A stretch of 64,000 nucleotides of DNA, from assembly GCA_934438135.1 (NCBI GenBank), contig CAKSBP010000017.1, forward strand, positions 1,647 to 65,646, written 5' to 3'. The stretch is from an uncultured Clostridium sp. (lineage in GTDB: Bacteria > Bacillota > Clostridia > Lachnospirales > Lachnospiraceae). The notes beneath the pieces were generated by a model. The model was not told the DNA's origin and searched no databases. It saw nothing but the letters and a program-made list of their open reading frames with translations. Positions 1 to 64,000 of the stretch are shown in pieces. The translations under genes were made by a program, and so were the position numbers. How positions within the stretch are numbered: the first letter of the stretch is position 1; the number at the start of each line of letters is the position of its first letter.

Positions 1-1
1 A

Positions 2-163
2 AAACCGGGAAAACCAGCCGATTTGGTCATTTTCTCCGCTGATGAAAAAGAAAAATTGGATACTTTCGTATCCAAAGCATCCAATACACCATTTATAGGC
101 ACAGAACTGTATGGAAAGGTTTATTATACAATATGTAACGGGAAAGTAGTTTATCAAGGATAA
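2..163 (+). CDS. C-terminal fragment of a cyclic amidohydrolase (dihydroorotase-like); the 5' part lies outside the window
   Basis: Frame 2 is open from the window edge to TAA at 161-163. The translation KPGKPADLVIFSADEKEKLD...PFIGTELYGKVYYTICNGKVVYQG resembles the C-terminal segment of dihydroorotase/allantoinase-type enzymes. A hairpin follows. Confidence 0.5.
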   Translation, partial: KPGKPADLVIFSADEKEKLDTFVSKASNTPFIGTELYGKVYYTICNGKVVYQG

Positions 164-192
164 AATGTAAGTAGAAATAAAGAAAATATTAT

Positions 193-240
193 AGAGCAGG
201 TGTAGGAAATCCAGTATTTTCAGCCTGCTCTGTTTTTTCT
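193..240 (+). terminator. Intrinsic terminator between convergent genes
   Basis: Stem agagcagg (193-200) pairs with cctgctct (224-231) and is followed by gttttttct. It lies between the amidohydrolase stop and the permease stop. Confidence 0.6.
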
Positions 241-262
241 GTTTTCTACTTACAAATTGTCT

Positions 263-1609
263 CTATTCACATACAACATTGTCACGATTTGGATTTTTCT
301 TCTGATAAAAAAACGCCCCCGCCATAATCGAATAGCAGATTACCAGATATAATGGAAACATAGGATTTGTAATGCTTCCTGAAAAAATAATCAGAGAACC
401 TACAGATGCCAGAACCGGAATAACATACCCTTTCCAGAATCCTTTAATCTCTCCACGTTTCGCCATTTTCATAACTGTAATATATAGAATAATGTAATTT
501 AGATAGCTGACACAAATTGCAATTTCTGACACGTCTCCGTTCATGCCTATTTCCTGAGTTACAAAATGAAGCATGCACCATACCAATGAAATGATAAAAG
601 CAAAGAGTGACGAATGATAAAAAGCAGAAGGTGAATCCTCATCTTTTAGTTTTTCCGCAAATGGAAGCATTCCACGTGCTGCCATAGAGGATGGAAGACG
701 AATAAATCCAAGAATCAGTCCGTTAATTGTTCCCAATACAGAGATGACAATGAAAACTAAAACAATTTTTGCACCTACTGCACCAAATAAAAGATTTGAT
801 GCAACATAAACACTGTCATTTCCATGAGCCAAAACCGCATCTGTTCCAATTAATGAAGTAATCCCTACGAAATAAGCAATGTAGGCAATTAATACAATAA
901 AGGGAGCAATTGTCAGTGCCAGCGGAAGATTTTTTCGGCTGTTTTTGATTTCATGTGAAATACTTGTCGATACAATCCAGCCATCGAAGGAAAAGGCAAT
1001 TGGTGCAAAAGCAGTTAAAAAGCCAAGTCCTTTCATAGATGTACGAACGGTGGATATATCATGGGAAAGAATAGATTCAGGTTTTCCCCAGATAAATCCA
1101 ACGACTGCCATTACAATCAAAGGAATCAGTTTGATAAACATAGAGGCATTCTGGAAGAGACCACCTAGGCGTTTTGACAGCATATTCATAATAAATAAAA
1201 CTATCATAACAAAAAATCCTATAATGGACCATGTTTTATTACTGCCGGCAATACCGAACAGCTGGCAGAGATACATACCAGCTACCCATGACACGACTGC
1301 AATCAAAGATGGCAGATATAAAAACAGTTGAAACCACCCAAAGGCACAAGCTGTTTCTTTATTGATAAATTCTTCCGCATAGGCAATGATGCCACCAGAT
1401 TTATCTGTTTTCATAGCAAGCTGCGATACAGTCAATGAGCCAAATACAATGGCGAACGATGCAACACAGAAAATCAGGATACCAAGGAGCATGTTCCCTT
1501 TGGTATAGAGCAGAATATCATCTGCTTTAAAAAAGATACCAGAGCCGATTACAATACCAGTAATCATGCAAATCGCAGTAATAAGACCGTATTTTGTCTG
1601 TTTCATCAT
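263..1609 (-). CDS. APC-superfamily amino acid permease
   Basis: 448-aa polytopic membrane protein. The N-terminus ...ITGIVIGSGIFFKADDIL is typical of APC amino-acid transporters, and about 12 hydrophobic segments are visible. Confidence 0.8.
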   Translation of the reverse strand: MMKQTKYGLITAICMITGIVIGSGIFFKADDILLYTKGNMLLGILIFCVASFAIVFGSLTVSQLAMKTDKSGGIIAYAEEFINKETACAFGWFQLFLYLPSLIAVVSWVAGMYLCQLFGIAGSNKTWSIIGFFVMIVLFIMNMLSKRLGGLFQNASMFIKLIPLIVMAVVGFIWGKPESILSHDISTVRTSMKGLGFLTAFAPIAFSFDGWIVSTSISHEIKNSRKNLPLALTIAPFIVLIAYIAYFVGITSLIGTDAVLAHGNDSVYVASNLLFGAVGAKIVLVFIVISVLGTINGLILGFIRLPSSMAARGMLPFAEKLKDEDSPSAFYHSSLFAFIISLVWCMLHFVTQEIGMNGDVSEIAICVSYLNYIILYITVMKMAKRGEIKGFWKGYVIPVLASVGSLIIFSGSITNPMFPLYLVICYSIMAGAFFYQKKNPNRDNVVCE

Positions 1610-1758
1610 AAGTATATCCTTCCAAAGTTTAATTTTGCAAACTTAATGTAGTACGATTTTAACACGTCAAACTGTTAAAGACAAATGAAAAATTTACCAT
1701 CTACTTCAGAAGAAAAACGGCGAAAATGTGAAATTAATATGAACTATTGAGTGAATAG

Positions 1759-1787
1759 TTGTATTGAAAACATTATGTTGCTATAAT
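1759..1787 (+). promoter_or_regulatory. Candidate sigma-A promoter of the lipoprotein gene
   Basis: TTGTAT (1759-1764), a 17-nt spacer ending in TGc, then TATAAT (1782-1787), about 80 nt upstream of the ATG at 1868. Confidence 0.4.
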
Positions 1788-1867
1788 TATCCATATACAG
1801 TACGGGATGATGCCCGTTTTCACTATTAATTAATCGAGTGGTGTGAACTGCCAAGGGGGTTTCATAA

Positions 1868-3685
1868 ATGAAAATTAAACAAAAACTGATGATTCTAATG
1901 TGCATCAGTGCAATACTTTTTAGCGGATGTGATAATTCAGCTTTAAAGTCAGGGTATGGAGATGACAAGGGCGAGCAGGTGCAGAGTGAAAGCCAGCAGC
2001 AGGTACCGGCAGTCCAGGTGAATGATGTAGCAGAACTGACAAATGATAGTTTTGATGAAAAAGATATGACCGATACTTATCAGGACTCCAATGCTTCTAA
2101 GATTTCATTTTCTGGAAGCGGTGCACAAACAGATGGTGAAGGTGTAAAAGCAGATGGAGGTACGGTGACGATTTCCAAAGCTGGAACATATATAGTATCT
2201 GGTAAGATATCCGATGGACAGATTGTTGTAGATGCCAAGGACAAGGATGTTGTTCAAATTGTATTAAATAATGCAGAGATTACCAGTAAAAAAAACAGTG
2301 CAGTTTATGTGAAAAATGCAGAGAAAACAATTATTACGCTGGCAGAAGGAAGCAAGAATACGTTGACGGATGCGAAGAAATATACATATGGTAATAAGAA
2401 AGATACTTATGAGGGTGCCATTTTCTGTGAAAGCAATTTATCCATAAATGGAAACGGACAGGTGATTGTGAAAGCAAATCACGGAAATGGTATTTCCAGC
2501 AGTAAGGATTTAAAAATTGCCGCTGGTATTTTTAACATAACAAGTGAAAAAGATGGTATTTACGCTGCAGAAGGGATTTCTATTAAGAATGGTTCTTATA
2601 TTGTCAATGCCGGTGGTAATGGTATGGCTGCCGGAACAAAAGATAAGAATAAAGGGTTCGTTGGGATTGAGTGTGGAAACTTTACTGTAACTTCTGGAAA
2701 CGATAGTATTTGTACATGTGGAAACGTTTACATTATAAACGGAAGTTTTACAGCAACAGCAGGATCTGGCAGCATATTATCCAGTGACAGCAAGAAGTGG
2801 GGAAAATGGAGTGATGGAACTTCAGCTAAAGGAATATCAGCAGGAGGAACATTAGAAATCTATGGTGGTGCCATGAATTTAGATACATCAGATGATGCGG
2901 TTTCTGCAGCCAAAGGAATTAACATTTATACTGGAAGCGTTAATATTACCTCTGGAGATGATGGAATCGTAACTGGTGGGCAGGCTGTAATTTCAGGAGG
3001 AAGTGTGAATATTTCCAATTCCTATGAAGGTCTGATTGCAGGTGGTGCTTCCTTTAAGAGTGGTTATATGAGCATTATTAGTAAAGATGATGGCATTAAT
3101 ATTGGAGGGGGAAATGATAACTCTGTTTCTAAACGTCCTGGTAAAAATGATTTAGATATGTCAACAGATAATCAGGTTTCCATTGAATCTGCATTTTTAA
3201 ATATTGTGTCTGAAGGCGATGGAATGGATGTAAAAGGCGATATAAAGATAACGAGTGGTTCCGTGCAGATTTTTGCTTCCGATAATGGAAAAGATGCTAT
3301 TTTGGAATGCAGTGGAAAAGCAGAAGTAGATGGAGGAAACTTTATTGGAACCAGCAGTGAAAACGATGGAACTACTTTGTCGGATTCATCCAAACAGAAT
3401 ATTGCAGTATTAAATTATAAGAAGGAACAATCTGAGAAGTCAGTTGCTTATTTGGAAGATACGCAGCAGAAAGTTTTGTTAAGTGCAGCACCAATGAAGA
3501 AATTTAGTTATGTTGTAGTTTCTAAGCCGGAATTGAAAGGCAGTTCAATTGTCAGCTGGTATAAGGCACAAGCAAAGGGAAATAGTACAGCAAGCGGAGA
3601 AATTGGTGCAGATGCGGTACAAAAAGATAAGAAGTTAAATGATTTTACTGTGAAATCTGGAATCAATCAAGTAGAAGAAAAATAA
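1868..3685 (+). CDS. Lipoprotein, Cthe_2159-like carbohydrate-binding beta-helix family
   Basis: Signal peptide with lipobox (ILFSGC). The body carries repeated G-D-D-G-I / DDGIN / GDGMD turns, and the N-terminal block ...GGTVTISKAGTYIVSGKISDGQIVVDA...VLNNAEI is characteristic of the Cthe_2159 family. Confidence 0.65.
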   Translation: MKIKQKLMILMCISAILFSGCDNSALKSGYGDDKGEQVQSESQQQVPAVQVNDVAELTNDSFDEKDMTDTYQDSNASKISFSGSGAQTDGEGVKADGGTVTISKAGTYIVSGKISDGQIVVDAKDKDVVQIVLNNAEITSKKNSAVYVKNAEKTIITLAEGSKNTLTDAKKYTYGNKKDTYEGAIFCESNLSINGNGQVIVKANHGNGISSSKDLKIAAGIFNITSEKDGIYAAEGISIKNGSYIVNAGGNGMAAGTKDKNKGFVGIECGNFTVTSGNDSICTCGNVYIINGSFTATAGSGSILSSDSKKWGKWSDGTSAKGISAGGTLEIYGGAMNLDTSDDAVSAAKGINIYTGSVNITSGDDGIVTGGQAVISGGSVNISNSYEGLIAGGASFKSGYMSIISKDDGINIGGGNDNSVSKRPGKNDLDMSTDNQVSIESAFLNIVSEGDGMDVKGDIKITSGSVQIFASDNGKDAILECSGKAEVDGGNFIGTSSENDGTTLSDSSKQNIAVLNYKKEQSEKSVAYLEDTQQKVLLSAAPMKKFSYVVVSKPELKGSSIVSWYKAQAKGNSTASGEIGADAVQKDKKLNDFTVKSGINQVEEK

Positions 3686-3854
3686 AACTTACTATTTGAG
3701 AAAAATGTGATGGGGCGTACAGAGTGGTGTGCGCCCTGCCTGTCTGTGATGATTTGGCGGAATGCTTATTATAGTAACACAGTTCTATTTTATTTTTGTT
3801 TTTATTTTTTATTAAATTATTATATAATGGAAAAAGTGCTAGGGAGGTGATTGT

Positions 3855-4085
3855 ATGGAGAAAATTCAGCTGATGCTGGATTCTGTGGAAAAGGTAAGAG
3901 AGTTTTCCAATGCAGCAGCCCGGGTCAAATGTAATTTTGATTTGAAGTCAGGAAGATATATTGTTGATGGAAAATCTATTATGGGAATTTTTAGTCTGGA
4001 TCTTACCAAACCTGTTGAAGTATTACCAGCAAGCGAAGGGGAGAAGAAAGAACTGCTGGAAGCATTTCATGAGTTTATAAAATAA
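3855..4085 (+). CDS. HPr-fold protein lacking the His15 phosphorylation motif
   Basis: 76 aa with the HPr Ser46 region (DGKSIMGIFSLDL) but no GIHARPA-type His15 loop. RBS gggagg lies upstream. Confidence 0.6.
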   Translation: MEKIQLMLDSVEKVREFSNAAARVKCNFDLKSGRYIVDGKSIMGIFSLDLTKPVEVLPASEGEKKELLEAFHEFIK

Positions 4086-4187
4086 ATTTCCATAAAATAA
4101 GGGTGGGGTGTTTACTCCACCCTTTAAAATTTGTATAATAGAGATTATAATTGTAGTTTTTGGAGAAATGGTAAAAGGAGCGGGCAA

Positions 4188-4715
4188 ATGGCAGAATATT
4201 TGGTTATAGTCGATATGCAGAATGATTTTATTACAGGAAGTCTTGGAACAAAAGAGGCGGTGCAGATTGTAAAACCTCTGTTGGAAAAAACCAGGGAGTT
4301 TCCCGGTACCGTTTTGTTTACGAGAGATACCCACGCTGAAAATTATCTGAATACCCAGGAGGGAAGAAAACTCCCAGTTATTCACTGTGTGAAAGATACT
4401 AAGGGATGGGAGTTGGAATCATCTTTGGAACTGTTTCGCAGAGAGAAGAAGTGTCTGGTATTTGATAAGCCTTCGTTTAGTTCCATTGAACTGGCAGAAT
4501 ATTTAAAAGAGCAGGAAAAGGAAGAACGGATTGAGAAAATCAGCCTCGCAGGTCTTTGTACGGATATCTGCGTTATTAGTAATGCCATGATTTTAAAGGC
4601 ATATTTTCCAGAAACAGAAGTGGCTGTGTTAAAAGAATTCTGTGCAGGTGTAACACCAGAAAGCCATGAAAATGCACTGAAAGCTATGAAAATGTGTCAG
4701 ATAACAGTGCAGTAA
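4188..4715 (+). CDS. Isochorismatase-family cysteine hydrolase (nicotinamidase-like)
   Basis: MAEYLVIVDMQNDFITG... and the catalytic-Cys region GLCTDICV. Start moved to the ATG at 4188, which sits behind RBS aaaggag; the ORF-track start at 4131 has no RBS. Confidence 0.75.
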   Translation: MAEYLVIVDMQNDFITGSLGTKEAVQIVKPLLEKTREFPGTVLFTRDTHAENYLNTQEGRKLPVIHCVKDTKGWELESSLELFRREKKCLVFDKPSFSSIELAEYLKEQEKEERIEKISLAGLCTDICVISNAMILKAYFPETEVAVLKEFCAGVTPESHENALKAMKMCQITVQ

Positions 4716-4735
4716 GCAGAAATAAGGAGCAGAAA

Positions 4736-5578
4736 ATGAAGAAATATATTGAGATAGAGAAGGGATTTACCCATAGTGGGAAATTTCATGCAGATGATGT
4801 GTTTTCTACTGCATTGCTGCGAATCCTGAACCCAGAGTTTACGACAGAACGTGGTTTTGAAGTTCCGGAAGAGTTTGAGGGAATTGTATATGATATTGGT
4901 CTTGGGAGATTTGATCATCATCAGCAGAAACGCCGTGTCAGAGAAAATGGGATACCATATGCTGCATTCGGACTTTTATGGGATGAATATGGAGCTCTTT
5001 TAGTAGGAGAAGAAGAAGCTGCACGCTTTGATGAAAAATTTATTCAGCCTTTGGATCAGAATGATAATATGGGGACTCCCAATAGCATTGCCGAGATAAT
5101 TTCTAAATTTAATCCACCTTGGGATTATGTGGTTTCTTCAGATAATGCATTTTTTGAGGCAGTGGATATGGCATATTTGATTCTGACGAAAGAAATTGAG
5201 AATATCAAAAGTATTAAACGAGCAAAAGACGTGGTTACCAAAGGAATCAATCATGCAGAGAATGGCATTATGTATCTTGCACGGTCAGCACCTTGGAAGA
5301 AGTTTGTAAAAGAGTCAGAGGTGGATATTCAGTTTGTTGTATTTCCATCCAGCCGTGGCGGATATTGTGCTCAGGCAGTTTCAGATCCGGAAAATCCAGA
5401 ACAGTTAAAGATTTCTTTTCCAGAAGAGTGGAGAGGAAAAGAGGCGGAACAACTGCCATCCATTAGTGGAGTTGAAACATTGAAATTCTGTCACAACAGC
5501 GGATTTCTGATTTCAGCCAATACAAAGAAAGATGCCATAAAAGCATGCAGACTTGCAAAAGCACTGGCAGAATCTTAA
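4736..5578 (+). CDS. MYG1/UPF0160 family metal-dependent hydrolase
   Basis: N-terminus ...THSGKFHADDVFSTALL and FDHHQ motifs. Start at the ATG at 4736, 6 nt after AAGGAG. Confidence 0.7.
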   Translation: MKKYIEIEKGFTHSGKFHADDVFSTALLRILNPEFTTERGFEVPEEFEGIVYDIGLGRFDHHQQKRRVRENGIPYAAFGLLWDEYGALLVGEEEAARFDEKFIQPLDQNDNMGTPNSIAEIISKFNPPWDYVVSSDNAFFEAVDMAYLILTKEIENIKSIKRAKDVVTKGINHAENGIMYLARSAPWKKFVKESEVDIQFVVFPSSRGGYCAQAVSDPENPEQLKISFPEEWRGKEAEQLPSISGVETLKFCHNSGFLISANTKKDAIKACRLAKALAES

Positions 5579-5605
5579 AAAATACAGGGGGATGGGGAAA
5601 GTAAG

Positions 5606-6028
5606 ATGAAACAATTAATTACACAGTTTTTAAAATTTGGAGTGGTTGGCGGATTATCCTTTATCATCGATTATGGAGTTATGGTACTGTTAAAGGAAGT
5701 ATTTGGTGTATATTATCTTGTAGCAGCCTTTATATCATTTTCCATATCAGTCGTATTTAATTATGTCTGCAGCATGCATTATGTATTCGTCAGCCGCGAG
5801 GATATCAGCAAAAAAAGAGAGTTTATTATCTTTGTTATCTTAAGTGTAATCGGACTTGGCATTAATGAACTGGTTATGTGGGCAACGGTAGATAAAATGC
5901 CGGTAGCCCAGATCCTTTCCATAGATAAGGACAAGGTGTATTTAATCGCCAAATTAGCTGCTACGGTAGTTGTGACATTCTGGAATTTTGTTACACGAAA
6001 GATTTTTCTGGAAAAGAAAGAACAATAG
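5606..6028 (+). CDS. GtrA-family membrane protein
   Basis: 140 aa with four TM segments. N-terminal [17 protein letters not shown] and C-terminal WNFVTRKIF are typical of GtrA-like proteins. Confidence 0.75.
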
Positions 6029-6035
6029 AGAATCA

Positions 6036-6070
6036 ATGAGGCCTGTCAAAACAGCGGGCCTCGTTTTTTA
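6036..6070 (+). terminator. Intrinsic terminator after the GtrA gene
   Basis: Stem atgaggcc pairs with ggcctcgt (one G-U) and is followed by a T run (6064-6069). Confidence 0.7.
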
Positions 6071-6161
6071 TCGGATAGAAAACTCCTGTTTTCTACTTTG
6101 CGTAGATAAGAAAATCTGGTATGATAAGAGGAAAGATATAGAAAGGAAGGTGAGAAGCAGT

Positions 6162-6752
6162 ATGGACAAATGGATTAATAATATTGTCGGTAAAATGGTT
6201 GCAGATGGAACAATTGAAGCTGAAGATACAGAGATTTATGCGTTTGGTTTGAAACAGGGAATTATCATGATTATCAACTATGTGTTAACAATTTTAATTG
6301 GTCTCATTATGCGCATGCCGATTGAGACACTGATTTTTATGGCAGTATATATACCCATTCGTTCCTATGCAGGAGGTGTACATGCCAAAACCCAGCGAAG
6401 ATGCTTTGTATATTCGAATCTGATTGTAGTTGCAATTCTGCTGGCAATCCGTTATTTTGTACATAGCAGTATCATACTCTGTGGAATTTTATTATTTGCA
6501 GCCATAGTTGTTACATTACTGGCACCGGTAGAAGATAAAAATAAACCATTAGATGAGGATGAAGTGAGAATATATGGAAGAAAAGCAAGATTAATGCTTT
6601 GTGGCTACCTTCTCCTGGCATTGGTTTGTATCTTTTTAAAATGGTGGATGCCTGCGGTTTCTATAGTACTTACACTGGGACTGATGGCAGTTGTATTGAT
6701 TCTTGGTAAAATAAAAAATTACCGCTTGGATCAAGAAGCAGAAACATTATAG
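6162..6752 (+). CDS. AgrB-like accessory gene regulator B family membrane peptidase
   Basis: Polytopic membrane protein with IRSYAGGVHAKTQRRC. The His-x6-Cys spacing matches the catalytic His/Cys of AgrB, and APVEDKNKPL follows. Start at the ATG at 6162 behind ggaaggtgag; the upstream extension in the ORF track crosses the GtrA terminator. Confidence 0.65.
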   Translation: MDKWINNIVGKMVADGTIEAEDTEIYAFGLKQGIIMIINYVLTILIGLIMRMPIETLIFMAVYIPIRSYAGGVHAKTQRRCFVYSNLIVVAILLAIRYFVHSSIILCGILLFAAIVVTLLAPVEDKNKPLDEDEVRIYGRKARLMLCGYLLLALVCIFLKWWMPAVSIVLTLGLMAVVLILGKIKNYRLDQEAETL

Positions 6753-7457
6753 TTTTTTGCCAAGCTGATGTTTTTGTGGCTGAATAGTTACTTCAGAAAT
6801 GACCATTCCGTCTCTGGCAGATAAAATCCAGGAAATGGTTTCAGCAATTTCTGATGCAAGGAGATAACTGTCTGGGGATGAGCCTTCTTTAAAATCAGCA
6901 TTTCGGTAAAAATTAGACTGGGTCATATCTGGATGGATACAGATTGTTTTTACTCCATATTTTCTTGATTCTTCAAACAGACTTTTAGAAAAACTGGTAA
7001 GAGCAGCTTTCGTGGCGCCATATGCACAGCCATGAGGGCTGTTCTTTTGTGCGGTAATAGAAGAAATAGTAAGAATGGTGCCCTTATTTTTCTTTAAATC
7101 CCGCAATAAAAGCTGACTAAGAATTAGTGGTGCTTCCAGATTAACAGAAATCATTTCATGAATTTTAGCTGGATTTAATTCTTCATGAAGTCCAAAATAA
7201 CCTACGCCGGCATTATTAACCAGGTATTGGATTTCAAAATCTTTTCGAATCTGGCGGATGAGTTCTGGAATCTGGCTGGTTTTCTTTAAATCAAATATTA
7301 TGCCATGAAACAGAGGATGATTCTGATCATCAGAAAAGTGACGGCCGATACCGATGACAGGAATTCCTTTCTTTAAAAAAATCTTTGTAATTTCTTTCCC
7401 GATTCCAGAAGATGCACCAGTAACCAGTGCAGCTTTTGTTTTGTTTGTTTCTTTCAT
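6747..7457 (-). CDS. SDR-family oxidoreductase
   Basis: TGASSGIGKE dinucleotide motif, NNAG, and YGATKAAL (YxxxK). The RBS aaaggagg lies inside the 3' end of the upstream gene. Confidence 0.8.
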   Translation of the reverse strand: MKETNKTKAALVTGASSGIGKEITKIFLKKGIPVIGIGRHFSDDQNHPLFHGIIFDLKKTSQIPELIRQIRKDFEIQYLVNNAGVGYFGLHEELNPAKIHEMISVNLEAPLILSQLLLRDLKKNKGTILTISSITAQKNSPHGCAYGATKAALTSFSKSLFEESRKYGVKTICIHPDMTQSNFYRNADFKEGSSPDSYLLASEIAETISWILSARDGMVISEVTIQPQKHQLGKKL

Positions 7458-7458
7458 G

Positions 7459-8496
7459 CTAGTCCTCCTTTGGATTTTGTGCTTCCCAGCTGAATATGTT
7501 TTCTGAAGGTATATATTTACTTAATTCCTGTATTAAAAATGTAACCATTTGCTTAGCAAGAACTTCTTCATACTCATATACACCATTATGGACACAGTAT
7601 GGGTAGAATAAAACGGAAGAATCTGGATTCTGCTTTCTCATTTTTTTTAGGTAGGCTTTGGATACCCGGAAAATACCGACGCTGGCATCTTGGATTTTTC
7701 TTCCATCAATTTCCTTAAATACTTGAGTAACCATATCTTGATAGACGTATTTCCAATCCGATGTATAAATCATAGGATCAAAGCATAGGCGAACTGGCCA
7801 GCCTTTTTTCAAGGCAGATTTTGCTGCAGAAAGCCTGGAGGAGAAGGACAGAGTATGATGTTCATATTTTTCAACGATGACTTGTGGAGAAAGAGTCCAT
7901 GCAAGAGTTACATTATCAATAGGTTTCAGAAGTTCAATAGTTGAAAAAGATGCACTTTTTGTGCGGATTTCAATGGTTAGTCCAGGGTGCTTTCCTGCAA
8001 ATGCAATCCATTCTTTGACATATCCGGTTAATCCCTCCAGTGCCAGCAAATCGGTATCGTATGAAATACAAAGATAAATATCAGAATGCTTTAGTTTTTC
8101 TTCTATAGCCTGAAAAATGTCTTCCAAATTAATAAAAATAACAAGGTTGCCAGATGGATACATGCCTTGTAGATAGCAGTAATCGCAGCAATATATGCAG
8201 TTCATAATACAGGATGTATAATAAAAATTTTTATACCCAAAGTTCTGACATACAGGGGCACCTTCATAAATCAGATTCTGTTCTTTTCTTGCCAGAATCA
8301 GCATTGGAGTTGATTTCTGCATCGGAAGATTCTGCTTTGGACGGCAGAATACATCTTTATAATGTCGGATAAGAATCTGCCTGGCATCTGGAAAATGCTT
8401 TAGAATAGTCTGTACCCTTGGATGCTTTAGAATAGTTTCTTCTATATAAATATGTGAGAATGGTTTAGTAAATAAGTCTGGCTGTAAGTTTTTCAA
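7459..8496 (-). CDS. Spore-photoproduct-lyase-like (SPL family) radical SAM protein
   Basis: CX3CX2C in NCIYCCDYCYLQG, and overall collinearity by eye with SplB (FSHIYIEE..., ...SYDTDLLALEGLT...). TTG start at 8496, 9 nt after GGGAGGGG. Confidence 0.6.
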   Translation of the reverse strand: MKNLQPDLFTKPFSHIYIEETILKHPRVQTILKHFPDARQILIRHYKDVFCRPKQNLPMQKSTPMLILARKEQNLIYEGAPVCQNFGYKNFYYTSCIMNCIYCCDYCYLQGMYPSGNLVIFINLEDIFQAIEEKLKHSDIYLCISYDTDLLALEGLTGYVKEWIAFAGKHPGLTIEIRTKSASFSTIELLKPIDNVTLAWTLSPQVIVEKYEHHTLSFSSRLSAAKSALKKGWPVRLCFDPMIYTSDWKYVYQDMVTQVFKEIDGRKIQDASVGIFRVSKAYLKKMRKQNPDSSVLFYPYCVHNGVYEYEEVLAKQMVTFLIQELSKYIPSENIFSWEAQNPKED

Positions 8497-9298
8497 AATA
8501 TTGCTTCCCCTCCCGTTTCGTTTTTATTGGTTCTATTTCTGTCAGAATGGATTCAAGCAGTCGCAGAATATCTGTATGTTCCAGCTGGTAAAAATGCAGC
8601 AGCTGAAAGAAACGGTGTTTCATAGTTTCGCTGAGATACAGTTTTTCACAGATATAAGTAATTTGTGTTCTTTCCTCCATCAAATGAGCGGCTTTTTCTG
8701 AAAAAACGTTATGAAAGGAGAAAAGCCAGGAGAGAATGGATGGTACTTTTTCTGCTGACAGATGTGTTATCAAATCGGGCTTCAGAAAAGAGGAACCATT
8801 ATCGGATGGAACTTTTAACACGAAAATCCGATGGCATGAAAAGAAATGCTGGCATGCCTGATAGAATCCGCTGGCTTCCATATCAAATAACTGTCCACTT
8901 TTTATGAAACTCTTAGAACTTGCATTTTGAATAACAGATGGAACAGTATGAATGGTATTTTCCTGAAAAGGATGCTTCCAAATCATATCAGGATAATAGG
9001 TATTTTGGGTGACGGTATCTATAATCTGATTACATAAGTAAATATTGGAACAAACGGCTTTGGATTGGATGCCGCAGATACCAAAATTTACAGCAGTATC
9101 TTCCGCCTGTGGAGGATATATAGAAAACAGGCAGGAGGCAGCAACAGCGCTTTGAATGTTTCCCGTTCCAGATAAAATCAGACGTGCGTCATCGCTTTCA
9201 AACAGCTGGAAACGAGTATAAGAATTATTTTTTTTCATGTCTAGAGCCTTGATAAGTGGTGCAGCCTCACAGTAGAGTGCACAAACAAAATATAGCAT
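8465..9298 (-). CDS. PNP_UDP_1-fold nucleosidase/phosphorylase-like protein with a C-terminal helical extension
   Basis: N-terminus MLYFVCALYCEAAPLIKAL, then FDMEASGF and VLKVPSDNG, which resemble the catalytic Glu and Asp regions of MTA/SAH nucleosidases. It overlaps the next gene by 32 nt. Confidence 0.45.
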   Translation of the reverse strand: MLYFVCALYCEAAPLIKALDMKKNNSYTRFQLFESDDARLILSGTGNIQSAVAASCLFSIYPPQAEDTAVNFGICGIQSKAVCSNIYLCNQIIDTVTQNTYYPDMIWKHPFQENTIHTVPSVIQNASSKSFIKSGQLFDMEASGFYQACQHFFSCHRIFVLKVPSDNGSSFLKPDLITHLSAEKVPSILSWLFSFHNVFSEKAAHLMEERTQITYICEKLYLSETMKHRFFQLLHFYQLEHTDILRLLESILTEIEPIKTKREGKQYFEKLTARLIY

Positions 9299-9478
9299 AA
9301 AAATAACCTCTTTTTTATGTAAATTTTTTTGTATCTACATGGTATCTTATCGATTTATAGAAGTAATGTCAAATAAAAGATCGAAATAGGTTGCGGATTT
9401 AAAACTCCATAAGTATAATAGAATAGGCTTGGTGGAAAAATAGAAAGAGAGTGCTAGAAAGGACAAATTTAATTTAGT

Positions 9479-10366
9479 ATGATAGATTTTAAAAAATTGA
9501 CACTAGAGGACAGAGACTGGGTAAATGCCTGTCTGGCGAAAGCAGATTACAGAGGATGTGAGTATTCTTTTGGAAATAATTTTATCTGGGAAGGTTCTCA
9601 TAATATTCGGACAGCAGAGGTAGAAGGGTTTTACTGTGCAATTAGTGGAAAAGGGGATAACATTATTTATACGTATCCTGCCGGTGCTGGAGATATCAAA
9701 AAAGTGCTGGAACTTTTAATAGAAGATGCAAAAGAGAGAGGGATTTCTTTTAAAATGCGTGGTTTAATACAGGAACAGACCAAGCAGCTGGAAGAAATCT
9801 TTCCTGGAATGTTTGAATGTGAACTGCGAAGAGATGAAAGTGATTATCTTTACACAGTAGAAAAGTTAAGCAAATTGTCAGGCAAAAAGCTTCATGGGAA
9901 GCGGAATCATATTGCAAGGTTTAAAGACTGCGAGGACTGGGAATTTGTAGAAATTACAGATGAAAATATACATGAATGTAAGGAAATGAATGAACGCTGG
10001 TGTGAAAAATATAACTGTGATGAAAAGGAAGGCTTAAAAGAGGAACTGTGTGCAGTTGAGAGAGCATTTGACTACTTTAATGAGCTTGGATTCTGTGGAG
10101 GTTTTATCCGCAGAAAAGGTGAAGTGGTAGCTTATTCCATCGGTGAACCGTTATCCAGCGATACTTTTGATGTGCATATTGAAAAAGCATTTCATGATAT
10201 TCAGGGTGCTTATCCAATGATAAATCAGCAGTTTGTCCAGCATTTCTGTCAGGATTTTAAATACGTAAACAGGGAAGAGGATACTGGAGATATGGGACTG
10301 CGCAAGGCGAAATTATCTTATTATCCGGATATTCTTCTGGACAAATATGAGGCTGTATTAAAATAA
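9479..10366 (+). CDS. DUF2156 (lysyl-PG synthase C-terminal-like, GNAT-fold) protein
   Basis: N-terminus ...LTLEDRDWVNACLAKADYRGCEYSFGNNFIW, and HGKRNHIARF, are typical of DUF2156 proteins. Confidence 0.6.
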   Translation: MIDFKKLTLEDRDWVNACLAKADYRGCEYSFGNNFIWEGSHNIRTAEVEGFYCAISGKGDNIIYTYPAGAGDIKKVLELLIEDAKERGISFKMRGLIQEQTKQLEEIFPGMFECELRRDESDYLYTVEKLSKLSGKKLHGKRNHIARFKDCEDWEFVEITDENIHECKEMNERWCEKYNCDEKEGLKEELCAVERAFDYFNELGFCGGFIRRKGEVVAYSIGEPLSSDTFDVHIEKAFHDIQGAYPMINQQFVQHFCQDFKYVNREEDTGDMGLRKAKLSYYPDILLDKYEAVLK

Positions 10367-10378
10367 CAGGAGAAGGTT

Positions 10379-11239
10379 ATGTTAGCTTATGCAGAGAAAG
10401 CAATGCTTCCTGACCTGGCTGCAATCTGGCAGGAAGCATTTGGTGATACAAACGAGTATATTGATTTTTTCTTTTCTCATAAATTAGTTGGCTCTCAAAA
10501 GTATGAGAACCAGATTATCTGGATGGAAGAAGAAAATCCAGTTTCTATGCTGACGATTTTAAAAGCAAAGATTTGGATGGATGATTTGGGAAAAGAACAG
10601 GATTTCTGGTATATTTATGCGGTAGCAACGAAAAAAGAGTGGCAGAATCGTGGAATTGCAGGAAAAATGCTGCAGGACGTATATCAGATGGCAAAGAAAG
10701 CAGGTGCAGTAACTGGTCTGGTTCCAGCATCTGAAAAACTTTTTAATTATTATGGGAAGCTTGGGTATGAGACGGTATTTTATATCCGAAGACTTTCCTG
10801 GAAGCTGGAAAATAAAAGGCAGCAGAAGAAATTATATAAAATTTCGGAAGTAGATTCGAAGACATATAAAAACATTCGTGATAAACAGTTTTCTGGCACA
10901 TATTATGTGAAATGGGATCAGGATGCTATATCCTATGCATTTTTAGAAAATACTCTTTTACATGGTGTACATTATGAAATTTCCTATCAGGGAAATGTAT
11001 ATCTTTTGTTTGGATGTAAAAATGATACCATGTTTTATATAAAAGAAACGACAGTTCCAGAAGAAATTTTAGAGGAGGTAGTTACAGAAATCGGGCTGGA
11101 ATATGGATGTACTCAGGTAGAAGTAAGGCTTCCCGTAAATGGTTATGATATCGGAAGCATTGTGCCATTTGGCATGATACGCACAGAAGGAAAAAATAAT
11201 TTTGATAAAAAAGGATATTTAGGTCTGGCTTTGGATTAA
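10379..11239 (+). CDS. GNAT-family N-acetyltransferase
   Basis: Acetyl-CoA binding motif ...YAVATKKEWQNRGIAGKML. It starts 12 nt after the previous gene. Confidence 0.6.
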   Translation: MLAYAEKAMLPDLAAIWQEAFGDTNEYIDFFFSHKLVGSQKYENQIIWMEEENPVSMLTILKAKIWMDDLGKEQDFWYIYAVATKKEWQNRGIAGKMLQDVYQMAKKAGAVTGLVPASEKLFNYYGKLGYETVFYIRRLSWKLENKRQQKKLYKISEVDSKTYKNIRDKQFSGTYYVKWDQDAISYAFLENTLLHGVHYEISYQGNVYLLFGCKNDTMFYIKETTVPEEILEEVVTEIGLEYGCTQVEVRLPVNGYDIGSIVPFGMIRTEGKNNFDKKGYLGLALD

Positions 11240-11291
11240 AGTCAGGCTTATTTTATATGAGGGAGTAGACGGACAGTTCTAATGAAGAAAA

Positions 11292-11341
11292 TGATAATTA
11301 TTCTCAATAATTATTGACAGAGAATAGAGAAAGATTTAATA
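11292..11341 (+). promoter_or_regulatory. Fur-box-like operator overlapping the feoAB promoter
   Basis: TGATAATtATTCTCA (11292-11306) is one mismatch from the 7-1-7 Fur consensus TGATAATnATTATCA. The adjacent perfect palindrome TCAATAATTATTGA (11304-11317) overlaps TTGACA (11313-11318), which is followed by a 17-nt spacer and TAATAT (11336-11341). Confidence 0.6.
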
Positions 11342-11378
11342 TAACTATATAAAACCAACCAAGAAAAGGAGGAACAAT

Positions 11379-13736
11379 ATGACACTGGCGGAATTAAAAA
11401 CAGGCATGAGTGCAACCATTACCAAGGTTGGTGGAGAAGGGGAATTAAGAAGACATTTCCTTGATATGGGTATCATTCCTGGAACAGAAGTTACACTGGT
11501 GAAAGTGGCACCTATGGGTGATCCGATGGAACTTAGAATTCGTGGATATGAGTTAACTCTTCGGTTTGCAGATGCTGAGAAGATAGATGTGGTAAATATA
11601 CATAATGCTGAAATGGAAGAAAGTAAGAATGAAGAACGCCGGAGAGCAGCACATCCGGGATTAGGAGAGATGGGGATTTATCATGTAAGACGGCGTGGAG
11701 ATAAGCTTAGAGATGGAGAAACCATTACCTTTGGATTGGCAGGAAATCAGAATTGTGGAAAAACAACTTTATTTAATCAGCTGACAGGTTCTAATCAGCA
11801 CGTAGGAAATTTCCCAGGTGTTACAGTAGACAGGAAGGATGGACAAATTCGGAATTATGCAGATTCTCTTGTGACAGATCTTCCTGGAATTTATTCTATG
11901 TCACCTTATACCAGTGAAGAAATTGTAACCAGGGAATTTCTTTTGGATAACAGACCAAGAGGAATTATTAATATTGTAGATGCAACCAATATTGAGAGAA
12001 ATCTTTATTTGACGATGCAGTTGATAGAATTGGATATTCCAATGGTACTTGCACTGAATATGATGGATGAGGTCAGGATAAATGGTGGCACAATTCGTAT
12101 TAATGAACTGGAATCTGCTTTGGGAATTCCAGTTATTCCGATTTCAGCAGCAAAAAATGAAGGAATTGATGAATTAATTGAACATGCGATGCATGTAGCC
12201 AGATATAGGGAACGTCCAGGAAGAACGGATTTCTGTAATGCAGATGCAGAGGATGGTGGTGCAGTACATAGATGTCTTCACTCGATTATGCATTTAATTG
12301 AAAATCATGCACATGAATATAAAATTCCAGTTCGTTTTGCAGCAAGCAAATTAGTAGAAGGTGACAGTATTTTATTAGAACGTCTGCATCTGGATCAGAA
12401 TGAAAAAGATACACTGGAACATATTATCCAGCAGATGGAAGCAGAAAGTGGAATTGATCGGGAAGCAGCACTGGCAAATATGCGTTTTTCTTTTATTGAA
12501 AGAGTCTGTCAAGCTACAGTTGTAAAGCCGAAAGAAAGCAAAGAACACATAAGGAGTCAGAAAATTGATAAAATTCTGACAGGAAAACATACAGCTCTTC
12601 CAATGTTTGGTTTGATTATGGGACTTGTATTCTGGCTTACATTTGGAGTAATCGGGGCAGTACTTCAAAATGTATTGGAGTTTGGAATTGATGCATTTAC
12701 AAATATTTGTGATAAAGCACTTACAGCCTATGGAATTAATCCAGTAATACATTCCCTTGTGATTGATGGAATTTTTGCAGGAGTAGGAAGTGTTCTGAGT
12801 TTTCTTCCTATTATCGTAACTTTATTCTTTTTCTTATCGATTTTAGAGGATAGTGGATATATGGCAAGGGTTGCATTTGTTATGGATAAGCTGCTAAGGA
12901 AAATAGGATTGTCCGGACGTAGTTTTGTGCCAATGCTGATTGGATTTGGGTGTTCGGTTCCTGCCATTATGTCAAGTAGAACACTGCCTTCAGAGCGGGA
13001 TCGAAAGATGACGATATTCCTGACGCCATTTATGAGCTGTTCTGCAAAATTGCCTATTTATGCATTGTTTACAGCAGCATTTTTCCCGAAATACGGAGTT
13101 CTGGTTATGATTGGATTATATGCTATTGGAATTCTGGTAGGGATTATTTATGGATTTATTTTAAAGGCAACTGCATTTCAGGGAGAACCGGTTCCTTTTG
13201 TTATGGAACTTCCAAATTACAGACTGCCAAGTGGAAAAAGTGTATGGCAGCTTATGTGGGAAAAAGCAAAAGATTTTATTACGAAAGCATTTACGGTTAT
13301 TTTTACGGCATCTATTATTATCTGGTTTCTTCAGACCTTTGATATCAGATTAAATGTAGTGGCAGATTCTCAGAAGAGTCTTCTGGCATTACTAGGAGGA
13401 TGGATTGCACCGTTATTTAAGCCACTTGGCTTTAGTGACTGGAGAATTTCTACGGCATTGATTACCGGATTTACTGCAAAAGAAAGTGTAGTCAGTACAT
13501 TAACGGTACTGCTTGGCGGAAAAGCAACATCTTTACAGACTATTTTTGCACCGTTTTCTGCTTTTGTATTTCTTGTATTTACTCTGTTATATACTCCTTG
13601 TGTAGCAGCCATTACAGCTGTAAAGCGGGAATTAGGAGGAAAATGGGCTGTACTGGTAGTTGTTCTTCAATGTCTGGTTGCTTGGATAGCAGCATTTCTG
13701 ATACGTATACTTGGAATGGCAGCAGGTCTTTTATAA
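11379..13736 (+). CDS. feoB: Ferrous iron transporter, FeoA-FeoB fusion
   Basis: The N-terminal ~75 aa form a FeoA SH3-like domain (LAELKTGMSATI...GIIPGTEVTL...). A G-domain (GNQNCGKTTLFNQLTG) and the polytopic FeoB membrane domain follow. Confidence 0.9.
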   Translation: MTLAELKTGMSATITKVGGEGELRRHFLDMGIIPGTEVTLVKVAPMGDPMELRIRGYELTLRFADAEKIDVVNIHNAEMEESKNEERRRAAHPGLGEMGIYHVRRRGDKLRDGETITFGLAGNQNCGKTTLFNQLTGSNQHVGNFPGVTVDRKDGQIRNYADSLVTDLPGIYSMSPYTSEEIVTREFLLDNRPRGIINIVDATNIERNLYLTMQLIELDIPMVLALNMMDEVRINGGTIRINELESALGIPVIPISAAKNEGIDELIEHAMHVARYRERPGRTDFCNADAEDGGAVHRCLHSIMHLIENHAHEYKIPVRFAASKLVEGDSILLERLHLDQNEKDTLEHIIQQMEAESGIDREAALANMRFSFIERVCQATVVKPKESKEHIRSQKIDKILTGKHTALPMFGLIMGLVFWLTFGVIGAVLQNVLEFGIDAFTNICDKALTAYGINPVIHSLVIDGIFAGVGSVLSFLPIIVTLFFFLSILEDSGYMARVAFVMDKLLRKIGLSGRSFVPMLIGFGCSVPAIMSSRTLPSERDRKMTIFLTPFMSCSAKLPIYALFTAAFFPKYGVLVMIGLYAIGILVGIIYGFILKATAFQGEPVPFVMELPNYRLPSGKSVWQLMWEKAKDFITKAFTVIFTASIIIWFLQTFDIRLNVVADSQKSLLALLGGWIAPLFKPLGFSDWRISTALITGFTAKESVVSTLTVLLGGKATSLQTIFAPFSAFVFLVFTLLYTPCVAAITAVKRELGGKWAVLVVVLQCLVAWIAAFLIRILGMAAGLL

Positions 13737-13748
13737 AGGGGGATTACG

Positions 13749-13895
13749 ATGAATCTTCAAAGTATTGTACTTTTGGCTGTGATTGTATGTTGTTTTATAG
13801 TAGCAGTCTACCATACATTGAGGCATGGAAGTGGATGCGGATGCAGTGGAAGCTGTAATGGAGACTGTGCACACTGCATGAGAAAAGGAAAATGA
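13749..13895 (+). CDS. FeoB-associated Cys-rich membrane protein (not in the ORF track)
   Basis: 48 aa: MNLQSIVLLAVIVCCFIVAVYHTLRHGSGCGCSGSCNGDCAHCMRKGK. It has one TM helix plus a Cys-rich tail and starts 12 nt after the feoB stop, behind aaggggg. Confidence 0.75.
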   Translation: MNLQSIVLLAVIVCCFIVAVYHTLRHGSGCGCSGSCNGDCAHCMRKGK

Positions 13896-14463
13896 TAATT
13901 CAGTTAAATAGGATGAAAATAAACATCAGAAATTTTATTTTATGACATGAAAGTATACTAATTCTGCCATGTCTGTGCAGGAAAAGTTTTTTTGAGGTAC
14001 AATACAGACAGTCAAAGATAAGGAGATCCAAAGTGTTTAATGGGAGGAATTCTAGAATGTCTTTGAGATTGGGAGGGATGTAAGGGTACAAAGAAGTGGT
14101 CGGAATAATATCTGTAATGGTATATTATGAACGGAAAGTAATATACATAATAATCATGGAGGATGACTGTTCTGAATTTCAATTATCGGGAGTTGAATAG
14201 GGGAAAGGAACAGGAAACCAGAAGGTTATAGGGAGCCGGCTGGTAATCAAATCCAAGATGGTTGTCAATGCAATGAATTTGAAAAAGCTTTCTAACGGTT
14301 TTTTCTATTGAGGGGAATATATTTTATATATATTGAATTAAGCTGTCAGTGCCGATTTAATTAGGGATAATGAGGTAGTGGCAGCTTAATTTTTTTGTAT
14401 TATTTCGTATTTACCTATTGGCTTCGATAAAAAGAAGACAGTACGTTAAATGACTGGTTAAAG

Positions 14464-14506
14464 AAAATAAAAACTGACAGGAGAAGTAATACATTTCTTC
14501 TGCCAG
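14464..14506 (-). terminator. Probable terminator of cysK
   Basis: Imperfect hairpin (ctgacaggagaag / cttctgccag) followed on the minus strand by uuuuauuuu, directly downstream of the cysK stop. Confidence 0.45.
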
Positions 14507-14523
14507 TTAAAAAAAGACAGTAT

Positions 14524-15426
14524 TTAAAGAAGTCCTGTGCTGAAATAACGTTCCATACGATCAGGAAGTACAGTTGCTATGATTTTATCTTTACCATATT
14601 TTTCAGTTATGTATTTGCATGCCCATATGTTGGCACCAGAAGAGGTTCCGCAGAGCAGTCCTTGTATTCTTGCCAGAGAGCGTGTCGTTTCAATGGCATC
14701 TTCGTCAGTTACTTCCACAATATCGTCAATGAGGCTGGTGTCTAATACGTCTGGAATAAATCCATCTCCAATTCCTTGAATACTATGGAGACCAGGTTCA
14801 TCACCAAGAAGTGCGGATACATTCTTTGGCTCTACCGCAACAACTTTCAAGTGCGGATTTTTTTCTTTTAAAAATTTTCCGATTCCTTGAAGGGTTCCGC
14901 CGCTTCCAAGTCCGGATACGAAAATATCCACTTTTCCATCCAATTGTTTATAAAGTTCAGGAGCAGTTGTCAGATAATGAATGTCTGGGTTATCCTGATT
15001 TTTAAACTGTTGTGGCATATAATACTGATCCGAGCTGTTCAAAAGCCGTTCGGCTTCTTCAACAGAACCACCAATGCTCTTTTGGGCAGGAGTTAAGATA
15101 AGTTCTGCTCCAAGTGCGTGAATAATTTTTTTCCGTTCTTCACTCATATTTTCAGGCATAATAATAATAACTTTATATCCCATTCTGACACCTGCCAGTG
15201 CAATACCAATGCCTGTATTTCCGGAAGTTGGCTCAATAATAGTCATTCCAGGTTTCAAAAGACCGCGTTTTTCAGCCATCATAATCATATTCTTGGCAAC
15301 CCGGTCCTTAATGCTTCCTCCAGGGTTCAAAAATTCTGCTTTTGCAAAAATATTAAGTCCAGTAGAGGATTTTAAACTGAGAAGGGGGGTATTGCCAATC
15401 AGATCTAAAATATTTTCTGTATACAT
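14524..15426 (-). CDS. cysK: Cysteine synthase A (O-acetylserine sulfhydrylase)
   Basis: PLP-lysine region NPGGSIKDR, the SGNTG loop and GSGGT. Confidence 0.9.
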   Translation of the reverse strand: MYTENILDLIGNTPLLSLKSSTGLNIFAKAEFLNPGGSIKDRVAKNMIMMAEKRGLLKPGMTIIEPTSGNTGIGIALAGVRMGYKVIIIMPENMSEERKKIIHALGAELILTPAQKSIGGSVEEAERLLNSSDQYYMPQQFKNQDNPDIHYLTTAPELYKQLDGKVDIFVSGLGSGGTLQGIGKFLKEKNPHLKVVAVEPKNVSALLGDEPGLHSIQGIGDGFIPDVLDTSLIDDIVEVTDEDAIETTRSLARIQGLLCGTSSGANIWACKYITEKYGKDKIIATVLPDRMERYFSTGLL

Positions 15427-15554
15427 TTGGTTACTCCTTTTCTTTTCCTAATATATTATATCGTAGCACAATTTATATCAGATTACCAGATATCATGAGA
15501 AGTTCGTGAAAATAGCAAGGCAGCTTAAATTAGATAAAAAAGGGTATAAAAAAA

Positions 15555-15628
15555 GTCGGGGTGACAGGATTCGAACCTGCGATCTCAACGTCCCGAACGT
15601 TGCGCGATACCAAACTTCGCTACACTCC
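15555..15628 (-). tRNA. tRNA-Pro (anticodon CGG)
   Basis: The reverse complement folds as a cloverleaf. Acceptor CGGAGTG/CACCCCG has an A4-C69 mismatch. The D stem is GCGA/TCGC, the anticodon stem CAACG/CGTTG with loop TTCGGGA, and the T arm GCAGG-TTCGAAT-CCTGT. CCA is not encoded. Confidence 0.85.
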
Positions 15629-15637
15629 GATAAACCA

Positions 15638-15666
15638 AATTATACCTATTTGCCTATGCAATGTCA
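15638..15666 (-). promoter_or_regulatory. Consensus sigma-A promoter for tRNA-Pro
   Basis: The minus strand reads TTGACA, a 17-nt spacer, then TATAAT. The -10 hexamer ends 9 nt before the tRNA 5' end. Confidence 0.7.
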
Positions 15667-15793
15667 ATAGCAGAAAAATTGAAATTTAAAGATTTTTCTG
15701 CTGAATTCCCTGCAGGGAATTGTGATTTCCAGCAAAAAGTAGTATAGTATTATGGATTCATAGTATTTAACAAGGAAAATGGAAAGGGTAGAT

Positions 15794-17638
15794 ATGGATA
15801 AGAAAAAAGAAACTTCTTCCCCGAAAAATACATTATATAAAAAGACGTTTAAACTGCTGATTATCGGTAAGAAACATTTTTTTTTGTATCAGTTGTTTTT
15901 TGCCTTAATTGCATTTCTCGTTTTGACACCTGTCTGGCAGGTAGTTACGAAAATGGCAAAGAAGTCAGCTGGTTATAGTTATATTACGCAGGAGAATCTG
16001 TTGGATTTTATGACCAGACCTGTCACATTACTGGCGATTGTGATACTGTTTCTGATAGCAGGATTACTTATACTGGTTGAAATTTCCTTGGTATTTTCCT
16101 TTTTGATGGTTGGTAAGAATTTAGAGAGTAAATCAAGCATACTTATTTTCTTCGGAAGTATAAAAAAAGCGTTTCGCTGCTTTTTAAAGAAAAACTTTGC
16201 AGCAGTGTTTCTTTCTTATGGAATGGCACTTTTATCTGGAGCAGGAGTTATTTATGTAACCTGTACGAGGGGCAGAATTCCGAAATATATGATAAAAACC
16301 TTTCATGCACCTGTGACAGGCAGGATTATATTGTGTGCTGGAATTCTTCTTATATTGTATGCATTTTTTAGAAATATCTTTACATTACCGTATTTTCTGC
16401 TGGAAAACAGGGATATAAAAGAAGGAAGAAAAAATACAGAACAGCTGTTAAAGGGACATATGGTCTGTACGGTATTTCAGGTACTTTTATGGAATGTAGG
16501 TATTTGGTGTGTGTCAGCTTTGCTTTATTTTCTTATTATTGTGACGGAAGCATTGTTTGTTATTCTGTTTGTGGATCATGCAACGTCTGTGGCAGTATTT
16601 CTCACTTTATATGAACATATTAATGTATATGCAGGTCTTGGGCTGACATGGTTTTCTCTCTATTGTAACCTTGGACTGATTACCGAATTATTTCTTCGAT
16701 ATAAAAAAATTAATGATGAGGAATTTTATAGTGAGAGTATAAAAGTAACATCGAGGGTTTTGACAGATAAAAGAAAGCGGGCGATTGCGTTTGGCATGGC
16801 AGTTATTTTGTTTCTGCTGGATGGTATGTATACTTACGGTACAGTAAAACGGGGAAACCATTCTTTAATTTCTGGAATGAGTCAGATTGTGATTACAGCA
16901 CATAGAGGATCTTCCAGTGATGCTCCGGAGAATACGCTTCCTGCCATTGAAGCTGCAATTAGAAATACAGCAGATGTTGCAGAAATTGATGTACAGGAGA
17001 CGAAAGACGGAGAAGTGGTGGTTCTCCATGATTCCAGTTTAAAGCGGACCGGAGGATGCAATAAATTTATCTGGGATGTTACTTTTGATGAAGTGAGACA
17101 GTTGGATATGGGAAGCTGGTTTTCTTCGGATTTTGCAGGAACACAGATTCCGACTTTGGAGGAAGTACTTCAAGTATCCCAGGGAAAAATCAAATTAAAT
17201 ATTGAACTGAAAACAAGCAGCCATTTCAATGATCTGGAAGATAAAGTGGTGGCATTAATCGAAAAGTATGGTTTTACTAATCAATGTGTGGTGCAGTCTA
17301 CAGATTATAATGCACTTTCCAGAGTAAAAAAACTTAACGAGGACATTACAACCGGCTATATCCTGATGGCAGCATATGGTGATTTTCAGGATAAAGGCAA
17401 CATTGACTTTTTCAGTATCCGTTCTTCTTTTGTAAACAAAAAGATGGTGGAGTCCGCTCATAAAAATGGTAAAGAAGTATATGCATGGACCGTAAATACG
17501 AAAAATGAAATCCGTCGTATGAAAGTGCTAAAAGTAGATAATATTATCACAGATCGTCCGATTCTGGCAAGAGAACTTGTTTATAAAGAAAATTTTGACT
17601 CCACTTTTTCCAGTCTGTTTAGATTGTTAAAACAGTAA
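15794..17638 (+). CDS. Membrane-anchored glycerophosphodiester phosphodiesterase (GDPD)
   Basis: Multi-TM N-terminal domain followed by a GDPD catalytic domain (ITAHRGSSSDAPENTLPA, EIDVQETKDGEVVVLHD). The ATG at 15794 has a better RBS (ggaaaggg) than the one at 15779. Confidence 0.8.
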   Translation: MDKKKETSSPKNTLYKKTFKLLIIGKKHFFLYQLFFALIAFLVLTPVWQVVTKMAKKSAGYSYITQENLLDFMTRPVTLLAIVILFLIAGLLILVEISLVFSFLMVGKNLESKSSILIFFGSIKKAFRCFLKKNFAAVFLSYGMALLSGAGVIYVTCTRGRIPKYMIKTFHAPVTGRIILCAGILLILYAFFRNIFTLPYFLLENRDIKEGRKNTEQLLKGHMVCTVFQVLLWNVGIWCVSALLYFLIIVTEALFVILFVDHATSVAVFLTLYEHINVYAGLGLTWFSLYCNLGLITELFLRYKKINDEEFYSESIKVTSRVLTDKRKRAIAFGMAVILFLLDGMYTYGTVKRGNHSLISGMSQIVITAHRGSSSDAPENTLPAIEAAIRNTADVAEIDVQETKDGEVVVLHDSSLKRTGGCNKFIWDVTFDEVRQLDMGSWFSSDFAGTQIPTLEEVLQVSQGKIKLNIELKTSSHFNDLEDKVVALIEKYGFTNQCVVQSTDYNALSRVKKLNEDITTGYILMAAYGDFQDKGNIDFFSIRSSFVNKKMVESAHKNGKEVYAWTVNTKNEIRRMKVLKVDNIITDRPILARELVYKENFDSTFSSLFRLLKQ

Positions 17639-17755
17639 CAGATTGAAGAGAACTTAATTTTTTTTTGTATTTTCTTCGAAAGTAAATTAAGATAGGCTTG
17701 TAAACTTTGAATAATTAAAAATTTATGAAAAAACTGAAGAAAACAAAAAATACAA

Positions 17756-17784
17756 TTGAAAAAAATGGTATTTGTGTCTATAAT
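17756..17784 (+). promoter_or_regulatory. Candidate gdhA promoter
   Basis: TTGAAA, a 17-nt spacer, then TATAAT, about 100 nt upstream of gdhA. Confidence 0.5.
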
Positions 17785-17864
17785 AAACATGCAAAGATAA
17801 AGGCGTTAGGGTTTGGATGAAAAATTCCAAAGAAGCCTAAGTTATATTTAGATTAATAAAATAG

Positions 17865-19217
<1,353 letters not shown>

Positions 19218-19277
19218 TTCCAGAAGATAAGTTCTTAATTCCATATATAATCTGTTAGAGTGTTCTGGCAGAAAAGA

Positions 19278-19315
19278 AAACCTCCGTAGAATAATAATCT
19301 ATGGAGGTTTTTTAT
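19278..19315 (+). terminator. gdhA intrinsic terminator
   Basis: aaacctccgtag pairs with ctatggaggttt (12 bp, one G-U) and is followed by a T run. Confidence 0.8.
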
Positions 19316-19505
19316 AGTAAGAATGCTTATAATAGTTATAACTAAAATAGCTATATGAAATTAAGCATTAAAAAGTTGCAAATCAGGGTATTGTTGAAGT
19401 AAATCATTCGCAGATTTTTTTATGGAAGACTTTTCTTTCCACATATACTTTGTTATAATGGAAACTATAGTAAACATGCTTTAACAGGCAGTGAAGGAGG
19501 ATACT

Positions 19506-20681
19506 TTGAAGAAGAAATTAATCCTTGAGTTTAAGAAGATTTTCGGAGCCGAAGGAAACATTCATTTATTTTTTGCACCGGGAAGAGTGAATTTGATTGG
19601 GGAACATACCGATTATAATGGCGGGCATGTATTCCCTTGTGCATTAACAATTGGAACTTATTTGGTAATCCGGGAAAGAGCAGATAAAAAAATTTGTCTG
19701 TATTCAATGAATTTTCCGGAATGTCCGATAGAAGAGTATAATCTGCAAGCAATTCCAGACGAGAAGAAAGACAGCTGGACCAGTTATCCAGTAGGAATTT
19801 TCTGGTCACTTCAGAAAAAAGGATATCAGATAGAAAGCGGATTTGACATGCTGTATTATGGAGACATACCAAATGGTTCCGGCCTGTCATCTTCAGCATC
19901 TATTGAAGTTGTTACTGCTTTTGCGGTAAGCACATTATGCGGACTTGGAATTGCTAATGAGGAAATTGCCAAACTGAGTCAGTTCTCAGAGAATGAGTAT
20001 AACAAGGTAAACTGTGGTATTATGGATCAGTTTGCAGTTGCTATGGGAAAAACAGACTGCACGATTTTCCTGGATACTAAAACCATGGAATATCGTTATG
20101 CACCAATTCATCTGGAGAATGAAAAGATTGTCATTATGAATACCAAGAAAAAACGAAAGCTTGGGGAATCCAAATACAATGAACGCAGAAGCCAGTGTCA
20201 GAAAGCATTGGAGCTGTTAAAAAAGGAAATCGATATTCATGAACTGGGCGATTTGACAGAAGAAGAATTTGAATTACATAAGAGTTGTATTCAGGATCCA
20301 GTTCTTATGAAGAGAGCAAAACATGCTGTATATGAAAATCAGAGGACAGTTAAGGCCGTAGATGCCTTGGAAAAAGGTGAACTAAAGCTGTTTGGAAAGC
20401 TTATGTGTGAATCACATGATTCTCTTCGGGATGATTATGAAGTTACTGGTATTGAGCTGGATACATTAGTAGAAGAAGCTTTAAAATGTGAGGGAGTTCT
20501 GGGAGCCCGGATGACGGGAGCTGGATTTGGTGGATGTGCAGTCAGCATTGTGAAAAGCGATTCCGTAGATGATGTCATTCGTAAAGTTGGAAAAGCCTAT
20601 AAAGAAAAAATCGGTTATGATGCAGAATTTTATGTAGTTTCCGTTGGTGATGGTCCAAAGGAATTCATATATCAGGAATAG
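19506..20681 (+). CDS. galK: Galactokinase
   Basis: GRVNLIGEHTDYNGG signature and the GHMP motif PNGSGLSSSAS. The likely TTG start at 19506 is 5 nt after GAAGGAGG; the GTG at 19491 overlaps that RBS. Confidence 0.9.
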   Translation: MKKKLILEFKKIFGAEGNIHLFFAPGRVNLIGEHTDYNGGHVFPCALTIGTYLVIRERADKKICLYSMNFPECPIEEYNLQAIPDEKKDSWTSYPVGIFWSLQKKGYQIESGFDMLYYGDIPNGSGLSSSASIEVVTAFAVSTLCGLGIANEEIAKLSQFSENEYNKVNCGIMDQFAVAMGKTDCTIFLDTKTMEYRYAPIHLENEKIVIMNTKKKRKLGESKYNERRSQCQKALELLKKEIDIHELGDLTEEEFELHKSCIQDPVLMKRAKHAVYENQRTVKAVDALEKGELKLFGKLMCESHDSLRDDYEVTGIELDTLVEEALKCEGVLGARMTGAGFGGCAVSIVKSDSVDDVIRKVGKAYKEKIGYDAEFYVVSVGDGPKEFIYQE

Positions 20682-20696
20682 GAAAGGATGAAGAAA

Positions 20697-21686
20697 ATGA
20701 AGATTTTAGTATTAGGTGGAGCCGGATATATTGGTTCCCATACGGTCTATGAACTCATTGATAATGGTTATGATGTTGTAATTGCGGATAACCTGGAAAC
20801 TGGTCATATTGAGGCTGTTCATCCAAAGGCAAAATTTTATCAGGGTGATATCCGTGACCGTGCATTTGTGGATAAAGTATTTCAGAGTGAAAAAATTGAT
20901 GCAGTTATTCATTTTGCAGCAAACTCTTTAGTAGGGGAGAGCATGGTAAATCCATTAAAATACTATGATAATAATTTATGTGGAACTAAAGTACTGTTAG
21001 AGTCTATGGTTGCAAACGGAGTAGATAAGATTGTATTTTCTTCTACCGCAGCAACATATGGCGAGCCGGAAAACATTCCAATTCTAGAAACAGACCGTAC
21101 AGAACCTACTAATACGTATGGAGAAACAAAGCTTTCTATGGAAAAAATGTTTAAATGGGTAAGCAAAGCACATGATTTACGTTTTGTATCTCTTCGTTAT
21201 TTCAATGCCTGTGGTGCACATGAGAGCGGTAATATTGGAGAAGCTCATAATCCAGAAAGCCATCTGATTCCACTTGTATTACAGGTGCCAAATGGACAGA
21301 GAGATCACATCAGTATTTTCGGTGATGATTATGATACAAAAGACGGCACATGTGTCAGAGATTACATTCACGTAACAGACCTGGCAAATGCACATATTCT
21401 TGCGGTAGAATACCTGATGAAGGGAAATGAAAGTAATATTTTCAACCTTGGAAATGGTGTTGGATTTACCGTAAAAGAAGTAATTGATATGGCAGGCGAA
21501 GTAGTTGGAAATCCAATCAAAGCAGAAGTAGAGGCGAGAAGAGCTGGCGATCCTGCAAAACTGATTGCTTCCAGTGAAAAAGCAAGAACTATATTAGGAT
21601 GGCAGCCTAAGTATGCAGATTTAAAACAGATCATTGCATCTGCATGGAAATGGCACAGCACACATCCAAATGGTTTTGAAAAATAA
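20697..21686 (+). CDS. galE: UDP-glucose 4-epimerase
   Basis: GGAGYIGSH Rossmann motif and the YGETK catalytic YxxxK. The start could be 20688 or 20697. Confidence 0.9.
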   Translation: MKILVLGGAGYIGSHTVYELIDNGYDVVIADNLETGHIEAVHPKAKFYQGDIRDRAFVDKVFQSEKIDAVIHFAANSLVGESMVNPLKYYDNNLCGTKVLLESMVANGVDKIVFSSTAATYGEPENIPILETDRTEPTNTYGETKLSMEKMFKWVSKAHDLRFVSLRYFNACGAHESGNIGEAHNPESHLIPLVLQVPNGQRDHISIFGDDYDTKDGTCVRDYIHVTDLANAHILAVEYLMKGNESNIFNLGNGVGFTVKEVIDMAGEVVGNPIKAEVEARRAGDPAKLIASSEKARTILGWQPKYADLKQIIASAWKWHSTHPNGFEK

Positions 21687-21720
21687 TCTCTTGGAAAGCC
21701 AGCGTAAGCAGACGGGTGAA

Positions 21721-21764
21721 ATAAAAAGCAGAAAGGCCTAAGGTTAATGGTCTTTCTGCTTTCC
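21721..21764. terminator. Shared hairpin terminator between galE and the convergent SDR gene
   Basis: 12-bp stem, agcagaaaggcc (21727-21738) with ggtctttctgct (21749-21760). An A run lies on one side and TT on the other. The SDR stop codon lies in the loop. Confidence 0.65.
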
Positions 21765-22505
21765 TGATTGAAGAAAGTACTGGATAGGATTCATAACTGC
21801 TTTTGGAGTTACTTTGGATAATGCAAAGCTAAGTTTCATAGAAGTAGTTGGAATAACCAGTGCTTTCTTTTTGTATGTTCCTGCTAATCCATGTCTGGCA
21901 CATTCCTTAGGAGAAATCATAAATTCCTTCAAAGGCTGTTCTCCGTTTCGGTAAAACTCCGTATCCACCAGTCCAGGACAGAGACAGGTAATATGCACAT
22001 CCTTTTTTTGGCGTTTTAGTTCATAATTAACGGCTGTGCTCAAAGAATAAACATAAGATTTAGTTGCTCCGTAAGCAGCAAAAAATGGTGTAGCATGAAA
22101 GGCAGCCATACTGGATACGTTGATAATGGAACCGTGTTTCATATGTTCTGCAAAAAGTTTTGTGAAAATATGAACAGCGGTAATATTCGTATCAATCATA
22201 TCAAGTTCGTCGGATAGGCCTGTATCCGTAAAAAAGCCTGTAACACCAGAACCGGCATTGTTAATAACCATAGTGACTGGAAGAGATTTGATTTCTTCAA
22301 AAAGAGAAAAACAGTCCTGTCGATTGGTTAAATCCATTGCTTTTATGATGACATGAATGCCGTATTTTTCTTCCAGTTTCTTCTTCAGAAAAATAAGCCG
22401 TTCTTCACGACGGCCGATTAGAATCAGGTTATATCTGGACTTGGCAAGCCAAATGGAAAAAGCCTTTCCAATTCCGCTGGAAGCACCAGTAATAAATGCA
22501 TACAT
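21744..22505 (-). CDS. SDR-family oxidoreductase
   Basis: ITGASSGIGKAF, NNAG and YGATKSYV. Start at the ATG at 22505, 7 nt after aaaggaga; the ORF-track start at 22550 has no RBS. Confidence 0.8.
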   Translation of the reverse strand: MYAFITGASSGIGKAFSIWLAKSRYNLILIGRREERLIFLKKKLEEKYGIHVIIKAMDLTNRQDCFSLFEEIKSLPVTMVINNAGSGVTGFFTDTGLSDELDMIDTNITAVHIFTKLFAEHMKHGSIINVSSMAAFHATPFFAAYGATKSYVYSLSTAVNYELKRQKKDVHITCLCPGLVDTEFYRNGEQPLKEFMISPKECARHGLAGTYKKKALVIPTTSMKLSFALSKVTPKAVMNPIQYFLQSGKQKDH

Positions 22506-22594
22506 AAGTAGTTCTCCTTTCGGGAAAGTTTCAACCATGACATTTATCATCTACCAGAATATAGGATATGATAAAAATTTAGGATGTGGCTGGC

Positions 22595-22633
22595 AGATTA
22601 TTCATCAAAAAAACTGCCAGAAATCTGTTCTGG
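22595..22633 (-). terminator. Terminator of the cheX-like/cheY operon
   Basis: aaaactgccag pairs with ctggcagtttt (11 bp), with A/T runs on both sides, about 25 nt downstream of the cheY stop. Confidence 0.8.
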
Positions 22634-22654
22634 CAGTTTTGCTGGTTTTTAAGC

Positions 22655-23017
22655 CTATGTAGTGGCAACATGTCGAATAACTTCTGTAATGTGACCCGGC
22701 TCAAATGGTTTCGCTACAAAATCGGCGGCTCCATATTTAATTGCTTCTACCATTTTGCTCTTTTGGCCAACAGCAGTAACCATAACTACTTTGGCATCTG
22801 GATTTAACTCCATAATTTTTTGCAATGCTTCGATTCCATCCATCACTGGCATTGTGATATCTAATGTTACAACATCAGGTTTATGTTCTGCATACATATT
22901 TACGCCTTCTTCGCCATTTACGGCTTCCCCCACAATGGTATGTCCATCGGACTCCAGAATGTTTTTTAGAACTTTTCTGGAAGTGATGGAATCGTCTACG
23001 ATAAGTATTGTTGACAT
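22655..23017 (-). CDS. cheY: Single-domain CheY-like response regulator
   Basis: 120-aa receiver only: ILIVDDS, phospho-Asp context VVTLDITMPVMDG, VVMVTA and the conserved K in AKPF. Confidence 0.85.
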   Translation of the reverse strand: MSTILIVDDSITSRKVLKNILESDGHTIVGEAVNGEEGVNMYAEHKPDVVTLDITMPVMDGIEALQKIMELNPDAKVVMVTAVGQKSKMVEAIKYGAADFVAKPFEPGHITEVIRHVATT

Positions 23018-23946
23018 TCTAAAATACCTCCCGCTTCCTGTTTTGGTCTTTCATATTCAGAAAATATAAGACTTGGACTCTCTGTGAGTACCAGATCTAC
23101 TGTTTTCCCGTCTATAGACACAGGAAGAATATATACTAATGCACCGTCTGAATCCAGTGTTCCTTTCGGATAGCAGACTGGTGGAAGTAAGTCTTCTTCA
23201 ATCGAAGAATCATATAGCTTGCGAATAAACAGCCCGTTTACACAATTAATAAACTCACAAACCGCGTCCAAAGCATCCGCATCCAGTGACGGAAATTCCA
23301 TGCCTGCAAAGGACTCTGCAATTTCTAAGAGATCATTCTGATTTCCAGAAATGCCAACGAATATTTCGTATTCTCCTATCAGACGCTGGCTGGCTAGATT
23401 ATCGAAAGAGTAGGAATATGTGCTGTGGGAATGACAAAAATAAATTTCCGTACTGATAAAACGAATGATATTTCGCAGCAATAATGAAAAATGTTCTAGG
23501 AAAAGAGGCTTGTCTATCTGAATAAACCGCTTTGCAATCATGTTGATGTCACCATTTTTCAAAGCATTCAGGTCGTGGGATGTTAAGTTTAAATCCTTCC
23601 GATACTGAAAAAGCAAGTGATGTATCTGGCCCAAGTCTAAGATTCCTGTCTGCACAGCTGCATGTACAAAAGCGATGTAGGGGCTTCCCTGCTGTTCTAA
23701 CAGATAGTCTACCTGGTTTTTGGTCAGATATCCCTTTTCAATTGCGATATCTCCAAATCGTTTATCCTGCGAGGCTTGTATCTGATTTATCTCGCTTGCT
23801 TTTTCTTCTGTAAGCAGGTTGTTGGCAACGGCAATTAGACCTAACTTTACCCTTTGAGTAGTCTGACAATGTAGTATCTCATGGAGCTGCTGTTTCGTAA
23901 TAATACCTTTACTGATTAAGTAACTTCCAAAGAAATGACTAAACAT
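22996..23946 (-). CDS. CheX-like phosphatase domain fused to an N-terminal MshEN-like tandem-repeat domain
   Basis: The C-terminal half has CheX/CheC-like features (...FVGISGNQNDLLEIAESFAGME...DALDAVCEFINCVNG...). The N-terminal 115 aa form four 24-residue repeats separated by 5-residue spacers that match RLGxxLLxxGLLxxxxLxxxLxxQ. Start at the ATG at 23946, 7 nt after aaaggaga. The gene overlaps cheY by 22 nt. Confidence 0.55.
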   Translation of the reverse strand: MFSHFFGSYLISKGIITKQQLHEILHCQTTQRVKLGLIAVANNLLTEEKASEINQIQASQDKRFGDIAIEKGYLTKNQVDYLLEQQGSPYIAFVHAAVQTGILDLGQIHHLLFQYRKDLNLTSHDLNALKNGDINMIAKRFIQIDKPLFLEHFSLLLRNIIRFISTEIYFCHSHSTYSYSFDNLASQRLIGEYEIFVGISGNQNDLLEIAESFAGMEFPSLDADALDAVCEFINCVNGLFIRKLYDSSIEEDLLPPVCYPKGTLDSDGALVYILPVSIDGKTVDLVLTESPSLIFSEYERPKQEAGGILECQQYLS

Positions 23947-24099
23947 AATCAAGTCTCCTTTCAACATACCATACTAATAATATACAACATTTTCGAGGAA
24001 AAAAATAGTGTTTTTTCAAAAAAACTAATAAGTCATGACTTTTATATGATTTTGTGTTATCATAGTTTGAGATGAAACGAAATGAAAGGGCTTATAGTT

Positions 24100-25869
24100 A
24101 TGAAAAAATTGATTGATTTATTATGTACAGAGATAAGCGCAGCTTTTGAAGATGCCGGCTATGACAAAGAATTTGGAATGGTAACTTTATCAAACCGTCC
24201 GGATTTATGCCAGTATCAGTGTAATGGTGCCCTTGCAGCTGCAAAAAAATATAAAAAGGCACCAATCATGATTGCAAATGATGTTGTTGCAATACTGGAA
24301 AAGAGCGATACTTTTTCAGAAGCCAAAGCAATTATGCCAGGTTTTATTAACCTAAAGCTGAATGATACATTTTTAGTATCTTATTTAAATGAAATGAATC
24401 AGGATGAACGCTTTGGATGCGATAAAGTAGAGAATCCAAAGAAGATTATGATTGATTACGGCGGCCCTAATATTGCCAAACCACTGCATGTCGGACATCT
24501 TCGTTCTGCCATTATCGGTGAGAGCATCAAACGTATTGGTAAATATGTTGGAAATGAAATGATTGGTGATGTACATTTAGGAGACTGGGGTCTTCAGATG
24601 GGGCTGATTATTACCGAATTGAAGAAACGTCAGCCGGAATTGGTATATTTTGATGATTCTTTCGAGGGAGAATATCCAAAGGAAGCACCATTTACCATTT
24701 CTGAATTGGAAGAAATCTATCCATATGCCAATGCGTATTCCAAAGAACATCCAGAATATCGTGAAGAAGCTATGAATGCAACAAAACTTCTTCAGAGTGG
24801 AAAACGTGGATATACTGCATTATGGAATCATATTTTAAATATTTCTATCAGCGATTTGAAACGAAACTATGAAAACTTAAATGTTTCTTTCGAACTCTGG
24901 AAGAAAGAAAGTGATGCACAGCCATACATTCCAGATATGGTAACGTATTTAAAAGAAAATGGTTATGCAAAAATCAGTGAAGGTGCTCTTGTTGTAGACG
25001 TCAAAGAAGAAACAGATACTAAAGAAATCCCTCCTTGCATGATTTTGAAATCAGATGGCTCCAGCCTTTATAATACAACAGACCTTGCAACAATGGTAGA
25101 ACGTAGAAAACTGTTTGATCCAGATGCTATTATTTATGTGGTAGATAAGAGACAGGAACTTTACTTTACGCAGGTATTCCGTTGTGCGAAAAAGACTAAG
25201 ATTTTAGATGACAAGACAGAACTTACGTTCTTAGGATTTGGTACTATGAATGGAAAAGATGGAAAGCCATTTAAGACAAGAGACGGAGGTGTTATGCGTC
25301 TGGAAAGTCTGATTAAGGAAATTGATGAAGCAGTTTATGAAAAAGTTATGAGCAACCGTGAAATCTCCGAGGAAGAAGCAAGAAGCATTGCGAAGACAGT
25401 TGGACTTGCTGCTATTAAATACGGTGATTTATCCAATCAGGCTTCCAAAGATTATGTCTTTGATTTAGACAGATTTACTTCTTTCGAAGGAAACACAGGA
25501 CCATATATTCTGTATACTATTGTTCGAATTAAATCTATCTTGAGCAAATATGAAGCAGAAATCGGACAGGTTCCAACAGGATGCCAGATGAAAGAAGCAG
25601 CAAGTGACAGTGAACGTGCATTGATGTTAGAACTTGTAAAGTATAATGAATTGATTTATCAGGCATATGAAGATAAAGCACCACATAAAATCTGTCAGTA
25701 TATTTACGAGCTCTCTAATGCATTCAGCCGTTTTTATCATGATACTAAAATTATTTCCGAAACAGACAAGGAAAAGAGAGAATCCTGGATTACTCTGATT
25801 TCCCTGACAAAGAATATTTTAAGCCAGTGCATTGACCTGTTAGGTTTAGAAGCACCGGAAAGAATGTAA
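24100..25869 (+). CDS. argS: Arginine--tRNA ligase
   Basis: Class I HIGH motif (AKPLHVGHLRS), a KMSK-like region and the C-terminal DALR anticodon-binding helices. Confidence 0.9.
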   Translation: MKKLIDLLCTEISAAFEDAGYDKEFGMVTLSNRPDLCQYQCNGALAAAKKYKKAPIMIANDVVAILEKSDTFSEAKAIMPGFINLKLNDTFLVSYLNEMNQDERFGCDKVENPKKIMIDYGGPNIAKPLHVGHLRSAIIGESIKRIGKYVGNEMIGDVHLGDWGLQMGLIITELKKRQPELVYFDDSFEGEYPKEAPFTISELEEIYPYANAYSKEHPEYREEAMNATKLLQSGKRGYTALWNHILNISISDLKRNYENLNVSFELWKKESDAQPYIPDMVTYLKENGYAKISEGALVVDVKEETDTKEIPPCMILKSDGSSLYNTTDLATMVERRKLFDPDAIIYVVDKRQELYFTQVFRCAKKTKILDDKTELTFLGFGTMNGKDGKPFKTRDGGVMRLESLIKEIDEAVYEKVMSNREISEEEARSIAKTVGLAAIKYGDLSNQASKDYVFDLDRFTSFEGNTGPYILYTIVRIKSILSKYEAEIGQVPTGCQMKEAASDSERALMLELVKYNELIYQAYEDKAPHKICQYIYELSNAFSRFYHDTKIISETDKEKRESWITLISLTKNILSQCIDLLGLEAPERM

Positions 25870-25878
25870 GAGCTGCTT

Positions 25879-25916
25879 AAAAGAACAGTTAGTCCTTTGG
25901 GCGGCTGTTCTTTTGG
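25879..25916 (+). terminator. argS terminator
   Basis: aaaagaacag pairs with ctgttctttt and is followed by T residues. Confidence 0.7.
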
Positions 25917-25997
25917 CATATGCAGCCAGAAAAAGCTGGATGCCTTACATAAAAAACAGCGAGAATCAAAAATGAAAGAATGAATCGAGGAATTATT

Positions 25998-27308
25998 ATG
26001 TATAAGGAAGTTAATCAGTTAATTATTTATCGTAATTTTGACAAGGAGAATATTCTTCATGAACTTGCCATCGTATGTAAAAACTTTGAGGAAGGAAATT
26101 TTCATAAAAAAGAGCTGGTTTCCAAGATTTATGAGCAGATGAACCGTTTGTTAGACGTTGCAACCCGTTATGGATTTGACTCTAATTTATGGCATAATTA
26201 TATCGCTTATTTGTTAGCAACCGATGAAAATCCGTTTAGTATTGTGTGTGAAAAATTCGGCAGAAGAGAAGGTTCTGTTAATAAATTTGCAATCAGTGAT
26301 TTTACGAATATTTATAAACTGTTTCATTATGACTTCACGGAACTGGAAGAAGCACTTGGCATCCACTGCTTTGATACGGTAGAAAGCTATGTTTCTATAG
26401 AAAAGAAGGAAAGAAGCTACAATAAAAGTGTCAGCGATAAAGTACGTGCACTAAGCAAAGAACTGGAAGGTGCATCTGGTGCGGAGGATATTTTAAATAT
26501 TGTGACGAATTTCTACCGTCTTTATGGCGTTGGTAAATTTGGACTGAATAAAGCATTCCGTATTAAGAAGAAAAATGAAGAAGTCATTCTTTCTCCTATT
26601 TTAAATACAGATAATGTGAAATTAGATGATTTAATTGGATATGAAATCCAGAAGCAGAAACTTTGTGATAATACAAAGGCATTTGTAGAAGGAAAGAAAG
26701 CAAATAACGTGCTGATGTTTGGTGACAGTGGTACTGGTAAATCAACTTCTATCAAAGCTATTCTGAATGAATACTATGATCAGGGACTTCGTATGATTGA
26801 AATCTATAAACATCAGTTCCAGGATTTATCGAATGTCATTGAGCAGATTAAGGATAGGAATTATCGTTTTATCATTTATATGGATGATTTATCATTCGAG
26901 GAATTCGAGATTGAATATAAATACCTCAAAGCAATTATTGAGGGTGGCTTGGAAACAAAGCCGGATAATGTACTGATTTATGCAACTTCCAACAGAAGAC
27001 ATCTGATTCGTGAAACATGGGGTGATCGTAACGACGGTACCAGCAATGAGGAATTGCATCGTTCAGAGACAATGCAGGAAAAACTATCTCTGGTAAATCG
27101 TTTTGGTGTAACTATTAGTTTTTCCAAACCTTCCCAAAAAGAATTCTTTAATATTGTAGTGAATCTTGCAAAGAAGAATCCTCAGATTACTTTAACAGAA
27201 GAGGAACTTTGTAAGGAAGCAAATAAGTGGGAATTAAGCCATGGCGGAATGTCTGGACGTACCGCACAGCAGTTTATTAATTATCTCTGTGGTAAATGTC
27301 AGGCTTAG
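25998..27308 (+). CDS. DUF815-type AAA ATPase
   Basis: Walker [10 protein letters not shown] and Walker [10 protein letters not shown], with an overall resemblance to the DUF815 ATP-binding protein family. Confidence 0.6.
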
Positions 27309-27373
27309 GAAAATGCACCTCTTCCCCATCTCTGAGTATAATATAGATAGAAAGACTGGAATGGGGAGAAAAA

Positions 27374-27997
27374 ATGGAACAGGTAAATAATCTAAATAGT
27401 GGTTCCTATGTCAGAGTGCTTCATGCCATAGCAGAAGCACCTGCAGTTGATGTATATGTAGATGGAATGCTGGCTGCAAGAAATCTGGAATTTTCGTATT
27501 TTACGAATTATGTGATTCTTCCGGCAGGAGAACATATCATTGATGTTTATGAAGCAGGGACAGAGCAGCTGCCATTATTATCTGGGCAGTGGAATCTGCC
27601 ACCAGAAGAATATTTTACGGTGATTGCATTTGGAGATTTGGAAGATATGAAGATGGGTTTGATTGAGGATTCTGATGGAGACGTTGATCGGGATGAGGCT
27701 GAAGTCCGATTTGTCCATGTATTTCCTGATGGACCAACCGTATCCGTATTGGCGGATAAGAAAACCTGGTTTGAAGGGCTGGAATATGCTAATCTGACGA
27801 AATATAAAGAAGTATATCCTGGAATTTATGAGGTATATGTACAGGAAATGTCAAATGGAGCACCGATTTTGAATTTTCAGATGCAGACAATGGGAGGTTA
27901 TCCGTATTCCGTTTATATCGTTGGAGAAAAACCGAAAAATAATGGAATTCTCCCATTAGTAGACGGGAAAAACGCAAATTCGTTTTATCGATTTTAA
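27374..27997 (+). CDS. DUF4397 domain protein
   Basis: VRVLHAIAEAPAVDVYVDG and a repeat of the same module (VRFVHVFPDGPTVSV). Confidence 0.6.
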   Translation: MEQVNNLNSGSYVRVLHAIAEAPAVDVYVDGMLAARNLEFSYFTNYVILPAGEHIIDVYEAGTEQLPLLSGQWNLPPEEYFTVIAFGDLEDMKMGLIEDSDGDVDRDEAEVRFVHVFPDGPTVSVLADKKTWFEGLEYANLTKYKEVYPGIYEVYVQEMSNGAPILNFQMQTMGGYPYSVYIVGEKPKNNGILPLVDGKNANSFYRF

Positions 27998-28004
27998 ATT
28001 AATA

Positions 28005-28044
28005 TATTAAAAAGAAAAGCCTTGGCAGCCTTTTAGGATGCCAG
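28005..28044. terminator. Bidirectional terminator (DUF4397 gene / ppk1)
   Basis: aaagccttggca pairs with tgccagggcttt (12 bp, one G-U), flanked by A and T runs. Confidence 0.75.
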
Positions 28045-28071
28045 GGCTTTTGCTTATAAGATAGGAAAATT

Positions 28072-30198
28072 TTATTTTTTTAATGGTTCAAATGTTGTAA
28101 TTGTTTTCTGCTTCTCTTTTTTTCGTTCTTTCGTTTCTTTTAATGCTATTTGACAGAAATAATCCTGAGAGCATAATTTCTTTCGGCCACGGCGGTCTGC
28201 TTTTTTATAGGTGCCGTCGGGTTGTAAAATATGAGCCTTCAGGTTATCTTCTAATTGGATATTTAAGATCGAGCGTATTTTTTCTTTCAAATTTGAATCT
28301 TCTACTGGGAACAAGATTTCCACTCGTTTATCCAGGTTTCGTGGCATCCAGTCTGCACTTCCCATGAAAATTTCTGGATAGCCGTCATTTTCAAAATAGA
28401 AGATGCGGGCATGTTCCAGAAAGTTTCCAACAATAGAACGGACAGAAATCGTTTCACTGATGCCAGGAATACCTGTTTTCAGGCAGCATATGCCCCGGAC
28501 GATCAAATCTATTTTTACACCTACCGAAGAAGCCTTATACAGTGCTTCAATGATTTTTGGATCACACAAAGAATTCATTTTAGCGATAATATGTGCTTTT
28601 TTTCCAGCAGCAGCAAATTCTGTTTCCCGTTGAATTAGGGATAAGAATTTATCCCTAAGCCAAAGAGGAGCCACCGCTAATTTGTTCCAGGATAATGGCT
28701 GGGAGTAGCCAGAAAGCATATTAAATACAGCAGTCGCATCTTCGCCGATAGGATTGGAACAGGTGAAGATACCCATATCGGTGTAGAGCTTTGCGGTGGA
28801 GTCATTATAGTTACCAGTTCCTAAATGGACATAGCGGCGGATGCCGTCATCTTCTCTGCGGACAACCAGAGTGATTTTACAGTGGGTTTTAAGCCCCACC
28901 AGACCATAAATAACATGGCATCCAGCCTGTTCCAGTTTTTTTGCCCAGATAATGTTGTTTTCCTCATCAAAACGAGCTTTCAATTCCACCAGAACCGTTA
29001 CCTGTTTACCGTTTTCTGCTGCCTGGGCAAGAGAAGCAATAATCGGAGAATTGCTGCTGACACGGTATAACGTCTGCTTGATAGCCAAAACATTCTTATC
29101 TACAGCGGCCTGTCGTACAAAATCTACCACGGAGTCGAAGGACCAGAAGGGATGGAAGAGCAGAATGTCTTTTTTTCGAATCTGGGTGAAAATATCTTCC
29201 TCTCCGGCAAGTTCTTTTACTGGCTGAGGAACATAGGACGGCGTCTTTAAATGGGAGTATCCTTTTTTGCCGTATAGTTTCATTAAAAAGGTTAAATCCA
29301 GGGGGCCATTTATTTTATAGACATCCATATCTTTAATGTGAAGTTCCTGCTTTAAGCGCTTTAACAGTCGTTTGTCAACACCGTCTTCTACTTCAAGCCG
29401 AATGGCTTCGCCCCATTGTCGTTTTTTCAACTGTTTTTCGATTTCTACCAGAAGATCTGCTGCTTCATCTTCATCAATGGAAAGATCTGCATTTCGCATA
29501 ATCCGGTAAGGAAAAGCGGAAACTACCTTATAGTTTAAGAAAAGTTTTTGAATATTTTTTTCAATAATCTGTTCCAAAAGAATATAAGAATGAATGTCAT
29601 CTTTCTGAGATGGAATTTCAATTAATCGTGGAAGTAGATTTGGTACCTGAACAGTAGCAAAATCGCAGTCTGTTTCTGAAGTTTTATCATGAATCAGGGC
29701 CGCAATATTTAATGTTTTGTTTCGGATTAGTGGAAATGGTCTGGAAGAATCTACGGCCATTGGAGTTAGGACAGGATATATCTCATTTTTAAAGTATTTG
29801 TCTACATAGTTCTGCTGTTCCTCATCCAAATTCTCAAACTGGTTTACCAGACGGATTTTATTTTGTTTCAGCTGAGGCAGAAAACTGCGGTTGTATGTAG
29901 AATACTGCAGTTCCACCAGATCGTGGGTTTTCAGACTGATTTTGTCCAGCTGTTCTTTTGGCGTCATCCCGGAAATATCTTTTTTTTCATAACCGGCATG
30001 TACCATATCTTTTAACGAAGCGACACGGATCATAAAAAATTCATCTAGGTTAGAAGCGGTAATACTTAAAAATTTCAGTCGTTCAAAAAGAGGGATGCTT
30101 TTGTCTCTGGCTTCATTTAATACACGTAAATTGAATTCCAGCCAGCTTAATTCCCGGTTTGTAAAATATTCATGTTTGTGGTATCCATTTTGTTCCAT
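28072..30198 (-). CDS. ppk1: Polyphosphate kinase 1
   Basis: 708 aa. N-terminus YFNRELSWLEFNLRVL, the autophosphorylated His region GLKTHCK and two PLD-like C-terminal domains. Confidence 0.9.
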   Translation of the reverse strand: MEQNGYHKHEYFTNRELSWLEFNLRVLNEARDKSIPLFERLKFLSITASNLDEFFMIRVASLKDMVHAGYEKKDISGMTPKEQLDKISLKTHDLVELQYSTYNRSFLPQLKQNKIRLVNQFENLDEEQQNYVDKYFKNEIYPVLTPMAVDSSRPFPLIRNKTLNIAALIHDKTSETDCDFATVQVPNLLPRLIEIPSQKDDIHSYILLEQIIEKNIQKLFLNYKVVSAFPYRIMRNADLSIDEDEAADLLVEIEKQLKKRQWGEAIRLEVEDGVDKRLLKRLKQELHIKDMDVYKINGPLDLTFLMKLYGKKGYSHLKTPSYVPQPVKELAGEEDIFTQIRKKDILLFHPFWSFDSVVDFVRQAAVDKNVLAIKQTLYRVSSNSPIIASLAQAAENGKQVTVLVELKARFDEENNIIWAKKLEQAGCHVIYGLVGLKTHCKITLVVRREDDGIRRYVHLGTGNYNDSTAKLYTDMGIFTCSNPIGEDATAVFNMLSGYSQPLSWNKLAVAPLWLRDKFLSLIQRETEFAAAGKKAHIIAKMNSLCDPKIIEALYKASSVGVKIDLIVRGICCLKTGIPGISETISVRSIVGNFLEHARIFYFENDGYPEIFMGSADWMPRNLDKRVEILFPVEDSNLKEKIRSILNIQLEDNLKAHILQPDGTYKKADRRGRKKLCSQDYFCQIALKETKERKKEKQKTITTFEPLKK

Positions 30199-31736
30199 TA
30201 TGGCAGCCTCCTTTTTTGTTTAAGATGTGGGCGGATTCCATAGACATCTTCAAAGAACGATGCCTTGGTATCAAAAAGCCCAGATTCCAAAGTGATATCT
30301 TCCAAGGTATAAGCCGTAATAGTCAAATCATTCGGCTTCAGGGAGAGTTTGATTTCTTTTAGTTTCTGTTTGTGGCTTTTATCTAGCACATGGGCAATAC
30401 TGAAAATAGCAAACAACTTTGCGGTTTTCAGATAAATATCGGTTTCAATTCCGTCGTGGGAATGAAGATTTTCCTGAAAATCTTCCGTAGTGTAGCTGAC
30501 AAGTCTGGCAATTAGTTCCCGTTCCTGATGGGAAAGGCCTATAATTTCTGTAGACATAATAATATGGTATGAATTTTCACGAGAGTGGTTCATATTAATA
30601 AAGTCACCACAGTTGTGAAGGGTAACTGCAATTTTTAACAGAAGGCGTTCTCGTTTCCCAAGTCCATGGAGTTTATGGATGCCGTCGAAAATACGGAGAG
30701 CCAAGTGTTCTACATTTTCATTATGAGGACGGTTGCACTGGTAGCGAAGGGCAATATTTCTGGCACAGCAGATGATATCGTTTGTAAAATCATGTTTAGA
30801 AGCTAGTTTCATTTTTCGTTCTGCATATTCTGCAGCAATACCATCACAGAGACCAATATCGCAGAAATAAATATGTTTTGCATTGCTTTCCTCCAGGAGG
30901 CGAAGATAAATCATGGATGCCGGCATAAGAAGGGCAGCCTGTTCCTGAGGGAGATTTGTCTTGGAAATAATGCTGTTAAGTGACATTTTGGATATTTGTT
31001 CCAAGGTACGCATGCAGTCTTTTACCGGTAAGGGTTTCATGACTGGAGGATACTTCATTAAAGTGAGCATATCATCGAGCTGTTCTCCAAGTGCAATGAT
31101 GTTTTCAATTTTCAGATTTTTTAGATAAAACTGGGTAAACGTAAGCAGTTCATTGTTAATGTATTCCATGACAAGGCTTTTGAAATCATTCGTCATCTTT
31201 TCCATATCTCCTAACAGTTCTCGGATACGGAGAACTCCTAGACGAATATTCTGGGTGCATAAAAGGCTTCCTTTGGAAAAAAGGGTAATTTGGATGCTTC
31301 CAGAACCGGCATGGATGATGGCTGTATCTTTTTCAACAATCTGGTTAAAAGAAGATTCACGAAATGCAATAGCTTTATAGCAGAGAAAACGCTGTTCAGA
31401 GTTGCTGATGACTTTGACCTCAATGCCAGAGTGGAGTTTAATCTGATCCAGAATCAGAAATTTATTCGATGCCTCTCGGATTGCACTGGTTGCATAGGCG
31501 ACGTATTCTGTTACGTCGTATTCCTGTAATTTCAGGTTAAAATTCTTTAGGACTTCACAGACTTCATTGACAAGGGCATAGCGGATTTTTCCATATTTAT
31601 AGGTATCAGAACCTAGCAGAATCGGGTGTCTTACATGATCCAGTTCATGTATGCCATCTTTTTTGGAAATTTCGTAAATCTTTAACGACAGTTCATTGGA
31701 GCCCACATCAATGGCAGCAAAAGTTGTAAATGACAT
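30198..31736 (-). CDS. ppx: Exopolyphosphatase, Ppx/GppA family
   Basis: AAIDVGSNELSLKIYE ASKHA-fold N-terminus and an HD-like C-terminal domain. Its stop overlaps the ppk1 start by 1 nt. Confidence 0.85.
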   Translation of the reverse strand: MSFTTFAAIDVGSNELSLKIYEISKKDGIHELDHVRHPILLGSDTYKYGKIRYALVNEVCEVLKNFNLKLQEYDVTEYVAYATSAIREASNKFLILDQIKLHSGIEVKVISNSEQRFLCYKAIAFRESSFNQIVEKDTAIIHAGSGSIQITLFSKGSLLCTQNIRLGVLRIRELLGDMEKMTNDFKSLVMEYINNELLTFTQFYLKNLKIENIIALGEQLDDMLTLMKYPPVMKPLPVKDCMRTLEQISKMSLNSIISKTNLPQEQAALLMPASMIYLRLLEESNAKHIYFCDIGLCDGIAAEYAERKMKLASKHDFTNDIICCARNIALRYQCNRPHNENVEHLALRIFDGIHKLHGLGKRERLLLKIAVTLHNCGDFINMNHSRENSYHIIMSTEIIGLSHQERELIARLVSYTTEDFQENLHSHDGIETDIYLKTAKLFAIFSIAHVLDKSHKQKLKEIKLSLKPNDLTITAYTLEDITLESGLFDTKASFFEDVYGIRPHLKQKRRLP

Positions 31737-32053
31737 AAAAACCTCCTTCAGTCTTTGAAATTAGAATTTGTTTATTTGTGGAAAATTATTCAAAATAGTA
31801 AATGAATCGTTAGAATGGTAAATAATACTAATGATTATATTGTAACAGGTATTTAAAAAATTGAAAATAGTTTTTTCAGGAGTAGAACATAAACTACCTT
31901 TGTTCTGGCTTTTTTGCAAAAAGTATGTATAATAGGTAGTGAATAAAATATATGAAATCGTGTGAAAGAAAATTTAATTATGAAAGGATGCCCATAGGTT
32001 CTTACACACAAAAAGGGCAGTATTGCAGTTTTGCAACATTGGGAAAGAGGAAT

Positions 32054-33103
32054 ATGAAAACTTCAGATTTTAACTTTGACCTGCCGGAAGAACTGATTGC
32101 ACAGGATCCACTTGAGGATCGTTCCAGTTCCAGGCTTTTGGTATTAAATAAAGAGACAGGTGTGATTACACACAAAATTTTTAAGGACATTAAGGATTAT
32201 CTTCGTCCAGGAGACTGTCTTGTCCTGAATAACACAAAAGTAATTCCAGCCAGACTAATCGGAGAAAAAGAAGGAACCGGAGCGAAAATCGAACTTCTGT
32301 TATTAAAGAGAATGGAAGGTGATGTCTGGGAAACTCTTGTAAAACCAGGTAAGAAAGCAAAGCCAGGAACCAGAATTTCTTTTGGAAATGGTTTGTTAAT
32401 TGGTGAGATTACAGAAATAATTGAAGATGGTAATCGTCATGTAAAATTTTATTATGAAGGAATCTTTGAAGAAATTTTAGACCAGTTAGGTCAGATGCCG
32501 CTGCCACCTTATATTACACATCAGTTAAAGGATAAGAACCGTTATCAGACGGTATATGCGAAATATGAGGGTTCTGCCGCTGCACCTACTGCAGGTCTTC
32601 ATTTTACCAAGGAACTGTTACATGAATTGGAAGAGATGGGGGTTATTCTCTGTGGGGTAACTCTTCATGTTGGGCTTGGAACCTTCCGTCCGGTAAAAGT
32701 AGATGACGTGACCGAACATCACATGCATACGGAAGCGTATCAGGTGCTTCCAGAAGCAGCGAAGAAAATCAATGATGCTAAGAGAGAAGGACGTCGTGTT
32801 ATCTGTGTTGGTACTACAAGCTGCCGTACCGTAGAATCTGCAGCAGATGAAAATGGAATTGTTCAGCCGGGAAGCGGTGATACAGATATTTTCATTTATC
32901 CAGGTTATAAATTTAAAGTACTTGACTGTCTGATTACAAATTTCCATCTTCCGGAATCCACACTGGTTATGCTGGTTTCTGCACTTGCAGGGAAAGATCA
33001 TATTATGAATGCATATGCCGAAGCAGTGAAGGAAAGATACAGATTCTTCTCTTTTGGGGATGCCATGTTTATTACGGATGATGATTTGATAAAAGAAGAT
33101 TAG
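32054..33103 (+). CDS. queA: tRNA preQ1(34) S-adenosylmethionine ribosyltransferase-isomerase
   Basis: [31 protein letters not shown] is the canonical QueA N-terminus. Start at the ATG at 32054 behind gggaaagagg. Confidence 0.9.
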
Positions 33104-33221
33104 TACAAAATAAGAATACTGCATGCAATTCCAAATTGCTAACAGGTAATCTTGGCAGCTTTACAGCAGGGGATGCAGCAACCATGAATGCTTCTTACAA
33201 CTTAGTTAGACAGCTGGATAC

Positions 33222-34955
33222 TTACTTTGAAATAGTAAAAAGGGAGTAGAAGTAACCTTTTTTATTCATAAGTTCATCAAAAGAACCTTTTTCTTTTATG
33301 TATCCATTTTTTAGAGTAATAATTTCATCTGCCTGTCGAAGTATGGTTTCATCCAAATCGTGTAAAACGAATACTCTGGTTATATCTTTAAGATTCATAA
33401 TGGAGGACATTACATGGAACGAAGTATTTGCATCCAATGCTGCTGTAATTTCATCTGCAAGAAGTACATTTGTATGTCGGATAAGACTTCTTGCAACTGC
33501 GATTCTCTGCCTTTCTCCTCCTGAGAGAGAACTGCCGTTTTCACCGCATTTATAGGTTAGTCCCTTTTGATTTACAAGTTCAGTAAGACCGGACTGTTTT
33601 ACTGCTTTGTCTATTTCATCGTTCGAGAACTCTTGATACATTGTGATGTTATCTAAAATGGAGCTGTCAAAGATAACTGTTTCTTGTTGGATAAAAGCCA
33701 ATGCCTTATATATCTCATCATTACTGACATCTCTAAGCTCTGTATCATCATAGAAGATTTCTCCACTATATGGACTCATCATTTGCATGATAAGTTTTAA
33801 AAGCGTACTTTTTCCACTTCCGGAGGCACCCACGATAATGTAACATTTTCCCGCCATTATATCTAAGTTTATATTCTTTAGTGATAATTCTGTTTTTGCA
33901 TTTGAAAGGTCATCTGCATAACGGTAGGAAACATTTCTAAATCGAATCGAATGCTGAAGTTTGGAAAGTTTTTTAGAGGTTTCGTGTTTTTCCTCAGTAT
34001 CCAATACTTCTCCAAGTTTATCTACAAGGGATAACGATGCCTTTGCATCTGTCAGCATTGGTGGAAGATTAGTAACTGGATCAATGAGATAATTAATAAG
34101 CTGGGAGAAAGCGATAATCGTTCCTGATGTTATCTTATCATCATAAAAAGAGAACAGTACACATGCAAATAGTACGCTAAACTGTGTGATGTATCCTGAA
34201 ATGGCAGCATGGTAATTTACTTTCTCAATGATTTTTTCTCGATTTCTCTGACTTTTTCTGACCTCTTCGCATTGATTCCTGTAAAGGAGATTAAAGGCAT
34301 TTTCCGCTTTAAAGCTTTTGATAGTAGAAAAGCCTCCAAATATATCTTTTATGACTGCCATATATTCGGAATTTTTTTCAGATAGAGACATCTCTGCATC
34401 GGATAGTTTTCTTCCGGATATAAGTGCAGCAATAAGTGGTATAAATGAAATGATTACTGCAATCAGTGTAAGCCAAATACTATAACCAGCCATCATTACA
34501 AGAGCACCAAGGCAGCATATAAATATCTGGGTGATAATTGGAAGCTGATCAAGATATTTTTCTTTTATAGAAGAAATATCGTTTACTAGTGCTGATGTGT
34601 AATTGGATGAATTTTTCCTATAAAATCCTTGGATATCCTTCTTTAAAAGTTTGGTAAAAGCATAACTTCTGTATTGTGCGACTGCTTTTGTGCTGAATGC
34701 AGTTCTAAAATAATAGGTACATATTCCAGAAAATAATTCCATAAATATAACTGCAAGTCCCATGAAAAGAAGATGACTCCAATTACTTGTCCCCGTTCCT
34801 GCTACTAAGTCGATTACCTGCTGCATAAGATAGGGGACACATAAAATTGCAATAGAAAGAACAGTGGTACCTAGAATGGCCATTGCCAGGTTGAATCTGT
34901 TATTTTCATAGAATTTACTGCGCAGTGCTTTCGTGTTTGACGATTGATTCTTCAT
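33222..34955 (-). CDS. ABC exporter (fused TMD-NBD), putative RiPP transporter
   Basis: Six-TM ABC_membrane domain, then Walker A GASGSGKST, signature LSGGERQR and Walker B LLADE. There is no N-terminal C39 peptidase domain. Confidence 0.85.
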   Translation of the reverse strand: MKNQSSNTKALRSKFYENNRFNLAMAILGTTVLSIAILCVPYLMQQVIDLVAGTGTSNWSHLLFMGLAVIFMELFSGICTYYFRTAFSTKAVAQYRSYAFTKLLKKDIQGFYRKNSSNYTSALVNDISSIKEKYLDQLPIITQIFICCLGALVMMAGYSIWLTLIAVIISFIPLIAALISGRKLSDAEMSLSEKNSEYMAVIKDIFGGFSTIKSFKAENAFNLLYRNQCEEVRKSQRNREKIIEKVNYHAAISGYITQFSVLFACVLFSFYDDKITSGTIIAFSQLINYLIDPVTNLPPMLTDAKASLSLVDKLGEVLDTEEKHETSKKLSKLQHSIRFRNVSYRYADDLSNAKTELSLKNINLDIMAGKCYIIVGASGSGKSTLLKLIMQMMSPYSGEIFYDDTELRDVSNDEIYKALAFIQQETVIFDSSILDNITMYQEFSNDEIDKAVKQSGLTELVNQKGLTYKCGENGSSLSGGERQRIAVARSLIRHTNVLLADEITAALDANTSFHVMSSIMNLKDITRVFVLHDLDETILRQADEIITLKNGYIKEKGSFDELMNKKGYFYSLFTISK

Positions 34956-35010
34956 GATTCGTTTCCGTATCCTTTCTTTTATAGTTCTTGTCTTGGAAAA
35001 TGGAATGTTT

Positions 35011-36378
35011 CTAAAATTTCTGTATTTCAGGATAAAATATTTGATTTAAGAAATCTTCAAAACTTTTCTGTTCATTTTCACATTGTTTGTCAAAGTTTAT
35101 TTTAGCGGATTGTTCACATCCCCCACCGCAATATCCACCTATTTTGCATATGCTGCATTTTTTGTTATCTCTATATGTTCTGTTTGGTTTTTTATAATTT
35201 TTTAGATTGTCAGATGAGAATTTAAATTCTGAGAATTCTTTTCTACCTACGGTATATGTACATCTAAAAGTGTCTAAATCAGGATCGATGTAAAAAACAT
35301 TTTCATATGGTGCAGCAGCCCAACAGTAGTTTCCTGAACCTTTTAACTCTTGTTGGCGATAATTAACTCCTATTTTCTTACACAATTCATAGGGAGCCCG
35401 TATAAACGAAGCATATACTCCATCAGGTATCATACTAAATTCCCCTAATTTTTTCAATATATCAGTTTCACTAAGTATATCTTTATAGTTAGTTTCATAA
35501 AATCTATCATCAACTCGTCCTATAACAAAGGAGAACTTTTCATTACTTAAGAACTCTTCTTGTTCATAAAAATTAATCATGCTACCAATTTGATTTATAT
35601 TATGTTTATCAATATTAGCTGCTATGCTTACTCTTACACCATTATCTATAAGCAGCTTTACGTTTTGTAATATTGAGTTTGCATGTGCAGTCGGTATATT
35701 TTTATTTCTTTCGCATCTTGTTGTCTCGTTATTAAAGAGGCTGTCTATAGTTGTAAATATACTCATATTTAACCCGCGGTATATAATAAGCTCCTTTAGA
35801 TAGTATCCTAAAAAAGAACCATTGGTTGTTATGCCTACACTTATTCTGTTTTCTACGCAAAAGTCAAATATTTTTATAATATCATCGTGATTTTCTGGTA
35901 ATAATGGCTCACCACCAAACAATTCTATAACTATATTTTCATCGTTATGGTTATTTTTATATTCTATAATGGTAGATAGAATATAATCTAAATTTTCTGT
36001 TGTAATTTTATTTTTATTTAGTTTATCATTATGCTGTTGATAGCAATAAGTGCATTTTAAATTGCATGCATAGCTCAATGCAATAACAAAACTAGTAGAT
36101 TTATTTTTGGTATCAACTATTTTATTCGAATAAATATCATATTCACTAGTTATCGGTTTATATTCTAGGACTTCTGCTACAGTTTTTGGGTATTTTCCAA
36201 TGCCATTCCAATCTATTGTATCAAGTAAAATACATCTATTGGTGTATGAATTTATGATGCATACTTTCTTTCCTAGATGTTTTATGATTAAGTGATCTAT
36301 AGATGGTACAAGTATTTCAGATTTATCTTGTATTTCCATTCTTTTTAATTTACCATTTGAAATCTCTTCAATGAACAT
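35011..36378 (-). CDS. Radical SAM/SPASM peptide maturase with an N-terminal (RRE-position) extension
   Basis: CNLKCTYC (C105/C109/C112, nt 36043-36066), GGEPLL, and a C-terminal 7-Cys pattern C-x20-C ... CSICKIGGYCGGGC ... C. About 95 aa precede the cluster motif. Confidence 0.85.
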   Translation of the reverse strand: MFIEEISNGKLKRMEIQDKSEILVPSIDHLIIKHLGKKVCIINSYTNRCILLDTIDWNGIGKYPKTVAEVLEYKPITSEYDIYSNKIVDTKNKSTSFVIALSYACNLKCTYCYQQHNDKLNKNKITTENLDYILSTIIEYKNNHNDENIVIELFGGEPLLPENHDDIIKIFDFCVENRISVGITTNGSFLGYYLKELIIYRGLNMSIFTTIDSLFNNETTRCERNKNIPTAHANSILQNVKLLIDNGVRVSIAANIDKHNINQIGSMINFYEQEEFLSNEKFSFVIGRVDDRFYETNYKDILSETDILKKLGEFSMIPDGVYASFIRAPYELCKKIGVNYRQQELKGSGNYCWAAAPYENVFYIDPDLDTFRCTYTVGRKEFSEFKFSSDNLKNYKKPNRTYRDNKKCSICKIGGYCGGGCEQSAKINFDKQCENEQKSFEDFLNQIFYPEIQKF

Positions 36379-36479
36379 TATTTCCTGTATGATTAGTAAG
36401 ACTCAATAAATCATACGTCTCCTTTCTTTTTAAGGTGGTTAAATTTTTATTAATCTCTAGATTTTTAATATTTTTGAAT

Positions 36480-36512
36480 GAGGAGGTGCAGGAAAACATC
36501 CTACACCCCCTC
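36480..36512 (-). promoter_or_regulatory. Strand-specific hairpin between precursor and maturase genes
   Basis: The minus-strand RNA gagggggugua gg/ccugcaccuccuc forms 13 bp including two G-U pairs, which would be A-C mismatches on the plus strand. The loop is 7 nt and no U tract follows. Confidence 0.5.
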
Positions 36513-36535
36513 ACTCAGAAAAAGGTTTTATACAA

Positions 36536-36667
36536 TTATCTTACTGTAGAATATCTACGATGTCCTACAGATGCTGTGCAAACGTTTGCAAGTTTATCAA
36601 TTGCTTCCATTTTTTCAATTTCTTCTTTTGTTAGAGTAACGCTTTTTAATGCTACCATATCTTTCAT
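36536..36667 (-). CDS. Candidate RiPP precursor peptide (43 aa; not in the ORF track)
   Basis: MKDMVALKSVTLTKEEIEKMEAIDKLANVCTASVGHRRYSTVR. RBS ggaaaggaga precedes it. An alternative start is the second ATG at 36658. It sits directly upstream of, and co-directional with, the rSAM/SPASM and ABC genes. Confidence 0.65.
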   Translation of the reverse strand: MKDMVALKSVTLTKEEIEKMEAIDKLANVCTASVGHRRYSTVR

Positions 36668-36812
36668 TCTCCTTTCCTTGGATGCCTTAAGTATAGCATC
36701 GCAAATTTATACTATGATTACATATTAAATGCTAATACTAAGTCGTCACAATGTCAATATTTTTCTTCTATATTATTCATAAAAATCCATAATATGACAT
36801 ATATAAATGAGA

Positions 36813-36841
36813 TTGATTATGACGGAAGGTAAATGTATAAT
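36813..36841 (+). promoter_or_regulatory. Candidate fruK promoter
   Basis: TTGATT, a 17-nt spacer ending in TG, then TATAAT (extended -10), about 95 nt upstream of the ATG. Confidence 0.5.
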
Positions 36842-36935
36842 ACCAAAGAGAATGTGTTTTGCAGGCAGAACTTATTACAAAGAAAATCAAAGAACAGAAA
36901 TATAAGGACTGTTCCAATCTTGTGGAGGTGTGAAA

Positions 36936-37838
36936 ATGATTTATACAGTCACATTAAATCCATCACTGGATTATGCTGTGGGCGTGGATGGATTTTTGTT
37001 AGGAGCGACAAATCGGACGAAAAGTGAGCAGATACTGCCAGGGGGAAAAGGAATTAATGTTTCTATTATGCTGAAAAATTTAGGAATAGAAAGTACAGTA
37101 CTTGGCTTTCTTGCTGGATTTACTGGAGATGAAATTGAAAGGAAAGTAAAGGAAGCAGGATGTAAAACAGATTTTATCCGGATGGAAGAAGGTATGTCGA
37201 GAATCAATATCAAACTGAAATCTGATGTGGAGACGGAAGTAAACGGAATGGGGCCGGTAATCAGTGAGGCAGCGTTAAATCAGCTGTTTGAAAAACTGGA
37301 TCAGCTGAAACGGGATGATGTGCTGGTTCTGGCAGGAAGTATTCCAGCATCCATGCCATCGATCGTCTATCAGGAGATTATGGACAGGCTTTCGAATAAA
37401 GGAGTAACGTTCGTTGTAGATGCGACGAAAGACCTGCTGGTAAATGTATTAGAAAGACAGCCATTTCTGATTAAGCCCAATCATCATGAATTAGGTGAGA
37501 TTTTTGGAGTGGAGTTAAAAACCAAAGAAGAAGTGAAACAATATGCCAGAAAGCTGATGGAAATGGGAGCCAGAAATGTATTGATTTCCATGGCTGGCGA
37601 CGGGGCAGTATTCTTAGGAGAGGACGGAAGTGTGCTGGAAAGTCCGGCGCCAAAAGGAAAGGTGATAAATTCCGTGGGATCGGGAGACTCTATGGTAGCA
37701 GGATTTCTTGCCGGATATTTCAGTACAAATGACTATGAACAAGCATTTAAGATGGGAATTTCAGCAGGAAGTGCAAGTGCATTTTCTAAAGAACTTGCAA
37801 CGAAGGAAGAAGTTCTTGCTATATTAAATACACTTTAG
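36936..37838 (+). CDS. fruK: 1-phosphofructokinase (PfkB family)
   Basis: MIYTVTLNPSLDY N-terminus, the GGKGINV motif and a C-terminal GSGDSMVAGF ATP-binding motif. The ATG at 36936 is 7 nt after GGAGG. Confidence 0.8.
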   Translation: MIYTVTLNPSLDYAVGVDGFLLGATNRTKSEQILPGGKGINVSIMLKNLGIESTVLGFLAGFTGDEIERKVKEAGCKTDFIRMEEGMSRINIKLKSDVETEVNGMGPVISEAALNQLFEKLDQLKRDDVLVLAGSIPASMPSIVYQEIMDRLSNKGVTFVVDATKDLLVNVLERQPFLIKPNHHELGEIFGVELKTKEEVKQYARKLMEMGARNVLISMAGDGAVFLGEDGSVLESPAPKGKVINSVGSGDSMVAGFLAGYFSTNDYEQAFKMGISAGSASAFSKELATKEEVLAILNTL

Positions 37839-37854
37839 GACGAGGCCAGAGGTT

Positions 37855-38043
37855 TTGGTGGTCAAAGATGAACAGGGAATCCATGCAAGATCAGCAGGAT
37901 TAATTAAAATTGCTAAAGATGGCAAGAGAATTATGGGAGTGATGAGACTTGGTGTGAAGGCTGATGGAGAAGAGGAAGCGAATGCCATAGATGATAGAGC
38001 AGGTGATAAAGGAGAATTTATAGGTCGATTTGTCGATAATTGA
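37855..38043 (+). pseudogene. Decayed HPr (ptsH-like) remnant
   Basis: The translation keeps GIHARSAGL (His15 loop) and RIMGVMRLGV (Ser46 region, with Ser replaced by Arg). It lacks about two internal blocks of a normal ~88-aa HPr and has no ATG start or RBS. Confidence 0.5.
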
Positions 38044-38057
38044 ACTATTGAATGCTT

Positions 38058-38096
38058 AAAAAGCTAGCTTTACAGATACTTGTAAAACTAGCTTTT
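38058..38096. terminator. Bidirectional terminator
   Basis: aaaaagctagctttac pairs with gtaaaactagctttt (about 15 bp, one mismatch) between convergent genes. Confidence 0.7.
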
Positions 38097-38131
38097 AGTA
38101 TGTACATGTGTAGGCTTGTTGTTATGTAAAA

Positions 38132-38536
38132 TTAGGATACACGTACTTGAATTTTTGCACCGAAGCTACTCAGATTGTAGAATTTAATACGGTATTTATG
38201 ATGCTCTAAATCTGTGAAGTTGTAGGAATCCTTTGAAGAACCTTTAATTGTATAGGAATCAACAACGCAGTGGTCAGTATTATCGTATAGCTTAATTAGA
38301 ATATCTGCATTGTTATAATTATTTACCTGAACAAAAATTTCGTAACCACTTTTATATTTACATGGCTTATAAAGGCTTGAACTCTTTGTCCATCCATCGC
38401 CAGAGATGGTTGTTGTAAATTTGTCCAAACTTACATCATCAAGATCTACTACTGAAGATGCACTTACAGCTGTAGAACATAAACTTGTAAGACAGAATAG
38501 TATAGTTAGCATAGTTACCATTAATTTCTTTTTCAT
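38132..38536 (-). CDS. Small secreted protein of unknown function
   Basis: Signal peptide MKKKLMVTMLTILFCLTSLCSTAVSA followed by an ~105-aa beta-rich, Tyr/Asn-rich domain. RBS aaggagga precedes it. The gene is AT-rich. Confidence 0.6.
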   Translation of the reverse strand: MKKKLMVTMLTILFCLTSLCSTAVSASSVVDLDDVSLDKFTTTISGDGWTKSSSLYKPCKYKSGYEIFVQVNNYNNADILIKLYDNTDHCVVDSYTIKGSSKDSYNFTDLEHHKYRIKFYNLSSFGAKIQVRVS

Positions 38537-38620
38537 TATAATATCCTCCTTTTTTTTACATGGATAATCATACCATTAATTGGAGATGATGTAAAGGGCA
38601 ACTTAAAAAAATTTATATTA

Positions 38621-38670
38621 AACAAAACCCAAAAGATTCGAAACATCTAATTAATGCCAAATCTTTTGGG
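38621..38670 (-). terminator. aroA terminator
   Basis: cccaaaagatt (38628-38638) pairs with aatcttttggg (38660-38670), followed on the minus strand by uuuuguu. Confidence 0.75.
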
Positions 38671-38696
38671 CTTTTATAAGCATATTTTTTGTCTGT

Positions 38697-39977
38697 CTAT
38701 TTTACGCAAATCCTCTCCAAATCCCGATAAAATTCTGGATAAGAAATATTCACACACTCGCTTCCAAGGATAGTGGTTTCACCGTCTGCCTGCAAAGCGG
38801 CGATGGCAAAGGACATGGCGATGCGGTGATCTAGATTGGTTTCGATGTCAGCCCCGTGGAGAGCATTGCCGCCGTTAATAATCATACCATCATCGGTAGC
38901 GGTAACATCGGCACCAATTTTCTTTAAGTTGTTTACAACAACATCAATACGGTTGGATTCTTTTACTTTCAGTTCCTGGGCATCTTTGATAACCGTTATT
39001 CCATCTGCATAAGCAGCAAGGACAGCAATAACAGGTAATTCATCAATTAAAGTTGGTATCAGTTCACCTCCGATAGTACAGGAGTGAAGTTCGCTGGAAC
39101 GAATCAGAATATCCGCAGATGGTTCACCGTCTGTTTCATTGACATTCAGAAGTTCCATGGCGCCTCCCATCATTTTTACGACACGAAGAATACCGCCACG
39201 GGTTTTATTAATTCCAACATTTTTAATTAAAAGTTCAGAACCAGGAACAATTAATGCCGCACAGATAAAGTAAGCAGCAGAAGAAATGTCACCAGGTACC
39301 AGCACTTTCCTTCCGGTCAGTTTAGGTTCTGGGGTAACAGTAGCAGTAGTACCCGAGGATATAACATGTCCGCCGAAGAAATTTAACATAATTTCTGTGT
39401 GATTTCGGGATACATAAGGTTCAGTAACCGAAGTTATATCGTCTGCATAGAGTCCGGCTAAAAGAATGCAGGATTTTACCTGGGCCGAGGCAACTGGTGA
39501 CAAGTACGAAATGGCTTTCAGCGGGCTTCCTATAATATGTAAAGGAGCACAGCCATTTCCGTGGAGGCTGTCAATGTGAGCACCCATTTTCTTTAGAGGT
39601 TCTATGATACGTTTCATAGGACGTTTCTGAATGGATTCATCGCCATTTAGTGTGCTTTCAAAACTCTGTGCAGCAAGAATACCAGACATTAATCTGGTGG
39701 TAGTTCCGCTGTTTCCAACGTCTAGAATGCCGTCTGGTCTTTTCAGACCATGCAGGCCATTACCTGTTATGTGTACATTTGTACCATTTATCTGAATATC
39801 GGTTCCCATAGCACGAAAGCATGCAATGGTGGAGAGGCAGTCGGCTCCAGTTAAAAAATTTTCAATTTCCGTGGTGCCATTTGCCAGAGAACCAAGCATG
39901 ACTGCCCGGTGGGAGATGGATTTGTCTCCAGGAACACTTAGTTCCCCCTTTAACTGTCTGACTTTCTTAAAAATCAT
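38697..39977 (-). CDS. aroA: 3-phosphoshikimate 1-carboxyvinyltransferase (EPSP synthase)
   Basis: PGDKSISHRA and VGNSGTTTRL motifs. Confidence 0.9.
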   Translation of the reverse strand: MIFKKVRQLKGELSVPGDKSISHRAVMLGSLANGTTEIENFLTGADCLSTIACFRAMGTDIQINGTNVHITGNGLHGLKRPDGILDVGNSGTTTRLMSGILAAQSFESTLNGDESIQKRPMKRIIEPLKKMGAHIDSLHGNGCAPLHIIGSPLKAISYLSPVASAQVKSCILLAGLYADDITSVTEPYVSRNHTEIMLNFFGGHVISSGTTATVTPEPKLTGRKVLVPGDISSAAYFICAALIVPGSELLIKNVGINKTRGGILRVVKMMGGAMELLNVNETDGEPSADILIRSSELHSCTIGGELIPTLIDELPVIAVLAAYADGITVIKDAQELKVKESNRIDVVVNNLKKIGADVTATDDGMIINGGNALHGADIETNLDHRIAMSFAIAALQADGETTILGSECVNISYPEFYRDLERICVK

Positions 39978-40010
39978 GAATGTTCTCCTTTTCTAACAAT
40001 TTTTCAACGA

Positions 40011-41120
40011 TTATCGCTCATAAACAGTATAATGATATTGACGCAGCAATGCAATGGCTTTGTCTTGAGATTCTTCATCGTAGAATTCGATTCGCAGTAC
40101 GCCGTCTTCAAATTCCCGGTTGTGAATAATACCGATGTTCTGAATACTGATAGCATTTGCAGCTAAAATCGTCGCAACGGTAGCAATTGCACCGGTTTCG
40201 TCCATCACATCCAGATATACTTCGTATACCTTAGAAATTGATCCTTTCGAACGGATCGGAAGAGAATCCCGGTATTCCTTGGCTGACTGAAATAAATCAG
40301 TTAGTTTGGTTTCATCTTCTAATGTAATAGCATGTTCAAAATCAGATAAACAATCTTTAAATAAATGAATAAATTTTAAAATACTGTCTTTGTTGGAGCT
40401 GCAGATATTCTGCCAGATTTCCGGTGAAGAAGAGGAAATTCTGGTGATGTCACGAAAACCGCCTGCCGCAAGATTTTGCATGTATTCCTGTTCTGTATCC
40501 TGGGTGCGGACAAGATTGACTAAGGATGCAGAAATGACATGAGGTACATGACTGATGGCAGCAGTAACATCATCATGCTCATCTGGATTTAGTACAATAG
40601 GGATAGAACTGATTCCTTTTGTAAATGCGACCATTTTTTTAACCGTGTCTTCCGGCGTCTGCTTTGTCGGTGTTAATATGTAAAATGCATTTTCCAAAAG
40701 GCGGGCACTGGAATTTGCATATCCGGTTTTTTCCGAACCAGCCATTGGATGGCCGCCAATGAAATTTTTCTCTAAATCAAGTTCTTTTACTGCAGAATGA
40801 ATGTTTCCTTTGACACTGCCAACGTCGGTAATAATGGAGGATGGCCGGATAATGGATTTTAACTGTTTCAAATAGGCGATGTTAGATAATACCGGGCCAC
40901 ATAAAATAACCAAGTCACATTCTTTAAAATCCGTCTTCAGATCTGTCGATATAAAATCAATGATTCCATCTTGTTTTGCAAGTTCTAAGCTTTCATTTTT
41001 CTCATTTTTATGGTGGTTAAATGCAATTAACCGATAGTTTGGAAAGTGAGCTTTGATTGCTTTGGCGATGGAACCACCGATTAGGCCAAAGCCAATAAAG
41101 CCAGTGCAGATGTCCTCCAT
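40011..41120 (-). CDS. tyrA: Prephenate dehydrogenase with a C-terminal ACT domain
   Basis: GFGLIGGS Rossmann motif, GGHPMAGSE catalytic region and an ACT-like C-terminus. Confidence 0.85.
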   Translation of the reverse strand: MEDICTGFIGFGLIGGSIAKAIKAHFPNYRLIAFNHHKNEKNESLELAKQDGIIDFISTDLKTDFKECDLVILCGPVLSNIAYLKQLKSIIRPSSIITDVGSVKGNIHSAVKELDLEKNFIGGHPMAGSEKTGYANSSARLLENAFYILTPTKQTPEDTVKKMVAFTKGISSIPIVLNPDEHDDVTAAISHVPHVISASLVNLVRTQDTEQEYMQNLAAGGFRDITRISSSSPEIWQNICSSNKDSILKFIHLFKDCLSDFEHAITLEDETKLTDLFQSAKEYRDSLPIRSKGSISKVYEVYLDVMDETGAIATVATILAANAISIQNIGIIHNREFEDGVLRIEFYDEESQDKAIALLRQYHYTVYER

Positions 41121-41144
41121 TTGTTTACCTCCTGTATTTCAATA

Positions 41145-42161
41145 TTAATTAAATGTACGGTTCATAACCGAAATGATTGGTTTTAATTCGTTGCACAGTT
41201 CATCAAATAATGGGAATGTTAAGGACTGTGGTCCGTCGGATAATGCGTGGGCAGGATCTGGATGAGTTTCTACCATTAATCCGTCAGCACCAGCAGCAAT
41301 AGCAGCTTTTGCAAGTGGTTTTACGTATTCGCGGACACCAGTTGCATGGCTTGGGTCAACGATAATTGGAAGATGGCTCTTTTCCTTGATAACAGGAACG
41401 GCACTGATATCCAGTGTATTTCTCGTTGCTGTTTCAAAAGTACGGATACCTCGTTCACATAATACAACGTTTGGGTTACCTTCTGCCATAATATATTCAG
41501 CAGCGTTTAACCATTCATCGACTGTAGCACTTAAACCACGTTTTAACAAGATTGGAAGGCCAGTTTTTCCAGCTTCTTTTAACAGATAGAAGTTCTGCAT
41601 GTTTCTGGCACCGATTTGAAGCATATCAACGTATTTTACAGCAGCTTCAATGGCTTCTAAGCTGGTAACTTCACAAACGATGGAAAGACCGGTTTCGTCT
41701 TTGGCTTCTTTCATTAATTTTAAGCCTTCTTCTTCTAGACCTTGGAAAGAATATGGGGAAGTTCTTGGTTTGTATGCACCACCACGTAAAATCTGGGCAC
41801 CGGATTTTTTAATTGCTTTTGCTGTCTCCATTACCTGATTTTCATTCTCAACGGCACAAGGACCAGACATAATGACAATTTCCTTTCCACCGATTACGGT
41901 ATTGCCTACTTTAATCTGACTGGATTCCGGATGAAACTTTCGGTTGGAAAGCTTGTAGCTTTCAGTAACTTCAACGACTTTTTCTACATCGTCAGCGATT
42001 TCTATATTTTTGTCTCTCAATTTCTGTTTATCTCCAATTACTCCAATGATAGTAACCTCTTTACCACAGGAAACGTGAGTTTCCAGTCCACTGCTTTTAA
42101 TCAGTTCTAAAACATTTTTTACAGATTCCTCTTTGGCATTTGGTTTCATTACTATAATCAT
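41145..42161 (-). CDS. aroF: 3-deoxy-7-phosphoheptulonate (DAHP) synthase, type I-beta with an N-terminal regulatory domain
   Basis: MIIVMKP... ferredoxin-like N-domain followed by a KDO8P/DAHP synthase barrel (GPCAVEN, RGGAYKPRTSPYSFQG, DPSHATG). Start at 42161, behind gggaga. Confidence 0.85.
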   Translation of the reverse strand: MIIVMKPNAKEESVKNVLELIKSSGLETHVSCGKEVTIIGVIGDKQKLRDKNIEIADDVEKVVEVTESYKLSNRKFHPESSQIKVGNTVIGGKEIVIMSGPCAVENENQVMETAKAIKKSGAQILRGGAYKPRTSPYSFQGLEEEGLKLMKEAKDETGLSIVCEVTSLEAIEAAVKYVDMLQIGARNMQNFYLLKEAGKTGLPILLKRGLSATVDEWLNAAEYIMAEGNPNVVLCERGIRTFETATRNTLDISAVPVIKEKSHLPIIVDPSHATGVREYVKPLAKAAIAAGADGLMVETHPDPAHALSDGPQSLTFPLFDELCNELKPIISVMNRTFN

Positions 42162-42331
42162 AATATTATCTCCCATCTCTCATTTATTTTATCCACTAAA
42201 ATCTTATTTAACAATGGAATATATTAACAAAATTATGTATTCCCGTTTAAACGGCATCTGCCGTTCCACAAATCAGCCGGCCAGCTCTTTTATGATTTAA
42301 AGTTTAACACTATAAAATGAGAATGTCAATA

Positions 42332-42362
42332 CTTTAAAGCGTAAAAGTTTAACGCTTTAAAG
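42332..42362. repeat. Perfect 11-bp inverted repeat in the aroF / EF-G-paralog divergent intergenic region
   Basis: ctttaaagcgt (42332-42342), a 9-nt spacer, then acgctttaaag (42352-42362). A partial extra half-site, tttaaagtttaac, lies about 35 nt upstream. The repeat sits just upstream of a minus-strand TTGACA. Confidence 0.6.
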
Positions 42363-42499
42363 CAAAATAATAGAAATGTCTGAAAAATGCATGTCCAGAA
42401 CAGGAAATAGCAGTCGTAAAAGTGAGGCTGTCTGAGTAAACTTATAATAGCAATGGATTTACAGTCTGACCAGATTGAAACTGTCATGTATCTTATGTA

Positions 42500-44596
42500 A
42501 TGGAGGTGCTTATTATCGTATCGTTTAAAAGCAGAAACATTCGTAATATTGTAATTCTGGGACATGGAAGCAGTGGAAAGACTACCCTTACTGAGGCATG
42601 TGCCTATGTAACAGGCGTAGTAAGCCGGCTTGGAAAAACAGAGGACGGAAATACACTCAGTGATTTTGATAAGGAAGAAATACGAAGGGGATTTTCCATA
42701 AACATGTCACTGGTTCCGGTTATTCAGGATGAAGTAAAGCTGAATCTTTTGGATACTCCTGGTTATTTTGATTTTGTGGGAGAAACCGTGGAAGCGCTGG
42801 AGGCAGCTGATGCAGCAGTAATTGTTATTTCTGGAAAAAGGGGTGTGGAAGCAGGCACATTAAAAGCATGGGAATACTGCGAGAAAAAGCAGATTCCAAG
42901 AATTTTTTTTGTGACGGATTTAGACGATGGGAATGCAGACTTTGAAGCAGTAGTGGAAAAGTTAACAGAATATTATGGAGAAAAGGTAATTCCATTTCAA
43001 GTGCCTCTTCGAGAGGAGGATGCCTTTTGGGGATATGTGGAACTGATAAGTATGCAGGGACGAAAGTTTCAGAAAAATCAAGAGGAAGTGGATTGTGAAA
43101 TTCCAGAGAAGCTAAAAGAGATGGCAGAGACTTATCGATTAAAGATTTTAGAAAACGTTGCGGAAAGCAATGAGGAACTGTTGGAAAAATATTTTGATGG
43201 AGTAGCATTTTCTAAAGAGGAAATGAGTACGGCAATAAAAGAAAGTATCAGTAAGCTGGATTTGGTTCCAGTTTTCCTTGGAGCGGGGCTTAAGGCACAG
43301 GGAATTACAGAATTATTAAAGGCCGCTGTCGAATATTTCCCATCACCTGAAGGAAAAGTTCATATGGCGGTTAATAGCAAGGAACAGGAAGAGATGGAAG
43401 TGATTTGTAGAGACGATGCCCCAGTTTCTGTACAGGTATTTAAAACTATTGCTGATCCATTTATCGGAAAGTATTCGCTGTTTCGTGTTATGTCGGGAAT
43501 TTTACGGCCAGATGTAGTACTTTATAATCGGAATACAGAAAAAGAGGAGCGGGTGAATCGTTTTTTTATTCTATCAGGAAAAGAACAGCAGGAAGTAAAC
43601 TGCCTGTTTGCAGGAGATATCGGTGCCTTTCAGAAATTAGCTGCAACTGCAACTTTTGATACGTTATCCGTAAAAGAATTTCCTGTTTTATATCCACGTC
43701 CAGAACTCCCGGTTCCTTATACCTATATTCGTTACAAAGCAGAGAAAAAAGGGGAGGATGAGAAAATTTCCCAGGCGTTATCTAAACTTCTGGATGAAGA
43801 CTTGACTCTGAAAACGAAGCAGGATGCTATGAATCATCAATCGCTTCTATATGGAATGGGAGATCTGCACATTGAAACTGCTTTGTCAAAGCTTCTTAAT
43901 CGATACAAAGTAGAAATCGCAGCACTGGAGCCAAAAGTTCCTTATATGGAAACAATTACTGGTTTGGCAAAGGTACAGGGAAAATACAAGAAACAGTCTG
44001 GAGGACATGGGCAGTATGGGGATGTACATATGGAATTTACGGCGACGGGGGATTATGCTGTACCCTATGTATTTGAAGAGAAAATTTTTGGAGGAGCTGT
44101 GCCGAAAAATTATTTTCCAGCAGTAGAAAAAGGAATTGCAGAAAGTGTGAAAAGCGGACTTTTGGCAGGATTTCCAGTGGTTGGAGTCAAGGCAGTGTTA
44201 GTGGATGGTTCCTATCATCCAGTAGATTCTTCCGAACTGGCATTTAAAATGGCAGCGATTATGGCATTTAAACAGGCATTTATAGAAGCAAAGCCGGTTT
44301 TGCTGGAACCGATTGTAGAAATGCATACGATAATTCCGAATCGGTATAGCAGTGATATTTTGGGGGATTTTAACAAACGTCGCGGAAGAGTACTTGGCAT
44401 GAATCCGATTTCCAAGGAGAAAAAGGAGATAATCTGCGAGCTTCCATTAGAAGAAACATTTGGATACAGCACAACGCTTCGTTCTATGACGGCGGGACTT
44501 GGAGAATACCGTTATGACGTAGTGCGCTACGAACAGACATCTCCTTTTATACAGGAAAAGATTATTAAGAAATACAAAGAAATGCAGGAAAAATAA
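42500..44596 (+). CDS. Elongation factor G paralog (translational GTPase)
   Basis: G1 motif GHGSSGKTTL, DTPGYFDF, and EF-G domains II-V by collinearity. The start codon is uncertain because the ggaggtg RBS overlaps the ATG at 42500. Confidence 0.75.
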   Translation: MEVLIIVSFKSRNIRNIVILGHGSSGKTTLTEACAYVTGVVSRLGKTEDGNTLSDFDKEEIRRGFSINMSLVPVIQDEVKLNLLDTPGYFDFVGETVEALEAADAAVIVISGKRGVEAGTLKAWEYCEKKQIPRIFFVTDLDDGNADFEAVVEKLTEYYGEKVIPFQVPLREEDAFWGYVELISMQGRKFQKNQEEVDCEIPEKLKEMAETYRLKILENVAESNEELLEKYFDGVAFSKEEMSTAIKESISKLDLVPVFLGAGLKAQGITELLKAAVEYFPSPEGKVHMAVNSKEQEEMEVICRDDAPVSVQVFKTIADPFIGKYSLFRVMSGILRPDVVLYNRNTEKEERVNRFFILSGKEQQEVNCLFAGDIGAFQKLAATATFDTLSVKEFPVLYPRPELPVPYTYIRYKAEKKGEDEKISQALSKLLDEDLTLKTKQDAMNHQSLLYGMGDLHIETALSKLLNRYKVEIAALEPKVPYMETITGLAKVQGKYKKQSGGHGQYGDVHMEFTATGDYAVPYVFEEKIFGGAVPKNYFPAVEKGIAESVKSGLLAGFPVVGVKAVLVDGSYHPVDSSELAFKMAAIMAFKQAFIEAKPVLLEPIVEMHTIIPNRYSSDILGDFNKRRGRVLGMNPISKEKKEIICELPLEETFGYSTTLRSMTAGLGEYRYDVVRYEQTSPFIQEKIIKKYKEMQEK

Positions 44597-44650
44597 AAAA
44601 GGATGAAAGATTTCAGTTGAAAGGCTGACAAAAATAGAATACAATGAGTC

Positions 44651-44725
44651 TGGCAGGGCTGGTGCGACGAGAAGACGAAGAAAAGGCCAACAGATTTTGC
44701 GGATAAACCGGTCCTGTCATTTTTC
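44651..44725 (+). terminator. Long-range stem plus U tract between the EF-G paralog and hydF
   Basis: tggcagggctggt (44651-44663) pairs with accggtcctgtca (44707-44719). That gives 13 bp, three of which are G-U only in the plus-strand RNA. The loop is 43 nt and ttttt follows directly. Confidence 0.35.
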
Positions 44726-44797
44726 TATTAATTCTATTAAAATCGGAGTGTTAAAAGAACACTTTTTCTATTTAATTTATGAAGAGAGAGGCGCTTT

Positions 44798-46039
44798 ATG
44801 GGACTAAATGATACACCGAAGAGTGAACGAGTACATATTGCTGTATTTGGAAAGAGAAATGCAGGAAAATCCAGTCTGATTAACAGTATTACAGGGCAGA
44901 ACCTGTCGATTGTATCGGACGTATTAGGGACAACTACAGATCCGGTTTATAAAGCAATGGAGCTTCTTCCGTTGGGACCGGTCATGATGATTGATACCCC
45001 AGGGCTTGATGATGTGGGAAAACTAGGAGGCATGCGTGTTGGAAAAGCTATGTCCGTACTTAATAAATCGGATATTGCAGTATTAGTATTGGATGCACAA
45101 GAAACGCAGAAAAAAGAAATTGGATTTGCTTTTGAAAAAGAATTATACGATCGGATTCAGAAAAAAGGAATTCCATGTGTTCTTGTTATAAATAAAATAG
45201 ATTTGGTTTCGGATTGGGAGGTACAGAAAGAAACCACAGAGGCAGAACTGAAAAAACAGTTTGCGGGCTGTGAAGTGATTTCTGTCAGTGCTGAAACGAA
45301 GAAGCAGATTTTTGAATTAAAAGAGCTTCTGGGAAAACAAGTTCCAACCGATGATACAAAATTAAAAATTGTAGGGGATCTGCTGGAGCCGGGAGATTTT
45401 GTTGTACTGGTTGTACCGATTGATTCGGCAGCACCAAAGGGAAGATTAATCCTGCCGCAGCAGCAGACCATACGGGATATCCTGGAAGCAGGAGCTGTTT
45501 CTATTGTAACCAGAGAGACCGAACTGGTGCAGACATTAGAAGGGCTTGGAAAAAAACCGAAGCTTGTCATTACGGATTCTCAGGCATTTAAGCAGGTATC
45601 CAAAGATACTCCGGATGACATTCTGTTAACGTCATTTTCCATTTTGTTCTCTCGCTTTAAAGGGGACTTGAAATTACAGGTAGAAGGTGCAAAAGCAGTT
45701 GAAAATCTGAAGGACGGAGACAGGATTCTGATGGCAGAGGGGTGTACCCATCACAGACAGTGTGGCGATATTGGTACAGTAAAGCTTCCAAGCTGGATTC
45801 GGAAGTACACAAAGAAAGAACTTATATTTGAAACAAGCAGTGGAACAGAGTATCCGGAAGATTTAAGCAGATATGCCATGGTGGTTCATTGTGGCGGTTG
45901 TATGCTTAATAAGCGGGAAATGCAGTTTCGTTTGAAGGAGGCACAGGCCCAGGGGATTCCGATTGTCAATTATGGTGTAATGATTGCTTACTTGAATGGA
46001 ATTCTTAAAAGGAGTCTGGAACCATTTGAGAAAATGTAA
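44798..46039 (+). CDS. hydF: [FeFe]-hydrogenase H-cluster maturation GTPase HydF
   Basis: N-terminal GTPase domain (GKRNAGKSSLIN, DTPGLDD, NKID) and the C-terminal FeS motif EGCTHH...HCGGC. Confidence 0.85.
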   Translation: MGLNDTPKSERVHIAVFGKRNAGKSSLINSITGQNLSIVSDVLGTTTDPVYKAMELLPLGPVMMIDTPGLDDVGKLGGMRVGKAMSVLNKSDIAVLVLDAQETQKKEIGFAFEKELYDRIQKKGIPCVLVINKIDLVSDWEVQKETTEAELKKQFAGCEVISVSAETKKQIFELKELLGKQVPTDDTKLKIVGDLLEPGDFVVLVVPIDSAAPKGRLILPQQQTIRDILEAGAVSIVTRETELVQTLEGLGKKPKLVITDSQAFKQVSKDTPDDILLTSFSILFSRFKGDLKLQVEGAKAVENLKDGDRILMAEGCTHHRQCGDIGTVKLPSWIRKYTKKELIFETSSGTEYPEDLSRYAMVVHCGGCMLNKREMQFRLKEAQAQGIPIVNYGVMIAYLNGILKRSLEPFEKM

Positions 46040-46147
46040 AATAAGAATCAAAAAGGCTGTTTCTGGGACATGATTTTAAGTATCTGTATTCTAAAATGTA
46101 TGATATGTTATAATAGTGAAGACGAGAAAAATGTGGAGGCGTAAAGT

Positions 46148-47668
46148 ATGATAGAAGAAGCATTATGCAGACTGGTACAGTATGGTGTGAAAACAGAGCT
46201 GATGGAAGCAGCAGATAAAATTTATATAAAAAACCGTTTACTGGAATTATTAGGACTGGAAGATATAGATGAAGAGGTAGAGAAATCAGTGAAAGAGGAG
46301 ACAAAAGAGGAATTAAGAGAAAAACTTCCGGAAATCCTGAAGGTTCTGACAGACTTTGCCGTAGAAACAGGCATTATGAAAGAAGACAGTCCGACTTATC
46401 GTGACTTATTTGATACCCGAATTATGGGTATGCTGGTGCCAAGACCAAGTGAGGTAATTCGGAAATTTTCTTCTTATTATAAAGAATCTCCCAAAAAGGC
46501 AACGGATTTCTTTTATAAATTCAGTCAGGATAGCAATTATATTCGAAGAGATCGGATTAGAAGAGATGAAAAATGGATTGCTAAAACCGCATATGGCGAT
46601 TTAGATATCACCATTAATCTTTCTAAGCCGGAAAAGGATCCAAGAGCTATTGCAGCAGCAAGAAAAGCATCCCAGACAGCATATCCCAAATGTCAGCTTT
46701 GCATCCAGAATGAAGGTTATGCAGGGCGTGTCAATCATCCAGCGAGACAGAATCACCGTATTATTCCAATAACGATTGATGGCGGACAATGGGGGTTCCA
46801 GTATTCACCTTATGTATATTATAATGAACACTGTATCGTAATGAACAGTAAACATGTTCCGATGGAAATCAATCATGCTACCTTTGTAAAGCTGTTTGAT
46901 TTTGTAAAACAATTCCCACATTATTTTGTTGGTTCTAATGCAGATCTTCTAATTGTGGGCGGTTCTATTTTGAGCCATGATCATTTCCAGGGTGGTAACT
47001 ATGAGTTTGCTATGGCGAAAGCACCAGTAGAAACAGAATTTATTGTAACAGGATTTGAAAATGTTCAGGCTGGTATTGTAAAATGGCCGATGTCTGTTAT
47101 TCGTTTGTCCGGCGAGGATACGCAAGAACTGATTGCACTTGCTGATAAGATTCTGAAAACATGGCGTAGTTATACAGATGAGGAAGCCTTTGTTTATGCA
47201 AAGACAGATGGGAAAGTACATAATACCATTACCCCAATCGCAAGAAAACGAAATGGAAAGTACGAATTGGATTTGGTACTTCGTAATAATATTACAACAA
47301 AGGAGCATCCGCTTGGCGTGTATCATCCACATGAAACACTGCATCATATCAAGAAGGAAAATATCGGTCTGATTGAAGTGATGGGACTGGCTGTATTACC
47401 ATCCCGTTTAAAAGGAGAAATGGCGCAGTTAGAAGAAGCGGTTCTTACTGGAAAAGACTTAAGACAGGATGAAGTACTTTCCAAACATGCCGATTGGATC
47501 GATGAAGTGCTTCCAAAGTACGACAAGGTAACGGCAGAAAATATTCATGGAATTATTCAGAAGGAAATTGGAATTGTATTCTCGAAAGTATTGGAGGATG
47601 CTGGGGTTTATAAGAGGACAGAAGAAGGAAAGGCAGCGTTTTTGCGATTTGTGAAATCACTAGGATAA
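46148..47668 (+). CDS. galT: UDP-glucose--hexose-1-phosphate uridylyltransferase (long Firmicutes type)
   Basis: ~500-aa GalT type 2, with KCQLC...EGYAGR and SILSHDHFQGG motifs. Confidence 0.85.
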   Translation: MIEEALCRLVQYGVKTELMEAADKIYIKNRLLELLGLEDIDEEVEKSVKEETKEELREKLPEILKVLTDFAVETGIMKEDSPTYRDLFDTRIMGMLVPRPSEVIRKFSSYYKESPKKATDFFYKFSQDSNYIRRDRIRRDEKWIAKTAYGDLDITINLSKPEKDPRAIAAARKASQTAYPKCQLCIQNEGYAGRVNHPARQNHRIIPITIDGGQWGFQYSPYVYYNEHCIVMNSKHVPMEINHATFVKLFDFVKQFPHYFVGSNADLLIVGGSILSHDHFQGGNYEFAMAKAPVETEFIVTGFENVQAGIVKWPMSVIRLSGEDTQELIALADKILKTWRSYTDEEAFVYAKTDGKVHNTITPIARKRNGKYELDLVLRNNITTKEHPLGVYHPHETLHHIKKENIGLIEVMGLAVLPSRLKGEMAQLEEAVLTGKDLRQDEVLSKHADWIDEVLPKYDKVTAENIHGIIQKEIGIVFSKVLEDAGVYKRTEEGKAAFLRFVKSLG

Positions 47669-47756
47669 GGAGATGAATTGTTAGCGGTGTTGGTATAGTA
47701 CTGCTTTTTGGTAAAGAAAGATAAAAAATATATTGTTGTATATGATGCACATAGAT

Positions 47757-47803
47757 AAAAAACTATCTCCAGCCGTCATAAGAGAGTTGGAGATAGTTTT
47801 TTT
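47757..47803. terminator. Bidirectional terminator (galT / PG hydrolase)
   Basis: aaaaactatctcca pairs with tggagatagttttt, flanked by A and T runs. Confidence 0.8.
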
Positions 47804-47832
47804 ATTGTATTTAATAAAAAGACGCTTAATAA

Positions 47833-48771
47833 TTAAACTAAGTTGTTATACCAGTAAGTTGCCTGATTACCTCTTGTAGCATCCTGAGAAGAGTTTGCAG
47901 GTCTTTCATAGTTGTGTAAAAATGCACATGCAAGATAGTAAGCAGACTGTGTAGATTTTGTAAAGTTCTTGAAGCTTAAGTTATAAGAAGAAGTTGGATA
48001 GTATTGTTCGCCGGCACTTACTTCATATAAGATACGTTTTAACTGGCTGTCCATATTGGCAGCAGTATATCCCTTGCTGCTTGCCCAGTTCAGGTATTTT
48101 GTAGCAGGAGTCCACTGTACTAAACCAAAGCCGCCGCTTGTATTTCCGGATTTTAAACTCTGCCAGATACCTGGGTTAATGGTACTTTCTGTCTGCATGT
48201 TTCCTAACATACCGCAGACAGCATTTTTTGTCCAGCCTTGTCCACGTAAGTAGTCAAGAATGTACTGTGCATTTACTTTCATCTGGCTTATAGATAAGTA
48301 GCTGTTGCTGCAATATAAACCAGAAGGAGTAGGAGTCGTAGTACTTCCAGTTGGATATGTACTATATCCAAATAAATACTGCCAGGAAGTTGGTCCAATA
48401 ATTCCGTCAGCGGAGATGCCCATTTTTGACTGGAATGTTTTTGCAGTGCTGGCTGAACCACTGCCGAAAGCACCGTCAACGGAGATGCTTTCGAATTTGC
48501 TTAATAAATACTGAGCAGCTCTTGCTGCGTAGTTGCTGACGCCATTTTGTACTGTAGCAACCATTGCAGAAAGAGTACCTTTACCTGCAATTCCGTCAGC
48601 AGAAAGTCCTTTTGCGGACTGGAAATTTGTAACTGCTGTTTTTGTGCCTGATCCAAAACTTCCGTCGATTGAAACAGAATATCCATGATATACGAGTAAA
48701 CACTGTAATGCATAAACATTTTTTCCTGAATTGCCAGATTGTAAATTTGGCCATGATGGTGTAGCTGCCAT
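47833..48771 (-). CDS. Peptidoglycan hydrolase: two PG_binding_1 repeats plus a phage-tail-lysozyme-like domain
   Basis: Two copies of ...[13 protein letters not shown]...GLSADGI.G..T, and a C-terminal [18 protein letters not shown]...GGFGLVQWT typical of phage tail-tip lysozyme domains. No signal peptide is evident. Confidence 0.65.
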
Positions 48772-48987
48772 AATAATTACCTACTTTCTATTTGTTTTTT
48801 AGAAATACTTTTTATCCTGCGCGCTGTTTAATAAGTATTTACACAAATAGAAAAAGGAAGATTTTGAAGGATTGTAAACAAGAAATGGTTATTTTGGAAA
48901 AAGAAGTTGAAGATATAGTAATAGAAGATGATAAAAAGTTCTTTTTAATATGAAATCTTTGCTAAAACCGACTTTCTTATGAATGCC

Positions 48988-49016
48988 TTGACTAACCCCA
49001 CATATTAAATTATAAT
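48988..49016 (+). promoter_or_regulatory. Near-consensus promoter of the yicC-remA-gmk-rpoZ operon
   Basis: TTGACT, a 17-nt spacer, then TATAAT. Its position argues against the ORF-track start at 49037. Confidence 0.6.
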
Positions 49017-49081
49017 AATACGGTATGTAAAAAAGTATGGATAAACCAGAAGAAAAGAAGAAGAGAAAAGAGCGTGTGAAA

Positions 49082-49960
49082 ATGGTAAGAAGCATGACTG
49101 GCTTTGGCAGATGCGAGGCTGTAACAAAAGAAAGAAAAATCGTCGTTGAAATGAAAGCGGTAAATCATCGTTACTGTGATTTATCTATTAAGCTGCCAAA
49201 AAAGTTTAATTCATTTGAAGCTGCTATCCGTAACATTTTAAAAGAATATGTTGTTCGTGGCAAGGTAGATGTTTTCATTACATATGAAGATTATACTGAA
49301 GCCTTTGAATGTGTAAAATATAATGAACAACTTGCAAAAGAATACTATAATAATCTGATGAAGATAGCAGATACCTTTCATTTGAAAAATGATGTCAGTA
49401 TTCAGCTTTTGTCAAAATTTCCAGATGTGCTGACACTGGAAGAACAGTCTGTAGATGAAACACAGGTTTGGGAACAGATAGAAGAGGTAGTTCGGCAGGC
49501 TGCTAAGAATTTCCTAGATGCGAGAGAAAAAGAAGGAATGCATCTGAAAAAGGATATTACTGAGAAATTAAATGAAATGCTTGGACTTGTGGATACAATC
49601 GAATCCCGTTCTCCAAGTGTAGTAGAAGAATATCGTCAGAAGATTACAAAGAAGGCAGAAGACCTTCTTAGTGATACAAAAGTGGAAGAAAGCATTCTTG
49701 CTACAGAGATTATTCTGTTTGCAGATAAAATTTGTGTAGATGAAGAAACAGTAAGACTGAAAAGCCATATTGCCGGAATGCTGGATGCACTGGAAAAAGA
49801 TGAAAGCATTGGTCGTAAGTTAGATTTTATTGCTCAGGAGATGAACCGTGAAGCAAATACGATTTTATCCAAAGCTTCCGATTTAGAGATTTCTAATATC
49901 GCGATTGATTTAAAAACCGGTATTGAAAAAATCAGGGAGCAGATTCAAAATATAGAATAG
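49082..49960 (+). CDS. yicC: YicC/YloC family protein
   Basis: MVRSMTGFGR N-terminus and a C-terminal DFIAQEMNREANTI motif. Confidence 0.85.
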   Translation: MVRSMTGFGRCEAVTKERKIVVEMKAVNHRYCDLSIKLPKKFNSFEAAIRNILKEYVVRGKVDVFITYEDYTEAFECVKYNEQLAKEYYNNLMKIADTFHLKNDVSIQLLSKFPDVLTLEEQSVDETQVWEQIEEVVRQAAKNFLDAREKEGMHLKKDITEKLNEMLGLVDTIESRSPSVVEEYRQKITKKAEDLLSDTKVEESILATEIILFADKICVDEETVRLKSHIAGMLDALEKDESIGRKLDFIAQEMNREANTILSKASDLEISNIAIDLKTGIEKIREQIQNIE

Positions 49961-49976
49961 GGGCGTGAAGCCGATT

Positions 49977-50243
49977 ATGAACTGTATGGTGAATATCGGA
50001 TATGGTAACGTTGTAAATGCAAATAAAATAATCGCAATGATTAGTCCAGATGCTGCTCCGGTCAAGCGAATGATTCAGACGGCGAAGGATAATGGCACGG
50101 CAGTGGATGGAACCTGTGGCAGAAAGACAAAAGCAGTTCTCGTCATGGAGAATGGAATGATTGTACTTTCCGCACTTCTTCCAGAAACCATTAAGAGCCG
50201 TGTGAATAGCGATGCAGGTAAGGGTGAAGAATATGAAACATAG
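49977..50243 (+). CDS. remA: RemA/DUF370 family regulator
   Basis: NIGYGNVVNANKIIAMISPDAAPVKRMIQ...GRKTKAVLV matches the RemA pattern. The exact start is uncertain (49965, 49977 or 49986). Confidence 0.75.
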   Translation: MNCMVNIGYGNVVNANKIIAMISPDAAPVKRMIQTAKDNGTAVDGTCGRKTKAVLVMENGMIVLSALLPETIKSRVNSDAGKGEEYET

Positions 50244-50865
50244 AGGCGTGTTAACTGTAGTTTCCGGATTTTCCGGTGCAGGTAAGGGAACCGTTATGAA
50301 AGAATTAGTCAGTAAACATGACTATAAGCTTTCTATTTCTGCAACAACCAGACTGCCGCGTGAAGGCGAAGTAGATGGTAGAGAATATTTCTTTTTGACA
50401 AGAGATAAGTTTGAGAGTATGATAAAAGAGGATCAGTTTATCGAACATGCAGAATACGTTGGAAATTATTATGGAACTCCGAAACAGTATGTAGAAGAAC
50501 AGCTGGATGCTGGACATAATGTTATTCTTGAGATTGAAATCCAAGGTGCACTTCATGTAAAGGAAACATTTCCAGATGCACTGCTTTTGTTTATTGTTCC
50601 ACCAAGTGCAGAGATTTTAAGACAGCGTCTGGTTGGCAGAGGAACAGAAGATGAAGAGACAGTAAACAAGCGTATGAAGCGTGCGGTTATTGAATCTGAG
50701 TATATGAGCCAGTATGATTATCTTGTAGTAAATGATAGACTGGAAGATTGTGTCGAAGCAGTTCATAATATTATTGTTGCAGAAAACAGCAAAATGAAAT
50801 ATAATGAAAAATTTGTCTGTGCTATGAAAGCACAGTTAGAGGCAATACAGAAAGGAGATAATTAG
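50233..50865 (+). CDS. gmk: Guanylate kinase
   Basis: GFSGAGKGT P-loop, SATTR.PREGE.DG.EYFF. Start at the ATG at 50233 behind aagggtga. The gene overlaps the remA end. Confidence 0.9.
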   Translation: MKHRGVLTVVSGFSGAGKGTVMKELVSKHDYKLSISATTRLPREGEVDGREYFFLTRDKFESMIKEDQFIEHAEYVGNYYGTPKQYVEEQLDAGHNVILEIEIQGALHVKETFPDALLLFIVPPSAEILRQRLVGRGTEDEETVNKRMKRAVIESEYMSQYDYLVVNDRLEDCVEAVHNIIVAENSKMKYNEKFVCAMKAQLEAIQKGDN

Positions 50866-50866
50866 T

Positions 50867-51115
50867 ATGTTACATCCATCTTATACTGATTTAATGGCAG
50901 TAGTAAACAGTGAAGTTGAACCAGGTGAGCAGAAAGTAGTAAACAGCAGATATTCTATTGTATTAGCTACTGCAAAAAGAGCAAGACAGATTATTGATGG
51001 TGAAAAGCCATTAGCAGATTCAAAATGTCCAAAGCCGCTATCTATTGCAGTGGAAGAGTTATATGAATCAAAAGTTAAAATCGTCAGTGACGAGGAAGAA
51101 ATAAAAGAAGACTAA
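50867..51115 (+). CDS. rpoZ: DNA-directed RNA polymerase subunit omega
   Basis: NSRYSIVLATAKRARQI core motif in an 82-aa protein. Confidence 0.85.
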   Translation: MLHPSYTDLMAVVNSEVEPGEQKVVNSRYSIVLATAKRARQIIDGEKPLADSKCPKPLSIAVEELYESKVKIVSDEEEIKED

Positions 51116-51122
51116 GAAAACT

Positions 51123-51158
51123 CAGCTGTTCCAGGCTTTTTTAAGCGTGGAACAGCTG
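51123..51158 (+). terminator. Probable rpoZ terminator
   Basis: cagctgttcca pairs with tggaacagctg (11 bp). The U tract is weak. Confidence 0.5.
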
Positions 51159-51232
51159 TATTGCTACTATAGCGGTAAAACAGGTGCCAGTTGTGGTCTC
51201 CTGATACGATTCTAAAATGGAGTGAGTGTAAA

Positions 51233-51814
51233 GTGGACGTTGAACAGACTCAGACAGTGCAGGGAGAAAAAAAGGATAAAAAAAATAAATGGATAGGAAT
51301 TGTAACGGAAGTTGTAATTTATGCCTGTCTTTTATTTGTATGTGCGTATATAATACCAAATTATGTAATCCAGAGAGCGCAGGTTTCTGGTCCATCTATG
51401 GAAAATACCCTGCAGAATGGGGATAATCTGCTGGTAGATAAAATCAGCAGCCGTTTTGGAGACTACAGTCGCTTTGACATTGTTGTGTTTTATCCCTATG
51501 GAAAAGAACAAAAAGATGAACATTTTGTAAAACGTGTCATAGGGCTTCCAGGGGAAACCATTCAGATTAAGGGAAGCGATATTTTCGTTGACGGCAAGAA
51601 ATTAAAAGAAAATTATGGAAAACAGGCTATTACCTATCAAGGAATTGCATCGGAGCCGCTGATACTTGGTGAAGATGAATATTTTTTAATGGGAGATAAC
51701 CGGGAAGTTAGTTATGACAGTAGATATGAAGAGATTGGTCCTGTACATAAAAGTCAGATAGATGGCAGGGCGGTTGTACGTATTTGGCCATTTCAAAAGA
51801 TTGGCGTGTTGTGA
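51233..51814 (+). CDS. lepB: Signal peptidase I
   Basis: TM anchor followed by the SGPSMENTL catalytic Ser box, KRVIGLPGE (Lys box) and GDNREVSYDSR. The GTG at 51233 follows ggagtgag. Confidence 0.85.
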   Translation: MDVEQTQTVQGEKKDKKNKWIGIVTEVVIYACLLFVCAYIIPNYVIQRAQVSGPSMENTLQNGDNLLVDKISSRFGDYSRFDIVVFYPYGKEQKDEHFVKRVIGLPGETIQIKGSDIFVDGKKLKENYGKQAITYQGIASEPLILGEDEYFLMGDNREVSYDSRYEEIGPVHKSQIDGRAVVRIWPFQKIGVL

Positions 51815-51922
51815 AATGAGTTTCAAGGGATGAAACAAGAGGATTATGAGAAAGAAAAAGAGAGAAAGAGAAAGGGTATGTCATTCATAGGAAAACTGGC
51901 ATTTTTCAAGGGAGATGGAGTT

Positions 51923-52516
51923 ATGAACGAGGAAACGAAGGTAGAGCAGGACGAAAACGGGGGACAGCAGGAAAAGCAAGAAACGAAAAAGAATAAAGCC
52001 GCATCTATTATTGGAGAAATTCTTTTATACGTAGCTCTGTTTATTGTCTGTCTGGTAATTATTCCGAAGTATGTATTCTGTAAGTATACGGTGGATGGGC
52101 ATTCCATGGATAATACGTTGTATGATGGACAGCAGCTGATTGGCGAAAAAGTCAGCTATCATTTTTCAAAACCAGACCGCTTTGATATTGTAGTTATTCA
52201 GCCTTATGAAGAAGAAAAAGATAACTACTATGTAAAGAGAATTATCGGCCTTCCAGGAGAAACTGTGGAAGTAAAGGATAATACGATTTTAATCAATGGC
52301 GAGGCAATTAAAGATACACACAAGCTGGAAGAGATGGATGTTCAGCATGTAGGACCGATTACATTAGGCAATGATGAATATTTTGTAATGGGTGATAATC
52401 GAAACATCAGTGATGACAGCAGGGATCCAGAGATAGGACCAATTCCAGAAGAACGTATTGTAGCACATATTGTAGTACGTGTCTGGCCATTTAATAAAAT
52501 GAGGACATTTTCTTAA
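51923..52516 (+). CDS. lepB: Signal peptidase I (second paralog)
   Basis: DGHSMDNTL, KRIIGLPGE and GDNRNISDDSR. The ATG at 51923 follows ggagatggag; the longer form starting at 51830 cannot be excluded. Confidence 0.8.
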   Translation: MNEETKVEQDENGGQQEKQETKKNKAASIIGEILLYVALFIVCLVIIPKYVFCKYTVDGHSMDNTLYDGQQLIGEKVSYHFSKPDRFDIVVIQPYEEEKDNYYVKRIIGLPGETVEVKDNTILINGEAIKDTHKLEEMDVQHVGPITLGNDEYFVMGDNRNISDDSRDPEIGPIPEERIVAHIVVRVWPFNKMRTFS

Positions 52517-52534
52517 AAAGAAGGAGAGAATAAG

Positions 52535-53485
52535 ATGGGCAATGAAAAGAAATTACGTCCGGTGCAGATATTCAACCGTTCTGGATGGTTTCTGTTTATG
52601 CTTTTTATAATAATGACGATTGCACAGGTGATAATTACGATCCCGGTGACATTACTGAAACCGGAAATTGCTTCTGATAATACGTTTCTAATTATACTAA
52701 GTGCGGTTACGTATTATGTGATAGCCTTTCCTTGTTTTGTACTGGCTATGAGGACAGTGCCGGATTCTCCAAAGCGAGAGAAGAAAAAACTGAGTGTATT
52801 CCAGTTCTTTGGATGGTTTTTTATCAGCTTTGCAGTTATCAACATTGCCAATCTGGTAAATGTGGCGTTTGCAGCTGTATATGAGCTGGTATTTCATACA
52901 GAGTATGTAGATACCCTAAATCAGATTATGACGAAGGCGGATTTGCCAACACTTATAGTAACTGTATTTCTGGCACCGATTTTTGAAGAACTGACTTTCC
53001 GGTATTTTCTGTTGAATAAAATCCGGAAGTATGGAGATAAGGCTGCAATTCTGACAACTGGTCTTTTATTTGGATTATTCCATATGAATTATTCTCAGTT
53101 TATTTATGCGACAGCACTAGGTTTTGTATTTGCCTATGTTGTATTAAAGACAAATCGGATTCATTATTCCATTGGGCTTCACATGTTGGTGAACTTCTTT
53201 GGAGGAACAGCAGGAATGTATGTAGAGCAGTCCGGTTCAAAGCTATTAAATATTGTATTTTATGTGCTTTATTTTGCCATGATTATTGCAGGAATTGTTT
53301 ATTTTGCTTTTACGATAGAAAAAGTTCATCTGGAGGCTGGGGAAGAAACAATGGAACGACCGTTTTGTGAGGCAGGATTAAATCCAGGAATTTTAACCTT
53401 TTCAGTAATATGCTTTATTATGATGCATGCAACGTTAGCAATGCAGATTTTGACGCAGATGATGAAAAGCGGTGGTATGATATAG
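52535..53485 (+). CDS. CPBP-family intramembrane glutamic endopeptidase
   Basis: EELTFRYF, FGLFHMN and HMLVNF motifs in a polytopic protein. Confidence 0.8.
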   Translation: MGNEKKLRPVQIFNRSGWFLFMLFIIMTIAQVIITIPVTLLKPEIASDNTFLIILSAVTYYVIAFPCFVLAMRTVPDSPKREKKKLSVFQFFGWFFISFAVINIANLVNVAFAAVYELVFHTEYVDTLNQIMTKADLPTLIVTVFLAPIFEELTFRYFLLNKIRKYGDKAAILTTGLLFGLFHMNYSQFIYATALGFVFAYVVLKTNRIHYSIGLHMLVNFFGGTAGMYVEQSGSKLLNIVFYVLYFAMIIAGIVYFAFTIEKVHLEAGEETMERPFCEAGLNPGILTFSVICFIMMHATLAMQILTQMMKSGGMI

Positions 53486-53518
53486 AAAATGGATAATGGG
53501 TTCCAGAAATGGGATCCA

Positions 53519-53722
53519 TTTCTTATGTGATAGGCTGTTTTATTTGAATGAAGCTGTAGTTTAATGACCTATCACATAAGACGCTCCGCGGGAAGTGCAC
53601 TCGCGGGAATGGAAGTTTGCCGCTAGAGAACAGCGGCACCCGCTCGGCGCGAAGAAAGTGTGTATTCTTCAGAGGATAATTTAAATGGAGGTTATGTGAA
53701 TACACACTTTCTTATGTGATAG
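53519..53722. repeat. Nested perfect-repeat element with a GC-rich core
   Basis: The 15-bp direct repeat tttcttatgtgatag occurs at 53519-53533 and 53708-53722, with an inverted copy at 53568-53581 (a 14-bp perfect stem with 53521-53534). A 16-bp perfect inverted repeat lies at 53652-53667 / 53698-53713. The GC-rich segment 53582-53650 contains two short hairpins. Confidence 0.7.
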
Positions 53723-53777
53723 AGTTTTGCTAAATATACGAAAAATGCGGTGTTTGTGCAGAAGGTGTTCATATTGT

Positions 53778-53806
53778 TTGACACCTATTTTATCTTGGAT
53801 TATAAT
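53778..53806 (+). promoter_or_regulatory. Consensus promoter of dapF-murE
   Basis: TTGACA, a 17-nt spacer, then TATAAT, about 85 nt upstream of dapF. Confidence 0.65.
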
Positions 53807-53889
53807 TAACCCATGATTTTATAGGAGGAAATCCCGATTTCCGATGAAGTTTAGGAATCAATTGAAAAAGAGTTAAAAGGAGATAGAAT

Positions 53890-54723
53890 ATGAAATTTAC
53901 AAAAATGCATGGTTGTGGAAATGATTATATATATGTAAACTGTCTGGAAGAAAAGGTGCCAAATCCAGTAGAGGCGGCAAAGAAGTTAAGTGACAGACAT
54001 TTTGGAATTGGTTCAGATGGATTGATTCTGATTCATCCATCCGATAAGGCAGATTTCCGTATGGAGATGTACAATGCAGATGGTTCTGAAAGTGCTATGT
54101 GCGGAAATGGTGTGCGTTGTATCGCAAAATATGTATATGATTACGGTTTAACCGATAAGACAAAAGTGGAACTGGAAACAAAAGCCGGTATCAAATACCT
54201 GGATTTAAAAGTGGAAAATGGAAAAGTATCTATGGTAACCGTCGATATGGGCGAACCAATTCTTGTACCAAGAGATATTCCAGTTGCATCGGATAAAGAA
54301 CGCGTCATTGCAGAACCAATTACGGTTGGTGGAACGGATTATGAATTTACCGCCGTTTCCATGGGAAATCCTCATGCCGTTGTATTTGTAGAAGATACCG
54401 AATCCATCGATATTGAAGAAATCGGGCCTAAGTTTGAATTTCATGAAATGTTTCCAGAACGTGTGAATACCGAATTTATTCAGATTGTGGATAAAAAACG
54501 TATTAATATGAGAGTTTGGGAACGTGGAACTGGTGAAACACTTGCCTGCGGAACCGGTGCATGTGCCAGTGTAGTAGCCTGTGTGTTAAACGGTTTGACA
54601 GATAATGAAGTATTTGTACATCTATTGGGCGGAGATTTACTGGTAAAGTACGACCAGAAACAGAACAAAGTATTTATGACTGGACCTGCTGTTACCGTAT
54701 TTGACGGAGAAGTAGAGATATAG
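53890..54723 (+). CDS. dapF: Diaminopimelate epimerase
   Basis: KMHGCGNDY N-terminus and two catalytic Cys regions (SAMCGNG, LACGTGA). Confidence 0.9.
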   Translation: MKFTKMHGCGNDYIYVNCLEEKVPNPVEAAKKLSDRHFGIGSDGLILIHPSDKADFRMEMYNADGSESAMCGNGVRCIAKYVYDYGLTDKTKVELETKAGIKYLDLKVENGKVSMVTVDMGEPILVPRDIPVASDKERVIAEPITVGGTDYEFTAVSMGNPHAVVFVEDTESIDIEEIGPKFEFHEMFPERVNTEFIQIVDKKRINMRVWERGTGETLACGTGACASVVACVLNGLTDNEVFVHLLGGDLLVKYDQKQNKVFMTGPAVTVFDGEVEI

Positions 54724-54749
54724 AAAAAAATCGGAGAGGAAATGGTAAC

Positions 54750-56207
54750 ATGCTTTTATCAAAATTAATTGAAAAATTGGACTACCGCATGATTTGCGGA
54801 AATATCGAGAATGATATTAATAAGCTGGTGTATGATTCCAGAAAGGTAGAAAAGGGAGATGTATTTGTCTGTATCAGCGGTGCAGTCTGTGATGGACATA
54901 AATTTATTCCTCAAGTGGTGGAAAAAGGTGCGAGTGCCATTATCGTGGAAAAGGATGTTGAGCCAATAGAAGGCGTTTCTATTGTGAAAGTAGACAGTAC
55001 AAGAAAAGCTCTTGCTTATGCCGCAGCTGCATACTTTGATTATCCTGCAGAGCACTTAAAGACAATTGGTATTACCGGAACCAAAGGAAAGACAACAACC
55101 ACTTATATGGTAAAATCCATTCTGGAAAATGCTGGATTCAAGACAGGGTTGATTGGGACGATTGAAACAATTATTGAAAATGAAAGAATTCCAGCGTGCA
55201 ATACAACACCGGAATCTTATGTTGTACAGGAGACATTCCGTAAAATGGTGGATGCTGGATGTGAATGCGTAGTTATGGAAGTGTCCTCTCAGGGACTCAT
55301 GTTAGACCGTGTTGGTGGATTTGTATTTGATTATGGTATCTTTACAAACTTAGAGCCAGATCATATTGGACCAAATGAACACAAAGATTTAGACGAATAT
55401 ATCAGCTGTAAGGCAAAATTATTCTCTCAGTGTAAAGTTGGTATTTTAAATGCGGATGACAGCCACTTAGAGAAAATTCTTGCAAATCATACTTGTCAGG
55501 TAGAAACATTTGGTTTCTCCCAAAAAGCAGATTTGCGTGCAGAAAATATGCATCTGTGGAGAAAACAGGGAAGTCTTGGAATCGGTTATCATATTAAAGG
55601 ACTTCTGGATATGGAAGTATCTATTGACATTCCAGGTAAATTCAGTGTATACAATTCTTTAGCTGCCATTGCAATCTGTAGACACTTTGGTGTAAATGAA
55701 GAAAATATTTTAAAAGCATTGAATAATATCCGGGTAAAAGGAAGAGTAGAACTTGTAAAAGTTTCTGATAAATATACGTTGATGATTGACTATGCTCACA
55801 ATGCTATGGCATTAGAAAGCCTTCTTTCTACCTTAAGAGAATACAAACCACATCGCCTTGTATGTATGTTTGGATGTGGAGGAAACCGTTCCAAACTAAG
55901 AAGATATGAAATGGGCGAGGTTTCTTCGAAGATGGCAGATTTATCCGTTATTACATCAGATAATCCTCGTGATGAAGAGCCAATGGATATTATCAATGAT
56001 ATTTTAACTGGTGTTCATAAAGCTGATGGAAAATATGAAACCATTGCAGACCGAAAAGAAGCAATCCGTTTCTGTATGGAACATGCGGAAGAAGGCGATA
56101 TTGTGATTCTTGCTGGAAAAGGACACGAAGATTATCAGGAAATCAAAGGCAAAAAGTATCATATGGATGAAAGAGAACTGATTGCTGACATTCTTGCCGG
56201 ACGTTAG
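54750..56207 (+). CDS. murE: UDP-N-acetylmuramoyl-L-alanyl-D-glutamate--2,6-diaminopimelate ligase
   Basis: GITGTKGKTTT P-loop and the DNPR motif (SDNPRDE) associated with mDAP specificity. Confidence 0.9.
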   Translation: MLLSKLIEKLDYRMICGNIENDINKLVYDSRKVEKGDVFVCISGAVCDGHKFIPQVVEKGASAIIVEKDVEPIEGVSIVKVDSTRKALAYAAAAYFDYPAEHLKTIGITGTKGKTTTTYMVKSILENAGFKTGLIGTIETIIENERIPACNTTPESYVVQETFRKMVDAGCECVVMEVSSQGLMLDRVGGFVFDYGIFTNLEPDHIGPNEHKDLDEYISCKAKLFSQCKVGILNADDSHLEKILANHTCQVETFGFSQKADLRAENMHLWRKQGSLGIGYHIKGLLDMEVSIDIPGKFSVYNSLAAIAICRHFGVNEENILKALNNIRVKGRVELVKVSDKYTLMIDYAHNAMALESLLSTLREYKPHRLVCMFGCGGNRSKLRRYEMGEVSSKMADLSVITSDNPRDEEPMDIINDILTGVHKADGKYETIADRKEAIRFCMEHAEEGDIVILAGKGHEDYQEIKGKKYHMDERELIADILAGR

Positions 56208-56238
56208 GACGGAAATAAAAAATAAGGAGGTATGGCAT

Positions 56239-58467
56239 ATGTATGCGGATATTATTGTAGACATATCCCACGAAAATCTGGATAAGACGTATCAGTATGC
56301 GATACCTGAACAATTATTAGCGAAAGCAAAACCAGGTGCTCAGGTTCTTGTTCCGTTTGGGAAAGGGAATCGGGTCATAAAAGGATATATTGTCGGGCTT
56401 TCCAGTGAACCAGACTGGGACCCGGCAAAAATTAAACCATTACAGGAAATTGTAGAAAGCGGACTTGTAATCGAATCTCATTTGATTAGTCTTGCCTATT
56501 GGATTAAGGATAATTATGGGGCGACCATGAACGATGCTCTAAAGACGGTAATTCCGGTAAAGTCAAAGGTAAAGGCGAAAGAAAAGAAACAAATCGTTCT
56601 TTCTGTGGACAAAGAAATGGGATTTTTTTATCTGGGCGAATACCGAAGAAAGAAGCATACTGCAAAGGTAAGGCTTTTGGAAGCACTTTTGCAGAATGGT
56701 GTACTCAATCAGGAAATTGTTGTCGGAAAATTAAATATTTCCAGAGAAACTATAAAGGCACTGGAACGGGATAAAGTGATACGGGTGGAAACACAGCAGA
56801 TGTATCGGAATCCAATTGCGTTTCAAAAGGATACTAGAAAAGATATTATTTTGAATCAAAGCCAGCAGGCAATTGCTTCAGATATTATTAGAGAATATGA
56901 AGCTGGAATCCGGAAAACCTATCTGATTCATGGAATTACAGGAAGTGGAAAGACTGAGATTTATATGGAGGTCATCAGCCATGTAATTTCTCAGGGAAAG
57001 CAGGTTATTATGTTGATTCCAGAAATTTCCCTCACTTATCAGACGGTGATGCGCTTCTGCCATCGGTTCGGTGAACGGGTATCATTCCTTCATTCGAAAC
57101 TTTCTGGAGGGGAGCGTTATGATCAGTATCTTCGGGCAAAAAGAGGTGAAATCGATGTGATGATTGGACCTAGGTCTGCCTTATTTACGCCGTTTCAGAA
57201 TCTAGGTCTTATTCTTATTGATGAAGAACATGAGGCAAGTTATAAAAGTGAAACACCTCCAAAATACCACGCTAGGGAAACAGCTATTGAACGGGCAAGG
57301 CTGACAGGAAGCAGTGTGATTTTGGGTTCAGCCACTCCATCTGTAGATAGTTATAAAAAAGCAATGGATGGAGAATATAAATTATATCATCTTACGGAGC
57401 GTGCAGGCCACGCCAAACTGCCAAAAGTCTGGGTTGTGGATCTTCGTGAGGAATTGAAAAAGAAAAATCGTTCTATTTTCAGCGAAAAGCTGAGAGAATT
57501 GATGATAGACAGATTACAGAAGAAACAGCAGATTATGCTGTTTCTTAATCGAAGAGGTTATGCAGGATTTATTTCCTGCAGAAGCTGTGGACATGTGATG
57601 AAATGTCCACATTGTGATGTCTCATTAAAATCCCATATCAATGGGAAACTCGTCTGCCATTACTGCGGACATGAAGAGCCATATCCAAAAGTCTGTCCAT
57701 CCTGTGGGTCAAAATATATTGCCGGATTCGGAACTGGAACCCAGAAGGTAGAGGAAATGGTAAAGAATGAATTCCCATATGCAAGAATACTTCGTATGGA
57801 TACGGATACGACATCTCAAAAAGGCGGTCATGAGAAAATTTTATCTGCCTTTGCAAATCAGGAAGCAGATATTTTAATTGGAACTCAGATGATTGTAAAG
57901 GGACATGATTTCCCAAATGTTACATTAGTCGGGGTACTTGCCGCAGATTTATCATTGTTTTCATCCGATTATAGTGCAGGAGAGCGTACTTTTCAGCTGT
58001 TAGCTCAGGCATCCGGTCGGGCCGGGCGCGGTGAAAAAGAAGGTGAAGTTGTCATTCAGACCTATAATCCAGATAACTACAGTATCATTGCTGCTGCAAA
58101 AGAGAATTATGAATCTTTTTACCAGCATGAAATTACATTCCGGAAGCTGATGTCCTATCCGCCGGTATCCCACATGGTGGCGGTTATGGTAACGTCTAAA
58201 GATGATGGATTTGCAGAGCGCATGTCAAGGCTTCTTCTAGAAAGGGTAAAGGAAAACAATGATGATATGAGCATAAAACCGATTGGTCCCGTAAAGGCGG
58301 TTGTCGGCAGAATAAATGATATTTACAGATGGATGATTTACCTTAAATGTGAGGAATATGATCTGTTAAAACATGCAAAGGATGAACTGGAAGATTATAT
58401 GAAAGAGAATGAAAACTTTAAAAAGTGTCTTGTACAGTTCGATTTTGACCCAATACACAGTTATTAG
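56239..58467 (+). CDS. priA: Primosomal protein N' (replication restart helicase)
   Basis: MYADIIVD... N-terminus, Walker A GITGSGKTE, DEEH, and the Cys-rich zinc region CRSCGH..CPHCD...CHYCGH...CPSCGS. The ATG at 56239 is 8 nt after aaggagg. Confidence 0.9.
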   Translation: MYADIIVDISHENLDKTYQYAIPEQLLAKAKPGAQVLVPFGKGNRVIKGYIVGLSSEPDWDPAKIKPLQEIVESGLVIESHLISLAYWIKDNYGATMNDALKTVIPVKSKVKAKEKKQIVLSVDKEMGFFYLGEYRRKKHTAKVRLLEALLQNGVLNQEIVVGKLNISRETIKALERDKVIRVETQQMYRNPIAFQKDTRKDIILNQSQQAIASDIIREYEAGIRKTYLIHGITGSGKTEIYMEVISHVISQGKQVIMLIPEISLTYQTVMRFCHRFGERVSFLHSKLSGGERYDQYLRAKRGEIDVMIGPRSALFTPFQNLGLILIDEEHEASYKSETPPKYHARETAIERARLTGSSVILGSATPSVDSYKKAMDGEYKLYHLTERAGHAKLPKVWVVDLREELKKKNRSIFSEKLRELMIDRLQKKQQIMLFLNRRGYAGFISCRSCGHVMKCPHCDVSLKSHINGKLVCHYCGHEEPYPKVCPSCGSKYIAGFGTGTQKVEEMVKNEFPYARILRMDTDTTSQKGGHEKILSAFANQEADILIGTQMIVKGHDFPNVTLVGVLAADLSLFSSDYSAGERTFQLLAQASGRAGRGEKEGEVVIQTYNPDNYSIIAAAKENYESFYQHEITFRKLMSYPPVSHMVAVMVTSKDDGFAERMSRLLLERVKENNDDMSIKPIGPVKAVVGRINDIYRWMIYLKCEEYDLLKHAKDELEDYMKENENFKKCLVQFDFDPIHSY

Positions 58468-58483
58468 AAAGAGAGGAAAAGAT

Positions 58484-58972
58484 ATGGCATTAAGAAATAT
58501 TAGAAAAATCGGGGATCCGATTCTAAACAAACAGGCAAAAGAAATTAAGGAAATGACACCAAAGATTAAGGAATTAATTGAGGATATGCTGGATACTATG
58601 TATGATGCTCAGGGGGTTGGTCTTGCAGCACCTCAGGTTGGCATTTTGAAACGTCTTGTTGTAATTGATTGTTCCGAAGAGGGAGATGCTCCGATTATTC
58701 TGATCAATCCAGAGATTATTGAAACAAGTGGTTCTCAGACAGGCTACGAAGGATGTTTAAGTGTACCTGGAAAATCCGGTATTGTTACCAGGCCAAATTA
58801 TGCAAAAGTAAAAGCATTAAATGAAAATATGGAACCAATCGAAGTAGAAGGAACAGAACTTCTTGCAAGAGCATTATGTCATGAAATTGACCACTTAGGC
58901 GGGCATCTTTATGTAGAAAAAGTAGAAGGTGAGTTGTTGGATAACAGCACATTGATAGAAGATGAAGAATAA
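58484..58972 (+). CDS. def: Peptide deformylase
   Basis: GVGLAAPQ, EGCLS and HEIDH motifs. Start at the ATG at 58484. Confidence 0.9.
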   Translation: MALRNIRKIGDPILNKQAKEIKEMTPKIKELIEDMLDTMYDAQGVGLAAPQVGILKRLVVIDCSEEGDAPIILINPEIIETSGSQTGYEGCLSVPGKSGIVTRPNYAKVKALNENMEPIEVEGTELLARALCHEIDHLGGHLYVEKVEGELLDNSTLIEDEE

Positions 58973-58999
58973 AAGAAGGCCAGATTAGGAGGGCATTTT

Positions 59000-59932
59000 A
59001 TGAGAGTAGTATTTATGGGGACGCCGGATTTTTCCGTACCGACCCTTCAAAGTTTAATTGACGAAAAATATGACGTTGTGGGCGTTGTAACCCAGCCGGA
59101 TAAACCAAAAGGCAGAGGCAGAACAATGCAGTTTACACCAGTAAAGGAACTGGCAGTCAAATATAGTATTCCGGTTTTACAGCCAGTGAAACTGAAAAAT
59201 GATGATGTATTTTTTGAAGAACTGAAGGCTCTGAAACCAGATGTAATCGTAGTAATTGCATTTGGACAGATTCTTCCAGATAGAGTGCTTGAACTTCCAA
59301 AGTATGGTTGTATTAATATTCATGCATCCCTGCTTCCAAAATATAGAGGAGCAGCACCAATTCAATGGGCTATACTGAATGGAGAAAAAGAGACTGGAGT
59401 TACTACCATGATGATGGATTCTGGATTGGATACTGGGGATATGATTCTAAGAAAAGTCATTCCAATCGAAGAAAAAGAAACTGGTGGAAGCCTTTTTGAT
59501 AAATTAGCTTATGCTGGTGGGGATTTAATTATTGAGACTCTCAAACAAGCAGAAGCAGGCACGTTAAAACGAATTCCACAGAATAACGATGAATCCAATT
59601 ATGTTTCTATTATTAAGAAAGAATATGGACGTATGGACTTTACGAAATCAGCGCTGGAATTAGAGCGTCTGATTCGGGGATTAAATCCTTGGCCAAGTGC
59701 ATTTACATCTCTTCATGGAAAGACATTAAAGGTTTGGGATGCGGATGTAGTAGAAACTGTTTCCGAAGAAAAACCGGGAACAATTCTTTCGGTGGATAAA
59801 GACAGCTTTACCGTTATGACAGGAGAAGGAGCACTTAAGATTCTGGAACTTCAGTTAGAAGGAAAGAAACGAATGATGACAGAAGCGTTTTTACGTGGAT
59901 ATAAGTTAGAAACAGGAGAAATGCTTGGTTAG
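59000..59932 (+). CDS. fmt: Methionyl-tRNA formyltransferase
   Basis: MRVVFMGTPDF and HASLLPKYRGAAPI motifs. Confidence 0.9.
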   Translation: MRVVFMGTPDFSVPTLQSLIDEKYDVVGVVTQPDKPKGRGRTMQFTPVKELAVKYSIPVLQPVKLKNDDVFFEELKALKPDVIVVIAFGQILPDRVLELPKYGCINIHASLLPKYRGAAPIQWAILNGEKETGVTTMMMDSGLDTGDMILRKVIPIEEKETGGSLFDKLAYAGGDLIIETLKQAEAGTLKRIPQNNDESNYVSIIKKEYGRMDFTKSALELERLIRGLNPWPSAFTSLHGKTLKVWDADVVETVSEEKPGTILSVDKDSFTVMTGEGALKILELQLEGKKRMMTEAFLRGYKLETGEMLG

Positions 59933-59943
59933 GAGGTAATAAC

Positions 59944-60651
59944 ATGGGCTATCGTTATTATGGAATGTTTTATGATCCAACCTATATTCTGATTATTATA
60001 GGTGTATTATTGTCACTTGCAGCATCTGGTTATGTAAAATCAACGTATGCAAAATACAACAGAGTCTATTCCCGTTCAGGAAGTACAGCAGCAGAGGCTG
60101 CACAGAGGATTTTAAACATTGCGGGAATTTATGACGTAAGAATTGAACGGATTGCTGGTGATTTAACGGATCATTACGATCCAAGGAACAAAGTGCTTCG
60201 TCTATCGGATTCTGTGTATTCCAGCACGTCCGTAGCGGCACTTGGGGTTGCAGCACATGAATGCGGCCATGCCGTGCAGCATGCCAAAGGATATGTGCCT
60301 TTAACTCTTAGGAATGCCATTGTTCCTGTTGTAAATTTCGGTGCTAACATTTCCTGGCCATTGATTTTAGTTGGTATTTTCTTACGAGGTCAGACTTTAA
60401 TCAGCTTAGGAATTTTTATGTTCTGTCTGGTTGTATTATTTCAGCTGGTAACACTTCCAGTGGAGTTTAATGCGTCAAGCCGTGCCTTAAAACTTCTGCA
60501 AAAAGGCGGTATTTTAGGAAATGATGAAATTTCCAAATCCAGAAAGGTGCTTTGCGCAGCAGCCCTTACTTATGTGGCATCTGCCTTGGCATCTATTCTG
60601 CAGCTGTTACGACTGATTATTTTATTTGGAGGAAGAAAAAACGATGACTAA
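59944..60651 (+). CDS. Membrane zinc metallopeptidase (Zn_peptidase_2 family)
   Basis: HECGHAVQH (HExxH), LTDHYDP and flanking TM segments. Confidence 0.75.
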   Translation: MGYRYYGMFYDPTYILIIIGVLLSLAASGYVKSTYAKYNRVYSRSGSTAAEAAQRILNIAGIYDVRIERIAGDLTDHYDPRNKVLRLSDSVYSSTSVAALGVAAHECGHAVQHAKGYVPLTLRNAIVPVVNFGANISWPLILVGIFLRGQTLISLGIFMFCLVVLFQLVTLPVEFNASSRALKLLQKGGILGNDEISKSRKVLCAAALTYVASALASILQLLRLIILFGGRKNDD

Positions 60652-62008
60652 AAACAGCACTACTGTAAATGTGCGGGAGCTTGCCATGGAAGCACTTCTG
60701 ATGGTATTTGAAGAAAAGAAAACAAGCAGTGAGGTACTAGGAGGGATTCTGAAAAAATATCAGTACCTGCCAAAACAGGATCGTGCTTTTTTATCCAGAC
60801 TGTCGGAAGGAACCATGGAATGTGCGATTGAACTGGACTTTATCATAAATCAGTTTTCTAAAGTGAAGGTGAAAAAGATGAAGCCGGTTATCCGTACCGT
60901 CATCCGTATGGGAACGTATCAGATTCTTTATATGGATCAGGTTCCAGACAGTGCTGCCTGTAATGAATCCGTCAAACTGGCAGAACGAAAAGGATTCCGG
61001 AATTTAAAAGGATTTGTAAACGGTGTTCTTCGTAATATCAGTAGAAATAAGGATTCGTTAACTTATCCAGACCCGAAAAAAGATTTATCGGCTTATCTGA
61101 GTGTGAAATATTCCATGCCACAGTGGCTGGTAGATATGTGGCTTACAGATTATAAGCAGGCTGATGTAGAAAAGATGCTTGCATCCTTTATCGAAGAAAG
61201 CGAAACAACGATTCGAGTAAATACAAGAAAAACAGATATGCAGGCTTACCGTAAGTTGTTATCAGAAGCTGGAATTGAAGTCAGCAATGGAAATTATGTG
61301 AAAGAAGCACTGCATATAAAAAAATATAATTACATCAATACTGTTCCAGGATTTTCAGAAGGAATGTTTACCGTACAGGATGAAAGTTCCATGCTTTCCG
61401 TACTTTGTGCTGGAATCCAAGAAGGAATGGATATTCTAGATGTCTGTGCGGCACCAGGAGGAAAATCCCTATTTGCAGCATGGCTCTTAAATGGAACCGG
61501 AAGCATTATGGCATGCGATGTATCTGAATATAAAACGGCACGAATTGAAGAAAATGCAAAACGGCTTGGATATGAGAATCTGGTAACAAAAGTAAAGGAT
61601 GCAACGGTACTTGATTCGACTCTAGTTGGCACAAAGGATTTAGTTATTGCCGATGTTCCATGTTCCGGACTTGGTGTTATCGGGAAAAAGCCGGACATTA
61701 AGTATAATTGTACGAAAGAAGGAATAAATAATTTAGTAGAGGTACAGCGTGCTATTTTAGCGAATGTTCAGGAATATGTAAAAGAAAACGGAGTTTTGAT
61801 GTTCAGTACCTGTACAGTCTGTGAGCAGGAAAATATGGAGAATGTATTCTGGTTCCTTGAGAACTTTTCGTTTGAACTGGAATCTATTACACCGTATCTT
61901 CCAGATGAACTATGTGGAGAAAGCACGGATGCCGGATATTTAAAACTGCTTCCAGGCATTCATAAAACCGATGGCTTCTTTGTAGCCAGATTTAGAAAGA
62001 GAAAATAA
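60644..62008 (+). CDS. rsmB: 16S rRNA (cytosine967-C5)-methyltransferase
   Basis: NusB-like N-domain, SAM motif DVCAAPGGKS, and catalytic DVPCSG and STCT motifs. Confidence 0.85.
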   Translation: MTKNSTTVNVRELAMEALLMVFEEKKTSSEVLGGILKKYQYLPKQDRAFLSRLSEGTMECAIELDFIINQFSKVKVKKMKPVIRTVIRMGTYQILYMDQVPDSAACNESVKLAERKGFRNLKGFVNGVLRNISRNKDSLTYPDPKKDLSAYLSVKYSMPQWLVDMWLTDYKQADVEKMLASFIEESETTIRVNTRKTDMQAYRKLLSEAGIEVSNGNYVKEALHIKKYNYINTVPGFSEGMFTVQDESSMLSVLCAGIQEGMDILDVCAAPGGKSLFAAWLLNGTGSIMACDVSEYKTARIEENAKRLGYENLVTKVKDATVLDSTLVGTKDLVIADVPCSGLGVIGKKPDIKYNCTKEGINNLVEVQRAILANVQEYVKENGVLMFSTCTVCEQENMENVFWFLENFSFELESITPYLPDELCGESTDAGYLKLLPGIHKTDGFFVARFRKRK

Positions 62009-62009
62009 A

Positions 62010-63059
62010 ATGGAAAAAAAAGACTTAAAGTCATACACATATGACGAATTAACAGAAGAATTTAAGCAGTTGGGGGAAAAAACGTTTCGAGGAAAACAGG
62101 TTTATGACTGGATGCATAAAAAGCTGGTAACTGATTTTGATGACATGACAAACCTTTCCAAAGAACTTCGAGGAAAGCTGAAAGAAACTTACTGCCTTCC
62201 AGGAGTAAAAATGATTGACAGCCGTACTTCCAAAGATGGCGAGACAACTAAATTTCTGTTTCAGCTTTCGGATAATCGTGTGATTGAAAGTGTTTTAATG
62301 AAATACCATCACGGAAATAGTGTGTGTATTTCTTCTCAGGTTGGCTGCCGTATGGGCTGCCGCTTCTGTGCATCCACTTTAGGCGGCTTAGAACGTAATC
62401 TGCTTTCGTCTGAGATGCTCAGCCAGATATATGAAATTCAGAGAATCAGCGGGGAAAGGGTTTCTAATGTTGTTGTAATGGGAACCGGAGAACCCCTTGA
62501 TAATTTTGATAACCTGATTCGGTTTATTACCATTCTTACCGATGAGCATGGGTTAAATATCAGTCAGCGGAATATTACAGTTTCGACCTGCGGACTTGTA
62601 GATAAAATCAAGAAGCTGGAAGAACAGGATTTACAGATTACACTTGCGATTTCCCTCCATGCGCCAAATGATGAAATGAGAAAAACATTAATGCCGGTGG
62701 CAGGCAGATACAGTGTAAAACAGATTTTAGAGGCATGTCATTCTTATTATAATAAGACAGGCAGAAGAATTACGTTTGAGTACAGTTTAGTAGAAGGTGT
62801 AAATGACTCCGAAGAAAGTGCAGGAGAACTGGCAAGATTGGTGAAGGGACTGAATTGTCATATTAACCTGATTCCTGTTAATCCGATTAAGGAAAGAAGC
62901 TTTCGTCATTCTTCTATGCAGTTTATACAAAAATTCAAAAATATACTTGAAAAAAATAGAATTAATGTTACTATTAGAAGAGAAATGGGTGCGGACATTG
63001 ATGCTGCCTGTGGGCAGTTAAGAAAAAGTTATATGGACGATATGCAAAAGGGGGATTGA
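62010..63059 (+). CDS. rlmN: 23S rRNA (adenine2503-C2)-methyltransferase (radical SAM)
   Basis: CRMGCRFC cluster motif, GTGEPLDN, and the C-terminal catalytic Cys region DIDAACGQL. Confidence 0.9.
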   Translation: MEKKDLKSYTYDELTEEFKQLGEKTFRGKQVYDWMHKKLVTDFDDMTNLSKELRGKLKETYCLPGVKMIDSRTSKDGETTKFLFQLSDNRVIESVLMKYHHGNSVCISSQVGCRMGCRFCASTLGGLERNLLSSEMLSQIYEIQRISGERVSNVVVMGTGEPLDNFDNLIRFITILTDEHGLNISQRNITVSTCGLVDKIKKLEEQDLQITLAISLHAPNDEMRKTLMPVAGRYSVKQILEACHSYYNKTGRRITFEYSLVEGVNDSEESAGELARLVKGLNCHINLIPVNPIKERSFRHSSMQFIQKFKNILEKNRINVTIRREMGADIDAACGQLRKSYMDDMQKGD

Positions 63060-63061
63060 CA

Positions 63062-63781
63062 GTGAAAGCATTTTCCGTTACTAATATCGGTATGAAAAGG
63101 AAAGTGAATCAGGATTATGTATATTGCAGCGAAACCTCTATCGGTAGTCTTCCAAACTTATATATCGTAGCAGACGGCATGGGAGGGCATCGAGCAGGAG
63201 ATTTTGCATCAAAGTGCTGTGTGGAGTCGATAGTTGAAGAGGTAAAAAAGGCTCATCTTACATCACCCGTCAGCATATTGAATGAGGCGATACAGAAAGC
63301 CAATGAAATTGTACTAAGGGAATCAAAGGCGAATGAAAAATACGAGGGAATGGGGACCACTGTTGTTGCAGCCACGATTGTAAATCAGACTCTACATGTG
63401 GGAAACATAGGAGATTCCAGACTGTATGTGATAAAAGATGACATAGAGCAGATTACAGAGGATCATTCTCTGGTAGAGACCATGGTAAGAACGGGCGAGA
63501 TTATGCGGGAAGATGCCAAACATCATCCAAATAAAAATATTATTACCAGGGCATTAGGGACAAACAAAGAAGTGAAGGCAGATTTTTTTGAAGTAAAGCT
63601 TGATAAGGGAGATCAGGTTTTACTTTGTTCAGATGGTCTTTCTAATATGGTAGATGATTATGAGATTGCAAAGATTGTAAATAAGAACAAAGATGTTGAG
63701 GCGTCTTCGCTGGAACTAATTCGCGTGGCGAATGAACATGGTGGAACAGATAACATCGGTATTGTTATGATACAGGTTTAA
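63062..63781 (+). CDS. stp: PP2C-family Ser/Thr phosphatase
   Basis: NQDY..., ADGMGGH, and DGLSN...GGTDNI motifs. The GTG at 63062 is 6 nt after agggggа-type RBS (aaaagggggа region). The ORF-track TTG at 63056 is also possible. Confidence 0.85.
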   Translation: MKAFSVTNIGMKRKVNQDYVYCSETSIGSLPNLYIVADGMGGHRAGDFASKCCVESIVEEVKKAHLTSPVSILNEAIQKANEIVLRESKANEKYEGMGTTVVAATIVNQTLHVGNIGDSRLYVIKDDIEQITEDHSLVETMVRTGEIMREDAKHHPNKNIITRALGTNKEVKADFFEVKLDKGDQVLLCSDGLSNMVDDYEIAKIVNKNKDVEASSLELIRVANEHGGTDNIGIVMIQV

Positions 63782-63823
63782 TTTGAGCATGATAAATGGA
63801 ACAGGTATTTAAGGAGGAAAACT

Positions 63824-64000
63824 ATGGTTAGACCAGGGATGCTCATAAGTGATAGGTATGAGATCATTGAAAAAGTCGGATCTGGCGGCATGGCTGATGT
63901 TTACAAGGCAAAATGTCATCGTTTAAACCGATATGTAGCAATTAAGATATTAAAAGCGGAATATAGCGAAGATAAAAGTTTTGTAGAGAAGTTCCGTGGG
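63824..64000 (+). CDS. prkC: Ser/Thr protein kinase (PrkC/PknB-like), N-terminal fragment running off the window
   Basis: [19 protein letters not shown]...VAIKILK (glycine loop and catalytic Lys). RBS aaggagga precedes it. Confidence 0.85.

Follow-up and report, generated by a model that had tools for sequence, protein, structure and literature searches.

The 64,000-nucleotide stretch analyzed here (the window) comes from a gut Clostridia lineage and carries, between queA (Queuosine_synth) on one side and a PfkB-family kinase gene on the other, a cassette of three intact, co-directional minus-strand genes, which raises the question of what kind of product it makes. The cassette consists of a small ORF (36536..36667), a gene for a 455-aa radical SAM/SPASM enzyme (35011..36378) and a gene for a 577-aa ABC exporter (33222..34955). 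The first-pass annotation had proposed that these are the precursor, maturase and exporter genes of a RiPP, with no regulator, peptidase or dedicated immunity gene adjacent. The three ORFs were present at these positions and on this strand, the flanks were queA and the kinase gene as described, and the proposal was borne out by the analyses presented below. The intergenic gaps are short (157 nt between the precursor and enzyme genes, 55 nt between the enzyme and exporter genes), no terminator-like site was found within the cassette in a scan of the region, and a hairpin is conserved in position. Enzyme and exporter also co-vary: the enzyme has 78% identity to its C. bornimense homologue, and the exporter 75% to the product of the ABC gene downstream of that homologue. 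These features speak for an operon.

The small ORF has 43 codons and a ribosome-binding site, as had been claimed. The AGGAG lies 1 nt from the first ATG (36667) and 10 nt from the second (36658), a spacing that makes the 40-aa form beginning MVALK (MVALKSVTLTKEEIEKMEAIDKLANVCTASVGHRRYSTVR) the more likely product, and the same form was chosen by the gene callers in public assemblies. Eleven precursors from loci elsewhere were used to build a profile, the window sequence being left out, and this profile matched the small ORF with an E-value of 6e-14 (48 bits); the next best of the 1878 six-frame segments of the window reached only E = 0.17. The conservation of the small ORF is thus far beyond chance. 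When the loci of homologous maturases were inspected, as had been suggested, a small ORF preceded the enzyme gene in all 18 other loci with readable sequence upstream of it. Together with the window these gave a set of 19 precursors, and the adjoining enzymes share 33-80% identity with that of the window.

The enzyme was matched by the Pfam models Radical_SAM and Fer4_12 and contains both motifs reported in the first pass, CNLKCTYC (within YACNLKCTYC) and GGEPLL (within FGGEPLL). The cysteines of the [4Fe-4S] motif, C105-x3-C109-x2-C112 (codons at 36043..36066, minus strand), were invariant in the enzyme alignment. The seven-Cys C-terminus (35080..35325, minus strand) was also found as described, C352-x20-C373 ... 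C408-x2-C411-x5-C417-x3-C421 ... C433. In an alignment of 21 homologues, C352, C373, C408 and C411 were invariant and C417, C421 and C433 at least 90% conserved. The Pfam SPASM model gave no match to the enzyme at E <= 0.1, and the assignment of this region as a SPASM region for two auxiliary Fe-S clusters is based on the alignment and on structural similarity to CteB, SuiB and anSME. The AF2 model of the enzyme (pLDDT 83.6) had CteB and SuiB as its top Foldseek matches. CteB, the sactisynthase of Clostridium thermocellum (PDB 5WGG, 5WHY), has the same layout of N-terminal domain, radical SAM barrel and SPASM domain and is the closest solved structure, with E = 1e-15 in the PDB profile search and 2e-13 in the fold search.

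These results bear on whether the cassette makes a peptide at all, as the SPASM enzyme might mature a protein or a cofactor, in the manner of anSME, and the small ORF might be spurious. The anSME structures do superpose well on the enzyme core (TM 0.56-0.58, Foldseek), but they match poorly in the PDB profile search, at E = 1e-3 compared with 1e-15 for CteB, and the grouping of the enzyme with peptide-modifying SPASM enzymes and not with sulfatase maturases was upheld by both searches. Furthermore, the sulfatase model TIGR03942 was absent among the top 25 families of the enzyme, and neither a sulfatase gene nor a cofactor pathway adjoins the cassette. Above all, conservation of the small ORF, in its sequence as well as its location, extends over 19 loci, which effectively refutes this explanation and leaves it scarcely credible.

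The annotation had also placed a RiPP recognition element (RRE) in the approximately 95 residues ahead of the cluster motif. About 100 residues do precede it, but their identity as an RRE was not confirmed. The Pfam PqqD model did not match the enzyme N-terminus at E <= 0.1, and residues 1-71, modeled with confidence, form seven strands and one helix. When this domain was searched alone with Foldseek nothing was found at E < 0.5, the lasso peptide RRE TbiB1 giving a weak partial match over 32 columns (probability 0.8, E = 0.8). The corresponding domain of SuiB is a wHTH RRE, whereas that of the window enzyme is modeled as mostly beta and has no significant structural match.

The earlier annotation assigned the precursor to no recognized family and implied that the system was new. 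Ryptides had not been considered, and neither point was upheld. The best family of the enzyme was NF040899 (ryptide_rSAM), which matched it end to end (residues 3-453) with 326 bits and E = 3e-97. The scores of the other families were far lower (CefB 75, PapB 60, YhhB 43 and FxsB 37 bits). The cut-off of this model, 600 bits, was not reached, and in the calibration the RrrB enzymes of S. suis and S. pseudintermedius scored 958 and 946 bits. Five other relatives gave 330-388 bits each, with no other family above about 90 bits. RrrA/RrrB of Streptococcus suis (Caruso et al., J Am Chem Soc 2019, as described in PMC9389541 and PMC7670169) belong to the RRR subfamily of the streptococcal RaS-RiPPs. 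Over its full length the window enzyme is homologous to RrrB of S. suis, with an identity of about 36-41% that varies with the span aligned. SPASM maturases as distant as this can differ in chemistry.

The precursor provides the second line of evidence. Its conserved leader, V-T-L-T-K-E-E-I-E-K-M-E-A-I-D, shares with RrrA the motif h-x-[LF]-[TS]-x-E-E-h-x-x-M-x-x-I-D, and an alignment of 12 precursors that included S. suis RrrA (MQIEFTSEELMQMKTIDEL...ITRRRY) showed homologous leaders and an aligned R-x-Y core. In the window the R-R-Y core (36551..36559, minus strand) corresponds to R37 R38 Y39 of the 43-aa form and R34 R35 Y36 of the 40-aa form. It belongs to an H-R-R-Y sequence (codons 36-39 of the 43-aa form) and is followed by a tail of four residues, STVR, so that the peptide ends in GHRRYSTVR. 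Every one of the 19 precursors has Arg(i-2) and Tyr, and 18 of them have Arg(i-1) as well. Since RrrB rejects substrates with Arg-to-Lys and Tyr-to-Phe changes (PMC7670169), both residue types are indispensable to it, and their invariance supports a ryptide substrate. The family model NF041055 (ryptide_RrrA) matched the window precursor with 14 bits (E = 0.03) over leader residues only, below its cut-off of 45 bits, S. suis RrrA scoring 95 bits in the calibration. Three other non-streptococcal precursors gave no match.

With both NCBIfam equivalog scores below cut-off, the cassette is not a member of the ryptide family in the strict sense. Under a broad definition (an RrrB-like enzyme with an R-x-Y precursor), the best family by a wide margin, the homologous leader and the R-x-Y core were all found. 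The cassette is therefore a divergent branch of the known ryptide family and not a new kind of system. By homology, we consider it likely that it is a ryptide-type RiPP operon whose RrrB-like enzyme makes an Arg-Tyr crosslink.

A thioether RiPP, sactipeptide or ranthipeptide, with Cys30 linked to another residue was also weighed. The window precursor has one Cys (Cys30, in NVCTAS), a sactisynthase is the closest solved structure, and the CefB and PapB profiles gave weak matches. Nevertheless, Cys30 is not conserved, and seven related precursors (L006, L007, L009, L010, L011, L095 and L096) have no Cys; CteB, by contrast, forms Cys-Thr thioethers on a Cys-rich SCIFF peptide. Moreover, the thioether maturase models score 4- to 5-fold below the ryptide model, and a thioether product is thus very improbable.

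Within the ryptide-type reading, the neighbor-joining tree placed ABC-linked loci with tailed precursors apart from MFS-linked loci with precursors ending in Tyr. The window falls in a clade of 12 loci that is sister to the characterized ryptide systems and is defined by sub-cut-off scores, a tail after Tyr, an ABC exporter where the characterized systems have only an MFS one, and no Rgg/RNPP regulator. Its members have RRY plus a tail of 4-6 residues and are usually without an adjacent quorum-sensing regulator, and all 12 encode an ABC exporter downstream of the enzyme (in locus L096 an ABC exporter follows an MFS gene, and in locus L009 only the ABC start is on the contig). The S. suis system and the window have in common the gene order precursor-enzyme-transporter and a cluster without a protease. 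They differ in that RrrA of S. suis and S. pseudintermedius ends in ITRRRY, with Tyr last after three Arg, whereas the Tyr of the window is internal and has His at position i-3. S. suis, S. pseudintermedius and the gut clade A loci carry an MFS gene, and no MFS homologue was found in the 64-kb window. The streptococcal type has an adjacent Rgg/SHP (RRNPP) quorum-sensing regulator, whereas tblastn searches of the window with Rgg from S. suis and a further two RNPP regulators as queries detected no Rgg/RNPP homologue (E <= 1). The hosts of the characterized ryptides are Streptococcus or Staphylococcus, not gut Clostridia.

These differences raise the question of whether the ring is the same. RrrA carries an Arg-Tyr carbon-carbon crosslink at its C-terminal end (PMC9389541, PMC7670169, PMC11851443), but the published descriptions conflict: the Arg carbon joined is delta in two of them (PMC7670169, PMC11851443), and gamma, in a 16-membered ring, in the other (PMC9389541). 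In the clade of the window, His, Asn, Ser or Tyr occupies position i-3, and the internal Tyr is followed by a conserved small or beta-branched tail, [SAGV][VTLI][VTIA]. If RrrB uses Arg(i-3), the clade of the window must therefore form a different ring. With invariance limited to Arg(i-2) and Tyr and enzyme scores about one third of those of true RrrB, the same enzyme lineage might make another product, by using another Arg or another carbon, by forming a C-O link or by involving the conserved His or the tail, and thus a new scaffold instead of a ryptide. This is improbable, as both invariant residue types are those indispensable to RrrB (PMC7670169), and the MFS-linked relatives, whose precursors end in NRRY, HRRY, GRRY, ARRY or HRLY, likewise lack Arg(i-3). 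The substrate common to the whole family, with the streptococcal members among them, thus appears to be R-x-Y.

For the ABC-linked clade as such, with its tailed R-R-Y core, a macrocycle that differs from the streptococcal ryptide ring is an unlikely reading. One form would be a three-residue Arg(i-2)-to-Tyr cyclophane inside the peptide, with the C-terminal tail kept in the mature product. If true, uncultured gut Clostridia would be the source of a new RiPP scaffold, and the ABC pump might double as self-protection, a role that could account for its survival where the biosynthetic genes are deleted.

The predicted Arg-Tyr crosslink has parallels among other radical SAM/SPASM enzymes. The triceptide enzymes (XyeB, YhhB and FxsB) and PqqE (Glu-Tyr) link a carbon of an aliphatic side chain with an aromatic ring, spanning three residues, and R-x-Y of the window would yield a comparable small cyclophane. 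In triceptides the aromatic residue comes first (Omega1-X2-X3), whereas Arg comes first in the core of the window, and the YhhB and FxsB scores given above are far below the cut-offs of these models. StrB/SuiB (streptide, Lys-Trp; PDB 5V1Q, 5V1S, 5V1T) also has an N-terminal domain and a compact three-gene operon, and its product, a side-chain-to-aromatic carbon-carbon macrocycle in a short precursor, is of the type predicted for the window. It differs in joining other residues and is 15% identical in the Foldseek alignment.

The exporter is a TMD-NBD half-transporter (Pfam ABC_membrane 24-294 and ABC_tran 359-505). It had been described as having no C39 domain, and indeed Peptidase_C39 gave no Pfam match and the transmembrane domain begins at residue 24. 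A peptidase-containing ABC transporter (PCAT) was ruled out by the absence of this N-terminal domain.

A candidate sigma-70-like promoter, TTGACA-17 nt-TAGCAT (36729..36757, minus strand; 10/12 consensus matches), precedes the precursor start by about 70 nt. Promoter-like sites in the region were as numerous as expected from shuffling, so the candidate is put forward on its position. The precursor stop codon is followed, at a distance of about 20 nt, by a G+C-rich stem-loop of 19 bp without a U-tract (36475..36517, minus strand), and the intergenic region between precursor and enzyme folds at -49.2 kcal/mol (z = -6.2). The 16 loci that are not from Streptococcus or Staphylococcus, window included, all have a strong hairpin in the same place, with unrelated sequences. 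In S. suis and S. pseudintermedius it is absent and the gap is 15-17 nt. The stem-loop would act as a transcript attenuator or stabilizer.

Taking these elements together, the promoter near 36757 would probably drive a transcript with the 40-aa precursor, and the stem-loop would probably leave precursor mRNA in excess over read-through into the enzyme and the pump. The RrrB-like enzyme would bind the conserved leader and reductively cleave SAM, and the 5'-deoxyadenosyl radical would take a hydrogen from the side chain of the invariant Arg in H-R-R-Y. The Arg carbon would then bond to the invariant Tyr at its ortho carbon (C3), with an electron passing to an auxiliary SPASM cluster. By homology with S. 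suis RrrB, the likely product is a small cyclophane macrocycle with a net change of -2 Da, which the ABC half-transporter would then export. Removal of the leader, and possibly of the four-residue tail too, must fall to a protease that is unlinked or extracellular, as the exporter lacks a C39 domain and the cassette has no linked protease.

The related strains were informative as to whether the operon is still in use. Among the places listed, one strain (L086) lacks window positions 35014-36753, with the precursor and enzyme genes. A 92-nt relic of the radical SAM gene remains, the ABC gene is intact (98% identity) and the deletion junction falls at the promoter candidate. In S. thermophilus the ryptide operon is reduced to the transporter in 264/265 genomes, and no ryptide was detected in the one complete strain (PMC12445099). 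Both observations would fit a decaying or silent operon, with selection on the ABC transporter only and the peptide no longer made. However, the window retains all three ORFs intact, as well as the promoter-like site and the hairpin, and the catalytic Cys and motifs of the enzyme are complete. Also among the places listed, L085 and L089 match the window over the region at 100% identity and L087 and L088 at 99.5-99.95%. Decay of the operon is hence distinctly improbable. The same neighboring genes were present at 15 places beyond those listed.

For a functional ryptide-type operon, the most plausible role of the peptide is that of a secreted signal or a narrow-spectrum antagonist, and the ABC pump, being kept where the biosynthetic genes were lost, may also protect the cell. 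Additionally, the radical SAM and ABC genes have a GC content of 0.29 and 0.35, compared with 0.40-0.44 in the flanking genes, and this low GC suggests that the cassette was probably acquired horizontally.

The three genes that the first-pass annotation had read as a minus-strand trio between queA (31952-33103, plus strand) and the PfkB-family kinase gene fruK (36930-37838, plus strand) were all found as ORFs: a 43-codon precursor ORF (36536-36667), a 455-aa radical SAM/SPASM enzyme (35011-36378) and a 577-aa ABC exporter (33222-34955), all on the minus strand. The enzyme showed the Pfam domains Radical_SAM and Fer4_12 and the motifs YACNLKCTYC and FGGEPLL, and the seven C-terminal cysteines of its SPASM pattern were each invariant or at least 90% conserved in 21 homologues. 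In the exporter, Pfam recognized ABC_membrane and ABC_tran and no peptidase domain, in agreement with the lack of a C39 domain already proposed; the membrane domain of this half-transporter begins at residue 24. The absence of a linked regulator was also borne out, as tblastn with three Rgg/RNPP regulators gave no match in the 64 kb window. Gene content and order, catalytic motifs and homology to RrrA and RrrB, the ryptide precursor and maturase of Streptococcus suis, were all seen, and the cassette is very probably a radical SAM RiPP operon. On the queA side, the window ORF is 383 aa long against 349 aa in its cluster representative, and its Pfam match starts at residue 37, so the true start of queA is probably downstream of 31952.

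The first-pass annotation had placed the precursor in none of the sactipeptide, ranthipeptide, streptide, epipeptide and triceptide families; the NCBIfam search points to the ryptide class, not considered in that reading. The model NF040899 (radical SAM/SPASM ryptide class RiPP maturase) matched the whole enzyme (E = 3e-97, 326 bits), with CefB as the runner-up family at 75 bits, and the window peptide matched NF041055 (ryptide RrrA) weakly and in the leader only (14 bits); both scores lie below the model cut-offs, 600 bits for the enzyme and 45 bits for the peptide. In the calibration of NF040899, RrrB of S. suis scored 958 bits and that of S. pseudintermedius 946 bits, and five other tested relatives scored 330-388 bits, their second families all reaching about 90 bits or less. 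By these calibration values, the window enzyme falls outside the strict equivalog, yet clearly within the RrrB lineage. The family has few members: in a search of 1.84 billion proteins, some 50 representatives of clusters at 50% identity scored above approximately 220 bits, and 295 reached E < 1e-30.

The competing assignment, to the sulfatase maturases, was weighed by sequence profile and by structure. A single-sequence search of the PDB was uninformative. An AlphaFold model of the enzyme (mean pLDDT 83.6) retrieved CteB (E = 2e-13) and SuiB (E = 5e-12) as the nearest structures, with the sulfatase maturase anSME next. Grouping with the sulfatase maturases fails because CteB far outscores anSME in the profile search (E = 1e-15 vs 1e-3). 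The N-terminal region of about 70 residues was modeled confidently as seven strands and one helix and is conserved across the enzyme family. It had been suggested that a RiPP recognition element lies ahead of the cluster motif, but these data do not justify the label: the domain had no PqqD match in Pfam, and a structure search with the domain alone gave no significant match, only a partial one over 32 columns to the lasso-peptide recognition element TbiB1. This domain probably contributes to substrate binding.

The small ORF itself was examined by its conservation. Among enzymes from named organisms, that of C. bornimense is the nearest homologue (78% identity), and its gene is directly preceded on the same strand by an ORF ending ...LTKKEMEKMKKID...CSRRYVTTL. 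This was the only locus obtained, among the matches listed, when genome contigs were scanned with the single protein; further loci were added by scanning metagenomes with a homologue alignment and by exact look-ups of related enzymes. The predicted small ORF ahead of homologous maturases was present at every one of the 18 remaining loci whose upstream sequence could be read. A profile built from 11 precursors of other loci, with that of the window left out, matched the window ORF at E = 6e-14, and all remaining segments of the 1878 six-frame set were at E = 0.17 or worse. As judged from sequence conservation, the small ORF is a gene. Regarding its start, the first-pass annotation was right about the ORF but probably not about the first ATG: the AGGAG box precedes this codon by 1 nt and the second ATG by 10 nt, a spacing that makes the 40-aa peptide starting MVALK more likely as the product than the 43-codon form, and the public gene calls concur. 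Another small ORF between precursor and enzyme (36368-36514, minus strand; ATG at 36499), called as 43 aa in some public assemblies and as 31 aa in others, is probably not a gene, since it overlaps a hairpin, a 1-nt indel cuts it short in strains that are nearly identical, and C. bornimense lacks an equivalent ORF.

When aligned with RrrA of S. suis (MQIEFTSEELMQMKTIDELMSIVQDTPGEIVPAGPFITRRRY), the window peptide shares both a leader (VTLTKEEIEKMEAIDKL in the window, EFTSEELMQMKTIDEL in RrrA) and the R-R-Y core, which in the window reads GHRRYSTVR. Across 19 precursors, the only invariant residues were the core Tyr and the Arg two positions before it, the Arg immediately before the Tyr being present in 18. 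The conserved substrate is R-x-Y and not RRRY. The exception lacking the middle Arg belongs to a very widespread human-gut relative with 40% identity, found on more than 60 contigs (L017-L084), many of them labeled human gut metagenome; its precursor, MYTVTFSNEELEEMKANDAVVIVSCDDDNGHRLY, has R-L-Y, a divergent RNPP-type regulator lies upstream, and an MFS gene followed by a second radical SAM gene (362 aa) lies downstream.

In a neighbour-joining tree of 17 enzymes, the RrrB lineage divided into two clades. Clade A brings together the enzymes of Streptococcus and Staphylococcus with those of several gut lineages; the precursors of this clade terminate in Tyr (ITRRRY, TNRRY, SHRRY, FGRRY, DARRY, GHRLY), the gene after the enzyme encodes an MFS transporter, and an Rgg or RNPP regulator was located upstream in four of seven loci. 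The S. suis system has the order rgg, rrrA, rrrB, MFS. Clade B groups the window with C. bornimense and ten loci from metagenomes; here R-R-Y is followed by four to six residues (consensus [SAGV][VTLI][VTIA]x), the enzyme gene has an ABC exporter gene downstream, in one locus (L096) after an MFS gene, and an RNPP regulator was found only at locus L006. The L096 locus (3256-7866, 55% identity) encodes a tailed precursor ending ...GNRRYSVIELA, then the enzyme, the MFS and the ABC transporter, with a phage-type integrase nearby, and its architecture may be intermediate between those of clades A and B. Many homologues of 427-675 aa (P0065-P0083, P0089, P0109-P0110, P0118) carry HTH_3/HTH_31 or LysR (HTH_1 and LysR_substrate) domains fused to the radical SAM region, and their alignments take in just about 64-92% of the query; they may be true regulator-enzyme fusions or merged gene calls.

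The signals for expression of the operon were also inspected. A promoter-like site, TTGACA-17-TAGCAT (36757-36729, minus strand), is a consensus match only. About 20 nt past the precursor stop lies a G+C-rich stem-loop of 19 bp (36475-36517, minus strand), and the precursor-enzyme intergenic region folds at -49 kcal/mol (z = -6.2). A strong hairpin follows the precursor at each of the 16 loci that come from neither Streptococcus nor Staphylococcus, the window included, with unrelated sequences, whereas in S. suis and S. pseudintermedius only 15-17 nt separate precursor and enzyme. The hairpin lacks a U-tract and would act as a partial attenuator or as an mRNA stabiliser favouring the precursor message; such precursor-favouring hairpins are common in bacteriocin operons. 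No terminator-like site was found inside the cassette, and Rfam returned a distant tRNA only and no riboswitch.

[quoted passage not shown] In the literature searched, this chemistry rests on one enzyme in heterologous expression, and neither an isolated native ryptide nor a function is reported (PMC13361665, PMC12445099). For the window cassette, an Arg-Tyr crosslink is the likely product. The enzyme would bind the precursor through its leader, and the 5'-deoxyadenosyl radical would abstract a hydrogen from the Arg side chain; the Arg radical would then attack C3 of the Tyr, and re-aromatisation with transfer of an electron to an auxiliary cluster would leave the peptide 2 Da lighter. The ABC pump would export the peptide and an unlinked protease would remove the leader.

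The literature searched contained no ryptides outside Streptococcus, the papers examined treating them as streptococcal or mentioning them in passing. Nor did it hold a description of the ABC-linked tailed clade; most subscription papers lay outside its scope, and an earlier mention is possible. The cassette extends a known class and is not a new one. The RrrB lineage is wider than the curated models capture, reaching gut Clostridia and a clade that is very common in the human gut, and includes a second architecture in which the core has a tail, the exporter is of the ABC type and a hairpin follows the precursor gene. These loci supply new substrates for asking how the enzyme picks its Arg, and new hosts in which the mature product and its function might turn up.

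The enzyme gene has a GC content of 0.29, the precursor gene one of 0.33 and the ABC gene one of 0.35, below the 0.40-0.44 of the flanking genes, which points to acquisition of the cassette from a low-GC Clostridium-like donor; the C. bornimense locus has a GC content of 0.27. Genes for a putative recombinase (C. bornimense, L001), a relaxase (L012) and a phage integrase (L096) are found close to the cassette in other hosts, and the cassette seems to travel on mobile elements. The C. bornimense cassette is placed between an HTH_17 excisionase-like gene and an ORF that by eye resembles a serine recombinase (L001 4389-4973 and 9563-10192), and in L012 (1370-2815) a MobA/VirD2 relaxase lies upstream. 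No direct or inverted repeats hinting at an insertion site were found around the window cassette. A plasmid search gave no homologue, and the sole match in a phage search was a 6-kb faecal contig that lacks annotation and belongs to the human-gut clade (phage-collection record MT837704.1).

Most of the listed contigs with an identical QueA carry the full cassette at 99.5-100% identity; their names point to metagenome studies of the human gut, and, with the EF-G matches given below, the host is probably an uncultured lineage of gut Clostridia. One strain of the same species, L086, lacks window positions 35014-36753 and with them the precursor and enzyme genes (the corresponding stretch is L086 9058-9151). 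It keeps a 92-nt internal relic of the enzyme gene (90% identity), joined at short repeated words, together with an intact ABC gene and a left flank 99.4% identical to the window. This deletion is a secondary loss. A transporter-alone pattern like that of L086 is known from the ryptide operon of S. thermophilus, where 264 of 265 genomes retain just the transporter (PMC12445099), and this repeated retention suggests an independent role for the pump. To the right of the cassette (window 37839-38697) the strains differ: L086 also lacks a 62-aa HPr-fragment ORF (37855-38043) and a 134-aa ORF that has a signal peptide but no Pfam match (38132-38536), and identity is only 89% over fruK, compared with 99.4% for the left flank, which suggests recombination at this spot. 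Farther along, the window EF-G (42500-44596) is at most 59% identical to that of any named organism, the best named matches being mostly Lachnospiraceae, reflecting either a poorly sampled host lineage or a divergent EF-G paralogue.

What the first reader, a model, noticed from the sequence alone, without database searches (positions are those of the whole stretch)
36536..36667. Precursor peptide with one Cys and a basic His/Tyr-containing C-terminus
The hand-checked translation is MKDMVALKSVTLTKEEIEKMEAIDKLANVCTASVGHRRYSTVR. The N-terminal two-thirds is a charged, helix-prone, leader-like segment (LTKEEIEKMEAIDKL). The last 14 residues, CTASVGHRRYSTVR, are strongly basic and contain the only Cys, His and Tyr. 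There is no double-glycine site.

With a single Cys, at most one sacti- or ranthi-type thioether is possible. The H-R-R and Y-S-T triplets fit the aromatic-X-X pattern of three-residue cyclophanes (triceptides). YydG-type epimerisation would need no Cys at all. None of these chemistries can be chosen from sequence alone, so the product could be new.
Basis: inference. Interest (0 to 1): 0.75.

Follow-up and report, generated by a model that had tools for sequence, protein, structure and literature searches.

The report
Ryptide-like peptide precursor with C-terminal tail
This small gene encodes the precursor of a ribosomal peptide that the radical SAM enzyme next door most likely cyclises through an arginine-tyrosine carbon-carbon bond, making it an uncharacterised clostridial variant of the streptococcal "ryptides", not a new kind of chemistry.

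Summary
The ORF is real and lies on the minus strand (36667..36536). The likelier start is the second ATG (36658), which gives a 40-mer.

It is the first gene of a three-gene cassette: precursor, radical SAM/SPASM enzyme (36378..35011), ABC exporter (34955..33222).

The enzyme's best family match by a wide margin is NCBIfam "ryptide class RiPP maturase" (E 3e-97). It scores 326 bits, below the curated cut-off of 600.

In about 40 related loci a small ORF sits next to the maturase homologue. These ORFs share a leader motif (L-T-x-E-E-x-x-K-M-x-x-I-D). Only two residues are invariant in the 28 distinct peptides aligned: the Tyr, and the Arg two residues before it.

The Cys is absent from 15 of 28 precursors. 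The His is not invariant. Y-S-T exists only in a sub-clade. Thioether and triceptide readings are therefore not supported.

The best reading is a ryptide-type Arg(Cδ)-Tyr(C3) macrocycle at R34-R35-Y36. The locus differs from streptococcal ryptides in four ways:
- A 3-5 residue tail follows the Tyr, confined to one branch of the enzyme tree.
- The exporter is ABC, not MFS.
- There is no Rgg/SHP regulator.
- Both curated models score below cut-off.

Verdict: a new variant of a known kind, of moderate interest.

The parts
36729..36757 (-). Promoter-like site, TTGACA-17 nt-TAGCAT, about 60-70 nt upstream of the start codons
   Evidence: Consensus scan, 10 of 12 matches. The site is identical in four other strains. 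The number of such sites in the region is no higher than in shuffles, so this is a candidate only.
36668..36681 (-). Ribosome-binding region CCAAGGAAAGGAGA
   Evidence: Read from the sequence. GGAG ends 1 nt before ATG-1 and 10 nt before ATG-2.
36536..36667 (-). Precursor peptide ORF including the stop codon. It gives a 43-aa peptide from ATG 36667 or a 40-aa peptide from ATG 36658 (the likelier start).
   Evidence: Translation. The 40-aa form was called independently in at least 23 contigs. Homologous ORFs lie next to maturase homologues in about 40 loci.
36596..36634 (-). Conserved leader motif L9-T-K-E-E-I-E-K-M-E-A-I-D21 (40-mer numbering)
   Evidence: Alignment A2 consensus LTxEExxKMExID, with E13 in at least 90% of sequences. 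This is the only stretch that matches the NCBIfam ryptide_RrrA model (residues 7-23).
36551..36559 (-). Core motif R34-R35-Y36 (codons CGT AGA TAT), the predicted site of the Arg-Tyr crosslink
   Evidence: R34 and Y36 are the only invariant columns in 28 precursors. The middle position is R or L.
36539..36550 (-). C-terminal tail S37-T38-V39-R40 after the Tyr
   Evidence: Tails of 3-5 residues occur only in precursors whose maturases form one branch of the neighbour-joining tree.
36475..36517 (-). 19-bp stem-loop in the RNA between the precursor and maturase genes, with no U-tract after it
   Evidence: The 167-nt region that contains it (36545..36379, minus strand) folds to -49.2 kcal/mol, z = -6.2 against shuffles. 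The best 60-nt window, which holds the stem-loop, folds to -34.9 kcal/mol. A stem-loop with a different sequence follows the precursor gene in 13 of the 14 non-streptococcal relatives examined. There is no significant Rfam match.
35011..36378 (-). Radical SAM/SPASM maturase, 455 aa. It has a CxxxCxxC motif at C105/C109/C112 and seven C-terminal Cys (352, 373, 408, 411, 417, 421, 433).
   Evidence: NCBIfam NF040899 ryptide_rSAM, E 3e-97, 326 bits, cut-off 600; the next family scores 6e-21. Pfam Radical_SAM. Invariant Cys columns. AlphaFold2 model with pLDDT 84; best PDB fold matches are SuiB and CteB.
33222..34955 (-). ABC exporter, 577 aa, a fused permease-ATPase with no peptidase domain
   Evidence: Pfam ABC_membrane covers residues 24-294 and ABC_tran covers 359-505. 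The gene is co-conserved directly after the maturase in close relatives.

Best explanation
The ORF encodes the precursor of a ryptide-like RiPP.

It is probably transcribed from the TTGACA/TAGCAT site. The precursor message ends in a strong stem-loop, which likely stabilises it or lets only part of transcription continue into the enzyme genes.

The N-terminal part of the 40-mer (about 25 residues, motif LTKEEIEKMEAID) acts as a leader recognised by the adjacent radical SAM/SPASM enzyme. The enzyme cleaves SAM to a 5'-deoxyadenosyl radical. That radical abstracts a hydrogen from the side chain of Arg34 (Cδ, by analogy with RrrB). The resulting carbon radical attacks the carbon ortho to the hydroxyl of Tyr36. 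An auxiliary Fe-S cluster removes the electron on re-aromatisation. The result is a macrocycle over R34-R35-Y36 that is 2 Da lighter than the unmodified peptide.

The ABC exporter secretes the product. The leader, and possibly the STVR tail, is removed by a protease that the cassette does not encode.

Shown by tool results:
- The ORF and its relatives are conserved.
- R-x-Y is invariant.
- The enzyme is a homologue of ryptide maturases with radical SAM and SPASM cysteines.
- The three genes travel together.

Inferred:
- The crosslink itself, and which Arg and which carbon take part.
- The role of the stem-loop.
- Leader and tail processing.
- Biological activity.
For: Enzyme:
- It matches the ryptide maturase model at E 3e-97; the next family scores 6e-21.
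- It is 41% identical to a Streptococcus suis enzyme that scores 958 bits on that model.
- The radical SAM Cys triad and seven SPASM Cys are invariant or nearly invariant.
- The predicted fold best matches the RiPP maturases SuiB and CteB.

Peptide:
- The 28 distinct precursors, from Clostridia, Lachnospiraceae, Oscillospiraceae, Faecalibacterium, Butyrivibrio, Fusobacterium, Streptococcus and a Bdellovibrionales MAG, share the leader motif.
- They have only Arg(Y-2) and Tyr invariant.
- The motif is essentially confined to the ORF next to the maturase.
- The streptococcal members (...ITRRRY) are the published RRR/ryptide subfamily. NCBI names such peptides 'ryptide family R-Y-crosslinked RiPP peptide'.

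Literature:
- RrrB links Arg-Cδ to Tyr-C3 at the C-terminus of a 41-mer.
- It does not accept Arg-to-Lys or Tyr-to-Phe substitutions (PMC7670169, PMC11851443, PMC9389541). This fits the invariance of just these two residues.

Cassette:
- The order precursor-enzyme-exporter is kept while the flanking genes differ in every genome.
- The cassette's GC content is 28-35%, against 37-43% in the flanks.
Against: - Both curated NCBIfam models are missed: the enzyme scores 326 bits against a cut-off of 600, and the peptide scores 14.3 bits against a cut-off of 45, matching in the leader only.
- Enzyme identity to the characterised branch is only 36-41%. At that level radical SAM maturases can change chemistry.
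- In this clade the Tyr is not C-terminal. No member of the clade, nor any non-streptococcal member, has been studied.
- Reviews disagree on the carbon. PMC7670169 and PMC11851443 say Cδ. PMC9389541 says Cγ with a 16-membered ring, which would fit the Arg three residues before the Tyr. That position is His here. The primary paper (PMID 31596076) was not available.
- No protease is present in the cassette.
- No mature ryptide has been detected from a native producer (PMC12445099).
Confidence: 0.72

Rival explanations
1. It is the same precursor and enzyme pair, but the tailed clade carries out a different or additional reaction. Examples are a crosslink from Tyr36 or Arg35 into the S/G/A-V/T-V/T tail, a C-O ether, or a crosslink from another Arg carbon. 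The product would then not be a ryptide in the strict chemical sense.
For: The tail is confined to one branch of the enzyme tree, which suggests co-evolution of enzyme and core. Tail residues are biased towards small and beta-branched types: SVTA, GVIK, AVIA, VVVR, STVR. The enzyme scores far below the equivalog cut-off. Related enzymes differ in which carbon they use, for example WprB uses Arg-Cγ to Trp-C5 (PMC11851443).
Against: No tail position is invariant, and the tail varies in length from 3 to 5 residues. The only invariant residues are the same Arg and Tyr as in the untailed majority.
Confidence: 0.15
2. It is a sacti- or ranthipeptide. The single Cys27 (40-mer numbering) forms a thioether with a downstream residue.
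For: The enzyme has a SPASM domain, as sactisynthases do. CteB is among the best fold matches. There is a weak hit to PapB (E 2e-16).
Against: Cys is absent from 15 of 28 precursors, including L163, L165 and L166, whose enzymes are 72-76% identical to this one. A frequency of 13 in 28 is about what amino-acid composition alone predicts. The PapB score is 60 bits against a cut-off of 340.
Confidence: 0.03
3. It is a triceptide: a three-residue cyclophane on an aromatic-X-X motif (H-R-R or Y-S-T), made by a 3-CyFE-type enzyme.
For: The enzyme class is the same (radical SAM/SPASM, forming a C-C bond to an aromatic ring). There are weak hits to YhhB and FxsB (E 3e-11 and 2e-9).
Against: His is not invariant. 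Y-x-x cannot exist in the majority of family members, where Tyr is the last residue. YhhB and FxsB score 43 and 37 bits against cut-offs of 445 and 370, while the ryptide model scores 326 bits.
Confidence: 0.04
4. It is a chance ORF, or a decayed precursor that is no longer made or modified.
For: Small ORFs are common in this AT-rich DNA. Pairwise pN/pS of 0.3-0.9 is only mildly below 1, on saturated and very short alignments. The promoter scan finds no more sites than in shuffles.
Against: The frame, leader motif and R-x-Y are kept across phyla and next to the enzyme. The gene is identical in at least 23 contigs from many samples, with an intact enzyme and exporter. An RBS and a downstream stem-loop are present.
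Confidence: 0.04

Closest known systems
Ryptides: the RRR subfamily of streptococcal radical SAM RiPPs (RrrA/RrrB of Streptococcus suis; Caruso et al., JACS 2019, PMID 31596076; NCBIfam NF040899 and NF041055)
   Same: The gene order is small precursor, radical SAM/SPASM enzyme, transporter. The leader motif (x-E-F/L-T-x-E-E-L-x-x-M-x-x-I-D) can be aligned. The Arg two residues before an invariant Tyr is conserved. The enzyme is the best-scoring family by more than 70 orders of magnitude in E-value.
   Different: - Enzyme identity is only 36-41%, and both curated models score below cut-off.
- The core is H-R-R-Y, not R-R-R-Y.
- Four residues follow the Tyr, which is the last residue in streptococci.
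- The exporter is ABC, not MFS.
- There is no Rgg/SHP quorum-sensing pair. The neighbours are pfkB and queA.
- The host is a low-GC anaerobe related to Clostridium, not a streptococcus.
Streptide (StrB, AgaB, SuiB; Lys-Trp C-C crosslink)
   Same: It works alike: a radical SAM/SPASM enzyme joins an aliphatic side-chain carbon to an aromatic ring in a short C-terminal core. SuiB is the best solved-structure match to the predicted fold.
   Different: Sequence identity in the fold alignment is only about 16%. The residues differ (K-x-x-x-W against R-x-Y). The window enzyme does not match the streptide maturase family in NCBIfam's top hits.
Triceptides (3-CyFE enzymes XyeB, YhhB, FxsB; aromatic-X-X cyclophanes)
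   Same: If Arg34 is the donor, a three-residue ring closed by a C-C bond to an aromatic side chain.
   Different: By established knowledge of triceptides, the aromatic residue comes first in the triplet and bonds to Cβ of the third residue. Here the aromatic residue comes last and the donor is an Arg side-chain carbon. The enzyme matches YhhB and FxsB only marginally.

Membership tests
Ryptide (RRR) RiPP | The maturase reaches the curated score of NCBIfam NF040899 (600 bits) | tested here: not met
   The window enzyme scores 326 bits, E 3e-97, with full-length alignment. Streptococcus and Staphylococcus enzymes score 810-958 bits. Clostridial, Lachnospiraceae and Faecalibacterium relatives score 310-390 bits.
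Ryptide (RRR) RiPP | The precursor reaches the curated score of NCBIfam NF041055 ryptide_RrrA (45 bits) | tested here: not met
   The 40-mer scores 14.3 bits, E 0.026, on leader residues 7-23 only. Controls: S. cuniculi 93 bits, Amygdalobacter 58 bits.
Ryptide (RRR) RiPP | Arg and Tyr lie in a conserved C-terminal motif, as crosslink donor and acceptor | tested here: met
   R34-R35-Y36 is present. Arg(Y-2) and Tyr are the only invariant columns in 28 precursors, which include streptococcal RRRY peptides.
Ryptide (RRR) RiPP | Three consecutive Arg (the 'RRR' motif), with Tyr as the last residue | tested here: not met
   The core is H-R-R-Y followed by S-T-V-R. The tail is a trait of one branch of the enzyme tree.
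Ryptide (RRR) RiPP | Operon of peptide, radical SAM enzyme and transporter | tested here: met
   Precursor, radical SAM/SPASM enzyme and ABC exporter lie on one strand with short gaps. The streptococcal locus has an MFS transporter instead. The operon composition is described in PMC12445099.
Ryptide (RRR) RiPP | An adjacent shp/rgg quorum-sensing pair, the criterion of the original streptococcal network | tested here: not met
   The neighbours are 1-phosphofructokinase and queA. Rgg is present in S. oralis locus L016.
Ryptide (RRR) RiPP | The product carries an Arg-Cδ to Tyr-C3 bond (a loss of 2 Da) | not testable with these tools
   This needs co-expression with MS/MS and NMR. The chemistry is taken from PMC7670169 and PMC11851443. 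PMC9389541 says Cγ.
Radical SAM/SPASM peptide maturase | A CxxxCxxC cluster motif plus the seven-Cys SPASM pattern | tested here: met
   C105, C109 and C112 are invariant. C352, C373, C408 and C411 are invariant. C417, C421 and C433 are at least 90% conserved. Pfam Radical_SAM matches. The fold matches SuiB, CteB and anSME.
Sactipeptide / ranthipeptide | Conserved Cys donor(s) in the core | tested here: not met
   Cys is absent from 15 of 28 precursors, including close relatives.
Triceptide | A conserved aromatic-X-X motif and a 3-CyFE maturase | tested here: not met
   His is variable. There is no residue after Tyr in most members. YhhB scores 43 bits against 445 and FxsB scores 37 bits against 370.
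Epipeptide (YydG/EpeE) | The maturase is a homologue of YydG/EpeE | tested here: not met
   YydG is not among the 25 best NCBIfam families. EpeE ranks 38th among fold matches, with a TM-score of about 0.38.

The most novel reading that the evidence does not exclude
The tailed clade (H/N-R-R-Y followed by 3-5 small or beta-branched residues, paired with an ABC exporter and found in gut, rumen and environmental Clostridia) makes a product chemically distinct from streptococcal ryptides. Possibilities include an internal Arg-Tyr macrocycle with a retained functional tail, or a second crosslink into the tail. More broadly, ryptide-like peptides would be a widespread signal or antimicrobial class of anaerobic gut Firmicutes that does not depend on Rgg, including the very abundant Faecalibacterium HRLY peptide.
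Probability: 0.2. Interest if true: 0.6.

Novelty: new variant of a known kind. Interest (0 to 1): 0.4.

Why it matters
Ryptides are known only from in-vitro and heterologous work on one Streptococcus suis enzyme. No native product or function has been found (PMC13361665, PMC12445099).

This locus belongs to a much wider set of R-x-Y precursor and maturase cassettes, none of which has been studied. The set occurs outside streptococci, lacks Rgg/SHP control and includes common gut anaerobes.

The comparative data give testable predictions:
- Arg at Y-2 and the Tyr are the essential residues.
- The middle residue can be Arg or Leu.
- Cys and His are dispensable.

The data also define a sub-clade in which the macrocycle would be internal, not C-terminal. 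That would test how tolerant this enzyme family is of core context.

It is not a new chemistry or a new class.

Tried and rejected
- Plus-strand reading of the coordinates. It is full of stops.
- The 31-aa ORF between precursor and enzyme (36498..36403). It overlaps the stem-loop, and a 1-nt strain polymorphism changes it to 43 aa, so it is treated as spurious.
- Known RNA families at the stem-loop. There were only sub-threshold chance hits: mir-627 at 24 bits against 86, and iscRS at 23 bits against 40.
- Sequence search of the PDB. It found only two marginal radical SAM core hits, so no solved ryptide maturase exists.
- dN/dS on the peptide gene. The alignments are too short and saturated to be decisive (pN/pS 0.34-0.94).
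- The primary ryptide paper (PMID 31596076). It is not held. The supplements of PMC11851443 are not held either. The exact crosslinked Arg in RrrA could therefore not be confirmed from text.
- A literature search for 'RRY' with 'radical SAM'. It found nothing.
- The Staphylococcus pseudintermedius locus (L022). It showed no R-x-Y ORF upstream and a shortened enzyme, so it was not used.
- A dedicated protease or regulator. None was found in the cassette or in relatives' cassettes.

Full report
**Observation**

The stated coordinates hold no ORF on the plus strand. The single Cys, His and Tyr lie in the last 14 residues, and there is no Gly-Gly.

The Shine-Dalgarno sequence CCAAGGAAAGGAGA abuts the first ATG. 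Its GGAG ends 1 nt before the first ATG (36667) and 10 nt before the second ATG (36658). Independent gene callers picked the 40-aa form MVALKSV... That exact peptide is on record in at least 23 contigs from many samples, always in the order aroA, pfkB, peptide, radical SAM enzyme, ABC exporter. I use 40-mer numbering below, so the core is H33-R34-R35-Y36-S37-T38-V39-R40.

**Surroundings**

Three genes follow on the same strand:
- the peptide;
- a 455-aa radical SAM enzyme (36378..35011);
- a 577-aa fused ABC permease/ATPase with no peptidase domain (34955..33222).

The flanks are a divergent 1-phosphofructokinase and a convergent queA. There is no regulator and no protease. The cassette has 28-35% GC, against 37-43% in the flanks. 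In relatives the same three genes sit between unrelated neighbours: a resolvase in Clostridium bornimense, CotH/GH43, an AraC-type response regulator and a sigma factor in others. The cassette therefore appears to move as a unit.

A promoter-like TTGACA-17 nt-TAGCAT lies 60-70 nt upstream.

A 19-bp stem-loop (36517..36475) begins about 20 nt after the stop codon. The 167-nt region that contains it (36545..36379, minus strand) folds to -49.2 kcal/mol, z = -6.2 against shuffles. The best 60-nt window, which holds the stem-loop, folds to -34.9 kcal/mol. It has no U-tract and no Rfam match. A stem-loop of unrelated sequence follows the precursor gene in 13 of the 14 non-streptococcal relatives examined, and some of those have a U-tract. 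This is the familiar RiPP arrangement that favours precursor message over enzyme message. That role is inferred.

**The enzyme**

- NCBIfam's best family is NF040899, 'radical SAM/SPASM ryptide class RiPP maturase': E 3e-97, 326 bits, aligned end to end. The next families are CefB at 6e-21, Clo7bot at 6e-18 and PapB at 2e-16. YhhB and FxsB score about 1e-10.
- The curated cut-off is 600 bits. Streptococcal and staphylococcal enzymes score 810-958 bits. This enzyme and all clostridial, Lachnospiraceae, Butyrivibrio and Faecalibacterium relatives score 310-390 bits.
- Identity is 78% to the C. bornimense enzyme and 41% to an S. suis enzyme.
- The CxxxCxxC triad (C105, C109, C112) is invariant across 20 diverse relatives, and the seven SPASM cysteines are invariant or at least 90% conserved.
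- An AlphaFold2 model (pLDDT 84) best matches SuiB (the streptide Lys-Trp crosslinker), CteB and anSME.
- No ryptide maturase structure exists in the PDB.

**The peptide family**

I fetched loci around enzyme homologues from species-representative genomes, from metagenomes, and from contigs that encode close relatives. Nearly every locus with sequence upstream has a 34-56-aa ORF just before the enzyme. In L028 the ORF lies after the enzyme.

Twenty-eight distinct peptides align with the consensus M-x-x-x-x-L-T-x-E-E-x-x-K-M-E-x-I-D ... H-R-R-Y. Only two columns are invariant: R34 and Y36. The residue between them is Arg, or Leu in Faecalibacterium, Coprobacillaceae and Erysipelotrichaceae. The residue before them is H, N, S, Y, P, R, A, G or T.

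Cys is present in 13 of 28 peptides and absent from 15. The 15 without Cys include L163, L165 and L166, whose enzymes are 72-76% identical to the window's. As a control, 40 of the 46 ORFs of 30-60 aa with R-[RL]-Y near the C-terminus are this precursor. Only 6 of 1,561 other ORFs in the same 46 loci have the motif.

The streptococcal members end in ...ITRRRY. They sit in an Rgg-peptide-enzyme-MFS locus. NCBI names such peptides 'ryptide family R-Y-crosslinked RiPP peptide'. The window 40-mer touches that model (NF041055) only in the leader: 14.3 bits against a cut-off of 45.

**What the literature says**

- Ryptides are the RRR subfamily of streptococcal radical SAM RiPPs.
- RrrB crosslinks an Arg side-chain carbon to the ortho carbon of Tyr at the C-terminus of a 41-mer.
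- Arg-to-Lys and Tyr-to-Phe substitutions are not accepted, and N-terminally truncated substrates are accepted (PMC7670169, PMC9389541).
- Two sources give Arg-Cδ to Tyr-C3 (PMC7670169, PMC11851443). One review says Cγ and a 16-membered ring (PMC9389541).
- By my own atom count, a Cδ link from the Arg two residues before Tyr gives a 14-membered ring by the short path. A Cγ link from the Arg three residues before Tyr gives 16. The register in RrrA therefore remains unconfirmed here, because the primary paper was not available.
- The comparative data favour the Arg at Y-2 for the family as a whole, since it is the only invariant Arg. This is an inference.
- The operon is described as peptide, radical SAM enzyme and transporter under SHP/Rgg. 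No mature ryptide has been detected and no function is known (PMC12445099, PMC13361665).
- A 2025 sequence-similarity-network study expanded the RRR enzyme family beyond streptococci but did not analyse it further (PMC11851443).

**Mechanism proposed**

Leader-guided binding places the core in the enzyme's active site. The 5'-deoxyadenosyl radical abstracts a hydrogen from Arg34. The resulting radical adds to Tyr36-C3. An auxiliary cluster oxidises the intermediate, which gives a -2 Da macrocycle over R-R-Y. The ABC transporter then exports the product. The leader, and perhaps the tail, is trimmed by a protease encoded elsewhere. I put this at about 0.72.

**What is different here**

A neighbour-joining tree of the enzymes places every precursor with residues after the Tyr on one branch. 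Examples are RRYSTVR, RRYATTN, RRYVTTL, RRYGVIN, RRYTVTR, RRYVVVR, RRYSVTALS, RRYSVVGQ, RRYGVIK, RRYSLVA and RRYSVIELA. An untailed Oscillospiraceae member is sister to that branch.

The tail has 3-5 residues, is rich in Ser, Gly, Ala, Val, Thr and Ile, and has no invariant position. Together with the ABC exporter, the absence of Rgg/SHP and sub-threshold scores on both curated models, this makes the locus a variant of the ryptide system and not a plain member of it. Whether the tail changes the chemistry is the main open point. I give that rival reading 0.15.

**Rejected readings**

- Thioether formation: the Cys is not conserved.
- Triceptide on H-R-R or Y-S-T: neither triplet is conserved, and the 3-CyFE models barely match.
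- YydG-type epimerisation: the enzyme is not related to YydG/EpeE.
- Chance ORF: conservation and position argue against it.

Pairwise pN/pS of 0.34-0.94 is uninformative at this length and divergence.

**Verdict**

The chemistry is most likely the already described Arg-Tyr crosslink. The novelty lies in an uncharacterised, tailed, Rgg-independent clostridial branch of a family that turns out to be widespread in anaerobes. Interest is 0.4.

Noticed in passing
window 36403-36426 (-): A three-codon upstream ORF (ATG ATT TAT TGA, 36414..36403) with a strong Shine-Dalgarno sequence (GAAAGGAGA) lies 24 nt before the maturase ATG, whose own SD is weak. The T-run inside it differs by 1 nt between strains. 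A similar SD plus short ORF precedes the enzyme in L165 and L166. L001, L160 and L163 instead have a strong SD directly at the enzyme start. This may be translational control of the maturase.
   Followed up: partly
window 38132-38536 (-): A 134-aa ORF with a signal-peptide-like N-terminus has no Pfam or NCBIfam match. Together with a 62-aa ORF it is present in some strains that carry the identical peptide locus and absent from others. The difference is an indel of about 730 bp between aroA and pfkB.
   Followed up: partly
L091-L158 (human gut metagenome contigs); L012, L014 (Faecalibacterium): The Faecalibacterium version of the cassette encodes MYTVTFSNEELEEMKANDAVVIVSCDDDNGHRLY. The peptide is identical in 64 of 68 human gut metagenome loci, so this ryptide-like peptide with Leu in the middle position is very common in the human gut.
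   Followed up: partly
window 33200-36700: The three-gene cassette has 28-35% GC, against 37-43% in the flanking housekeeping genes. In C. bornimense (L001) it lies next to a resolvase gene. In other relatives the neighbours are all different. This suggests horizontal transfer of the cassette.
   Followed up: partly
L016 3592-8962 (Streptococcus oralis MAG): The streptococcal Rgg-peptide-enzyme-MFS locus lies between a full-length MIP (aquaporin-type) gene and a shorter 195-aa MIP ORF, as if it had been inserted at a duplicated or split gene.
   Followed up: no
L028 6001-7701 and 8932; proteins P0065-P0083: In one Lachnospiraceae locus the R-x-Y precursor lies downstream of the enzyme. Several relatives' enzymes are called as 550-675-aa proteins carrying N-terminal HTH_3/HTH_31 or LysR domains. 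These could be true regulator-enzyme fusions or merged gene calls.
   Followed up: no
L022 (Staphylococcus pseudintermedius): The enzyme ORF is only 391 aa, and no R-x-Y ORF lies upstream. Many S. pseudintermedius entries are labelled 'partial', which suggests a decayed locus in this species even though its full-length enzymes pass the ryptide model.
   Followed up: partly
Model m55354b447a04, residues 1-75 of the maturase: The predicted N-terminal domain is almost all beta strands (seven strands and one helix). It is not the usual three-helix, three-strand RiPP recognition element. It was not compared separately with known leader-binding domains.
   Followed up: no
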